Origin: Macrostomum lignano
Taxonomy: Eukaryota
DNA: 64,000 bases
Direction of reading: 5' to 3'
Assembly (NCBI GenBank): GCA_002269645.1
Contig: NIVC01003939.1
Location: 4,707 to 68,706 of the forward strand
Shown here piece by piece: positions 1 through 64,000 of this stretch. Below the pieces are notes generated by a model. That model worked only from the letters and a program-made list of their open reading frames with translations. It was not told where the DNA came from and did no database searches. The translations under genes and the position numbers were made by a program. Numbering within the stretch: position 1 is the first letter of the stretch; each line of letters starts with the position of its first letter.

Positions 1-770
1 TTGAGATCGAGGGCTATGTACTCGTATGTTGAAATGGAGTTGGATTTTGTGCTATTCGACCGGAAAAAATCTATATAACAGGCATATATACTCAAAGATC
101 ATCTGAAGTAAGTCAGTGATAACGTACACACATATAGTAACAACGTACATTGTACATGGTCTAGGCACTCTGCATTTTAACCTTTATAACTTCCTAAGGT
201 TGATCAGCTACTACGGCTTCACGTTCGCGTGCACGCTAAGGAATATTAATTCAAGATACCCCATGGAGAAGCCTGCTGCATATTCTCTCTCTGTCTGTCC
301 AGTTTTAATTAAACATTCATCGCTTTGTAAGACAGTAAATGTTGGCTTGAGTTTAGCTTGGCAAAGCGAATGCTTAATGTCTTATAAGTTTTATGCAGCC
401 ATACGCTACATGTAGTGTAGGTAGAACTAGAGAGACATGTTAAATATAGTGTAGTGCCATATACGAGTATAAAAGTCTGTCTGAAGTGGCACCTAGCGAG
501 TGAGTTGAGCTTTCGTCGCCTATAGTCGGTTTATATAAAGTCCGCACACTTGGAACAAGAGTTTTGTTTGCTGATTACACTGTAATACTTTCGCTCAGCG
601 TCGTTGAATTCAACTCGCGTCTAAAAGATAAAGAAACCTCCGAGCTAGATTATTATTAAAGCAGCAGTCCGTAGGCTCTGTTATAACCAATTCGTTCGGA
701 GCAGCGTATTCAAGTGAAGTCATTGCCAGTTCTGCGACTGTCTTAACAAAACACACGATCACAAGCGACA

Positions 771-1286
771 ATGCAGCAAGAATTAGACAACAACACTAAG
801 TTAAACTCGCTAAACACTACCGTAGGCTTCTGCCTACCGCAGCAGCGGAGGACAACAAGTTTAGAGACGAAACAGCAGCAATTGTTCGATCATCGTCGAA
901 TAGTGTTTCTCTGCGATTCTGGAGCAACTTATAGGCCAGACAATCGAACCATGAGACCCCGGCAATCAGGATATTACGAAAATCTGCACTGGTCTGACGC
1001 GGCGGCCGAAATCCCTGTAGCAACCACGTCGCCAAGAATGCTAGTACAGCAAGCCCTGACTGCGGCTAGCCTAGCACTTGAAGCTTCTTCAAGAAGGACG
1101 CGAAAACAGCAGGAGCAGCAGCAAAGAGCTAAGCCAAGCAATGCCAAGAACGACAACAACCAACAGAAGACTGTATCCTTTCACCCGTCTGTACAAGTTG
1201 GATTAAGCTACGCAGCTGAAAGGGCGGCGGCAAGAAAGGCTGCAGCTCGAAACCTGCTGCCACCAATTCCAGTGAGAAAAGTCTAG
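771..1286 (+). CDS. Single-exon ORF of unknown function (171 aa, Q-rich)
   Basis: ATG-to-stop ORF with non-repetitive, coding-like composition; TATA-like motifs upstream (TATAAAAG ~468, TATATAAAG ~532); no family recognised. Confidence 0.4.
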   Translation: MQQELDNNTKLNSLNTTVGFCLPQQRRTTSLETKQQQLFDHRRIVFLCDSGATYRPDNRTMRPRQSGYYENLHWSDAAAEIPVATTSPRMLVQQALTAASLALEASSRRTRKQQEQQQRAKPSNAKNDNNQQKTVSFHPSVQVGLSYAAERAAARKAAARNLLPPIPVRKV

Positions 1287-1320
1287 CAAGAGCTGATGTA
1301 AAAATATGCTCATGACCGAC

Positions 1321-1757
1321 CACAGATACTAGAATAGATGGGCCACTCTGCACAGTTGCGTGTAAGCTACTTTCAGTTCAGTAGTAAGTTAAACGGAAGC
1401 ATTTTAATGTATTTTTAAAGCCAAAGCTCTTACCCCCTAGCTCAAACCCTCCAACCGCGCCTTTCCGCCCCGCCCCCCCCCCCCCCCCCAATCTAATTTT
1501 TATTGCCGTTCTCGGATTTCCAGCCTAAAGCTGCCATGTACATTTCAGTGGACTGGCCAATGTACATTATTGCTGAACCAATTAGCAAGTTGTTTACGCC
1601 TGCAAGCTTGGACTTCCTACTTATCAAAGTCATTTCAGCTGCCTTTATTCCTATAAAATAGCTTACGCATTCGTCTTTGCTACTGAACTGAAAGTACAAA
1701 GCTATTTTGCTAAGTATATATGCCTGAGTGGCCCATCTAGTTATTTTAGTATCTGTG
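1321..1757. mobile_element. Non-autonomous hAT-like MITE (437 bp)
   Basis: Imperfect TIRs CACAGATACTA..AGATGGGCCACTC / GAGTGGCCCATCT..TAGTATCTGTG, inner inverted motif CTACTTTCAGTTCAGTAG / CTACTGAACTGAAAGTA, and a perfect 8-bp TSD TGACCGAC (1313-1320 and 1758-1765). CA...TG ends plus an 8-bp TSD are typical of hAT. Confidence 0.8.
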
Positions 1758-2224
1758 TGACCGACTTGTGCACTGTTCTGCTACTTGTGTAAAATCTTAA
1801 AAACAGCAAAACTTCACAATAATTTGATACGCATGTCACCGCCAACTGCTTCAGACAAGCTGGTCTGTTCAAAACGTACACAAGTTTTTATTTATTTCTG
1901 CAATACAAACTATATATTGTATGCTATGATATGCAAGCATAAATATAATGAACCATATTACAAGAAAGGCATGATGTTTGCGATTTAGTTATGACATCGG
2001 TTGGGAGTCAACAAATTGTTAATACGCTCTTGTTTCAAATAATTTACAATTGATTCAATCTAATTGTTGTTAAACTATTATAGTTCTAAAAAAGACATGT
2101 ACATTGTAGGTCCAGCGCACTGGAAAAATAAGCGTATGGATAATATGAGAATTTAGGTTAGGGCTTTGAATTCTATTTTATCCGCAGTCCAATGACTGGC
2201 GGTGAAATACTGGTAGAGAGAATC

Positions 2225-3016
2225 TCACTTTTCCAGGATGTCTACCTGAGAATCTGACTCTCCCAGGATGTCTACCTGAGAATCTGACTCTCCCAGGATG
2301 TCTACCTGAGAATCTGACTCTCCCAGGATGTCTACCTGAGAATCTGACTCCCTCAAGATGACTACCTGAGAATCTGACTCTCCCAACCTGACTACCTGAG
2401 AATCTGACTCTCCCAACCTGACTACCTGAGAATCTGACTCTCCCAACCTGACTACCTGAGAATCTGACTCTCCCAACCTGACTACCTGAGAATCTGACTC
2501 TCCCAACCTGACTACCTGAGAATCTGACTCTCCCAACCTGACTACCTGAGAATCTGACTCTCCCAACCTGACTACCTGAGAATCTGACTCTCCCAGGATG
2601 ACTACCTGAGAATCCGACTCTCCCAGGATGACTAACTGAGAATCCGACTCTCCCAGGATGACTACCTGAGAATCCGACTCTCCCAGGATGACTACCTGAG
2701 AATCTGACTCTCCCAGGATGACTAACTGAGAATCCGACTCTCCCAGGATGACTAACTGAGAATCCGACTCTCCCAGGATGACTACCTGAGAATCCGACTC
2801 TCCCAGGATGACTACCTGAGAATCTGACTCTCCCAGGATGACTACCTGAGAATCTGACTCTCCCAGGATGACTAACTGAGAATCCGACTCTCCCAGGATG
2901 ACTACCTGAGAATCCGACTCTCCCAGGATGACTAACTGAGAATCTGACTCTCCCAGGATGACTAACTGAGAATCTGACTCTCCCAGGATGACTAACCGAG
3001 AATCTGACTCTCCCAA
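2225..3016. repeat. 30-bp minisatellite (~26 copies)
   Basis: Tandem unit ACTACCTGAGAATCTGACTCTCCCAGGATG with blocks of variants, downstream of the NUDT6 stop. Confidence 0.95.
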
Positions 3017-3123
3017 GCCAAGATGACTAACTAAAAACCAAAAGTTAGAAATTAAAATCCTGCCGAAAAAAGGAGAATTCTCAGATTAACAACTACAAAT
3101 TACGCTGCTATTAAAAAAGCTCT

Positions 3124-5010
3124 TTACCCGACTTCACCCAGCAACGGCCTGTGATACAGACTAACCCGTTTAGCCGTATACAACGAGTGCAATGCAAATC
3201 TTTGCATATCGACCGTCTTAAAACCGTTTCTTAATCCGAGTCTAATCAGCGGCAGAGATGCCCGCAGAATCGGCGCCACCTCCTCTGTCGGCAGTGCATC
3301 AAGCTGGGACACTGTCAGCCAATCAACCTTGGAAATCTCATCTGGACACGGCTTCAACTCGCCTCGCCGCTGTCCATCAAGACTCAGTCGGCACAGTACA
3401 TAAAAATCTGACCGATTAAAAGCCATCGGATGCCAGTGATGATGACGAAAGGCCAGCACAGACTCGAATCGCGCCGCGATGCCGGTTTCTTCCGCGACTT
3501 CGCGAACAGCCGCGTCGCCAATTTCTTCGCCTAAATCGGCGACACCGCCTGGTAGTTTCCATGGCGACTGATGAGGCTTCTTAGTCTGGGCGCCCTGCGA
3601 GAGAGGCAATGATGACTGAATGACTTACCTGTGAAAGAAACCATTAAGCAAAATTAACGCAATTTGGGGTAAACGGCAGGAGTAACTATGACTGTCTTAT
3701 AAAGGCTAAATGCTTCGTCATCTAATTAGTACTACGTCTATTCTTTGGGGTGGGCATTTTTGCGACTTACCTTGGTTGGCCGCCAAATCGGTCGGCCGGA
3801 TCGGCCGACTGTTGCGCATGTATGGCACTATTACGCCCGTAGTGGCAAACATAAAAATAGAAATTATAATTTTTATCTCTAACCTGTTTAGGCGGCAACC
3901 GATGCTCGCGGACGCACAGCAACGAATCGCCATCAATGAGCAAGCCTGCAACCCCGAGCTGATGCGTGCCAAACCGAGGCACTTTACTTGGCCGTCCTGG
4001 CCTCAGCCATTTCACCAGAGTCGCGTAGTAGCCTTCGGCGTGATGATAACGGAAGCCGTCGACAGCCAGGTGTGTAGTTAAACTGCTCAGGTGGAGAGGC
4101 ACTCGAACCCAGGCTGCCGGAGCTACTGTTAAACTGTTGGAGACCGCGTCTGGCTTGTGATGGTAAGAAATAAGGTCGAACTTTTGTACTTTGTTGTTCA
4201 TCATCACAAATTTTTATTTAACGATTTTCTTTAATGATCTTTGAGTTCATCTGTATTTTTTTTACAAAATTAATAATAATAATAATAATAATTGATTACA
4301 CCTGCCCCAATTCGGCAAGATTTGCAAACGACAGTTCTGAATGCTGCGTACGGCTGTTCAGTCCAATGACTGAGGGGTCGCCACACACGCCCTCAATTAC
4401 CCCAACCCCCTCGGGTTGTAGCCTAGTGGTTAGAGCGTCAAGGGCCCACTCGGAACAATCTGTGTCCTTGAGCACCACGTACACTTAACTCTTGCATTGC
4501 TTCAGTTCACCCAGCTGTAAAATGGATGCCAGCATTAGTTGGGGTAATTGAGGATGTGTGGCGACCCCCCAGTCATTGGACTGAACAGCCGTACGCAGCC
4601 TTCAGAGCTTCAGGCTACACAACTGGCCCAATTGGGGCAGGTGTAATCAATTATTATTATTATTATTATTATTACACCAAACTTCAACTACGTATGAATA
4701 TCACGTAGGTAGAATTAACAAGCGATAGTGTTACAAAGTACACTTAAAATTTTGATAGCAAACACTTCTATGAATACCCACCTCTTATATGCTCCATAAC
4801 TAGATCTTCATCAGTGCCCTCGTTAACAGCCGACAGGTCTAGCATAACGCCGCCATATCGATCCGTTGTCATAGCAACACCAGAAGCGTACGTTAACAAC
4901 CGTTTGTTATAATTGCTATTGCTAACAGCTACAGGTGTTGACTGTGCAAGTCTTGTTAGAAAATTTGCAGATCCAATAAGTCTGCAGCAACGCAGCATCA
5001 GACTGTGCAT
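3124..5010 (-). CDS. NUDT6: Nudix hydrolase NUDT6-like, 3 exons (5010-4782, 4149-3884, 3594-3124; ~321 aa)
   Basis: Nudix box WKLPGGVADLGEEIGDAAVREVAEETGI; NUDT6-type motifs DRYGG, GFRYHHAE, PRFGTHQLGVAG, AFNRSDFYVLCRL; GT-AG junctions keep the frame. Confidence 0.9.
3645..3825. mobile_element. ~180-bp dispersed repeat in NUDT6 intron 2; inverted copy at 56224-56408
   Basis: The reverse complement of 56224-56408 aligns by eye along its length (AGTAACTATGACTGTCTTAT, GGGTGGGCATTTTTGCGACTT, GGTTGGCCGCCAAATCGGTC, TTGCGCATGTATG). Confidence 0.75.
4271..4674. mobile_element. Foldback/MITE-like element in NUDT6 intron 1
   Basis: Arms 4271-4410 and 4536-4674 are reverse complements, beginning (TAA)n-TTGATTACACCTGCCCCAATT and ending AATTGGGGCAGGTGTAATCAA-(TTA)n. 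Confidence 0.8.
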
Positions 5011-5149
5011 CTTTCCGAGCCCTTTTGACTGATTTAAAGCAGCTTGGAGTGATGAAAAAGGGAATTTTGTAGCTTTTGTAGAGTTACGTCACGTGTTAAG
5101 CAAATTGTAGGACAACTGGACTCTATGGACTGTGTATGCAGACTAGCTT

Positions 5150-5935
5150 CAGACAGACAGACAGACAGAAAGACAGGCACAAAGGCAGACAGACAGAACA
5201 CACAAACAAGACATAGACGGACAGAGACAAGATACAGACAGACAGACAGACAGGCACAAAGACCGACAGACAAAACACACAAACAAGACATAGACACAGA
5301 CAAGATACAGACAGACAGACAGACACAGGCAGACAGACACAGACACACAGACAAGACACAAGCAGACAGACAGACAGACAAGACACAGGCAGACAGACAA
5401 GACAAGGACAGACACAGACAGACAGACAGACAAGACACAGACAGACAGACACAGACAGACAGACACAGACAGACAGACAGACAGACAGACAAGACACAGA
5501 CAGACATAGACAGACAGACAGACAGGACACAGACAGACGGACAGACAGACACAGACAAGACACAGACAGACAGACACAGACACACAGACAGACAAGACAC
5601 AGACAGACACAGACAAGACACAGGCAGACAGACAGACAGACAAGACACAGACAGACACAGACAAGACACAGGCAGACAGACAGACAGACAAGACACAGAC
5701 AGACACAGACAAGACACAGGCAGACAGACAGACAGACAAGACGCAGACAGACATAGACAAGACACAGGCAGACAGACAGACAGACAAGACACAGACAGAC
5801 AGACAGACAGACAGACAAGACACAGACAGACATAGACAGACAGACAGACAGGACACAGACAGACGGACAGACAGACACAGACAAGACACAGGCAGACAGA
5901 CAGACACACAGACAAGACACAGATAGACAGACAGA
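5150..5935. repeat. Compound (GACA)n/CA-rich microsatellite
   Basis: Degenerate GACA/GACACA tandem repeats. Confidence 0.95.
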
Positions 5936-6117
5936 TTTTAAAGCTTATGGTTAAACCTGGTGGCAGTTCTGTACAATCCATAATGAAGCACAAAAAAACA
6001 AAATGCCAACCAAAATCATTTACAGAATGCAATATACAATCATGAATGTATTTTTGTTAAAATTGATTATTAACACACTTTGAGTATGCAGTAGTTGATA
6101 CAGTTCAATGCGAAGTT

Positions 6118-6588
6118 CTACTTAGACATCCGCCTGGGTAAATAGAGTTTAGCCTGAGCAACAAGCAGCCCGAGCAGAGTTCGATACCACAATCGGTTAA
6201 ACTCGTACTGACCCTGGCGAGTCTGCTCAAGAAACTGCCTATAGAACTCGGCCATCTGGTCCGGCATCAGCTGCTCCTCGGGTGCAAACGCCAGCTCAGT
6301 TCGTTTAATAATCGAGAATCTGTCTTTAGCCAGCTTGAATGCCTGATTGTGCGCCGCCCAGTGCTTGTGGCAAAGGTCGAACGCGGCCAGGCGTTTATCG
6401 CGATAGCACCTGGCCTGGATGTCTCTTAACTCGTCACCGATTTTCACATCAACCGGCCGGATGCAAGATCGAGGATCTGGCGGGCCTACACTTTCCGATA
6501 TGCGATTTTTCGATCTCAAAGATGATGACGATGAAGAGGATAACAAGCGGCGGCTAATGCTGCTTAGACAGACGCGACTCACGCTCAT
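6118..6588 (-). CDS. COA8: Cytochrome c oxidase assembly factor 8 (APOPT1), intronless, ~156 aa
   Basis: Ser/Arg-rich mitochondrial presequence-like N-terminus; motifs VGPPDPRSCIRPV, HWAAHN, MAEFYRQFL, FNRLWY match the COA8/APOPT1 family. Confidence 0.85.
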   Translation of the reverse strand: MSVSRVCLSSISRRLLSSSSSSSLRSKNRISESVGPPDPRSCIRPVDVKIGDELRDIQARCYRDKRLAAFDLCHKHWAAHNQAFKLAKDRFSIIKRTELAFAPEEQLMPDQMAEFYRQFLEQTRQGQYEFNRLWYRTLLGLLVAQAKLYLPRRMSK

Positions 6589-6786
6589 TGCCTGCAAGAT
6601 TTGGAAAGAAACAAATCATTAGCTAAACTAATCATTAATATATAATATATTGTTTGTAAGCTTTTGTCTATGGCCAAAAACATCTCATCCACAGAGAGTA
6701 TTTTGAACACTTGAGACGAGCGTACGACAAGGGATAGAAAGTGTAACACAGACAGACAAATTCACACTTTGACAGATGGACAGTCT

Positions 6787-6828
<42 letters not shown>

Positions 6829-8151
6829 ACTACTAAGGACGCATTTATCCGGGCGTTTTGGAGGTGGGGTGGGTGTCAACCCTCCTCGCCTCTCATTGGC
6901 TGGCGCCCCGATCACTAGGTGATCGATACGCGTATCGATATCGGCGCTCGGCGCGCGCGCGCCGCAGGCGCGTGGCGCCAAGCGCCGCAGGCGCACCCTC
7001 CCGATATGTGCACCCTCCCGAGCCGCAGGCGACCCTCCAGAGCAGCAGGCGCCCATCCCGCAGGGGTACCCTCCCGATATGTATGCGCACCCTTCCGATA
7101 TGTATGTCGCAGGCCCCCATGCTGCAGGCGCCCCATGCCGCAAGCACCCCGAGTGTACACTCTACCGAGCCGCAGGCACCCCGAGTGTACACTCTACCGA
7201 GCCGCAGGCACCCCGAGTGTACACTCTCGCGATATGTACACTCTACCACTCTCCCGATATGTAAGATATCTAGTCAGCGATATTAGGCTAGTGAAAACTA
7301 CTTATAGTAGATGAAATTGCGTATATTTACATAAAAAGTAGATAAAACATATTGGTAGGTGTGAATAATGACGCATAATACATATTGGAGCATATGAGCA
7401 GCAAAAACACACAATGTAGGTGCATGGGCAGAAATAGACAAAGCAGGTACTGTAGGCGCTACATAGGTGGAAATACACACAGTATAATGCAGGTGCATAC
7501 ATACACACAATGTAGGTGCAAATTGAGTATAATACAGGAAAATTACATAGCATATAATGTAGGCGCATTTTAAACGATACATTTTGCATATTAACCCGCA
7601 GGCACAAAGTATATATCGGTCATAGGATAAAATACACACACTGGAAGTTAAGTATAATACAACATATGTATGCAAAATTAAGCATATAATGTAGGTGCAA
7701 AGTAAAATATCCAGCCCAGGATATTCGAGACACGCCCCCAGAGTCAGGGCCGGGGATCCCAATGTACAGTGCGGGCGGAGTAACATAGAGAAATTCCAAT
7801 TCCTCCCCAGGGCCGGGGGATCCTAGCGGAGTACAGTTCAGGTAGGAGCGTTCCTAGTCTGCAACCCATAGCTTCCAAATAGGGTACGAGGGGCCAATGT
7901 TTCGAGAGGGGATCCTCAGTACAGTGCGGTCAGAGAGGAGTAACATAGAGAAATTCCTCCCCAAGCCCCAAATAAGGTTTTTTCAAGGGGATCCCAAGTA
8001 CAGTGAGGGCAGAGAGAAATTCCAATTCCTCCCCAAATGGGGGTTATCAAGGACCCCTCACATTGCACAGGGCGGGCAGAATAACAGACCGCATACAAAT
8101 AGGGGTTTTAGCGGATCCCAAGTACAGTGCGCTCCCGGGTGTCAAATGATG
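6829..8151 (+). repeat. Left terminal inverted repeat (1,323 bp)
   Basis: Reverse complement of 14599-15921; mirrored ORFs sit at identical offsets from each end (29, 957, 1068 bp). Confidence 0.95.
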
Positions 8152-8534
8152 CCCCAATGTACAGTGGAGGTAGAGTAACAGACCGCATACAAAGAGAATT
8201 CCAGTCAAACTTTACCGCAGCTCCCACCCCAAATGAGGGTTTTAGTGGATCCCCAGAGGGTAGCTCTCCAAGTTGAGGGATCCCCCCAGTGTGTTGCGAG
8301 GCCCAAGTACAGTGCATGCAGAGAGTAACAGAGTACAAAGAGAAATTCCCTTATCAGTCAAACTCGAGCGCGATCTTCAGCCAGGGCAGTCTCCTCCTCA
8401 TCAGCGCTCTCGAAACATCTGTCAAAGTAAAAAATATTCAATGTAGACAGATTATATGTAATTTATATACGATTTATATGAAATTAAGCTTACCAAAAAT
8501 CGGGTTCGCGCTGTACGGATGCGGCACGCCTCAA

Positions 8535-9032
8535 TTAGCAACCCTCGTCAAACAGATTTCCCCAAGGGTAGGGTTTGATGCTGTCAAGGCAGTCCTGCAG
8601 ATTGTCCTCTGTCTTGACTCGCTTGGCTGGAGGGGGTGCCTCAGGTGCCGGCTTGAAGAGCTTGTCCAAACGGGCGGCAAACATCCTGCGCCACAGTTCA
8701 GGCGTGAATTCGATCGTGTAGCGCCAATTAAACTTTGGGTCCTGATTGAGCCAATTGCGCAGCAAACGGATCCTCCCTCGCGAAGCTTCAACTGCCTTGA
8801 AATTGCCCAACAGGACCCGCTTGTTCACGTGAAGGCGGGCAGCAGCCTCCAGGTCAGGGCGCGCAGCTTCGAGCTTCTTCCACTCTGGCTCGCTCAAGTA
8901 GATTGCAGGGAAGCCGTCCTTCCACACTCCAGCCTCGTTGGTGTAGAGACGCCGAATTTCAATCAAGTTGTGTTCAGTTTCAAATGTGGGCTTCCGCGCC
9001 ACAAAGTTTTCGTATAGAGAGATAGAAGACAT
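8535..9032 (-). CDS. PC4-like (transcriptional coactivator p15 fold) putative ssDNA-binding protein, 165 aa, probably two PC4-like repeats
   Basis: IEIRRLYTNEAGVWKDGFPAIYLSEPEWKKL parallels the PC4 core IDIREYW...[20 protein letters not shown]; a second weaker repeat IRLLRNWLNQDPKFNWRYTIEFTPELWRRM follows; TATA ~50 bp upstream. Confidence 0.65.
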   Translation of the reverse strand: MSSISLYENFVARKPTFETEHNLIEIRRLYTNEAGVWKDGFPAIYLSEPEWKKLEAARPDLEAAARLHVNKRVLLGNFKAVEASRGRIRLLRNWLNQDPKFNWRYTIEFTPELWRRMFAARLDKLFKPAPEAPPPAKRVKTEDNLQDCLDSIKPYPWGNLFDEGC

Positions 9033-9278
9033 GATTTAGCAGCAGCAGCAGCAGAGAGCTCTCTGACAGCCGTGCAGCGCCTTATATACCCCCGGATGGA
9101 GGGTGGGGTGGGTGGTGATTTTGGGGGTGATTTTTGATGATTTTGGTTGGTTTTTGGCGATTGACCAATAACAGGCGAGCTGAGCAGATTTTTTAGTATA
9201 TATACAGACCCCCCAGAGCCAGGGTAGAGAGATAATCCTTCTCTCTCCGCTCGCTCTCTCACGCTCTCTGTTTGCAAA
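9033..9278. promoter_or_regulatory. Divergent promoter between the PC4-like and pPolB genes
   Basis: Minus-strand TATATAA at 9082-9088, plus-strand TATATATA at 9197-9204, central CCAAT at 9165-9169; flanked by head-to-head ATGs (9032 and 9279). Confidence 0.6.
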
Positions 9279-12200
9279 ATGGCTAAACGCAGCGCCAACG
9301 CAACTGCTTTTCTGGCTGACAAGAGGCAACGTCTTTATGGTAAGTTTTAATTAATTTCTGTCTAGACTGTAGTTGCTAGGGTGAGGGTAGGGGCTGAGCT
9401 GCTGCGACAGCTGCAGGGTCTGTGGGACCGCAGAGTAAACAACAAAGACTGCTGCGACAGCTGCGGGGGTCTAGACTGGAGTTGCTAGGGTGGGGTGCTG
9501 CGGCAGGGTCTGTAACAGAGAGTTGCAGGGGAGGGCTAGACAAGTTACAGCCGGGTGTGTGCTGATAAGAAATTGCTGCTAGGGGGGTGTTGTCCAGACA
9601 GGCTGCAGCTGGGGTGCAAATTGCTGCGACAGAGAGTTGCAGGGGTGAGTAAACAAAGACTGGGGTGGGGTGTTGTCTAGACAGGGAGGGGTGTGCTGAT
9701 AAGAAATTGCTGCAAAAACAGACAGTTGCTAGGGTGCTGCGGCAGATAAGAAATTGCTGCAGAATCGTTGGGGCAGGCTAGACAAGTTACAGCCAGGTGG
9801 GGGCAGAGAGTTGCTGGGACAGACTGGGGCTGCAGATAGGGCGCTACCCAGACAGGCTGCAGCTGGGGTGCAAATTGCTGCGACAGAGAGTTGCAGAGTA
9901 AACAACAAAGACTGCTGCGACAGGCTGCAGCGGGGGTACAGATAAGAAATTGCAGAGAGTTGCTGCGGGGACAGCAGAGTAAACTCTGTTAAGAAATTGC
10001 TGGGGCTAGGGCGGGGAAACACGCTGGGGCCAGGAAAATGACAGATTCTTCTGGTTTTTTATCTCCTTGTGTTTTTTCAGACGCGTTTGTCCCGCCAACA
10101 CAGCCGGAATCTGTTACCGGACCGGGTGAGTTATCCAGCCCCCCATTTCCCACACAGACCCTGGCTGACTCACACTCCCCCATTCCCCCATGCAGGTTTT
10201 ACGGCCCGGCTGGATAATCAACGCGACCTGCCCAAGTTTAGGGCAAAGGGTGTCGAGTATGTGGTGCGTATTACCAACACCGAAGATTTGCGGGAGGTGT
10301 TTGCCGACATGCTCGAAGTTTTCAAGCAAGATTTGGCCGGCGAGGATTTCATGGCTGCGAAATTCGAGAGCGACAATATGCTCAAAGCAGCCCATACTCC
10401 CCCGGTGCGTGCAGCCCGCATGACGGCTGAATTGTTGTTCAAGCACATTGACAAGATTGTGCAGTCGGATGCAACTGTATTGTCAGGCAACTTTTCTGTC
10501 CGTCTGCTAAAGGCCTGGGTGCCCCGAGGTGGCTGTGCCCTCGAGAACAAGCATCTAGAAGAGCGGCACGCCTTCTCCAAGCACTATGTCCGCATCACCA
10601 ACTCGGACAAGAGATGCCTGCTGCGCGCTCTGGTCGTGGCCTGCGCCTACCTGCAATTCGTGGCCAAGTCCATCACCGAGGATGTGTGGCGCAGGATCAA
10701 GGCCAATTCGCCCAAGCAGACTAAGCTGGTGGCTGAGCTACAAATCGAGGCAGGCCTCTACACGGTAAGTTTCTAGTATTTTTCTGATAAGAATTTTTAC
10801 GATAAGGAATACTAAAAGAATTTTTACGCAGTATCAGGGAATACTAAAAGATATATTTTCTGATAAGATTTTTACACAGTATCATGGAATACTAAAAGAT
10901 ATATTTTCTGATAAGATTTTTACACAGTATCATGGAATACTAAAAGATATATTTTCTGATAAGATTTTTACACAGTATCAGGGAATACTAAAAGAACCAT
11001 ACTCTGATAAGAAATTTTACGATAAGGAACACTAAAAGAAATATTTTACCCTCCACACAGACTCTTCAAACCGTCTCGCAGGCTGGTCCTTTCGGGGTGG
11101 ATGCACTGCCCGAAGCGATCCGAGCCCTGAACCGGCTGCATCCGGGGCACGATTTTGGTGTACGCGTGTACCGCGCAGAGGAGGCCAACAGGTGCATCTT
11201 CAACCTGCCTGGCACCGAGATTCTGCACCTGCACCTGGTCGAGCAGCACTTTAATGTGGTTACCAAGCTGCCTGCGTTTTTCGGTGGCCGCCGCTACTGC
11301 CCCAAGTGCGAGATGGCCTATGATAGCGAACCCGCCAAGCACAAGTGCGCTGATGCCTGCAGTACATGCAAGACTCCGGGCTCCAACTGTAAGGCAAACC
11401 GCGCATATGTAAGATGCCATGATTGCGGGCTAAATTGCTATAATGCTCAGTGCCTAGAAAATCACAAGCGCAAGAATAAGGCCGGCAGATCGCGCTGTGA
11501 TTCGGTCCACGTTTGCGGCACGTGTGGCTATCTAGAAGAACTAAAAGTAGGCCAGCCCCCTGAGCATCAGTGTGGTTATGCCAAGTGCCCAGTCTGCAAG
11601 CAGTACGACGAAACTGCCACCCACGAGTGCTTTGTCACCCCGCCAAACGCCAAAGAGTCTAGCGCCCCGTATGTTTACTATGATTTCGAGACGTACGTGG
11701 ACTCTGGCAAGCAGCACCGGGTACACTTGGTTACGGCTGCCACCTCCTGCGAGGCGTGTCCCAAACTCTTCCCCAGGCCCCGCTGCAGCGTGTGCGGGGG
11801 ACTACACAGCTCAGCCAATTGCATTGCGGGACGCGATTTGGCACTCGATTTCACGAGCTGTGTCTCGCACAATGACTGTGCCTGTGGGATGCGAGAGTTT
11901 GTATCTGTCGGGCCGCACTCTATCGATGCCTTTTACTGCTGGCTGACTAGTGTGTTCAAGCAGGGGGCAATTGCTATTGCGCACAATGGCTCTGCGTATG
12001 ACGCATTCCTCCTGCTCGGCGCCCTACTCAACGGACTGGCCAAGAAGAAGCCGCAAGTGATCTTCCAGAACAGCCGCCTAATGTATATGAAGTGCGACAA
12101 GATCACCTTCAAGGACAGCCTCAATTTCATCCCTATTGGTCTGGCGCAATTCCCAAAGGCGCTTGGTTTGGGCACCCAACTGACCAAAGGAGATTTCCCG

Positions 12201-14437
12201 CACGTGTTTAACCAGCCTCAAAATTGGGGGTACGTCGGTCCCTACTGCTCAATTGATATGTACGGCGGGAAGAAGAATAAGCAGCATGACTCCATCGCCG
12301 ACTGGCTGGCCAAGCAGGAGGGACAGGTGTTTAATTTTAATAAGGCGTACCTGGACTATTGCCTGCAGGACACGTTAATTTTGCGGGAAGGCTGCCTGAA
12401 ATATGCCCGCCTGATTAAGGACATTTGCGGACTGGACGCATTTGTTCAATCCAACACCATTGCGGGCTTGGCCATGTCGGTATTCACCACCAAGTTTATG
12501 GAGCCCAACACTCTTGGGGTGATTTCCCGCCGGTCCGATGTACAGTCGCACAAGGCGCGGTGCTGGCTGGCACATTTAAATGCAACCGAGTTTGGCGGCC
12601 GGTTGCGGACAGCCGATTCTGGCGGCGAGGCTTTCGCCATGGGCCGTAAGGTCGACGGCTTCGACCCAGAGACCAGGACAGTGCTGCAGTTTCATGGCTG
12701 TTTCTACCATGGCTGTCCCAAGTGCTTCCCCAACGGCGACGTGCTGCACCCGCTCAAGAACCAGCCAATGCGAGCAATTTATGAGGAGACTGAGCGCTTC
12801 ACCCGGCTGCTCTCCACTGCATACAATGTGCGTGTTCTGTGGGAGCACGACTATCAGGACGAGGGAGCGCCAGTCCAGCAGCCTATTCGCCTGGAGGATG
12901 CCCTGTTTGGCGGCCGTACCGAGGCTTTTGTCCCGCACGCCGAGGCCACCGAGACTGTAGAGCTGCGCTATCGGGATGTGGTAAGTTTGTACACTTGTAC
13001 ACACACAGTTGACATGCGTTTGAGTTTATCTTATCCTTATCCCCTAGGTGTCGCTCTACCCGACTGTCAACAAGTTTGACAAGTACCCGGTCGGGCACCC
13101 GGTACACCACCCCGAGCCTCATCTACTGGATGAGCTGCAGCTGGCCCGGTATTTTGGCATCGCCGAGGTGTCGATTCTGCCGCCAACCAATCTCCACATC
13201 CCGCTACTGCCCGCCAAGATTAACAAGAAGTTGGTTTTCGGCCTCTGCCGCGTCTGCATGGAGACCCAGTGCAGCAGCGAGTGTACACACACTGACGCTG
13301 AGAGAATGCTCCGCGGCACGTGGTCGACCCCAGAGCTCCACAAAGCCCTGCAGTTGGGTTACAAGCTGCAGTCAGTTCATGCCCTGGCCTATTGGACCGA
13401 GACTCGCACGGGCCTGTTTGCAGATTATGTAAACACTTTTTTGAAGCTCAAAGCAGAGTCTAGCGGTTCGCCGGGGATGGCTGAGGACGCCAAGGCTGCC
13501 TACATGGCCAGCTTTTTCGAACGCGAAGGCGTCCGGCTGGAAAAGGTGGAGGAGAATCCTGGCTTGCGCTTTGTTGCCAAGATTTTTCTAAACTCGTAAG
13601 TTTTTTCTACTTGCAGTGGGGACCGTGTTTTTCTACTTACAGTAGCCAGATATACAAAAATTTATTTTTCCCCTGCAGGCTCTGGGGCAAATTCTGCCAG
13701 CGCGACGACCTGACCTCCACAGAGATTGTGGACAGCTACGAGGCGTGGCTGCAGCGCCTGACCGACCCCTCGATCAAGGTCAAGTCGTGCGAGCCAATTG
13801 GGGAGAGCTTCATGATGCTCGAGTACAAGCCCCGATTTGGCGGTGCTGGCGAGCGGGCGTTCAAGTACGCTAATGTACCTATTGGCGTTTTCACCACCTC
13901 CCACGCCCGGCTGCGACTCTACGAGGCTCTGGAGGGTCTAGGAACCCGCGTCATTTACGCCGATACTGATTCGTAAGTAATTTTTTCACTGTCTCTGTCT
14001 CTCTTTCTCCCCTTAACACTTTTTATCCTTCTCCTCCTCCCAGGGTCGTATACCGCTGCTCCCCGGGCGAGTACGAGCCTCCGGGCGGTTCGAGTTTGGG
14101 GCAGTGGACTGACGAGGTACCTGCTGGCTGCCGCATGGTACAGTTCACCACGGGAGGCCCCAAGCTCTACCGGTACGTGGTGGAGAAGCCCGACGGGTCG
14201 CTGTACTCGGTGCTCAAGTGCAAGGGCATCAGAGTCACGCCCGAGATTTCCGAGCGCGAGGACGAGCTGCAGGAAATTCTGCGTCACGGCGGGACTGTAC
14301 GCCTGCCCCAGGCCCAGTTCAGGCGCGATAAGGCCAGTTGTACAATAAGGACCCTCGAGATGGACAAGACTTTCCAGCGCGTGATGACTAAGAGGGTGTA
14401 TGGGGCCGCTAGCCGCCCGTATGGCTTTCGGGAGTGA
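9279..14437 (+). CDS. polB: Protein-primed family B DNA polymerase (Polinton type), 7 exons: 9279-9339, 10081-10125, 10196-10764, 11061-12980, 13048-13595, 13679-13972, 14044-14437 (~1276 aa)
   Basis: All junctions are GT-AG and frame-preserving (3831 nt). ExoI YYDFET, ExoII AHNGSAYD, FKDSLNF, KGDFPHVFN, ExoIII YCLQDT, FGGRTE, motif A YRDV/VSLYP, motif B KIFLNS/LWGKF, motif C YADTDS/VVY, GPKLY, KCKGI. The exon 4 acceptor could alternatively be 11082. Confidence 0.93.
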
Positions 14438-14598
14438 GTGAAAGATAAGGATCTATCTTTTTTACGCCTGGGATTCCCCTATGTGCCCACTTGGGATCCC
14501 TTGACTCGTGGGGATGAAAATGGTTTTACGCCCGCACTGTACTTAGGGGTCCTTACTCATTTGGCACCTCCACTGTACATTGGGGGGCGGGATTCCTT

Positions 14599-15921
14599 CA
14601 TCATTTGACACCAGGGAGCGCACTGTACTTGGGATCCGCTAAAACCCCTATTTGTATGCGGTCTGTTATTCTGCCCGCCCTGTGCAATGTGAGGGGTCCT
14701 TGATAACCCCCATTTGGGGAGGAATTGGAATTTCTCTCTGCCCTCACTGTACTTGGGATCCCCTTGAAAAAACCTTATTTGGGGCTTGGGGAGGAATTTC
14801 TCTATGTTACTCCTCTCTGACCGCACTGTACTGAGGATCCCCTCTCGAAACATTGGCCCCTCGTACCCTATTTGGAAGCTATGGGTTGCAGACTAGGAAC
14901 GCTCCTACCTGAACTGTACTCCGCTAGGATCCCCCGGCCCTGGGGAGGAATTGGAATTTCTCTATGTTACTCCGCCCGCACTGTACATTGGGATCCCCCG
15001 GCCCTGACTCTGGGGCGTGTCTCGAATATCCTGGGCTGGATATTTTACTTTGCACCTACATTATATGCTTAATTTTGCATACATATGTTGTATTATACTT
15101 AACTTCCAGTGTGTGTATTTTATCCTATGACCGATATATACTTTGTGCCTGCGGGTTAATATGCAAAATGTATCGTTTAAAATGCGCCTACATTATATGC
15201 TATGTAATTTTCCTGTATTATACTCAATTTGCACCTACATTGTGTGTATGTATGCACCTGCATTATACTGTGTGTATTTCCACCTATGTAGCGCCTACAG
15301 TACCTGCTTTGTCTATTTCTGCCCATGCACCTACATTGTGTGTTTTTGCTGCTCATATGCTCCAATATGTATTATGCGTCATTATTCACACCTACCAATA
15401 TGTTTTATCTACTTTTTATGTAAATATACGCAATTTCATCTACTATAAGTAGTTTTCACTAGCCTAATATCGCTGACTAGATATCTTACATATCGGGAGA
15501 GTGGTAGAGTGTACATATCGCGAGAGTGTACACTCGGGGTGCCTGCGGCTCGGTAGAGTGTACACTCGGGGTGCCTGCGGCTCGGTAGAGTGTACACTCG
15601 GGGTGCTTGCGGCATGGGGCGCCTGCAGCATGGGGGCCTGCGACATACATATCGGAAGGGTGCGCATACATATCGGGAGGGTACCCCTGCGGGATGGGCG
15701 CCTGCTGCTCTGGAGGGTCGCCTGCGGCTCGGGAGGGTGCACATATCGGGAGGGTGCGCCTGCGGCGCTTGGCGCCACGCGCCTGCGGCGCGCGCGCGCC
15801 GAGCGCCGATATCGATACGCGTATCGATCACCTAGTGATCGGGGCGCCAGCCAATGAGAGGCGAGGAGGGTTGACACCCACCCCACCTCCAAAACGCCCG
15901 GATAAATGCGTCCTTAGTAGT
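14599..15921 (-). repeat. Right terminal inverted repeat (1,323 bp)
   Basis: Mirror of 6829-8151; the differences I noticed are two compensating 1-bp homopolymer indels and one substitution. Confidence 0.95.
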
Positions 15922-15933
15922 GACAGACACTAT

Positions 15934-15972
<39 letters not shown>

Positions 15973-16046
15973 CCTATGACAAACAGACAGACAGACAGAC
16001 AGAGACAGACAGACAGACCCTATGACAAACAGACAGACAGACAGAC

Positions 16047-16089
<43 letters not shown>

Positions 16090-16190
16090 TACAGGCAGAC
16101 AGACAGATAGACACAGGAACAACCAGACAGATAGATAGACAGATAGACAGACGGATACTGTGACAGTCAGGCAGACAGACAGACGAGTTC
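15922..16190. repeat. (GACA)n microsatellite, continuation of the tract at ~6750-6828 split by the element
   Basis: GACA repeats on both sides of the element. Confidence 0.9.
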
Positions 16191-17038
16191 AACTAGAAGA
16201 AAACCTACACTAAACAGTGCTACAGCTCGTAATCATAGTAAAAAACTAATAAAAGTACATGATATGTAGACAAATGATTCACTTTTACTGTAACTTAAAA
16301 TAAGAAATAAGCAAAGCGAAACATGCTGCTGAAAATATAAGATGCGATTAAAAGAAAGATTCAAATAATTTATTGTCATTTATTTTAATGCAACGCAAAA
16401 CTTCTATAAAAATATGAACCGCTTTAAAAAATACATTCTAATTTTCTAATTTAAATTAGAAAAAGGAAAGATGTATGAGTCAAGACACGCCAAAACTTGA
16501 AAATGATTTTATACTGTAAAAGTCATTATTAAGTAATGATTGTCCTGTATAAATATTTCACACAAATATTTCATTGGCTTGCACTGTAACTTAGCTGGAA
16601 AAAACTTCAGCCTTTGAATGTTGCCGAGTATACACATATAATATAGCACCCTATCCAATAAAAAGGTATAACAAATACCGTTTAAAAATATTAAAACAAT
16701 AAAATAGCCGAGTTGAGCAGAAATTGAAAGCAGGCGCTGTGCGAATTAATCAATAAGTGGAACTTAATATTGCCTATGTACATAAGTAAAACATCAAAAA
16801 AATGAGTAAACATCTATTTTTAATTAAATTGTCAAGTCAAGGCAAAGGCGATTGAATAATAAAAAACAAAGCTTTTAAATAATCAGCACAAAACGCACTC
16901 TCTTACACACGCTCAGTTCAAAAGTTAGAAACAAAAAACACAGTACGAGCGTAGGTATGGCGCATGGCTCAAAACTAGTGAATTTCAATTAGTGGGGGTG
17001 GGCTGAGTGCATATAAGAAAGGAGCGCGTGAATAAGGA

Positions 17039-17358
17039 TTGAAGAGCCAATCAGAAGGCAGCGAGGGAGAGAGATAAGAATAACAAGACTGAACTGGACT
17101 AAGGGAGAGAAAAACAGAGTAAAAAGAGACGATGGGGGTGGAGCGCGCGACTGAGGAAACAGGCGAGATTGAAGAGCCAATCAGAAGGCAGCGAGGGAGA
17201 GAGATAAGAATAACAAGACTGAACTGGACTAAGGGAGAGAAAAACAGAGTAAAAAGAGACGATGGGGGTGGAGCGCGCGACTGAGGAAACAGGCGAGATT
17301 GAAGAGCCAATCAGAAGGCAGCGAGGGAGAGAGATAAGAATAACAAGACTGAACTGGA
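17039..17358. repeat. 130-bp tandem repeat (~2.5 copies)
   Basis: GAAGAGCCAATCAGAAGG recurs at 17041, 17171, 17301. Confidence 0.9.
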
Positions 17359-17537
17359 AAGAGGGGAGAGAAAACAGAGCAAACACAGATGAGCTGTAAA
17401 AATGACTAAAAAATTCGTGACATCGTGCACACCCGCCCCGAATGAAATGTATCGAACCAGCTGGAGTCGTGGCACTGATTAATTTTGTAATAACATTAGA
17501 AAATTGGCAATATTGAGCAGAGTCAAATAATAAGCAA

Positions 17538-19179
17538 TCAACTATTGTTCTTTCTCAAGTACAGCACCATTATAGCAGTGGTGGCAACCACGGAGCCGAT
17601 GCTGAAACCGGCAAAAAAGATGGCGGCATGACCCCAGTGGCGTCTGGCCTCGCTAAAAATCCTAGCAGCCAGGCTAAGCACGCGACACCTGCCCAGATAG
17701 AGCAGAAAGTACTTTATTAGACGCAAACAATCGGCCTGGGGATTCTGGTTAATAGCCGATCGAAGCACACCAGGCAACAAGTGGGCTACAAAGAACTGGA
17801 CCCGGACTAGGCCATTCAAGTCGTAGCTGCGGTGGAATTCCGTCTCTAGCTGGTTCACGAGGCGCGCGTACCTGAGCAATGGATAGAATGCATCCTATAG
17901 TAGAGCAAGTATTTTAACAAAATGGCTGGGGTATCTGGGATGGTGGCCCAGCAACTGAGAATCTGGGAGGCTGGCCCAGCAACTGAGGATCTGGAAGGCT
18001 GGCCCAGCAACTGAGGATCTGGAAGGCTGGCCCAGCAACTGAAGATCTGGGAGGCTGGTGGCCCAGCAACTGAGGATCTGGGAGGCTGGCCCAGCAACTG
18101 AGGATCTGAGAGGCTGGCCCAGCGACTGAGGATCTGGGAGGCTGGCCCAGCGACTGAGGATCTGGGAGGCTGGCCCAGCAACTGAGAATCTGGGATGGTG
18201 GCCCAGCAACTGAGTATCTGGGAGGCTGGCCCAGCAACAGAGGATCTGGAAGGCTGGCCCAGCAACTGAGGATCTGGGAGGCTGGCCCAGCAACTGAGGA
18301 TCTGGAAGGCTGGCCCAGCAACTGAGGAACTGGGAGGCTGGCCCAGCAACTGAGGATCTGGGAGGCTGGCCCAGCAACTGAGGATCTGAGAGGCTGGCCC
18401 AACAACTGAGGATCTGAGAGGCTGGCCCAGCGACTGAGGATCTGGGAGGCTGGCCCAGCGACTGAGGATCTGGGAGGCTGGCCCAGCGACTGAGGATCTG
18501 AGAGGCTGGCCCAGCGACTGAGGATCTGGGAGGCTGGCCCAGCGACTGAGGATCTGGGAGGCTGGCCCAACAACTGAGGATCTGGAAGGCTGGCCCAGCA
18601 ACTGGGGATCTGGAAGGCTGGCCCAGCAACTGAGGATCTGGAAGGCTGGCCCAGCAACTGAGGATCTGGAAGGCTGGCTCAGCAACTGAGGATCTGGAAG
18701 GCTGGCCCAGCAACTGGGGATCTGGAAGGCTGGCCCAGCAACTGAGGATCTGGAAGGCTGGCCCAGCAACTGGGGATCTGGAAGGCTGCCCTAAAAGTCT
18801 TGTGAACTCACGTGATTCGCTGCTGATTAAACTGATCAGCCAAGGTGCGCAACCGCCCAGCCTCCTGCGTGGAGGCAAAATCGGCGGCATACCGCCTGAG
18901 CTGCAGTCCGACATCGCTGTTTCGAAGGCTTGCCTGAGCTCTGTCCACAAAATCAGGCGGAGCGTTCACCGTTTCTTGGGCGGCCACGGTAGTGAGCGTG
19001 TTAATATTGATGTCTGGCACCTCTTGGGCTGCAGTGCTGGTCAGGAGACCAGTGGTGGCTTCTAGCACGTGCTGCTCAACAGGGTTGAGCTCGTTATAAT
19101 CGTACTCTGGCACCGTTGGAACAGTCTGGTCCGCTTCCTCTTCTGCTACGTAGGACTGCTCAGTGGATTTCTTTTCCAT
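17538..19179 (-). CDS. Divergent Bcl-2-family protein A, 2 coding exons (19179-18812, 17871-17538; ~233 aa)
   Basis: BH3-like VGLQLRRYAADF and GRLRTLADQFN, degenerate BH1-like EFHRSYDLNGLVRVQFFVAHLL, C-terminal TM IFFAGFSIGSVVATTAIMVLYL plus basic tail; frame-preserving GT-AG intron. Confidence 0.65.
17930..18790. repeat. 28-bp minisatellite family (CAGCAACTGAGGATCTGGGAGGCTGGCC), intronic array
   Basis: Same unit recurs at 21645-22325, 44107-44500, 45538-45880 (inverted) and 47550-48125. Confidence 0.95.
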
Positions 19180-19264
19180 AATTGTATTGCTGTTTATAGG
19201 CATGAAATACAATAGTTGTTGGCCTGAAAACTGGGATTCTATTTTATGACTTTAATCTGAGATC

Positions 19265-20185
19265 TCTGTCTGGATTGGGGATCTGGGATTTTAAGACTGG
19301 ATTGGGGATATGGGATCTTAAGACTGGATTAGGGATCTGGGATCTTAAGACTGGATTGGGGATCTGGGATTTTAAGACTGGATTAGGGATATGGGATCTT
19401 AAGACTGGATTAGGGATATGGGATCTTAAGACTGTATTGGGGATATGGGATCTTAAGACTGGATTGGGGATCTGGGGCTCAGTCTGGATTTGAGATCTGG
19501 GATCTCAAGACTGGATTGGGGATCTGGGATTTTAAGACTGGATTGAGGATCTGGGATCTCAGTCTGGATTGGGGATCTGGGATCTTAAGACTTTATTGGG
19601 GATATGGGATCTTAAGACTGGATTGGGGATATGGGATCTTAAGACTGGATTGGGGATATGGGATCTTAAGACTGGATTGGGGATATGGGATCTTAGGACT
19701 GTATTGAGATGGGATTGTAAGACTGTATTAGGGATATGGGATCTTAAGACTGTATTGGAGATGGGATCTTAAGACTGTATTAGGGATATGGGATCTTAAG
19801 ACTGTATTGGAGATGGGATCTTAAGACTGTATTGGGGATCTGGGATCTCAGTCTGGATTGGGGATCTGGGATCTTAAGACTGGATTGGGGATCTGGGATC
19901 TTAAGACTGTATTGTGGATCTGGGATCTCAGTCTGGATTGGGGATCTGGGATCTTAAGACTGGATTGGGGATCTGGGATCTTAAGACTGTATTGTGGATC
20001 TGGGATCTCAGTCTGGATTGGGGATCTGGGATCTTAAGACTGGATTGGGGTTCTGGGATCTTAAGACTGTATTGTGGATCTGGGATCTCAGTCTGGATTG
20101 GGGATCTGGGATCTTAAGACTGGATTTGGGATCTGGGATCTTAAGACTGGATTTGGGATCTGGGATTTGGGATCTTAGACTGTAT
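19265..20185. repeat. ~27-bp minisatellite (GGGGATCTGGGATCTTAAGACTGGATT)
   Basis: Tandem array upstream of the Bcl-2 A coding exon 1 acceptor. Confidence 0.95.
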
Positions 20186-20769
20186 TAAATTTGCAAACGT
20201 CAGATGCCGTAATACCTTTAAGCAAAAGCAAGAAAACCTCAATTGGTAAAGGTAAACGGCTGGAAAACAGATAGCTCGTTAACAGCAAAGCAAAACAATG
20301 ACTTCTTTATATTTGTATTTTTTGCTCAGTTAAAAAGCAAATGAAAGTACAAAATAACATTTTTATTAAAATGTTAAAATTACTGACAGTAGAAAAAATT
20401 GCACTTTAGTAGCAAGAGAATTACATAATAAGTCAAATAAATATACGCTCGTATATATATTTGCACATGAAGGAAGTATGATATAAAAGTCAACTCATGA
20501 TCGTTAGCTCGTATAAATCATTTTGGCCGAGTTTTCGCACCAATTCAAAATTTTTGGCAGATATATAATATAACAAATTCTAAATAGCAAAATTGAAAAA
20601 AGTAAAAAATACTAAAGCTACCCTGTTATTCATTAGAACCAGATAAGTGACAAGTGGAAAAAACAGATCAATTAATTAATTATTAAACTTGATTATACCA
20701 AACCTTTAGCTTTTTTAAAAACTTGAATAAACATGCGATATGCGATGGCTTTGTAAAGTTCTGACTCAG

Positions 20770-20995
20770 AATTTTTCTGACACCTTTAAATGGCGCTTTC
20801 TGACACCTTCAACTGAAGCTTTCTGACACACTCAAATGGCGCTTTTTGACACACTCAAATGGCGCTTTCTGGCACACTCAAATTGCGCTTTCTGACACTT
20901 TCAAGTGGAGCTTTCTGACACTCTTCAAATGGCGCTTTCTGACGCACTCAAATAACGCTTTCTGACAAACTCAAATGACGCTTTCTGACACTCAA
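20770..20995. repeat. ~23-bp minisatellite (TTCTGACACACTCAAATGGCGCT)
   Basis: About 9 degenerate tandem copies. Confidence 0.85.
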
Positions 20996-21101
20996 AATAT
21001 ATGGCGCTCTCTGCTTCGACTATAGCAGTCCATGCACCATTCCCGATGCCAAACAACAATATTGCCAGTTTAAATACCGATGAGACAGTTTATAACCAAC
21101 G

Positions 21102-22653
21102 TCACTTATCAATATTCCGCAGTAAAAAATAGCCAACAACGGCGCAGGCGGCAGAAGCCACGGCAAGACCGGACAAAAAACCCAACAGAGCTTCCTGACG
21201 CCTCTGGCTAAGATTTCGAAACATATTAGCCAGAAACTTGATCAGGTTAGCCAGCAGATAGGCTAGAAAAGCAAACATGAGCTGTTTGCACAGATCCTTG
21301 AACACGGATTCGCCGCCTTCAAAGTAGGCACGCTGCAACAGCCTAGCAACAAAATGGAACAGAGCTACGAACGATTCCACATTGTAGCCGGAGTGGAACA
21401 GCTGTTCGAGAATGTCAGTGAAGCTATGGGGATTGCTAGACAGCTCCGATAGGTTCACGCTGGCGGCCAGCTGATCCGCCTGGGTGCCCTGGCGAGAGGC
21501 GCGGAACTCGTCGGCGAGTCGGGACATCTCCTGCCCAAGGCTGCTGCTGCTCAGCTGGGTGCCCAGTGGGGACCGGAGCAGGTTGTTCACCTATAGAGTT
21601 TTTTGTTCATTGGTCGCGTGACACAAGAAGCTAATAAGAGTACAACTGGGAGGATTTGGGAGGCTGGTCCAGCAACTGAGGATCTGGGAGGCTGGCCTAG
21701 CAACTGAGGATCTGGGAGGCTGGTCCAGCAACTGAGGATCTGGGGGGCTGGTCCAGCAACTGAGGATCTGGGAGGCTGGTGGTCCAGCAACTGAGGATCT
21801 GGGACGCTGGCCCAGCAACTTAGGATCTGGGAGGCTGGCCCAGCAACTGAGGATCTGGGAGGCTGGTGGTCCAGCAACTGAGGATCTGGGACGCTGGCCC
21901 AGCAACTTAGGATCTGGGAGGCTGGCCCAGCAACTGAAGATCTGGGAGGCTGGTGGTCCAGAAATTGAGGATTTGGGAGGCTGGTCCAGAGACTGACACT
22001 CTGGGACGCTGGCCCAGCAACTGAGGATCTGGGACGCTGGCCCAGCAACTTAGGATCTGGAAGGCTGGCCCAGCAACTGAAGATCTGGGAGGCTGGTGGT
22101 CCAGAAATTGAGGATTTGGGAGGCTGGTCCAGAGACTGACACTCTGGGAGGCTGGCCCAGTAACTGAAGATCTGGGAGGCTGGTGGCCCAGCAACTGGGG
22201 ATTTGGGAGGCTGGCCCAGCAACTTAGGATCTTGGAGGCTGGTGGCCCAGCAACAGAGGATTTGGGAGGCTGGCCCAGCAACTGGGGATCTGGGAGGCTG
22301 GCCCAGCAACTGAGGATCTGGGATTCTAGCTCAATATCTAAGGATCTGGGAGTTGTGGCGGTTGGCCAACACGCAGATATCACCATTCAACTAGGTTGTC
22401 AGGTCACCTCGTTAGAGTCGCCCAGCAGCTCCCTGCTTGCAGACTCGGCCACAGCCTCGGCCTCGTGATTGACATCAGGCGGCAGCGGCATGTTCTCCAG
22501 GTTGTAGCGGAGCAAATCGTAGCTCATGCTGAACGCGGTTCGCTCCTCGGTTTCTAAACTTTCGAAACTCGGCAATCTTGGAGTCGAAGTCTCCGACAGA
22601 TTGACATCGCCGTGGCTCGTACCGGTTGCAGCCTCTTTCGAGTCTTTAACCAT
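21102..22653 (-). CDS. Bcl-2-family protein B (Bax/Bak/Bok-like layout), 2 exons (22653-22408, 21590-21102; ~244 aa)
   Basis: BH3 LGQEMSRLADEF, BH1-like LFHSGYNVESFVALFHF (canonical LFxDGxNWGRIVAFFxF), C-terminal TM ALLGFLSGLAVASAACAVVGYFLL. Confidence 0.75.
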
Positions 22654-22819
22654 TGCTCTACTTAGTAATTAATTAATTAATGCTTCTAATAGGTGTTTTA
22701 CGCAGAAGTGTCAGCAAAGGGAACAGTAGAAGTTTAATTTGAATTTTATATAATTAAAAAAAATATATGTGCCATCGATATTAGCTACTGTAGTACTAGA
22801 ATGTGCAAATGTGCTAACA

Positions 22820-25330
22820 TAGTTCAGATCTTGGTGAGAACAATTTTGGAGGAGAATCTCGGTGGGGGAATCTTGATGGGTAGTTTTGGTGGGGGAATCT
22901 TGATGGATAGTTTTGGTGGGGGAATATTGGGGAAGAGAATCTTGGTGGGTAGTTTTGGTGGGGGAATATTGGGAGAGAGAATCTTGATGGGTAGTTTTGG
23001 TGGGGGAATATTGGGGGAGAGAATCTTGGTGGGGAGAATCTTGGTGGGTAGTTTTGGTGGGGGAATATTGGGAGAGAGAATCTTGGTGGAGAGAATCTTG
23101 GTGGGTAGTTTTGGTGGGGGAATATTGGGGGAGAGAATCTTGGTGGGGGAATCTTGATGGATAGTTTTGGTGGGGGAATATTGGGGAAGAGAATCTTGGT
23201 GGGTAGTTTTGGTGGGGGAATATTGGGGGAGAGAATCTTGGTGGGGGAATCTTGATGGATAGTTTTGGTGGGGGAATATTGGGGAAATCTTGGTGGGTAG
23301 TTTTGGTGGGGGAATATTGGGGGAGAGAATCTTGGTGGGGGAATCTTGATGGATAGTTTTGGTGGGGGAATATTGGGGAAGAGAATCTTGGTGGGTAGTT
23401 TTGGTGGGGAATATTGGGGGAGAGAATCTTGGTGGGTAGTTTTGGTGGGGGAATATTGGGGGAGAGAATCTTGATGGGTAGTTTTGGTGGGGGAATATTG
23501 GGGAAGAGAATCTTGGTGGGTAGTTTTGGTGAGGGAATATTGGGGGAGAGAATCTTGGTGGGTAGTTTTGGTGGGGGAATATTGGGGGAGAGAATCTTGG
23601 TGGAGAGAATCTTGGTGGGGAGAATCTTGATGGGTAGTTTTGGTGGGGGGAATATTGGGGGAGAGAATCTTGGTGGGGAGAATCTTGGTGGGTAGTTTTG
23701 GTGGGGGAATATTGGGAGAGAGAATCTTGGTGAAGAGAATCTTGGTGGGTAGTTTTGGTGGGGGAATATTGTGGGAGAGAATCTGGGTGGGTAGTTTTGG
23801 TGGGGGAATATTGGGGGAGAGAATCTTGGTGGGGGAATCTTGATGGATAGTTTTGGTGGGGGAATATTGGGGAAGAGAATCTTGGTGGGTAGTTTTGGTG
23901 GGGGAATATTGGGGGAGAGAATCTTGGTGGGGGAATCTTGGTGGGTAGTTTTGGTGGGGGAATATTGGGGGAGAGAATCTTGGTGAGTAGTTTTGGTGGG
24001 GGGAATATTGGGGAAGAGAATCTTGGTGGGTAGTTTTGGTGGGGGAATATTGGGGGAGAGAATCTTGGTGGGGGAATCTTGATGGATAGTTTTGGTGGGG
24101 GAATATTGGGGAAGAGAATCTTGGTGGGTAGTTTTGGTGGGGGAATATTGGGGGAGAGAATCTTGGTGGGTAGTTTTGGTGGGGGAATATTAGGGGAGAG
24201 AATCTTGGTGGAGAGAATCTTGGTGGGTAGTTTTGGTGGGGGAATATTGGGGGAGAGAATCTTGGTGGGTAGTTTTGGTGGGGGGAATATTGGGAGAGAG
24301 AATCTTGGTGGAGAGAATCTTGGTGGGTAGTTTTGGTGGGGGAATATTGGGGGAGAGAATCTTGGTGGGTAGTTTTGGTGGGGGGAATATTGGGAGAGAG
24401 AATTTTGGTGGAGAGAATCTTGGTGGGTAGTTTTGGTGGGGGAATATTGGGGGAGAGAATCTTGGTGAGGAGAATCTTAAGGGGAGAATCTTGGTGGGGG
24501 AATATTGGTGGGGAGATTTTTAGTGGGGAGAATCTTGGTGGGGGAATATTGGTGGGGAGATTTTTAGTGGGGAGAATCTTGGTGGGGGAATATTGGTGGG
24601 GAGATTTTTAGTGGGGAGAATCTTGGTGGGGGAATATTGGTGGGGAGATTTTTAGTGGGGGGAATCTTGGTGGGGGAATATTGGTGGGGAGATTTTTAGT
24701 GGGGAGAATCTTGGTGGGGAATATTGGTGGGGAGATTTTTAGTGGGGAGAATCTTGGTGGGGGAATATTGGTGGGGAGATTTTTAGTGGGGAGAATCTTG
24801 GTGGGGGAATATTGGTGGGGAGATTTTTAGTGGGGGGAATCTTGGTGGGGGAATATTGGTGGGGAGATTTTTAGTGGGGAGAATCTTGGTGGGGGAATAT
24901 TGGTGGGGAGATTTTTAGTGGGGAGAATCTTGGTGGGGGAATATTGGTGGGGAGATTTTTAGTGGGGAGAATCTTGGTGGGGGAATATTGGTGGGGAGAT
25001 TTTTAGTGGGGAGAATCTTGGTGGGGGAATATTGGTGGGGAGATTTTTAGTGGGGAGAATCTTGGTGGGGGAATATTGGTGGGGAGATTTTTAGTGGGGA
25101 GAATCTTGGTGGGGGAATATTGGTGGGGAGATTTTTAGTGGGGAGAATCTTGGTGGGGGAATATTGGTGGGGAGATTTTTAGTGGGGAGAATCTTGGTGG
25201 GGGAATATTGGTGGGGAGATTTTTAGTGGGGGGAATCTTGGTGGGGGAATATTGGTGGGGAGATTTTTAGTGGGGAGAATCTTGGTGGGGGAATATTGGT
25301 GGGGAGATTTTTAGTGGGGAGAATCTTGGT
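22820..25330. repeat. G-rich minisatellite block (GGGAGAGAATCTTGGTGGGTAGTTTTGGTGGGGGAATATT and a second unit GGGGAGATTTTTAGTGGGGAGAATCTTGGTGGGGGAATATTGGT)
   Basis: 2.5 kb of tandem G-tract units, two sub-arrays. Confidence 0.95.
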
Positions 25331-26199
25331 GGGCCGGGGAATCTTGTTGAATTCTTGATGGACAATCGTGGTTGTCTGCGATTCACAGCCATTAAGGGCC
25401 AGCCCCCAAGGCACACAGAGTGTACATGCCTGACGATTAGATAGTCAGGGCCTGTGTGCACCCTGTGTGAGCGTGTGAATGAGTGCGTGCCTGCCTACAG
25501 TATTGGTTTAGCCTGTGCTCAGAAGTCAGCTGAATGGGCAGAATTGGCTCAGCGGGTAACTGACTGCGGGTAGATGTCGAAGAAGGCGTGTCAAGATGTG
25601 GCTAGGATGTGTACAAGCGTATAAATTCAGTAAGAATTAACATTTTTAAGTATAATGAAGCTGTATTTAATATATTTAAAAATGATACTTTTACTACCTG
25701 GACTTCAAGCAAGAATTAATTAAGGCGACAAAACTGATTCCAGCTTTTAAATCTATCAGATAAAAAACCGATACTTTATTAGAATTTGGACAAATTATTT
25801 TATAAAAAACACTATTAAAGTTATTAAAGCGAGATTTTATCACAAAAATAGGCACCCGGTGTACGCATTGCATAGAAATGAAACACATCATATTTATTCA
25901 CTTTAAAAGCGCACATTTGATAAGTTGATGAAGTTAGTCTAAACTGGAAAAGTGGCATCACTGGCATTGTTTTGGCAACTGCCGCATATCAGAGGCAGCA
26001 GTTGACCCCCGCAGCCAGCCATGGACAAGCAGTTGTAGCCCGTTCCGCTGACCCCCTGGGCTAACTCACACAGGGTTCACAGCGGGTGCAGTTTCGACTA
26101 TTGCTCTGCATTGTCTCAGGCAGTGTGTACACTCTGTTCAAAGTTAGAATTGGTCAACTTATTTAGAGACAAATGAGATGAATATTGGAATGAGTAGAT

Positions 26200-26925
26200 A
26201 GGAGAGGAAAGGAGAGAGGAGATAAGAGGAGAGGAGAGAGGAGAGGAGAGGGGAGAAGAGAGGAGATAAGAGGAGAGGAGAGGAGAGGAGAGGGGAGAGC
26301 AGAGCAGGGATTAGAGGGAGTGAGGAGAGGAGAGGAGAGGGGAGAGCAGAGCAGGGATTAGAGGGAGTGAGGAGAGGAGAGGAGAGGAGAGGGAGAGCAG
26401 AGCAGGGATTAGAGGGAGTGAGGAGAGGAGAGGAGAGGGGAGAGCAGAGCAGGGATTAGAGGGAGTGAGGAGAGGAGAGGAGAGGGGAGAGCAGAGCAGG
26501 GATTAGAGGGAGTGAGGAGAGGAGAGGAGAGGAGAGGGGAGAGCAGAGCAGGGATTAGAGGGGAGTGAGGAGAGGAGAGGAGAGGGGAGAGCAGAGCAGG
26601 GATTAGAGGGAGTGAGGAGAGGAGAGGAGAGGAGAGGGGAGAGCAGAGCAGGGATTAGAGGGAGTGAGGAGAGGAGAGGAGAGGGGAGAGCAGAGCAGGG
26701 ATTAGAGGGAGTGAGGAGAGGAGAGGAGAGGGGAGAGCAGAGCAGGGATTAGAGGGAGTGAGGAGAGGAGAGGAGAGGAGAGGGGAGAGCAGAGCAGGGA
26801 TTAGAGGGAGTGAGGAGAGGAGAGGAGAGGGGAGAGCAGAGCAGGGATTAGAGGGAGTGAGGAGAGGAGAGGAGAGGAGAGGGGAGAGCAGAGCAGGGAT
26901 TAGAGGGAGTGAGGAGAGGAGAGGT
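26200..26925. repeat. Purine-rich (GAGAG-based) minisatellite
   Basis: Unit AGAGCAGAGCAGGGATTAGAGGGAGTGAGGAGAGGAGAGGAGAGGGG with variable GAGAG count. Confidence 0.95.
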
Positions 26926-27172
26926 TGGAGAAGAAAAAGGGAGAAGAGAGCTGACAAGAGCCACACAGGTTAGGCGGGCCATGATTGCTATTGTACTGAC
27001 TCAAAGGCCCCCGAGGGTCGGATAGAGAGGCTTCGCTGACCGCATGTGACCGCCCATAGGGGTTGGCCCCGCACTGGAGAGACCAACGCAAGACAAGTGG
27101 AAGCGAACCTTTTGAATATTATGATTTTTCACGCCGTAAGCATAGTAAATGATCAATTCAGCTACAAAGGCA

Positions 27173-30100
27173 TCAGACATAGGCGCCAGGTGACCAGGCT
27201 CCAATACGAGCATCGCAGGCCAGTTTCGGAGAGTAGGAATGCGGCAGATCCCTGAGCAGCGGGTGCAGCCGAAGCCCAGACAGAGTCTCATTAAACAGCA
27301 GGTGCGAAGGCACAAATGCGCTGATGTACAGCCGGTGCCGCTGTGGATCCGACAGTCGAAGCCGACTAACGGCCGTTCGTAACTGACCGGCCAGATGTTC
27401 GACTGCGTCCGATTCTGTCCGGCAGTAGATGTTCAGCACCAGGTGGAGCCCGCCAACCGGTACTGAAGTCCAGTTGGCTATGCTAACACCGGTTACTTCA
27501 CCGGTGGGCCCCGGGCCAGGCTCCGAGTAACTGGCCATCACCTGGGGCGCGGGTTTGGGATAAAGTTTATTGAATTAAACTATTTTTTTCGTATTGCCTA
27601 ATTGCTTGAAGCAACTGAACAGCTCTTTGAGAGAATTTGGTGGGGAGAATCTTGGTGGAGACTGGAGAGAATCTTGGTGGGGAGAATCTTGGTGGGGATC
27701 TTAGTGGGGGATCTTCGTGGGAAGAATCTTGGTGAGGAGAATCTTGGTGGGGAGGAATCTTGGTGGGGAGAATTTTAGTGGGGATTCTTGGTAGGGAGAA
27801 TCTTGGTAGGGAGAATTTTAGTGAAAAGCTGAATCTTGGTGGGGAGAATCTTGGTGGAGAGAATCTTGGTGGGGATCTTAGTGGGGGATCTTCGTGGGAA
27901 GAATCTTGGTGAGGAGAATCTTGGTGTGAAGAAGATTGGTGGGGAGAATTTTAGTGGGGCGTCTTGGTGGGAGGAATCTTGGTAGGGAGAATTTTAGTGG
28001 GGAGAATCTTGGTGGGGAGAGTCTTGATGGGGAATCTTGTTGGGGAGAATCTTGGTGGGGAGAATCTTGGTAAGGAGAATCTTGGTGGGGAGAATCTTGG
28101 TAAAGAGAATCTTGGTAAGGAGAATCTTGGTGCGGGATCTTATAGGGGGATCTTAGTGGGAAGAATCTTGGTGAGGAGAATCTTGGTGTGAAGAAGATTG
28201 GTGGGGAGAATTTTAGTGGGGCGTCTTGGTGGGAGGAATCTTGGTAGGGAGAATTTTAGTGGGGAGAATCTTGGTGGGGAGAGTCTTGATGGGGAATCTT
28301 GTTGGGGAGAATCTTGGTGGGGAGAATCTTGGTAAGGAGAATCTTGGTGGGGAGAATCTTGGTAAAGAGAATCTTGGTAAGGAGAATCTTGGTGCGGGAT
28401 CTTATAGGGGGATCTTAGTGGGAAGAATCTTGGTGAGGAGAATCTTGGTAGGTCTAATGTCTTAGTCTTGGTCTATAGTGTATATGGTAATGATCGGTCG
28501 TCATCCAATTGGTTTCCATGAAAAAGTACTTCAAGTGTTACCTGATGCAGATAGTTATTCCATATTTTCAGATTGCCTTTAGACAGTACAAGGGACTCCT
28601 TGGCAATGAGAATGTGTTGATCAGGTTTAAACAACCGGTTCTCAGTGCTACTGCAAACATACTCAGAGCTGAGAAACTGGACAGGATCGGACACTGGCAC
28701 CAGCTCGCCTTGTCGCGGTTCGCTAGCCGCAAATCTCGTTGCCAAATTTTCCCAATAATCCGCTGTACATTCAAATCCTAATTGCTGATTGTGTAGCACT
28801 ACTTTTAGTAGGTGTTGACGATTTTCAAAAAATTTTCTATTATAAACTGGAAGGCTGTAGACACCGCAACAGCCGGCTAGGCTATGCAGACGGGGCTGCA
28901 GATGCTCCAATAGAGCTCGAGTGGCGTAAGACATCAGGCCGAAATCCCTGACACCTGCTACAGTTCGACCACCGCCGAACGACAGATTGCGACCGCCTTC
29001 GTTCACGATTGCGTAGGCAAATGTGAGCTGCAGGGTTTAGAGGGGACACAGAGCCATAAAGCCATGTACATTAGAGATAGGGCCATAGACTGGTGCTGTG
29101 TACTGAATGTACATTAGAGATAGGGCCATAGACTGGTGCTGTGTGCTGAATGTACATTAGAGATAGGGCCATAGACTGGTGCTGTGTACTGAATGTACAT
29201 TAGAGATAGGGCCATAGACTGGTGCTGTGTACTGAATGTACATTAGAGATAGGGCCATAGACTGGTGCTGTGTACTGAATGTACATTAGGGACACAGAGC
29301 CATAGACTGGTGCTGTGTACTGAATGTACATCAGAGATAGGGCCATAGACTAATACTGTGTACTGAATGTACATTAGAGATAGGGCCATAGACTGGTGCT
29401 GTGTACTGAATGTACATTAGGGACACAGAGCCATAGACTGGTGCTGTGTACTGAATGTACATTAGGGACACAGAGCCATAGACTGGTGCTGTGTACTGAA
29501 TGTACATCAGAGATAGGGCCATAGACTAATGCTGTGTACTGAATGTACATTAGAGATAGGGCCATAGACTGGTGCTGTGTACTGAATGTACATTAGAGAT
29601 AGGGCCATAGACTGGTGCTGTGTACTGAATGTACATTAGGGACACAGAGCCATAGACTGGTGCTGTGTACTGAATGTACATCAGAGATAGGGCCATAGAC
29701 TAATACTGTGTACTGAATGTACATTAGAGATAGGGCCATAGACTGGTGCTGTGTACTGAATGTACATTAGGGACACAGAGCCATAGACTGGTGCTGTGTA
29801 CTGAATGTACATTAGGGACACAGAGCCATAGACTGGTGCTGTGTACTGAATGTACATCAGAGATAGGGCCATAGACTAATGCTGTGTACTGAATGTACAT
29901 TAGAGATAGGGCCATAGACTGGTGCTGTGTACTGAATGTACATTAGGGACACAGAGCCATAGACTGGTGCTGTGTACTGAATGTACATTAGGGATACAGA
30001 ACCATAGCTAATGCTGTGCACTGAATGTACATTAGGGACACAAAGCCATAGACTAATGCATTGCACCGAATGTACAATAGGGACACACAAGACACCATAA

Positions 30101-30471
30101 ACTGCAAAACAAGAGCACAGACACAAACTCAAAATACAGAATATACTTTGATTATTTAGCTCATGACTTACAATTTTATTATTAACGGTATCAACAGCCA
30201 CAATTCCGTAGCGATCATCATGCCTGATAATTTCATCGTAATAATCCTGCATATAGTCGAGTCCGTAGTGAATATCCGGTTCAATTTTCAACACTTCCGC
30301 TTTATCCGCCAGAGTGGCCAAACGGAATTGTAAATTCTCTTTCGGTATGGGAAATTTTTTAAATTTCTCCTCTAAATTGGCGTGCATGCTGATTTGGCTC
30401 AGCGAGGTGACTCGACGCTGGCCAGCCGTGGACAGGAAGCGGCGAGTGCAGAGAGCGGCGACTGACGACAT
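27173..30471 (-). CDS. GNAT acetyltransferase, NAT16/histidine N-acetyltransferase-like, paralogue A, 3 exons (30471-30172, 29027-28542, 27541-27173; ~384 aa)
   Basis: FRLAT..D..EVLKI..DIHYGLDYMQDYY parallels NAT16/HISAT GIYGGLDYLP; AIVNEGGRNLSFGGGRT parallels VIDAGETVLVEGLRV; three phase-0 GT-AG junction pairs. Confidence 0.7.
27620..28450. repeat. G-rich GAGAATCTTGGTGGG minisatellite in intron 2 of NAT16-like A
   Basis: Tandem ~15-bp units with a higher-order ~260-bp duplication. Confidence 0.9.
29050..30100. repeat. ~43-bp minisatellite in intron 1 of NAT16-like A
   Basis: Unit CATTAGAGATAGGGCCATAGACTGGTGCTGTGTACTGAATGTA, with a 350-bp higher-order repeat (ORF pairs offset by 350). Confidence 0.95.
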
Positions 30472-31217
30472 GCTTGCCACTGCGCATAAATTGTTATTAA
30501 GAAACGACGGAAAAATATCGTTAGCTACATGCAACCTACTAATAGTAGAAAGAATAGTAAAACACTAGGCAAAACTCATCGCTATGCGGAGTCAACGGAT
30601 TTTATCTCAGTGGAATCCCTCTCCATGGAATTCCCTTCAGTAGAATCCCCCAGTAGAATTCACCATGGGGTTCCTATCCATGGATTTCCCTCAAAGGAAC
30701 CACTTTAGTGGAATCCCCACAGCTAAATCAATCTACTTCTATAGAACTTTCTGTGGCATTCCTATGAGAATTCCAGCTGTTGAAATACGTTGCACACAAA
30801 CTACTAGCAGTAGATTAGTAAAGAATATGTATACACTAACAAAACAGAACATTTTATTTTCGGATAATTAAATAAAAGTGTGCAGTACAGACGTTTCAAA
30901 CATAACAATAATTCTTAAAATTTCAGAAAAAACTTCCCTGTTTCGCTTCGATAGCTTTTAAAGTGAACTAATTTGAAAACCATTCACGAACTACCTGAAA
31001 TCTTTGTGCTAAATAGAGAACAAGATTAACTAACTAATAAGCTAGGATAATATAAAAATCGTTTGAAATACGAGTGTAAAAGAAATATCAGAAGGCAGGG
31101 GAAAGACATGACAGACGAGCACAACCGCTGATACTGACAACAGATTAACCGCTGTTGTTAAAATAAAATTCATCTGTATCGATAAGCTCTATCAATTAAA
31201 CTTATATTAAACTTATA

Positions 31218-31846
31218 GGGCCACTCAGCACATTTGCGTGTAAGCTACTTTCAGTTCAGTAGTAGGATTAACAGAAGCATTTTAATGTATTTTTAAAGCC
31301 AAGGCTCATTTATTGGCTCTTAGCCCCCCCCCCCCCCCCGAGCTTAAACTCTCCAACCGCGCCTTTCCGCACTACCCCCCCCCCCATCCATACATGCGCA
31401 ACTTTGGGAATCACCCGGACGTTTCAATTGGCAACACTACATGTAAGTCACTATTGGCTGAGAGCAGTCACGTGACTACTATTCCGTCCAATAGCGACAT
31501 ACGTGTGTGTGTGTGTTGCCAATAGAAACGGCCGGGTGATTCCCAAGGTTGCGCCCAAGTATGCCCCCATCCGACCCATTTTTTATTGCCCTTCTCGGAA
31601 TTCCAGCTTAAAGCTGCCATGTACATTCCAGTGAACTGGCCAATGTACATGTACATTATGGCTGAACCAATTAGCAAGTTGTTTACGCCTGCAAGCTTGG
31701 GCTTCTAAACTTATCAAAGTCATTTCAGCTGGCTTTATTTTTATAAAATAGCTTATGTATTCTTCTTTGCTACTGAACTGAAAGTAGAAAGCTGTTTTAC
31801 CAGGTATATATGCCTGAGTGGCCCATCTAGTTGTTTTAGTATCTGT
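31218..31846. mobile_element. Second, left-truncated copy of the hAT-like MITE with a nested palindromic insert (~31388-31565)
   Basis: Aligns by eye to 1340-1757; extra ~175-bp foldback with central GTCACGTGAC, also present inverted at 54735-54907. Confidence 0.8.
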
Positions 31847-31859
31847 TGTCTAGTACGAC

Positions 31860-32487
31860 TGTCCCACTGACAGTAACATTGTGTCACTGACAGACTGTGA
31901 ACTTGTCACTGACAGACTGTGAAATTGTCACTGACAGACTGTGAACTTGTCACTGACAGACTGTGAACTTGTCACTGACAGACTGTGAACTTGTCACTGA
32001 CAGACTGTGAAATTGTCACTGACAGACTGTGAAATTGTCACTGACAGACTGTGAAAGTTGTCACTGACTGACTGTGAACTTGTCACTGACAGACTGTGAA
32101 CTTGTCACTGACAGACTGTGAACTTGTCACTGACAGACTGTGAACTTGTCACTGACAGACTGTGAACTTGTCACTAACAGACTGTGAAATTGTCACTGAC
32201 AGACTGTGAAATTGTCACTGACAGACTGTGAAATTGTCACTGACAGACTGTGAACTTGTCACTGACAGACTGTGAACTTGTCACTGACAGACTGTGAAAG
32301 CTGTCACTGACAGACTGTGAAAGTTGTCACTGACAGACTGTGAAATTGTCACTGACAGACTGTGAACTTGTCACTGACAGACTGTGAACTTGTCACTGAC
32401 AGACTGTGAACTTGTCACTGACAGACTGTGAAAGTTGTCACTGACAGACTGTGAAATTGTCACTGACAGACTGTGAACTTGTCACTG
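31860..32487. repeat. 22-bp minisatellite (GTCACTGACAGACTGTGAACTT)
   Basis: ~28 tandem copies. Confidence 0.95.
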
Positions 32488-32571
32488 GAAGCCAAATGCC
32501 GTACGCTCTTAGACCTAAAAAACCAGTAAAAATTCAATCTGAAAAAAACCACTCAACAGTGCTCAACAATG

Positions 32572-34935
32572 TCAGACAAAGGTTCCGGGAGACCAGGCCA
32601 CAATACGAGCATCGCAGGCCAGTTTCGGCGAGTAGGAATGCGGCAGATCTCTGAGCAGCGGGTGCAGCCGCAGCCCAGTCAGAGTCTCATTAAACAGCAG
32701 GTGCGAAGGCACAAATGCGCTGATGTACAGGCGGTGTCGCTGTGGATCCGACAGTCGAAGCCGACTAACGGCCATTCGCAACTGACCGGCCAGATGTTCG
32801 ACTGCGTCCGATTCTGTCCGGCAGTAGATGTTCAGCACCAGGTGAAGCCCGCCAACCGGTACTGAGGTCCAGTTGGCTATGCTGACACCTGTTACTTCAC
32901 CGGTGGGCACCAGGCCGGGCTCCGAGTAACTGGCCATCACCTGGGGCGCGGGTTTGGTGACAGATTTGACAGCTGGTCATTATTAGAGTGACAGATGTGA
33001 CAGATGTGACAGCTATTAGAGTGACAGATATGACAGCTAGTCATTATTAGTGACAGCTGGTCATTATTAGAGTGACAGTGACAGCTGGTCATTATTAGAG
33101 TGACAGATGTGACAGCTAATAGAGTGACAGATATGACAGCTAGTCATTATTAGTGACAGCTGGTCATTATTAGAGTGACAGTGACAGCTGGTCATTATTA
33201 GAGTGACAGATGTGACAGCTGGTCATTATTAGAGTGACAGATGTGACAGCTAGTCATTATTAGTGACAGCTGGTCATTATTAGAGTCACAGGTGTGACAG
33301 CTGGTCATTATCAGAGTCACAGGTGTGACAGCTGGTCATTATCAGAGTGACAGATGTGACAGCTAGTCATTATTAGTGACAGCTGGTCATTATCAGAGTG
33401 ACAGATGTGACAGCTAGTCATTATTAGTGACAGCTGGTTATTATCAGAGTGACAGATGTGACAGCTAGTCATTATTAGTGACAGCTGGTCATTATCAGAG
33501 TGACAGATGTGACAGCTGGTCATTATTAGAGTGACAGATGTGACAGCTGGGCATTATTAGAGTGACAGATGTGACAGCTGGTCATTATAACAGTGAAAGA
33601 ATTGAGTGACAGACAATTAATAAAGCAATATAAAATAACCTGATGCAGAAACTTTCTCCAAATAAGCAGATTGCCTCTAGAGAAGGTCAGCGGTTCCTTA
33701 GCAACAAGTATATACTGTTGAGGCTTAAACAGGCGGTTCTCTGTACTGCTGCAGACCGACTCTGAGCACAAGAAGTCAACAGGATTGGACACTAAGTGAG
33801 GCTCCTCTAGACTATAGGAAGGCCCAGTAGCAAATCTATTAGCTAAAGCAGCCAGGTAGTCGGCCGAGCATTCAAATCCCAGCTGCTGGTTGTGCAGCAC
33901 AACTCTAGTTGTCAGGTCACCGCCCAGCTGATCGAAATAACGCCTAGTATAAGTTGGCAGACTATAGACTCCGCAGCACATTACAGCAGGGTGTAGGCGC
34001 GGTTTTAACATTTCAAACAGTGCTTGTGAACTTCGAGCTGCCAATGAGTAGGCGCGAAAATCCTTGACTGTGCGGCCGCCAGCGTAGGACAAGTTACGGC
34101 CTTCGTGGTTAACGATAGCGTAGCCGAATGACAACTGCGGTGATTATAGTGGATTGGACATGCCTTATTAAATAGATAGATAGATATTTATATAGATAGA
34201 TAGATCGTCTCTCCACATCTATCTCGTAAATAACCTCGTATCAGGATAGGTAGTCAGTCAGTAAGTGAGTCAGTCAGGCAGTCAGTCAGTCAGTCAGTCA
34301 GTCAGTCAGTCAGTCAGTCAGTCAGTCAGTCAGTCAGTCAGTCAGTCAGTCAGTCAGTCAGTCAGTCAGTCAGTCAGTCAGTCAGTCAGTCAGTCAGTCA
34401 GTCAGTCAGTCAGTCAGTCAGTCAGTCAGTCAGTCAGTTAGTCAGTCAGTCAGTCAGTCAGTCAGTCACTCAGTCAGTCAGTCAGTCAGTCAGTCAGTCA
34501 GTCAGTCAGTCAGTCAGCCAGTCAGTCAGTACTCACAACTCTATTGCTGGCTTTATCAACAGTAACAATGCCGCTCCGGTGTTGGCTGCTCACAATATAC
34601 TCGTAGTAGTCAGGTAAATAGTCAAGGCCATAGTGAATATCTGGCTCAATGCTGAGCACCTGGTCTCTGTCGTCTAGAGTAGCTAAACGTAACTGCAAAT
34701 TCTCTCTTGGAATAGGTAGACGAGACCATCGATCGCGTAGAATATCTTGTCGTTTGGCGTTAACAGAGACTGGCTGCTTTGATGAGCTCTCGCTATTATT
34801 GACAAATGCGGTAGTAGTATTACTATTAGTAGAATATAAAATACACTGCTGCGTTGTAGAAGTCTTCGTTCTAATATAGAATGACAAAGACAGTAGGAAG
34901 TTCGGACTAGGAGTCACTCGGTTCCAAGGCTTCAT
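32572..34935 (-). CDS. GNAT acetyltransferase, NAT16/HISAT-like, paralogue B, 3 exons (34935-34537, 34134-33640, 32940-32572; ~420 aa)
   Basis: LRLATLDDRDQVLSIEPDIHYGLDYLPDYY; same intron positions as paralogue A; intron 1 holds (CAGT)n, intron 2 a GTGACAGCTGGTCATTATTAGA-type repeat. Confidence 0.7.
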
Positions 34936-35239
34936 TTCATGAATTTAAATTGCTTAAATGGATAAAATAGATAGATAGATCTAGATGTAGCAGGCCCAAA
35001 TAAACACGTATGGAGGCTTGCTGTTTATCTTATAAAAGTTTTCATTGGTACAACGCATTCTATCTCGGAGCACTAAACTCTGCCCGAGAATTATTAGAGC
35101 CTAAGTATTACAAATAACAGTAAAATTGTTACATTTAAAATAGGCTGAATTGAATATTTATTGCACAGTAATAAAGTATTGCTAAGTTTATTAAATCAAG
35201 TTAAATATTTGTACTGATGGCTCTATGCAGGTATTGAAA

Positions 35240-35590
35240 AGTCACTCGCTAAGTCTATCTAGATATTGAAGAGCCACTCGCTAAGCATATCTAGATATTG
35301 AAGAGCCACTCGCTAAGTCTATCTAAATATTTAAGAGACACTCGCTAAGTCTATCTAAATATTTAAGAGACACTCGCTAAGTCTATCTAGATATTGAAGA
35401 GCCACTCGCTAAGCATATCTAGATATTTAAGAGACACTCGCTAAGTCTATCTAGATATTGAAGAGCCACTCGCTAAGCATATCTAGATATTTAAGAGACA
35501 CTCGCTAAGTCTATCTAGATATTGAAGAGCCACTCGCTAAGCATATCTAGATATTTAAGAGACACTCGCTAAGTCTATCTAGATATTGAA
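35240..35590. repeat. 32-bp minisatellite (CACTCGCTAAGTCTATCTAGATATTGAAGAGC)
   Basis: ~11 tandem copies. Confidence 0.9.
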
Positions 35591-36599
35591 TACCGCTCAC
35601 TAAAGTACATCGCTATCATGCAGGAAAAATGAAAAAACTATTACGAAAAGAACAATGAAAATTGTACCAACAGTTATTACAGAGCAAAAACTAGCCGAGG
35701 TACTTAAGTGGCTAATATTATAATTATTATTTTGAAAACTTTCACTGAATACGCTAAATTCAAAACATGCAGATATAACAAAAAATAGATTTAGATATTT
35801 AATTTATAGCAAATATGCCGATCTGTTACCAACTGTGTTCTCTCTATATGAATCTAAACCAGAATCAACACTTTTACACGCTACAGCGGGTGAAGACAAA
35901 AAAGTTATTTACGCATATATTTATTATAGGTAAAAAAAACACAGAACAGCACTCACTACTAAAGTCACAGCGGCAGACGAAACAAAAATTTCACCCTCTG
36001 AGAGAGAATTCAGTAAAGTAGCAAAAAGTGTCATGCACGAACAAATATTCAAGTGGCTCGTAGTATTTTCAAAACACACAATGAATATATGAATAGTTTC
36101 GTAGGGTTTCGCAGAAATATACATACTTATATTATTAAAACTTGATACAAAACGTATCCATATGCACAAGGGTAACCGCGCAAAAAAAGACCAACAACAC
36201 ACAACTTCAGCTGTTTCAAACTGCATGCAAAATAAAACAAATACAATAATGAAAGCTATTAATCTGTGAATTGATGAGAAAGTTTGCATGATTTTACTAG
36301 CAAATACGCTCGATTTAAAATTGAAATCAGCTGCAGATCCGAGCAAGGCAGTAAAGGGAAAGACTGTAATAAATACATATTTATTTAACTTTTTAGTTAC
36401 TTTCTGTATTAGTAACAAATTTTTAATCAAATGTGAATCAAAACTACGGCCTGAAGTTAAGGAGACAGGGAGGGTAGGAGAGTGTAGAAAATCTGCGAGA
36501 GGCTATAGCTCTCTATGAGAAGCTACAGAAATCTAGCAGGGCATGGATGTCTAGATGGTATAGGCATATAGGACAGAGCATAGAGACCTAGGAGAGGGT

Positions 36600-37080
36600 A
36601 TATAGATAGTTAGGAGAGGGTATAGACATCTAACAGAGAGTATAAACATCTAAAAGATAGTATAGACATCTAACAGAGAGTATAGGCATCTAACAGAGTA
36701 TAGGCACCTATACTAGGGTATAGGCATCTAACAGAGTATAGGCACCTATACTAGGGTACAGGCATCTAACAGAGTATAGGCACCTGTACTAGGGTACAGG
36801 CATCTAACAGAGTATAGGCACCTATACTAGGGTACAGGCATCTAACAGAGTATAGGCACCTGTACTAGGGTACAGGCATCTAACAGAGTATAGGCACCTG
36901 TACTAGGGTATAGGCATCTAACAGAGTATAGGCACCTGTACTAGGGTATAGGCATCTAACAGAGTATAGGCACCTGTACTAGGGTATAGGCATCTAACAG
37001 AGTATAGGCACCTGTACTAGGGTATAGGCATCTAACAGAGTATAGGCACCTGTACTAGGGTATAGGCATCTAACAGATAT
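36600..37080. repeat. 38-bp minisatellite (TATAGGCATCTAACAGAGTATAGGCACCTGTACTAGGG)
   Basis: Tandem copies with an internal 18+20-bp substructure. Confidence 0.9.
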
Positions 37081-37691
37081 GGTAAGCTAGAAGCTAGTTA
37101 CATAAATGGAGTCGAGAGAGAGTTTAGAAATTGAGTGGAGTAGACAAATCATAAAATGAAGCGAATTGTTATTTTAACAGTACAAGAACCTTCGTTGATC
37201 GAAGGTTCACAACCCTGGATAAAGAGTTGAAAAAACACAAAATTGATTTGTTATAAATATACATCACACGAGAACATATTGTATTATACGCAAAAAAACT
37301 TTAAATAAAGCGGTGAAAACTAAAAAACGATGTGAACGTAAAAATTAAATTACATTCGATGGACAAGTACGGTTTGTGACAACAGGATTTTGCAGAAAAC
37401 TGAAAATAAGATTTCTATTAAAGTTATTTTATTGCCGATTCTGATTTTACCAGACTTGCAAAAAACAGCGTTATTGCATTTTTTAAAAAAAACTTTAAAG
37501 AACAAGGCTTGGTGTGACAAAAAAACAGAAAACATAAAAATGGTTCGGCTGCTTGAAGACTTGCGCACGCAAAAGTGCAATGCTGATGAAATTTATATTA
37601 CGATGTATAGCAAGACGCAAAAATACGCGATATGCTACTTGTACGACTTTGTAAGTTGTAAAGATAGGATGCTGTCTTTTTGAAAGTTTAT

Positions 37692-38365
37692 TGGGGCTGA
37701 GTGGGGCTTGCAGATAGGAGGCAGTGTACATTGGGGCTGAGTGGGGTTTGTGGGGAGGCGGCAGTGTACATTGGGGCTGAGTGGGGTTTGTGGGGAGGAG
37801 GCAGTGTACATTGGGGCTGAGTGGGGTTTGTGGGGAGGAGGCAGTGTACATTGGGGCTGAGTGGGGTTTGTGGGGAGGAGGCAGTGTACATTGGGGCTGA
37901 GTGGGGTTTGTGGGGAGGAGGCAGTGTACATTGGAGCTGAGTGGGGTTTGTGGGGAGGAGGCAGTGTACATTGGGGCTGAGTGGGGTTTGTGGGGAGGAG
38001 GCAGTGTACATTGGAGCTGAGTGGGGTTTGTGGGGAGGAGGCAGTGTACATTGGGGCTGAGTGGGGTTTGTGGGGAGGAAGCAGTGTACATTGGAGCTGA
38101 GTGGGGTTTGTGGGGAGGAGGCAGTGTACATTGGGGCTGAGTGGGGTTTGTGGGGAGGAGGCAGTGTACATTGGGGCTGAGTGGGGTTTGTGGGGAGGAG
38201 GCAGTGTACATTGGAGCTGAGTGGGGTTTGTGGGGAGGAGGCAGTGTACATTGGGGCTGAGTGGGGTTTGTGGGGAGGAGGCAGTGTACATTGGAGCTGA
38301 GTGGGGTTTGTGGGGAGGAGGCAGTGTACATTGGGGCTGAGTGGGGTTTGTGGGGAGGCGGCAGC
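37692..38365. repeat. 40-bp G-quadruplex-prone minisatellite (TTGGGGCTGAGTGGGGTTTGTGGGGAGGAGGCAGTGTACA)
   Basis: ~17 near-identical copies, three GGGG runs per unit. Confidence 0.95.
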
Positions 38366-38835
38366 ATACATCAGTAAATTGTCATTGTTGTGTAAGTTTG
38401 ATTTTTCGAATGAATATACACAGCATGTTTCGATATTTACGAAACTGCAATTTCAAATAGTTTCATAAATTCAAGATTAAAAATTCACTAACAAAACAAA
38501 GTTTGTATCAGAAGTACTAATACGAATAAAAAAGTTAATCCATACTAAAATAAGTAAAGCGAGATCATAACAGGTTTGAAAAAAAGAAAGCGCGCACAAA
38601 TCCTTAGAGAAAATGCTCGCGTTTTCTAAACGAGAATAACAAAACAATAAAAGAGTTCTATTTGTGCCAGATTGCAAATAGGTTGCGCTGTGTTATGCAG
38701 TATTATAACGTAGATATCTATCATATTTACAATATCAAGTGTGTCGTTATAAAATTATGAAAAAAAACTGTACTATCATAGTTTATTTAAGCGAAATGGT
38801 AAACAAAAAACGTTCTTGCGGTTCAAGTCTATTAA

Positions 38836-41800
38836 TCACAGTAGCGTGGCCCGAGCCTGCTGCTGCTGCTGCTGCTGATGCCCAGGCGGTAACAATTGAA
38901 TTCCACCGTTGCCACTAACGCTGATGCTGCCGTTGCCATGGTGATAGTATTTTTTACCGTTGCTACTATTAGCAGTAGAATATCCGCGCTGTTGCTGCTG
39001 TTGATGATGAAATCCGTTAGTGTGAGATTCGGCCTTCTGAGAGGAACTGCTTGAGACAACCCAGACTACAATTTTATCCTCCCAAACTGGAACTACTTGA
39101 TTGTCGTCGGCAACTTCGATTTTTGTTGGTTTTTGTAGCTGTTGCTGCTGCTGCTGCTGCTGTTGCGGCACCTTGAACAGGTAGCGCCAAGGACTGAATT
39201 GGGGCCCACCGGACTGCTGCTGATGCTGAGAAGAATTTGGCGGAAGCTGGATGCAACGTTTGATGTCGCCCAGTGTTACCTGTAGATTAGTTTGTAAATT
39301 TATTGATATTTTATTCATTTATATTAGAGATTAAGGCAACTAAAAATACAATCAACAATAACTGGATGAAGAGAAGATCGAGCTGCAGGACCTGGTGATG
39401 ACGCTGAATGGTAGATGATGAAGCTGTGTTACCTGGTGATGAAGCTGAATGAATAGATGATGAAGCTGTGTTACCTGATGATGAAGCTGAATGAATAGAT
39501 GATGAAGCAGTGCTACCTGGTGATAAAGCTGACTGAATAGATGATGAAGCTGTGTTACCTGATGATGAAGCTGAATGAATAGATGATGAAGCTGTGCTAC
39601 CTGGTGATAAAGCTGAATGAATAGATGATGAAGCTGTGCTACCTGGTGATAAAGCTGAATGAATAGATGATGAAGCTGTGTTACCTGGTGATGAAGCTGA
39701 ATGAATAGATAATGTAGCTGTGCTACCTGGTGATGAAGCTGTATGATCTAGTGAGGATGAAGCTGTATGATCTAGTGATGATGAAGCTGTATGATCAAGT
39801 GATGATGAAGCTGTATGATCTAGTGATGATGAAGCTGTATGATCTAGTGAGGATGAAGCTGAATGATCAAGTGAGGATGAAGCTGTATGATCAAGTGAGG
39901 ATGAAGCTGAATGGCTACTAGATAATAAAGCTGGATTATGATATGATAAAGCCGTAGAAGCCACAGGTGATGATGACGCCAAATAACAATGATAAAACTG
40001 TATGACACAATTAAATAAAAATCTCTAAGACTGAATGACACAACAATTGCGGTGAATTCTTACCTGCCCAATAGGCTTAGGGATATTAAGCAGGTACGGC
40101 GCGGCACTCCGCTCAGTATAGTACAGACACCTGGTACTAACTGGCCCACCACTACTAGTACTACTAATGCCAATTGCCGAACCAGTAGTATCTGGCACAT
40201 CTAATCGATGTATAGGAAAACCAGGCACAGCAGACAACGGCAATCGTTTTAATTGCATTTTACGTTGCTGTGGAGTTAAACTTTGCTGACTAGCCGATGT
40301 AGTAGCGCTAGAATTAGCTGAGGACAGGTGCAAAGCGTGCTCCAGGGTGTCTAGCACCACCTGTGAACCGGTGTCGCCAGGTGGCAGAGCCAATCTCAAC
40401 CGACTGATGCACTGGGCAGCCACGGCTGCCTCGGATCCGGCAGAGTCGCCGACAGAATGAGCATCACCAGCGCCAGCAGTGGAAGTAGTAGCAGACTCAG
40501 AATTTGAGCATTTCAATCGATCCAACTCGCTGCTCAGAGCGGCTACGCACTGCTGATGCTCAGCTACTAGGCGGCGAAGTCGTTCATTGTCGTTACGAGC
40601 GGCGGCGGCTTCGCGTTCGGCCATTTCGCGACGCTGTTCGCTGTAGCGCAGAGTGTATTGCAGCTCTTCGACCTTGGGGAGTTTGGGATGGAGTTCGAGT
40701 AGCATTGTACATAACCGTGAGGGATTATGACATCATTGGGGAGATGGAATCTATGGTTCAAAAATTCAGAATCAAGACTCTCGCACTTCAGGATTATGAC
40801 TCTTGAACTTCAGGACCAAGAGTATCGAAGCTCAGGGATCAAGACTCTTAGACTCCAGGACCAATACTCTTAGACTTCAAGATTCATACTCTTAGACTTC
40901 AAGATTCATAGTCTTAGACTTCAGGATTCATACTCTTAGACTTCAGGATTCATACTCTTAGACTTCAAGATTCATACTCTTAGACTTCAGGATTCATACT
41001 ATTAGACTTCAGGATTCATACTCTTAGACTTCAAGATTAATACTCTTAGCCTTCAGGATTCATACTATTAGACTTCAAGATTCATACTCTTAGCCTTCAG
41101 GATTCATACTATTAGACTTCAAGATTCATACTCTTAGACTTCAAGATTCATACTCTTAGACTTCAGGATTCATACTCTTAGCCTTCAGGATTCATACTCT
41201 TAGACTTCAAGATTCATAGTCTTGGACTTCAGGATTCATACTCTTAGACTTCAGGATTCATACTCTTAGACTTCAAGATTCATACTCTTAGACTTCAGGA
41301 TTCATACTCTTAGACTTCAAGATTAATACTCTTAGCCTTCAGGATTCACACTATTAGACTTCAAGATTCATACTCTTAGACTTCAAGATTCATACTCTTA
41401 GACTTCAGGATTCATACTCTTAGACTTCAGGATTCATACTCTTAGACTTCAGGATTCATACTCTTAGACTTCAAGATTCATACTCTTAGACTTCAAGATT
41501 AATACTCTTAGCCTTCAGGATTCATACTATTAGACTTCAGGATAAAGACTCCTATGCGTCAGGATACAGACCCTCAGGCAGTCAGGCTTCAGGATCAAGA
41601 GCCTTATGCTTCAGGATCAAGACTCTCAGACTTCAGGATCAAGAGCCTCATGCTTCAGGATCAAGAATATCATGCTTCAGGATCAAGAGCCCCATACTTC
41701 AGGATAAAGACTCTCAGAATTCAGGATCAATAATCTCAGACTTCAGGATCAAGAGCCTCATGCTTCAGGATCAAGAATCTCAGGCTTCAGGATCAAGAGC

Positions 41801-43192
41801 CTCATGCTTCAGGATCAAGACTCTCAGAATTCAGGAACAAGAATCTCATGCTTCAGGATCAAGACTCTCAGACTTCAGGATCAAGAATATCATGCGTCAG
41901 GATCAAGAATATCATGCGTCAGGATCAAGAGCCTCATGCTTCAGGATAAAGACTCTCAGAATTCAGGATCAATAATCTCAGACTTCAGGATCAAGAGCCT
42001 CATGCTTCAGGATCAAGAATCTCAGGCTTCAGGATCAAGACTCTCAAAATTCAGGATCAAGAATCTCAGGCTTCAGGATCAAGAATATCATGCTTCAGGA
42101 TCAAGAGCCTCATGCTTCAGGATCAAGACTCAGAATTCAGGATCAAGAATCTCAGGCTTCAGGATCAAGAATCCCAGGCTTCAGGATAAAGACTCCCAGC
42201 CTTTAGGATGAAGACTTTTAGGCTTTAAGACACAGACTCTCAGGCTTCAGAAACAAAGCTCGGGAATATAATCAGAGCTTTAAGCAAGGCGCTGCAGTGT
42301 TCAACACAATTTTAGGGTTCAGAATGATGGAATCTCGACAGAAATCAAACAAATCTACCTTTAGCGTCAGTTCATCCACCGTCTGCTGCTGTTGCTTCTG
42401 TTGCTCCTGCTGGTGCATCTTGTCGCCGCTGCCGCAGAAACAGCCGTCCATTCCTGAATGATTCGACGAACAGTTGGATTCCGCAGACATTGGAGAAGCT
42501 GCACCAGACGACAGAGCGTCCTGCAACCGTAGTATAAGGCTGCGCATCTCTTTCAATTCACTTCTGGCCTCTTCCAATTCGCTGCCATTGCCGCTAGCAG
42601 ACGAGGCCGCTGTAGAACCGAAGCCTAGCAACTGAGCAGTAGGTGAGCTGGCATGAGAACCGGCAGATATTGTAGGCGTAGCTCCGTGTCTGGGACTGTT
42701 GCAGCCGCTAGATAGCCAACCGGAAGCTGGCGTCTCTTCGCCATTATTATTATGATTATTAGCCGATGACAGCTTCTTTCTAGCTCGGGACAGAGTAGCT
42801 CCGTCGGCGGCTTGTTGCTGTTGAGCGGCCTGCTTTTGATGCCGAACAGAAGCTGGCTTATAGTGAGCAGCTAATGCCAATATTAATCTCATAACAGCTT
42901 TAACATCGCCTGACATGACTACGCGCGGTTCAATGCGATGCATTCTGATTCGGCGGGATCGCATGAAATCCAGCACTACTAGGATGTTCTGCTCTCGATC
43001 GTAGTCGTCTATGGGATACCAGATGATGTCTTCTAGTTTAACGTCGGCAACAGTTTCAACTAAGACTGCTAGGCTGGTGCCGTTTAATATGCTGGGATCT
43101 GTTAGATCTTTTACTAGCGGATAGCCTGGTCGCTTCTTCAACTGACTGTTCACCCAGGCTGTGTAGGATGGCACCTGTTGGCTCCAGTCCAT
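38836..43192 (-). CDS. DIXDC1: Dixin (CH domain + coiled coil + DIX domain), 3 exons (43192-42359, 40672-40064, 39279-38836; ~628 aa)
   Basis: CH: SYTAWVNSQLKKRP...RSRRIRMH...MRLILALAAHYKP; DIX: TRCLYYTERSAAPYLLNIPK/VTLGDIK...WRYLFK...DDNQVVPVWEDKIVVWV; frame-preserving GT-AG junctions. Confidence 0.9.
40800..42250. repeat. Two related 22-bp minisatellites in DIXDC1 intron 1
   Basis: TAGACTTCAGGATTCATACTCT array grading into CAGGATCAAGACTCTCAGACTT array. Confidence 0.9.
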
Positions 43193-43369
43193 GATTGAGC
43201 GGCGCCTTTGACGTATGGATTATTTTTGGATAAATTGACTTTTAGGTGTCTTGTATTGATCTCGGCATGAACAGTTGGGTCAAGTATCAATGGTTATGAC
43301 GCAAAATAATTTATAAATTTGTCTATAAAACTATAGCCTTGTGTACATTTGCTGTATTGATTAAGGTCT

Positions 43370-43690
43370 AGGCTCCTGCTGATAGCATATGTACATCGGC
43401 AGGATTTATTAGGGTCCAGGCTCCTGCTGACTAGCATATGTACATTGGCTGGATTGATTAGGGTCCAGGCTCCTGCTGACTAGCATATGTACATTGGCTG
43501 GATTGATTAGGGTCTAGGCTCCTGCTGACTAGCATACGTACATTGGCTGGGTTGATTAGGGTCTAGGCTCCTGCTGACTAGCATACGTACATTGGCTGGG
43601 TTGATTAGGGTCTAGGCTCCTGCTGACTAGCATATGTACATTGGCTGGATTGATTAGGGTCTAGGCTCCTGCTGACTAGCATATGTACAT
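43370..43690. repeat. 49-bp minisatellite upstream of DIXDC1
   Basis: Unit TAGGGTCTAGGCTCCTGCTGACTAGCATATGTACATTGGCTGGATTGAT. Confidence 0.9.
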
Positions 43691-45198
43691 TGCACAATTA
43701 CTAAAATGAGTAGATGTAATTTTAGGGTAACTGCAATTAACAAACAACTGTTTACAGCTACAACTGCACAAAAAATAATAAAGAAGAGCATTGTAAGTGT
43801 TTTTTGTATTATGAGGCCACAAATTACAATTGAAAATCAAGCAATGCTTCAAGATTTTGATTGAAAACAGAAAACCCTACTTCGCGATGAGAAAATACTA
43901 CTAACATTTGAAATAGTCTACTTAAGTAGAAACAATGACTTCGCGGAATATATAGGTGCAAAACGTTTGAGGAACATTAAGAAAACAGGTGACAAACAAA
44001 CTGGGTAAAAATATCTTATCTAAACGAAATAAAAAATCAATGATGTACAGTTGACAATCATGATTAATCCTTAAACGAAGTTGATGTGGCTTGAAGAATA
44101 TACGGCTGGTGGCCCAGCAACTGAGGATCTGGGAGGCTGAGGATCTGGGAGGCTGGCCCAGCAACTGATGATCTGGGAGGCTGGACCAGTACTGAGGATC
44201 TGGGAGGCTGCCCAGCAACTGCGGATCTGAGAGGCTGGACCAGTACTAAGGATCTGGGAGGCTGCCCAGCAACTGAGGATCTGAGAGGCTGCCCAGCAAC
44301 TGAGGATCTGGGAGGCTGCCCAGCAACTGAGGATCTGAGAGGCTGCCCAGCAACTGAGGATCTGGGAGGCTGCCCAGCAACTGAGGATCTGAGAGGCGGC
44401 CCAGCAACTGAGTATCTGACAGGCTGGACCAGTACTGAGGATCTGGGAGGCTGGCCCAGCAACTGAGGATCTGGGAGGCTCCCCAGCAACTGAGGATCTG
44501 GTCAGAAGGAAGCGAGCTCATTAACTTACAAATTGGAGAATATTTGTAACAAAATTACAAACAAAAATATATTCGTAAACACAGTAGCAAATTTTACACA
44601 TTCATAATGACTTGTTTGAAAATTTTGTACTGGCATAGGGGACAATGTAATCATACACAATAATGTAGAGAAAAGACAGCAACACAGACAGCACAAAGAC
44701 CGGGATGTGAAAGTATGCACGAAAAATATTATAAATAGCGGAACTGATTTCCTACACGACTTCACTCTCTCAGACAGAATAAATCCATCTACTTCTGTCT
44801 AAAAGTATTTCCGTTTAATTTTGTCTCAGATTGAAAATGCAACTAATGTTACTAAATAAATATGTATGAAATTTATGCAAATTTTCAACATTCAAACAGC
44901 TCTAGTCCACTCTCCGATTGTCTTTGGCTAAAAGCCCAACACAGTGTCGAAAAACTCGTCTAGGGTGGTCGCACCCGCACTGAAACTTCAATTCGTCACA
45001 AATCGATGATTAGATATTACATAAGTAGTATGTTATGTAAATACCTTGAACCCAAAAACATTAATATAAATAAACAGAGTAAGCTTTTAACTGAATTGAA
45101 TGACGATGACTTTTTAGAATAGACAACGTCATTAAGTTTTGCTGCTGGTTACAAAAGTACTGTTAAAGTGCACTAAAGAATCACTAGACAGACTGGGT

Positions 45199-54298
<9,100 letters not shown>

Positions 54299-54734
54299 GT
54301 TTCAAAACAAAATAAACTAATCAAGTTAGATTAGATTGATGCCTGCAATTTGAACCTTGGCTGACAATGCTGCAAAATAATTCGGGTGGAGCGGGGGGGG
54401 GGGTTAAACTGACTATGGGTTTGAACTTCTGATGAAAATATGTAATGAACTTGTATGCAATGGTGAGCTCAGCACGCCTGTGTAGTATGAGACAAACCAG
54501 GCTTACAACCTAAGGTCTGCAACCCTGCACACCTGTACCCCCTCTATTATGGTGCAGGAATAGCAGAACTCTCCCCAAGCTGACTCACAAGCCAACCCAG
54601 GGGTTCACATTCCACATGTGCTCAGGGCACCTCTAGGGCTGCTGGACTTGGCTTCTGTCTTGGCCATATTGGGTGCCCAGAAGCAAACCTGTGTGTATCA
54701 AGGTATATCTGGCTATGGCTCTGAAGATCAGGAA

Positions 54735-54907
54735 CATGCTTGGGCGCAACCTAAGGATTCACCCGGCCGTTTCTATTGGCAACACACGCATGAAAGTCGC
54801 TATTGGACGGAATAGTAGTCACGTGACTGCTCTCAACCAATAGCGACTTACATGTGTGTGTTGCCAATAGAAACGGCCGAGTGATTCCCAAGGTTGCGCA
54901 TGTATGA
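54735..54907. mobile_element. Palindromic MITE-like element (copy of 31388-31565)
   Basis: GCGCAAC...ACCCGGCCGTTTCTATTGGCAACAC / GTGTTGCCAATAGAAACGGCC...GTTGCGC arms, central GTCACGTGAC. Confidence 0.75.
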
Positions 54908-56039
54908 TCAGGAATCACCCCCTCTGACCTTAACAGGGTATGCAGCCAGTTTGCAGGTTCTAGAGATAGCCTTCCTGTTGCCCTCAAGGGCCCAGTGTAG
55001 TACTGAGCTAACGGACTTAAGGTATGGCTTATAGTTTTTCCAAGCTTCTCAGTTGCTAGTGGTTATACCAATAAGGGCCACAGATACTAAAATAACTAGA
55101 TGAGCAACTCAGGCATATTATATATATATATATACTTAGTAAAATAGCATTTTTACTTTTAGTTCAATTGCAATGAAGAACACAAGCTATTTCATAAAAA
55201 TAAAGGTACCTCAAATGACTGAACTATAAAATTGAAATTTTTTATTTCTACAAGTATTACTCGTATAACTCCTTTTTAGTCATAATTTTGACTATAGATA
55301 ACTATTTTGAGTTTCTTAATCTTATAAAGGTCTTGGTTAAGGGCTAAAAAATATCATATTTTTTTCGTTTTTTAAGACTCAAGATCTATACTATTAAGAC
55401 AATTGAGATTTGACCAAGATTTAAGATTAAGCCTAATTAGTATATAGTAGGTCTATTTATAATTAAATCTATTAATGCTAATATTTTTATTTTTTAAATA
55501 TATACAATAATGATAATAGAAGAAAAAACAATGATAATTTAATATTGAGCTTGTTAATAACTTGATATATTCATTTATACCCTTTAAATAAAAACTTTTT
55601 CTTCAAATATAAGTATAATAATATTATTCATAATCACAAAAAATCATAGTCATGATATAAATCATAACTTTTTCTCAGGATCTTAAAGCCAAGATTGAAA
55701 TTAAGTGAAGTGCTAAAATTTTAAGAATCAAGATTAAGATCTTGACTTGTCCAACCTCTAGTCTTATACTCTTAATGACCTACTTTCTATTATTTTCTAT
55801 AGTTTTATATTGCAACAATCTTTAAACAAAAAACAATTTATTGAATAATCAATAAAATAACAATAAGAAAACTATTAAAGTTTTAATTAGCTTTGCATAA
55901 TTAATTTTAGTTTGAACTAGCAATCTTCGCCTACCAATGGGGACATCTGGATAGAATCTTTGTTCTTTACAAGTAACAAATAGACAGCAAAATAAAGCCT
56001 TCATAAAAAACAACAGATATTCCTTCTAAAAACAAAACA

Positions 56040-56920
56040 TCCCAAGACAGCAAGCATCCCCAGACAGCATTCAAGCATTGATCCCCAAATAGCAAGCATC
56101 CCTCAGATTGCAAGCATCCTACAGATAGCAAGCATCCCCCAGCTAGCAAGCATCCTCCAGACCCTAGATAGCAAGCATCCCCCAGACTATAAGCATCCCC
56201 AGATAGCAAGCATCCCCCAGATACATACATGCGCAATAGTCGGCCGAGTTGGCCAATCTGGCTGACCGATTTGGCGGCCAACCAAGGAAGTCGCAAAAAT
56301 GCCCACCCAAAAAAATAACCCAAGTAGTAGTACTAAGTAGCTGACAAGGCATTTTGGCTTAATAAGACAGTCATAGTTACTTCTGCCATTTACCCAAAGT
56401 TGCATTAATTTTGCTTTAGGGTTTTTTTACATGTAAGTTGCATTTTTGGCCAAAAACTATGTCGCATTTTTGTTAAAACTAAGTTGCATGGCTGACCGAA
56501 TTATGGAAATTGCTCATGTATGCCCAGATAGCAAGCATCCCCCAGATAGCAAGCATCCCCAGATGGCAAGCATCCCCCAGATAGCAAGCATCCCCCAGAT
56601 AGCAAGCATCCCCCAGATGGCAAGCATCCCCCAGATAGCAAGCATCTCCCAGATAGCAAGCATCCCCCAGATAGCAAGCATCCCCCAGATAGCAAGCATC
56701 GCCCAGATAGCAAGCATCCCCAGACTGCAAGCAACCTCAGATATAACCTAGATATCTAGCAACCCCCTCTCAGATAGCAAGTACCCTCCACCCCCCAAAA
56801 GCAAGCATCTCCCAATAGCAGGTTACCCCAGTAGCAAGCATCCCCCCAATAGCAAGCATCCCTCAGATAGCAAGCATCCCCCTAATAGCAAGTATTCCAT
56901 CCTTAAATAGCAAGCATCCA
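56040..56920. repeat. 18-bp minisatellite (GATAGCAAGCATCCCCCA), interrupted by the 56224-56408 repeat
   Basis: Tandem arrays at 56040-56222 and 56520-56920. Confidence 0.9.
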
Positions 56921-56989
56921 CCAGAGAACAAGTAGCTAGTGCAATAATTTCCTTAGCTTTATAGTGGCTCCATTTTGTTTGGCATGATA

Positions 56990-58690
56990 CTTCTTTTTAT
57001 GTTTGAAATGTTGGCTCTTTAGTGTTTGACATGGTGGCTCTTCTATGTTTGACATGGTGGATCTTCTATGTTTGACATGGTAGCTCTTTAATGTTTGACA
57101 TGGTGGCTCTTTAATTTTTGACATGGTGGCTCTTTAATGTTTGACATGGTGGCTCTTTAATGTTTTATATGGTGTCTCTAAGCCTCTTCTACATGTATGT
57201 TTGACATGGTGGCTCTTTTCTGTTTGACATGATAGCTCTTTAATGTTTGACATGGTGGCTCTTCTATATTTGACATGGTAGCACTTTAATCTTTGAAATG
57301 GTGGCTCTTTAATTTTTGACATGGTGGCTCTTTAATGTTTGACATGGTGGCTTTTTTATGTTTGACATGGTGGCTCTTTATTGTCTTACATAGTGGCTCT
57401 CATGTTTGACATATTGGCTCTTATGTTTGACATGGTGGCTCTTTTATGTTTGACATTGTGCCTCTTTAATGTTTGATATGGTGCTTCTTTTTTGTTTGAA
57501 ATGGTGGCTTTTTAATGTTTAACATAGTGGCTCTAATGTTTGACATGGAGTCACATATATGTTCAACATGGAGTCACATATATGTTCGACATGGTAGCGC
57601 TTTTTATGTTTGACATGGTGTCTCTTTAATGTTTAACTTGGAGTCACGTATATGTTTGATATGGAGTCATATATATGTTTGACATGAAGTCATATATTTT
57701 CATGTCACTCACATGGACTCACATATATGTTTGACATGGAGTCACGTATATGTTTGACATGTAGTCTCATATATGTTTGATATGGTAATTCTTTTATGTT
57801 TGACATGGTGTCTCTTTAATGTGGGACATGGTGGCTCTTTAATGTTTGACACGGTGGCTTTTTAATATTTGAAATGGTGGCTCTTTTATGTTTGACATGG
57901 AGTCATGCATTTGTTTGACATAGTAGCTCTTTTATGTTTGACATGGTGGCTCTTTAATTGTTTGACATGGAGTCATGTATATGTTTGACATGTAGTCACG
58001 TATAAATTTGACTTAGTGGTTCTTTTATGTTTGACATAGTGGTTCTTTTATGTTTGATATGGTTGCTCTTTAATGTTTGAAATGGTGTCACATATATGTT
58101 CAATATAGAGTCAAGTATATATTTGACATGGCGGCTCTTTTGTGTTTGACATGATAGCTCTTTAATGTTTGACATGGTGGCTCTTCTATGTTTGACATGG
58201 TAGCACTTTAATCTTCAACATGGTGGTTCTTTAATGTTTGACATGGTGGCTCTTTAATGTTTGACATAGTGGCTCTTTTATGCTTGACATGGTGGCTCTT
58301 TATTGTCTTACATAGTGGCTTTCATGTTTGACATGTTGGCTTTTATATTTGACATGGTGGCTCTTTTATGTTTGAAATGGTGGCTCTTTTAGGTTTGACA
58401 TAGTGGCTCTTTTATGTTTGACATAGTGGCTCTTTTATGTTTGACATAGTGGCTCTTTAATGTTTGACATAGAGTCACGTATATGTTCAACATGGAGTCA
58501 CATATATGTTCGACATGGTAGCTATTTTATGTTTGACATGGTGTCTCTTTAATGTTTGGCATGATGGCTCTTTTAAGTTTGACATGGAAGCTCTTAATTG
58601 TTTGACATGATGGCTCTTTTATATTTGACATGGTGGGGCTTTTTTATGTTTGACATGGTGCTACTTTTATGTTTGACTTTGTGCTTCTTT
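56990..58690. repeat. Degenerate ~22-bp satellite (ATGTTTGACATGGTGGCTCTTTA)
   Basis: 1.7 kb of diverged tandem copies. Confidence 0.9.
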
Positions 58691-59499
58691 TATGTTTAGC
58701 ATTTTTCAAGTGTTTTATTAAAAAAATCATTTTGCGCTATTAAGATTCGAATCTAGGTCGCTACATTAGCAGTCCAGTCTGTTCGCATCTAGGCTATCTC
58801 TTTTCAATTGGAGAATATGAACTGTTGCCCTTATAATTCAATTTTACAGCAAGTCAGTTAGTAAAAAGTTATGACATAATCAATATCTCAGTCGGCTAGT
58901 ATCAATCTCAATTAAAGTTAGCAATACGAGCTCGTATTGGTTACGCAATTTAAATCAAGTTGTATATGCATTTCTTTGGCACTGTTTTCAACTTGTGATG
59001 TAATCTTTATCAGATTTGAAATTCAGTCAGTCAGGTTTTTTCTAGTATTCTTACAATGCATTTCAAGTCGAAAAATTTTTTTGACCTCTGCAAAAGAGCA
59101 TGTTTTTCGAATATTTAATCTGTTTAACATTGATAAATTTCTTAGCCAAGATGCATGTACTGCCCTAGGAAAATTTCTGATTGAATGGTGCAAGTTTGAA
59201 GAAAATAAATTAAGCTGTTTTTTCTGAAATCAATCGCATACCCATATATATACATATACAGACAACTCATTTTTAGTATATTGGACTAGCTGGGGTAGGC
59301 TGTCTGCCAGTATCCAGAATTTTTATTATACCCCCCTTAATTGGTTACACAAGTTAAATAGAGTAATTATCTAGGCAGTGAGGCAGAGTGAGTTTTCTTA
59401 TCAGTTGGCTCTGGCACAATCATTAAAATTGACTGTGAAGTTTCTTGCTGATAAAATTTGCATTGAAAAACCCCATTTAAAACAGTTTTTCAAATATTT

Positions 59500-59740
59500 A
59501 ATCCCTTTAGCAATGAGCTAGAGCTTAATGAAAATGCATGTACCGTCCTGGGCACATTTGACATCTTTTGGTGAAGAAACGAAGAAAATCAGTTAAGCCA
59601 TTCAGGAGAAAATCGATTTAATTCCTTTAGCAATGAGCTAGAGCTTAATAAAAATGCATGTACTATACTGGGCATATTTGACATCTTTTGGTGAAGAAAC
59701 AGATAAAATTGGTTAAGCTATTCAGAAGAAAATTGATTGC
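59500..59740. repeat. ~120-bp tandem duplication
   Basis: CCTTTAGCAATGAGCTAGAGCTTAAT...TTTGACATCTTTTGGTGAAGAAAC occurs twice in tandem. Confidence 0.8.
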
Positions 59741-62700
59741 GTACAAGCAAGCAAGCAAGCAATTTTTTCATTTTTAGAATATTAATTAGAGATTTAGTAT
59801 ATTTAGATGAAGAATTGCTCTCTCTAGAGTGTTATGGACATTCAAGCAAGCAAGCATACAAACCTTAGAGATTTAGTATATTTACACTATAGATTTGTAC
59901 AAGTGACTATCAAATAACATAGAAAGTATTATTTGGCATGCCGCATTGCCGCATGGCAAGCCTAGGCCTATATGAATATAAACTTATAAAAATTATGTAA
60001 AACAAACTACAACATTGTTGTTTTAGTCAAGAAAACAACTAAATAAACTTATCTATTGCATTTAAGCCTACTTTATAAGAGAAAAAATGAAATTAAATCC
60101 TAATGGCATTGGTTTTACTTTTAGTTTATATTTGTTTCATTTGTTAGCTTGCCATATATAACTAGGTAGGGTATAACTTTTTTAAGGCATTTACTAATTT
60201 TCAAAAGTAAAGACTAAAGTAGGCCTATCTTTTTAATTTTAGGCCTAGCCTACTTTTATCTTTTAATGAGACTTGAATAAAATGGAAAAATAGTAGGCCT
60301 AGGCCTAGCCCTAGCCCCTAGCTAGGCCTAGGCCTACTAAATAAAAATAACTCAAAAATCACATTGGAATCTCTAGGTCTAGGACTCCAGGCTAAACAAT
60401 AGTAATGAATAGGGGCCTACCTAATAAAGAGGTCAAAAAGATCTTAGCCCTAATCTTGATCTTGTCTTAGGGCTATCGCCCTATTTAAGTCCTCTTGAAA
60501 ATTGACTTCTTCTTCTGATTGTAGATTTATATTTTTTAAGATGTAAGTTTTTTATCTAAAATTCCACTCCCTAGCAATATTTTACTAATTAACTCTAGTA
60601 GCCTTGTTCGTACATACACATCAGTACTGCAAAGTGGAAGACTAGTGACGTGTAGGCCTAGAATATTAGGCATAGCTTAGTTATGTATTTATGTTATTCA
60701 CGTCATTAGTCATTTGAACTTAACTCAAGGAGTCACCGACAGTTCATTGATCACCCATGGAGTACATGCATAGTATTTGGAGGTCTAATGGTTCCTAAGG
60801 ATTTATATATGGCTAGATTTTTTTGACCTGGCTGGGCACCTAAACTAGACATGCGTAGGGTGCGTGTTATGCAAAATTTTCACCTAGGCTCAGATAGCTA
60901 GCTAGCTTGGAGCACGCTCTAACTTGGGTAGTCCGTGCACCCTTAACTGAAAATTTTCTAGACTTAATGCGAAGTGCATGCGCACTGTGATAAAAATTAA
61001 CGCAAAACTGCTCCGGGCCGTAACTTTGTTTATTACGCTCATTATAAGTAAATATTAAAGCATTTAGCCTAAAAACGTTGAATTAACACTAAAATTTAAT
61101 TAAATTAACTGTTTTAAACTATAATTACTGTTAATATAGACTGTTTTTGTCGGCATGCTAGGTTTAAGAAAGCGTTGTACTAAATTTAACCTGCTCAAAA
61201 AGGCAGCTTTTAAAATATAATCGTCGTACTTCGTACTTGTAGACTTCTTGTTGTTATTGTAAATGAAATTGCTTTGGACCTTTACTGTGATCCTCTCGCT
61301 TTTCTCCGAAAAGAAAAAATCAGGATTTTTTCGTTTAGTTCAGCGACTTTTCTCTCCATTTGCTTTAATTGATTTTTTGCGAATGATAGGGCTCTTAATG
61401 TTAGTGTTAGGCTTACTTAATATAGACCTTGCCATACTCGTACTCTCTCAGGATTTCTGAATTAAAATCACAAGAAGCTTAACCTTTACCCAACTATTTT
61501 TATGTATGAGGTATATAGACAAATCTTAAATCCGATTTTATTGTACCTTGTATTGTTCTTTTTGTCAGCTAGGAATCATACATAGCATCACTTCATATCT
61601 ATCTTGCATCTAATCCAGACTAGAGAATAGATTAGTATAATTTGAACTTATGGTATTAATTTTGATTTGTTTTGTCAATATTAAACTATGTGGAGGTTCA
61701 CTCAATGTTGCACTTTTGGCCCTATTATTGTACTTTATATATTTCTCAATTTAGATATAGCTAGTAACCCATTGGATTGCATTGATTGAAAACATAAAAC
61801 TTTCTTATCTATTATGCATCTTTATCAGACTAGACTTTAAGTTTAACAGTCAGTCAATTAAGTTTCTTGTGATTGAACTATATAAGGTGCAAATAAGTTA
61901 AACTACAACACACTGGTACAATCTGTATGCAATGTTTTATTTATAATATTTTACTTAAGGCAATAAAACTATGGTCATATTGATTAAAATAAGTAACTTT
62001 CCAATCATAAATATTATAAATTAAAAATGGCAACATTGGATAAACATTTATATTTCCAGGCTAATGCTTTCTATTCAGTAATTAAGAAATTTGGTATTGA
62101 ATTCCGAAGAATATATTACTTATAAATTATTATTTTAAATCATACATAAATGTTACTACTTGTAGCCATAACAAGGCTCGCGTATCAGTAAAATTTTATG
62201 ATAGAATACTAGCATCGTTTTAAGATTTTACCATAAAAAAACAGACCTGTTGCAGTGTACAGCTTTTGCAGCAGTATAAGTAAACAGCATCTTGTGGCGA
62301 ATCATAAGTTCGTAAAAATCTTGTAATGATTAATCAGAAATTAACTGAGATGAAGTGACGCCCAAAGTTGACATTCAATACTTTGCTAGCCGCCTATCTT
62401 TAGAGATGTCCAACAATGTGGGCATTTAGCTGACTGAATTATAATGACTAATTGGCCCCATCGTACGTCGACCTGTGATAATCGGCACTCTTATCAGTTC
62501 CAATGGACAAGATCAAAACCAGAGCCAGAACGTGTACACCCACACACCCACAGACACACGCAGCTAAACATAATGCAGAATGAAGTCGCCTTGGCAAAGG
62601 AATTGTGTCTAATTTTAGTCATGCTATGGCTAAACACTAAAGAGGTAACAGAATCTCTATCGTTCCTTTATCCAACCCGTGTATATGCTCTATACGCAAT

Positions 62701-63192
62701 CTCTTATCTACGAATTAAGCTAAGTCCCTCTATTTGCCCAGACCCAATGGCGCTTGCCTGCATTTTATGCTCTGCGCGTAAACGCGTGCGTAACGCCCAA
62801 TTCCAAGCCAAACCGTGGCCAATGAGGCGTGGACAAAAAATGTTCGCATCGGCCAATCGATGCCCATGCAGTCCGTTACAGCCCGGCGAGCTTATTAAAA
62901 CAAAATTGTAGGCGTTTATAGCAGAAGAGCTTCTAATTTTCCAATAACCGATACTAGAATAGCTTGAAATATTTCAGCTTTTCCCTGGCAAGCTACACCC
63001 GCATGAGAAGACCTGCAATAAGAACTCAACGGCTATAGAAATCCATTTTTTCGCAATTTCTACCGCAAACATGACTGGATAGATTTTATTTAGCAACGCC
63101 TCCTATTGAGAGAAGAGCAAAAGTCTTCTCTTGTTCGAGATTTTGTTTTGCTCTGATTTTCTTCTTCCGTCATTGTTGAACCAAGCACCGGC

Positions 63193-63665
63193 ATGGCCGA
63201 CATCACAATGCGACTCATCTGGTACCGCTGAACGAACTCTATAATAGTACGTCGGAACAACTGGCCGGTACAGATCTGGCTAAATTAGACGTCCTTGACC
63301 TGCTGTTTGTCGGCTGGTGCCTATTCGGCATTCTCGCGTTGTCATAATCAATTTTATCTACGAATTGGTTCATCCAAAGCAGCAACAACAGAAACAGACG
63401 GTTGGCAATAAGAAACAGGAGAGCCAGCACGGTGACGCCAGTGCTTCTGCGATCCAAACAGACTCCGCCTGTTCAGCAGAATGGGCCGCTGAGCTCCATC
63501 GACGAGTTGATTGAACCGAACTCATCAAGCGCAGAGTCCTGCTGCTGGCTCAAACTCTGGTTGCTTGGCTGTTTCTGAATAGAAGCGGCGCGCTCCAGCC
63601 CTGCTAGAGGCCTGGCTCAGCGCACTGAACTATGCGCATCCAAAGAGAAGCAATTTGATGGACGA
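63193..63665 (+). pseudogene. Frameshifted first exon of a membrane-anchored protein, possibly C2CD2/TMEM24-like (pseudogene or assembly indel errors)
   Basis: Joining frames gives LLFVGWCLFGILAL/VIINFIYEL (TM) and AESCCWL/LVAWLFLN/LLEAWLSALN (SMP-start-like), ending at a GTGAGT donor (63666); needs several 1-nt shifts. Confidence 0.3.
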
Positions 63666-63799
63666 GTGAGTGTCACGAATATTAGCCTTGTCTGTTTTGT
63701 TTATCGTATCGGGGTTTCTTCAGTTTGCAACCAACTCTAACCTTATGGTTCTGTTTCTGATTGTCAGATTTTCATTTCTTTTAGTTCAGGTTGCTCCAC

Positions 63800-64000
63800 A
63801 TTGATCTAGTTTGATTCCGGTTCATCTAGTTTGATTCCAGTTCATCAAGTTTGATTCCGGTTCATCTAGTTTGATTCCGGTTCATCTAGTTTGATTCCAG
63901 TTCATCAAGTTTGATTCCAGTTCATCAAATTTGATTTCGGTTCTTCAGTTTGATTCGCGGTTCATACTAGTTTTGATTCCAGTTCATCAAGTTTGATTCC
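63800..64000. repeat. 20-bp minisatellite (TTGATTCCGGTTCATCTAGT)
   Basis: Tandem copies to the window end. Confidence 0.9.

What the first reader, a model, noticed from the sequence alone, without database searches (positions are those of the whole stretch)
6829..15921. Minimal two-gene, intron-containing Polinton-like linear replicon (pPolB + PC4-like SSB; no integrase, no capsid)
Seen: a 9,093-bp unit with 1,323-bp near-identical TIRs. Its 6.4-kb unique core is almost fully accounted for by an intact spliced pPolB and a divergent PC4-like gene. I found no room or motifs for RVE integrase, A32-type ATPase, adenain protease or jelly-roll capsids. Established: canonical Polintons/Mavericks are ~15-20 kb and carry integrase plus morphogenesis genes; protein-primed strand-displacement replication (phi29, adenovirus) needs polymerase, terminal protein and an SSB. 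Inference: this element keeps exactly that replication kit and nothing else. It may be a nuclear linear-plasmid-like or satellite element that self-replicates but borrows integrase (and possibly capsids) from a helper Polinton. Six spliceosomal introns and a tidy bidirectional promoter argue for a long-evolved family rather than a fresh deletion.
Basis: partly seen in the sequence, partly recalled or inferred. Interest (0 to 1): 0.93.

Follow-up and report, generated by a model that had tools for sequence, protein, structure and literature searches.

The report
Self-copying, integrase-borrowing mini-Polinton family
A flatworm genome holds dozens of young copies of a 9-kb virus-derived jumping element that keeps a working DNA-copying kit but has no gene for inserting itself or for a virus shell, so it very probably borrows an insertion enzyme from another element.

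Summary
Observation confirmed. The 9,093-bp unit has 1,323-bp TIRs, a 6-bp target duplication, an intact 1,276-aa spliced pPolB (terminal protein, vOTU protease, exonuclease, VSR, palm) and a divergent tandem PC4-fold gene. No integrase, ATPase, protease or capsid was found. It is a family, not a one-off deletion: 157 matching termini in the genome, 25 of 35 paired elements 8-11 kb, perfect 6-bp TSDs at 7 of 7 loci read at both ends, pN/pS 0.06-0.12 on pPolB, splice joints in sequencing runs, and a sister family (66% aa) with the same introns and gene pair. The host (Macrostomum lignano by UniRef labels) also carries capsid- and integrase-encoding Polintons, but with unrelated polymerases and, in the one end read, AGTAGT rather than ACTACT. 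Best reading (0.7): a semi-autonomous Polinton derivative that replicates itself by protein-primed strand displacement and is integrated in trans. The helper, episomes and packaging are not shown. Introns are the less novel part: four metagenome contigs here, and earlier notes of this scan on other DNA, show intron-bearing Polintons. I found no report of a selected, integrase-less, capsid-less family in ten literature searches.

The parts
6823..6828 (.). Left copy of the 6-bp target-site duplication (GACAGA), in a (GACA)n tract
   Evidence: ambiguous alone, but unique-sequence 6-bp TSDs at six other loci
6829..8151 (+). Left TIR, 1,323 bp
6829..6860 (+). Terminal motif: ACTACTAWG, AT at 19-20, TTTTG at 28-32, with fixed-length but variable cassettes between; likely origin and integrase attachment site (inferred)
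   Evidence: 30 of 30 ends picked by the first 10 nt alone have TTTTG at 28-32, 29 of 30 have AT
8419..8493 (-). 75-nt GT-AG intron in the 3' untranslated part of the small gene
   Evidence: joint 8418/8494 in 4 of 4 runs laid
8535..9032 (-). 165-aa protein with two tandem PC4-like repeats (PC4/PUR/Whirly ssDNA-binding fold) and a disordered tail; SSB role inferred
   Evidence: AF2 pLDDT 79; PC4 1pcf TM 0.80 on target; adintovirus 'MOSUB' E 3e-4; Pur-alpha Z 9.1, 118 aligned, rmsd 4.1; Atlas PC4 0.90
9033..9278 (.). 246-bp head-to-head intergenic region with TATA-like boxes near 9083-9088 and 9197-9204; bidirectional promoter inferred
9279..14437 (+). pPolB gene, 7 exons, 1,276 aa, Beta/pPolB2 class
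10196..10764 (+). Exon 3: terminal-protein (D1) domain with conserved QS (candidate priming Ser126, codon 10465-10467) and vOTU catalytic Cys176 (10615-10617)
   Evidence: alignment with 10 outside pPolBs; profile E 8e-5 against best shuffle 0.32
11061..12980 (+). Exon 4: vOTU His288 (11247-11249), Cys-rich region, exonuclease motifs, VSR-like insertion (about 12540-12860), start of Pol motif A
9340..10080 (+). Intron 1 (741 nt)
   Evidence: joint in 3 of 4 runs
10126..10195 (+). Intron 2 (70 nt)
   Evidence: joint in 4 of 4 runs
10765..11060 (+). Intron 3 (296 nt, AT-rich tandem repeat)
   Evidence: joint in 4 of 4 runs
12981..13047 (+). Intron 4 (67 nt), splits DxxSLYP
   Evidence: joint in 3 of 4 runs
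13596..13678 (+). Intron 5 (83 nt), splits NS-LWGK
   Evidence: joint in 4 of 4 runs
13973..14043 (+). Intron 6 (71 nt), right after YADTDS
   Evidence: sequence and frame, same site in the sister family; joint not listed because the tool skipped a repeat at 13982-14014
14599..15921 (-). Right TIR, 1,323 bp
15922..15927 (.). Right copy of the 6-bp TSD (GACAGA)

Best explanation
A semi-autonomous, Polinton-derived transposon family. Host Pol II transcribes the two genes from one head-to-head promoter (inferred) and the spliceosome removes seven introns (six shown as joints). pPolB primes on its own fused terminal protein at the (ACT)2 ends, probably frees the terminal protein with its own vOTU protease, and copies the linear element by strand displacement, with the tandem-PC4 protein binding the displaced strand (inferred from domain homology). 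The displaced strand can close as a TIR panhandle, which would keep both TIRs of a copy alike while TIRs of sublineages diverge (pattern shown, cause inferred). New copies are inserted by a DDE/RVE integrase supplied in trans, most plausibly by a co-resident Polinton, giving exact ends, 6-bp TSDs and a NA(C/T)(G/A)TN target bias (signature shown, donor not identified). It has lost the integrase and the whole virion module.
For: 157 termini, control 0; 35 pairs from the 100 listed ends, median 9.38 kb, 25 of 35 between 8 and 11 kb, none with a listed capsid gene inside. Perfect 6-bp TSD at 7 of 7 loci read at both ends. A at position 2 or T at position 5 in 25 of 42 target positions, 21 distinct sites, p 5e-4 against flank composition. 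pN/pS 0.06-0.12 in all 24 window-versus-copy comparisons; 289 synonymous against 80 non-synonymous distinct variants. Splice joints. TP, vOTU Cys/His and VSR motifs conserved. TIR pairs within a copy differ by 0-3 substitutions per kb in 5 of 6 copies, between sublineages by 29-52 plus 18-35 indels. Sister family B: 66% aa, five introns checked at the same sites, PC4-like gene head-to-head at three loci. Polintons with open RVE integrase, MCP, ATPase and protease frames exist in the genome.
Against: No helper identified. The one autonomous end read starts AGTAGT and shares no TIR sequence with the element; the ends of the other autonomous family were not found. The MCP and integrase lists are partial (126 of 195 and 99 of 2,176 candidates scored), and 57 of 157 ends were not listed. 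The left arm of family B was never read, and its two pPolB-containing pairs are 13.9 and 18.3 kb; one holds a LINE-type insertion, the rest is unseen. No extrachromosomal form is shown. Run types are the tool's guesses. Near-identical TIRs within a copy could also simply reflect youth or gene conversion. Some copies are duplicate loci (same flank in L019/L020 and L032/L033), so insertions are fewer than ends/2.
Confidence: 0.7

Rival explanations
1. Bipartite or split element: a partner segment with related ends carries the integrase (and perhaps capsids), for example the unexplained high-copy PC4-like family C or the unread arm of family B.
For: About 130 of 151 matches to P0047 at 43-65% mark a large third group of tandem-PC4 genes, on contigs without listed pPolB2 hits. 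One lies 6.8 kb from an integrase (C1319). Segmented relatives exist in fungi (helper and killer plasmids; abstract listing).
Against: By eye only that one of 56 listed integrases of the 60-62% group lies near a family-C gene. No end pair of the A type holds an integrase except one 40.6-kb nested insertion. The DNA around family C could not be read.
Confidence: 0.1
2. Self-replicating element inserted by a non-Polinton DDE enzyme of the host mobilome (for example a Ginger-like or other cut-and-paste transposase that makes 6-bp TSDs).
For: Ends are 5'-(ACT)2//(AGT)2-3', the inverse of the commonest Polinton motif, with a fixed-spacing subterminal motif; the autonomous Polinton end read here does not match. 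247-bp and 1.3-kb MITE-like derivatives exist.
Against: A 6-bp TSD is the Polinton rule, and 5'-AC...GT-3' ends are known from eel Mavericks. No such transposase with matching ends appeared among the 35 pairs.
Confidence: 0.1
3. Ordinary non-autonomous internal-deletion derivative: polymerase and PC4 genes are passive cargo copied by a helper.
For: pPolB plus TIR without integrase has been seen as remnants at 10 loci in C. elegans (passage). Several copies carry frameshifts (some may be assembly errors).
Against: Strong purifying selection; two families 66% identical keep the same two genes and intron sites; transcripts are spliced; no close full-length parent.
Confidence: 0.05
4. A close autonomous parent exists but is missing from or collapsed in this assembly, or died recently.
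For: Searches score only the top candidates, and the genome-wide A32 ATPase search missed a real ATPase. A degraded intronless pPolB2 lies on C234 and joined the minis in one of three trees (SH-like 96).
Against: That gene is only 35-46% identical over the main segments, AT-rich and intronless, and groups away from the minis in the two longer trees. All other pPolB2 matches listed belong to families A or B by identity.
Confidence: 0.05

Closest known systems
Polintons/Mavericks with Beta-class (pPolB2, VSR-bearing) polymerase; adintoviruses
   Same: TP-vOTU-EXO-PALM polymerase (Krupovic 2024, passages), VSR insertion as in marine pPolB2 (Jeong 2023, passages), long TIRs, 6-bp TSD, trinucleotide end repeat; best viral fold match of the small protein is an adintovirus 'MOSUB' protein. 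A complete intronless relative with integrase, MCP, ATPase and protease is L050.
   Different: No integrase and no virion module; 9 kb instead of 13-25 kb; seven introns (none in intact vertebrate Mavericks); ends are the inverse of the common motif; nearest outside polymerases only about 30% identical over exon 4.
Capsid-less Polintons (for example Trichomonas vaginalis)
   Same: Loss of the virion module, pure transposon life (passages).
   Different: Those are classed as Polintons, which by definition keep the RVE integrase; this family lacks it and still inserts precisely.
Transpovirons
   Same: Small (about 7 kb) linear TIR elements derived from Polinton-like viruses by loss of the structural module; depend on another virus (passages).
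   Different: They encode a pPolB-SF1 helicase fusion without exonuclease, parasitise mimiviruses and are carried in their particles; this element has a full pPolB, introns and chromosomal TSDs in an animal.
Fungal cytoplasmic and mitochondrial linear plasmids
   Same: pPolB with fused terminal protein, TIRs, no capsid, no integrase.
   Different: They replicate outside the nucleus and the cytoplasmic ones bring their own transcription enzymes; this element needs nuclear splicing and is found integrated.
Non-autonomous DNA transposons (MITE-like derivatives)
   Same: Mobilised in trans through conserved ends.
   Different: Here the replication genes are under purifying selection, so only integration is outsourced.

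Membership tests
Polinton/Maverick | Protein-primed family B polymerase | tested here: met
Polinton/Maverick | RVE integrase encoded in the element | tested here: not met
   core is filled by two genes; 0 rve hits in 52 side ORFs; none in 32 loci. Family A only; the left arm of family B was not read.
Polinton/Maverick | Long TIRs and 5-8 bp (usually 6 bp) TSD | tested here: met
Polinton/Maverick | Known end motifs (AGT)2//(ACT)2, (AG)3//(CT)3 or (AC)3A//T(GT)3 | tested here: not met
   ends are (ACT)2//(AGT)2; motif list from vertebrates only
Polintovirus/adintovirus | DJR major capsid, penton, A32-like ATPase, adenain protease | tested here: not met
Beta/pPolB2 polymerase class | OTU-bearing polymerase distant from the Pfam PF03175 type; VSR insertion in the marine subgroup | tested here: met
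   falls among pPolB2-type rows, apart from the host's two other autonomous polymerases
Transpoviron | pPolB-SF1 helicase fusion | tested here: not met
   only DNA_pol_B_2 on the exons, exonuclease motifs intact, no P-loop in six frames
Transpoviron / satellite | Packaged in a helper's particles | not testable with these tools
   needs particle purification
Linear plasmid | Free linear DNA with 5'-linked terminal protein | not testable with these tools
   only contigs of runs were available, and only the core was laid
PC4/PUR/Whirly ssDNA-binding superfamily (small gene) | beta-beta-beta-alpha repeat fold | tested here: met
   internal repeat alignment reached by 9 of 500 shuffles
PC4/PUR/Whirly ssDNA-binding superfamily (small gene) | Binds single-stranded DNA | not testable with these tools
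   fold only

The most novel reading that the evidence does not exclude
A true satellite of animal polintoviruses: a nuclear linear episome with protein-capped ends that replicates with its own TP-pPolB and PC4 protein, and takes both the integrase and the capsids of co-resident polintoviruses. That would be an animal counterpart of transpovirons or phage satellites, with hypervariable terminal cassettes that let it keep fitting a helper's integrase.
Probability: 0.25. Interest if true: 0.9.

Novelty: new variant of a known kind. Interest (0 to 1): 0.72.

Why it matters
Polintons are defined by polymerase plus integrase, and their transposition cycle has not been shown experimentally (own knowledge; notes the life cycle is uncharacterised). 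A family that keeps only the replication half under selection separates replication from integration. It shows the minimal replication kit (TP-vOTU-pPolB plus a PC4-type SSB) and implies that an integrase acts in trans on foreign ends. It lies in a laboratory flatworm, is transcribed and spliced, and has dozens of young copies, so episomes, terminal-protein linkage and the helper can be looked for directly. ORF-based or pPolB-plus-integrase screens would miss such elements.

Tried and rejected
Genome-wide Pox_A32 search gave 0 but is a false negative: the L039 ATPase passes the cut-off. The 18.4-kb pair on C56 was tested as a full-length parent: 5 kb read shows a TIR interrupted by other sequence and no Polinton genes; the rest was not read. 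MCP hits with short frames are frameshifted copies of the AT-rich family, not an intron-bearing helper (one read). The degraded pPolB2 on C234 is not a close parent (one contrary short tree). Single-sequence AF2 of the small protein failed (pLDDT 38). No RNA holder is on record; run types are guesses, and run X1, labelled 'DNA?', shows four pPolB joints, with exon/intron depth like RNA (222 in the intron-3 bin against 2,711 and 1,513 beside it), so intronless DNA copies are not excluded by that run, though 8 of 8 genomic copies checked keep all six introns. IMG/VR scans with exon 4, P0047 and P0019 found nothing; the end pattern hit two unrelated contigs. A search for longer fused forms of P0047 found none (weak). 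No PC4-like hit in 80 metagenome pPolB loci (shallow profile, short contigs). My recollection that the coral polintovirus paper reports introns was wrong: 0 occurrences. The IQ-TREE mixture run did not finish; trees are FastTree or a fast IQ-TREE search with SH-type support only, no bootstrap.
Full report
OBSERVATION. The unit runs from 6829 to 15921. Its TIRs (6829-8151, 14599-15921) differ at three places. It starts ACTACT, ends AGTAGT, and has GACAGA on both sides within a (GACA)n tract. Seven exons give an open 1,276-aa frame with ExoI YDFET, ExoII, DxxSLYP, KxxxNSxxGK and YADTDS; three introns cut the Pol motifs. A 165-aa gene faces the other way across 246 bp. The two genes, their introns and the promoter leave 195 bp and 161 bp before the TIRs. 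None of 52 side ORFs of 50 aa or more hits an integrase, ATPase, protease or capsid family (I chose these 52 of the 138 ORFs listed). Thirteen proteins from two host Polintons find nothing better than E 0.29 in 32 element loci.

HOST AND COPY NUMBER. UniRef labels the 97%-identical small protein and the 94%-identical polymerase as Macrostomum lignano. The core has 58 matches from 25 scored of 177 candidates, the long ones at 88-100%. Exon 4 gives 70 matches: 52 at 78-100% (family A) and 18 at 63-65% (family B). A degenerate end pattern gives 157 hits, control 0; 100 were listed. They form 35 pairs: median 9.38 kb, 25 at 8-11 kb, 6 shorter, 4 longer. None contains one of the 73 listed capsid hits; one 40.6-kb pair contains one of 99 listed integrases. 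Some loci are duplicates, so independent insertions are fewer than about 80; 30 ends read gave 21 distinct target sites.

INTEGRATION SIGNATURE. All 7 loci read at both ends have a perfect 6-bp TSD, six of them in unique DNA. Targets favour A at position 2 and T at position 5 (25 of 42, p 5e-4), a palindromic bias typical of symmetric DDE integrase complexes (own knowledge). Repair capture of linear DNA would not be expected to give exact ends with a constant 6-bp duplication. Since family A encodes no integrase, one must act in trans. This step is inferred.

THE GENES ARE MAINTAINED. Against 24 other loci, pN/pS on the polymerase exons is 0.06-0.12 (pairwise counts against the window copy, not independent). 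Some copies have frameshifts; premature stops are almost absent. Contigs of four sequencing runs show joints for introns 1-5 and for a further intron behind the small gene's stop; intron 6 fell in a skipped repeat. The run types are guesses. Family B has 66% identity, the same intron sites at the five positions checked, a 43%-identical PC4-like protein lying head-to-head with the polymerase at three loci, and related ends (ACTACGTAGGAC). The two-gene plan is therefore old and shared. The left arm of family B was not read, so its lack of an integrase is not shown.

THE PROTEINS. The polymerase is of the Beta/pPolB2 class (Starrett 2021, PMC8502044, and Jeong 2023, 10.1101/2023.08.22.554363; passages). 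Krupovic 2024 (10.1101/2024.03.18.585575; passages) describes TP-vOTU-EXO-PALM, with the vOTU proposed to cut off the terminal protein. Here the TP-like domain aligns with outside relatives (profile E 8e-5, best of 300 shuffles 0.32), with a conserved QS as candidate priming serine; the vOTU Cys and His and the VSR motif are conserved. This would explain why the element can do without the adenain protease. The small protein folds as two PC4-like repeats (pLDDT 79): human PC4 TM 0.80 over one repeat (E 6e-3), Pur-alpha Z 9.1 over both, and an adintovirus 'MOSUB' protein as the only viral match under E 1e-3. DNA binding is inferred from the fold.

REPLICATION SIGNATURE. The two TIRs of one copy differ by 0-3 substitutions per kb in 5 of 6 copies (10 in the sixth), while sublineages differ by 29-52 substitutions and 18-35 indels, about twice the substitution rate of the 2-kb core segment compared. 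Fast-changing but pairwise matched TIRs fit panhandle formation during strand-displacement synthesis, as in adenoviruses (own knowledge), though youth alone could give matched pairs. The (ACT)2 start fits a jump-back initiation (own knowledge).

HELPERS. The genome has 73 capsid-gene matches and at least 99 Polinton-type integrase loci. Two families were read: both are intronless, with integrase or virion genes and an unrelated polymerase. One end was read and starts AGTAGT. A degraded intronless pPolB2 on C234 is 35-46% identical; it joins the minis in a 287-column tree (96) but not in 729- and 1,485-column trees. So no close parent and no matching helper were found, in partial lists.

OUTSIDE RELATIVES. 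The nearest outside polymerases are about 30% identical over exon 4. Of 80 metagenome loci kept from 289, most are intronless at the tested sites (45 of 49, 34 of 37, 23 of 23), and 15 of the 21 loci of 8 kb or more show an integrase, ATPase, protease or capsid gene by blastp; two more of the 21 have a P-loop ATPase. Four contigs carry their own GT-AG introns. Earlier notes of this scan also report intron-bearing Mavericks in other genomes and one decayed capsid-less, integrase-less stub in a dinoflagellate; I did not check them. Introners in dinoflagellate Polinton-like elements are in print (10.1101/2025.03.18.643946; passages). Introns are thus unusual but not unique.

COMPARISON WITH PRINT. 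Polintons by definition encode pPolB and an RVE integrase (PMC5499653; passages). Capsid-less ones are known (PMC4028283, PMC4405056; passages). Intact vertebrate Mavericks have no introns and other end motifs (PMC8097293; passages). pPolB-plus-TIR loci without integrase are noted in C. elegans as remnants (10.1101/2024.01.15.575659; passages). Ten searches showed no description of a selected, integrase-less and capsid-less family, nor of Macrostomum Polintons. I read passages only. Kapitonov and Jurka 2006 was not held, Repbase could not be searched, and supplementary tables (notably Table S1 of PMC4028283) were not read and may list such elements.

VERDICT. The element works like the replication half of a Polinton, but fails membership on the integrase and the virion module. 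Best reading: semi-autonomous replicon integrated in trans (0.7). Novelty: new variant of a known kind. Interest 0.72; 0.9 if it proves to be a packaged satellite (probability 0.25).

Noticed in passing
G000, e.g. C130:897129, C382:236589, C664:26381 and 37836, C3189:42051 and 54724, C2692:36677 and 45884: A third, larger group of tandem-PC4-like genes (family C; about 130 of 151 matches to P0047 at 43-65%, open frames about 245-265 aa), not beside listed pPolB2 or MCP hits. The element that carries them is unknown.
   Followed up: partly
L054, L055, L057, L075 (metagenome contigs): Other pPolB2 genes carry GT-AG introns. One is at the same site as intron 5 (phase 2 in the Ser of NS-xWGK, but with an AGY instead of a TCN codon), one 5 nt from intron 4. 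L057 is followed by a P-loop ATPase gene. L054, L055 and L057 form their own clade away from the minis, which suggests parallel intron gain.
   Followed up: partly
L039:3611-3710 (G000:C2696): The autonomous AT-rich Polinton begins with a roughly 100-bp palindrome, (AGT)3...(ACT)3; it encodes a PLA2-like-fused integrase, MCP, ATPase, protease, a D5-like helicase and a different pPolB.
   Followed up: partly
G000:C1368:57955-58201, C4195:41473-41719, C1597:101984-103293: 247-bp and 1.3-kb MITE-like derivatives bounded by family-B-like and family-A ends.
   Followed up: no
Termini listed: The 32-bp ends are mosaics of a few fixed-length cassettes in many combinations, some elements have two different ends, and TIR and core histories disagree (L004/L005, L002/L003), which points to frequent recombination between copies.
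   Followed up: partly
G000:C271:276939-317558; C292:694406-695888: Nesting with autonomous Polintons: an integrase lies inside a 40.6-kb interrupted copy, and another copy ends about 0.65 kb from an integrase. Could be chance.
   Followed up: no
L038:1-2283: An open LINE-type reverse transcriptase plus RNase H frame (by motifs) with a (CA)n tail lies just upstream of the first exon of a family-B polymerase.
   Followed up: no
window 6118-6597 (-), 3127-3624 (-), 21105-21590 (-), 42275-43219 (-): Host genes: COA8 about 230 bp from the left end, a Nudix hydrolase, a Bcl-2-family protein and a calponin-homology protein.
   Followed up: no
P0006, P0008, P0014: Public gene models fuse this polymerase to host ADAM and synapsin exons, which suggests copies inside or beside host genes that are mis-annotated.
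   Followed up: no
L047:9506-10630: A pPolB2 fragment (47% to exon 5) among ankyrin-repeat genes in a 339-733 kb viral contig, identical in three records.
   Followed up: no
window 2098-3147, 17919-18918, 24321-25318, 40727-41664, 51165 onward: Long minisatellite arrays with periods 30, 28, about 15, 22 and 31 bp.
   Followed up: no

Follow-up and report, generated by a model that had tools for sequence, protein, structure and literature searches.

The Polinton-derived element and its genomic setting

The window analysed here is a stretch of 64,000 nt from Macrostomum lignano (contig NIVC01003939.1), and positions are counted from its first letter unless another contig is named. It contains a Polinton-derived element that carries a gene for a family B DNA polymerase that uses a protein primer (pPolB) and a putative gene for a PC4-like protein.

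6829..15921: whole element, Polinton-derived, 9,093 bp, ends ACTACT..AGTAGT, pPolB and PC4-like gene only
6829..8151, plus strand: left terminal inverted repeat, about 1,323 bp, 99.8% identical to the right arm
8535..9032, minus strand: putative gene for a PC4-like ssDNA-binding protein, 165 aa, divergent from pPolB
14599..15921, minus strand: right terminal inverted repeat

As in Polintons, the polymerase is a protein-primed family B enzyme (PF03175; alignment to the phi29 polymerase motifs), the terminal inverted repeats of about 1,323 bp fall within the range of 100-1,500 bp, and the target duplication has the characteristic size (5-8 bp, usually 6 bp). The duplication is GACAGA and lies within a (GACA)n tract; a 6-bp duplication was found in 11 of the 12 two-ended elements bounded by the ACTACT-type ends, the one in the window included, and also at two sister loci. 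At the same time, the ends read ACTACTA (ACTACGT in the sister subfamily) and not the Polinton end motif (AGT)2, (AG)3 or (AC)3A. No ORF for a retroviral-type integrase was detected in the 6.4-kb unique part of the element, and the ORF list and the profile search revealed no genes for capsid, packaging ATPase or protease in it. Because the element lacks these four genes, it does not qualify as an autonomous Polinton but works like a non-autonomous derivative. The PC4-like ORF gave two weak signals, a PF02229 match under the cut-off (E 0.034) and an atlas score of 0.87 that serves as a lead only; the gene is also present in the sister subfamily with 44% identity.

Exon 5 of the polymerase gene has 45 full-length matches in the genome at 95-100% identity and about 26 at 68-72%, and the element copies sit in different flanks. 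Elsewhere in the genome, no fewer than 111 matches to Polinton-type integrases and 73 to double-jelly-roll capsid proteins were found (L267-L285), a good part of them in open frames, as well as ATPase and adenain protease genes, which together indicate a large Polinton load. A PF04665 search of the genome returned nothing (150 of 375 scored), and since ATPase ORFs lie beside the capsid genes, this blank was a miss. A second Polinton family of the same genome (L264, L260 and L265 on G000:C1424, about 21,150-38,500; L259; L261) possesses AGTAGT ends, an intron-free pPolB to which endonuclease VII is fused (L259-L261), an integrase with a chromodomain, PC4 and a TBP-like gene.

The genome also harbours giant non-coding palindromes (L081-L089, L094-L097 and L100, e.g., G000:C2288:3661-12793), mostly 8-9.4 kb long with arms of up to 4.6 kb, which share with the element the ACTACTA ends, a 150-bp subterminal core and the 6-bp target duplications. 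Their size is close to that of the pPolB element, of which they are non-autonomous companions. At L093 and L099 the same end adjoins a tandem array of about 150-bp units. The idea of a segmented Polinton was rejected: the end-sharing L081-L089 were non-coding in the arm read and in the ORF and tblastn screens, and none of the 27 integrase, capsid or other-pPolB loci (L259-L285) linked an integrase or capsid gene to the ends of the element, the latter being a weak test since these loci mostly comprise only 3-4 kb. About 20 bases following ACTACTA (6829-6860 and 15890-15921) vary among copies and are matched between both ends of each copy, as would be expected if the ends were homogenised during replication. 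Head-to-head inverted half copies and multi-copy pPolB contigs were also observed (L058 and G000:C3085; G000:C157, C471 and C513). The window itself is rich in minisatellites with units of 15, 22, 28, 30 and 31 bp (2100-3150, 17900-18900, 24300-28200, 40700-41700 and 51100-53000), and directly to the left of the element a 165-codon stop-free frame lies in GC-richer DNA on the minus strand (6118-6615).

Structure of the pPolB gene

The pPolB gene consists of seven exons with a total length of 3,831 nt, which encode 1,276 aa uninterrupted by any stop. Features on the plus strand are as follows (a slash marks the splice site in the protein).

9279..9339, plus strand: exon 1, start inferred
9340..10080, plus strand: intron 1, predicted, 741 nt, phase 1, variable region; acceptor common to the sister subfamily
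10081..10125, plus strand: exon 2
10126..10195, plus strand: intron 2, predicted, 70 nt, phase 1, variable region; sister locus L041 has an intron at this place
10196..10764, plus strand: exon 3, presumably encoding the terminal-protein region and the beginning of vOTU, including its invariant Cys
10765..11060, plus strand: intron 3, predicted, 296 nt, phase 0, variable region; also found at this place in 15 of 19 sister loci
11061..12980, plus strand: exon 4, 1,920 nt, remaining vOTU, Cys-rich region, exonuclease, VSR insertion and first half of motif A
12981-13047, plus strand: intron in motif A, 67 nt, GTAAGT..TAG, phase 0, YRDV/VSLYP
13048..13595, plus strand: exon 5
13596-13678, plus strand: intron in motif B, 83 nt, GTAAGT..CAG, phase 2 in Ser, KIFLNS/LWGKF
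13679..13972, plus strand: exon 6
13973-14043, plus strand: intron in motif C, 71 nt, GTAAGT..CAG, phase 2 in Ser, YADTDS/VVY
14044..14437, plus strand: exon 7, to the stop codon

The original prediction had placed one spliceosomal intron inside each of the polymerase motifs A, B and C, and upon re-reading, the coordinates, lengths, phases and splice ends of all three proved exact. The 1.9-kb exon encoding the exonuclease and VSR regions had been described as free of introns, and indeed no joint is listed inside the 1,920-nt exon in the contigs of four runs; the open frame that would end at 13079 when intron A is retained is present in the ORF list as well. Inside exon 4 there is a possible alternative acceptor at 11081, 21 nt into the exon, the use of which would remove 7 residues; contigs crossing 11061-11081 favour the acceptor at 11060 without settling the choice.

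Two of the exon ORFs match PF03175 above the cut-off (E 8.5e-17 and 4.9e-13). In the family profile, motifs A, B and C align to those of the phi29 polymerase with a whole-chain E value of 6.7e-5, the single stretches being weak alone, and the insertion between the exonuclease and the palm is a VSR nuclease, its profile matching E. coli Vsr (E 7e-5). The motifs VDGF and FHGCFYHGC were found in exon 4. An invariant Cys and a near-invariant His occupy the places expected for TP-vOTU, a domain designation made from sequence only and following the accessible text of PMC11161782. Near-identical proteins in UniRef are labelled Macrostomum lignano, and outside relatives show 23-30% identity over exon 4 and mostly 31-38% over the palm region.

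The expectation that ORF-based searches would miss this gene was borne out only in part. The exon ORFs match PF03175 and UniRef contains gene models, but few of the models are intact: all three motifs are preserved in 7 of the 40 host gene models retrieved, some of which may come from decayed copies. Gene callers often mis-splice pPolB at the very motifs on which phylogeny relies.

Splicing of the motif introns

Contigs from four public runs, three of them guessed to be RNA and one of a kind not given, were aligned to 11061-14480. The joint at intron A was present in two of the four runs (X1 and X2) and the joint at intron B in three (X1, X2 and X4), while the joint at intron C was seen only as a piece break (13972/14044) in one 1,729-nt contig of X2 (record 20). 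This same contig, from a probable RNA run, skips all three motif introns. In run X15, the one whose kind is not given, no joint was listed and introns A, B and C were covered at full depth. Unspliced material was also detected in X4, in which a contig enters a variant of intron A and the letters of intron C occur at a depth of 26.8. As several letters of the contigs do not agree with the window, they are evidence for the family, not provably for the window copy.

The motif introns have the properties of U2 spliceosomal introns, namely GT..AG ends, a GTRAGT donor, a pyrimidine tract and removal from RNA, with the RNA label of the runs being guessed. They are thus ordinary U2-type introns removed from the pPolB transcript by the host spliceosome, and their removal by splicing is required to make the polymerase. 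The properties of group I introns and inteins were not found: the motif introns are 67-83 nt long and drift freely in both length and sequence. When compared as possible introners, the four short introns were 0.46-0.58 identical to each other, which is the level of shuffled sequences.

Age of the introns and selection on them

Among loci of the window's own subfamily, donors and acceptors are intact in 30 of 30 for intron A, 30 of 30 for intron B and 29 of 30 for intron C, whereas the lengths range over 65-111, 67-83 and 67-75 nt, respectively. In 25 equal-length copies, pN/pS of exons 5 and 6 was 0.022. The splice sites and exons are therefore under purifying selection, which is strong in the close copies, while the intron bodies drift. 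No intron-free copies were found in this subfamily, either among the 40 scored of 118 DNA candidates or in the 30 loci.

The protein of the sister subfamily is 64-65% identical over profile columns. Introns of the same position and phase are present there in 19 of 19 loci for A, 19 of 19 for B, 18 of 19 for C and 15 of 19 for intron 3; intron 2 and the acceptor of intron 1 are common to the sister subfamily in the single locus read (L041). The sister and window introns are 0.52-0.55 identical, compared with 0.49-0.54 for shuffles, and exon 5 of the two differs by a pS of 0.75 and a pN of 0.21, i.e., synonymous sites are saturated. The two subfamilies have the introns at the same positions in spite of saturation at synonymous sites and unrelated intron bodies, so the introns are old; they are required for expression and are free of other constraint.

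Open frames of 867-873 aa initially resembled a sister family that had lost the introns. However, they contain an intron A that is in frame and stop-free, as it is in 12 of the 19 sister loci. In the sister loci L041-L058 and L060, intron A often measures 81 or 87 nt and has no stop; within it lies ACTACTA(A/G)TATAGTAG, a sequence similar to the end motif of the element.

Probable gain of introns and independent cases

We screened 92 viral and metagenome loci related to pPolB for introns, searching for gaps over the whole profile-covered gene. The 44 of 56 viral loci that matched only a VSR-like stretch were excluded, and the metagenome part comprised the best 80 of 480 matches, in which an unbroken motif B or VSR motif was required. 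Of the loci spanning them, 82 of 90 had motif A contiguous by pattern, 78 of 89 motif B and 71 of 78 motif C; the non-contiguous loci other than L218, L227 and L205 look like motif variants, frameshifts or partial genes. A second scan, of viral contigs, found nothing.

Five GT-AG introns were predicted in three of the 92 distant loci, and four of the five lie in or beside conserved motifs. In L218 the predicted intron (768-891) falls in the Ser of DFTSLYP, which is motif A. L227 has one in the VSR motif GCFWHG (1864-1939) and another four residues before the Asp of motif A (2232-2307), and in L205 one is located in a variable stretch (289-350) and one in NSFWG of motif B (1525-1580). Other gaps in the screen occurred in L103, L105, L159, L162, L164, L169, L176, L181, L183, L201, L210, L216, L221 and L233. 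In the eight of these that were read, no GT-AG intron stood out among frameshifts and inserts that were Cys-rich or of low complexity; L105, L159, L162, L164 and L183 were dropped because their gaps coincide with that of L181 in the Cys-rich part of the profile, and L233 for overlapping matches.

The intron positions in L218, L227 and L205 are 5-13 nt off those of the window. The check originally proposed, on the conservation of intron positions in homologues, gives the same positions for the sister subfamily and other positions for the distant relatives. Offsets of this size are as expected from separate gains around one site. In a tree of 155 of 159 rows (four removed for low coverage), the window, L218, L227 and L205 belong to different clades, 1.5-2.7 substitutions per site apart, and L218 and L205 are in supported clades (0.91-0.99) with loci showing no intron. 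The tree is unrooted and its deep supports are low; its database proteins have no DNA, and the intron state is readable for the DNA rows.

Within the genome itself, the single decayed VSR-type pPolB L059 (G000:C234, about 57,000-59,400), 35% identical to that of the window, has no intron at A, B or C, and its empty site at A reads GTG/GT. The motifs are unbroken in the endonuclease VII-type family (L259-L261) as well, and the accessible text of PMC8097293 presents intact vertebrate Mavericks as intron-free. Parsimony suggests that the motif introns were gained in the lineage of the window, since introns are absent from most Polinton pPolBs and those gained by other lineages are different ones at nearby positions.

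Placement of the introns relative to conservation

With per-column scores from 60 outside pPolBs as the reference, the sites in motifs A, B and C ranked in the top 2.5%, 0.2% and 2.5% of conservation, respectively, when five residues on each side were considered. By the permutation test originally proposed, the motif placement exceeds chance: the best three of six introns gave P 0.0003-0.003 over three window sizes, a post hoc choice. The mean of all six is not significant (P 0.44-0.69), because introns 1-3 are located in the least conserved parts of the gene. In the catalytic core only, P was 6e-5 to 6e-4, and the out-of-sample test on the five predicted introns of the three distant loci resulted in a joint P of 0.006-0.016. 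The motif bias is statistically supported and apparently recurrent.

The simplest alternative is that the gains were random and were noticed because readers and profile searches recognise motifs. The half of the introns that sits in the least conserved regions and the non-significant statistic for all six speak for this explanation; in addition, the outside sample consists of only five introns, and since in-frame stop-free introns escape the gap screen, such introns in variable loops would have passed as insertions. However, chance has to accommodate the low P values obtained for the top three introns and for the core, and also the out-of-sample result, for which the screen extended across the whole profile-covered gene. 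Moreover, the requirement for an unbroken motif B or VSR motif made the metagenome scan work against finding motif introns. We therefore regard chance combined with ascertainment as unlikely, while leaving it some weight.

Another possibility is that the composition of the motifs attracts introns, the codons of conserved Ser (AGY) and Gly (GGN) supplying AG/ and G/GT insertion sites. Five of the eight core intron sites are indeed in the top 2% or so for the share of AG/ or G/GT among intron-free relatives. However, conserved windows contain at most a small excess of these contexts (0.029 vs 0.019; for AG/ 0.045 vs 0.065), and the window's B and C sites are TC/G and not AG/. Context-weighted nulls still gave P <= 2e-5 for the three window sites, and nulls conditioned on the window's own contexts gave P <= 0.0013. 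As the weighted nulls fail to reproduce the bias, protosplice composition as the sole cause is largely refuted, and we consider it quite improbable.

Possible origin of the motif bias

The original prediction also raised a safety switch, in which regulated intron retention would turn the polymerase off or yield a TP-OTU-Exo-VSR product. Regulated retention has a parallel in IVS3 of the P element, unspliced intron A and C material does occur in run X4, and retention does stop or disrupt the polymerase. At the same time, the unspliced contigs may be pre-mRNA or DNA, and in 30 copies the product of retained intron A extends into the intron by anything from 9 to 38 aa, which means that the truncation point is not conserved. 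The stop-free intron A of most sister loci would not truncate the protein in this way, and the intron bodies share no conserved element between the subfamilies. Besides, any frame-breaking intron upstream of motif C would kill the activity, so that position in a motif adds nothing to the off-state, and the instant stop on retaining intron B or C is a property of any phase-2 GTRA donor. The switch is thus poorly supported, and we assign it a low probability. Still less probable is an origin by copying from the polymerase genes of the host, through recombination at conserved motifs, or a descent from group I introns or inteins formerly present there. Inteins in family B polymerases occupy motifs A, B and C, and the motifs alone are similar enough for such recombination, but A, B and C are uninterrupted in host pol delta, alpha and zeta in 9 of 9 cases, which rules out transfer from these three, and the introns are 67-83 nt long, mutually unlike (0.46-0.58), lack any coding remnant and differ in position between lineages.

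The explanation that we prefer, with about an even chance of being right, is that the motif introns are constitutive and late-gained and that they were fixed by intein-like dynamics in a selfish multi-copy gene, with no regulatory role. The available portions of PMC2814812 attribute the location of inteins and group I introns at conserved sites to homing nucleases and to the need for exact loss, and state that spliceosomal introns in host genes show no such bias. Unlike host genes, the genes of Polinton polymerases are multi-copy and selfish and have fused nuclease domains. For an intron in a motif, exact excision would be the only route of loss, and the intron would interrupt the most conserved DNA of the gene, which is the target expected for a homing-type nuclease. 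Nuclease domains of this kind are present in Polinton polymerases (see the parts of PMC10748475 at hand), VSR in the window gene and endonuclease VII in the co-resident family, and homing-type nucleases are reported in Polinton-like viruses in the accessible text of PMC12220804. At those sites, motif introns would thus more often arise, gain protection or arrive by copying, and then be kept. Cuts at motifs, immune intron copies and the lack of an imprecise exit would together concentrate introns at the motifs while shifting them slightly, by a few bases, from one lineage to another, which is the pattern observed. The element itself would replicate by its own pPolB and PC4-like protein, with the integrase borrowed from the other Polintons of the genome.

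A more specific form of these intein-like dynamics, which we hold to be possible but rather doubtful, is that Polinton nucleases cut intron-free motif DNA and that a spliceable repair insert, as the sole change tolerated at a motif, gives immunity and spreads by gene conversion. If true, spliceosomal introns would be undergoing collaborative homing, in this case within a minimal replicon of two genes with a borrowed integrase. The exonuclease and VSR motifs of the window gene, which are equally conserved and have no intron, count against an intein-like mechanism. Furthermore, both subfamilies have kept introns 1-3 in variable regions, and the argument that only motif introns survive is weaker for it in its pure form.

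Irrespective of the mechanism, the motif introns are a real, spliced and selected feature. They are an exception to two generalisations, as these stand in the accessible texts: that intact Polinton genes are intron-free (in vertebrates) and that spliceosomal introns ignore conserved sites. With an intron-free ancestor and many lineages, the family would offer replicated intron gains with a known empty site, and hence where and how spliceosomal introns arise becomes directly testable. The element is also an unusual reduced form of Polinton, having a pPolB and a PC4-like gene, no integrase or capsid, a reversed end motif and 9-kb non-coding palindromic companions.

Comparison with known systems

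In the literature covered, which did not include Repbase, subscription journals and supplements, we found no report of motif-located spliceosomal introns in a Polinton pPolB or of this element. The closest relatives are Polintons/Mavericks with a VSR-bearing pPolB (PMC10748475 and PMC8097293, in their accessible parts), with which the element shares a PF03175 pPolB with a VSR insertion, long inverted repeats and the 6-bp duplication; the window pPolB is 26-36% identical to animal Polinton polymerases. Unlike these Polintons, as far as they are described there, the element lacks integrase, capsid, ATPase and protease and measures 9 kb instead of 13-25 kb. Its ends are also reversed, ACTACT..AGTAGT in place of the usual (AGT)2..(ACT)2, and its pPolB has six introns, whereas none are described for intact vertebrate Mavericks in the available text of PMC8097293. 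With regard to reduced gene content, the element resembles transpovirons and pPolB linear plasmids (PMC11161782, accessible part) in being a Polinton-derived replicon without a virion module, but differs from them in being integrated in the nucleus with target duplications and in having a full, exonuclease-bearing and spliced pPolB.

A spliceosomal intron in a viral DNA polymerase is already known from Chlorovirus PBCV-1; according to the available text of PMC7019647 it is, however, one intron in the RNA-primed PolB of a giant virus. Host-type introns within Polinton-like elements have a counterpart in the introners of dinoflagellate Polinton-like proviruses. As presented in the accessible part of PMC12166617, those are young copies of intron-making transposons, for which that part mentions no motif bias, while the window introns are old, mutually unlike and conserved in position. 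The location of the window introns in the most conserved, catalytic parts of the protein is that of inteins and group I introns (PMC2814812, in the portions available), yet they are GT-AG introns of small size and themselves bring neither a splicing nor a nuclease function.
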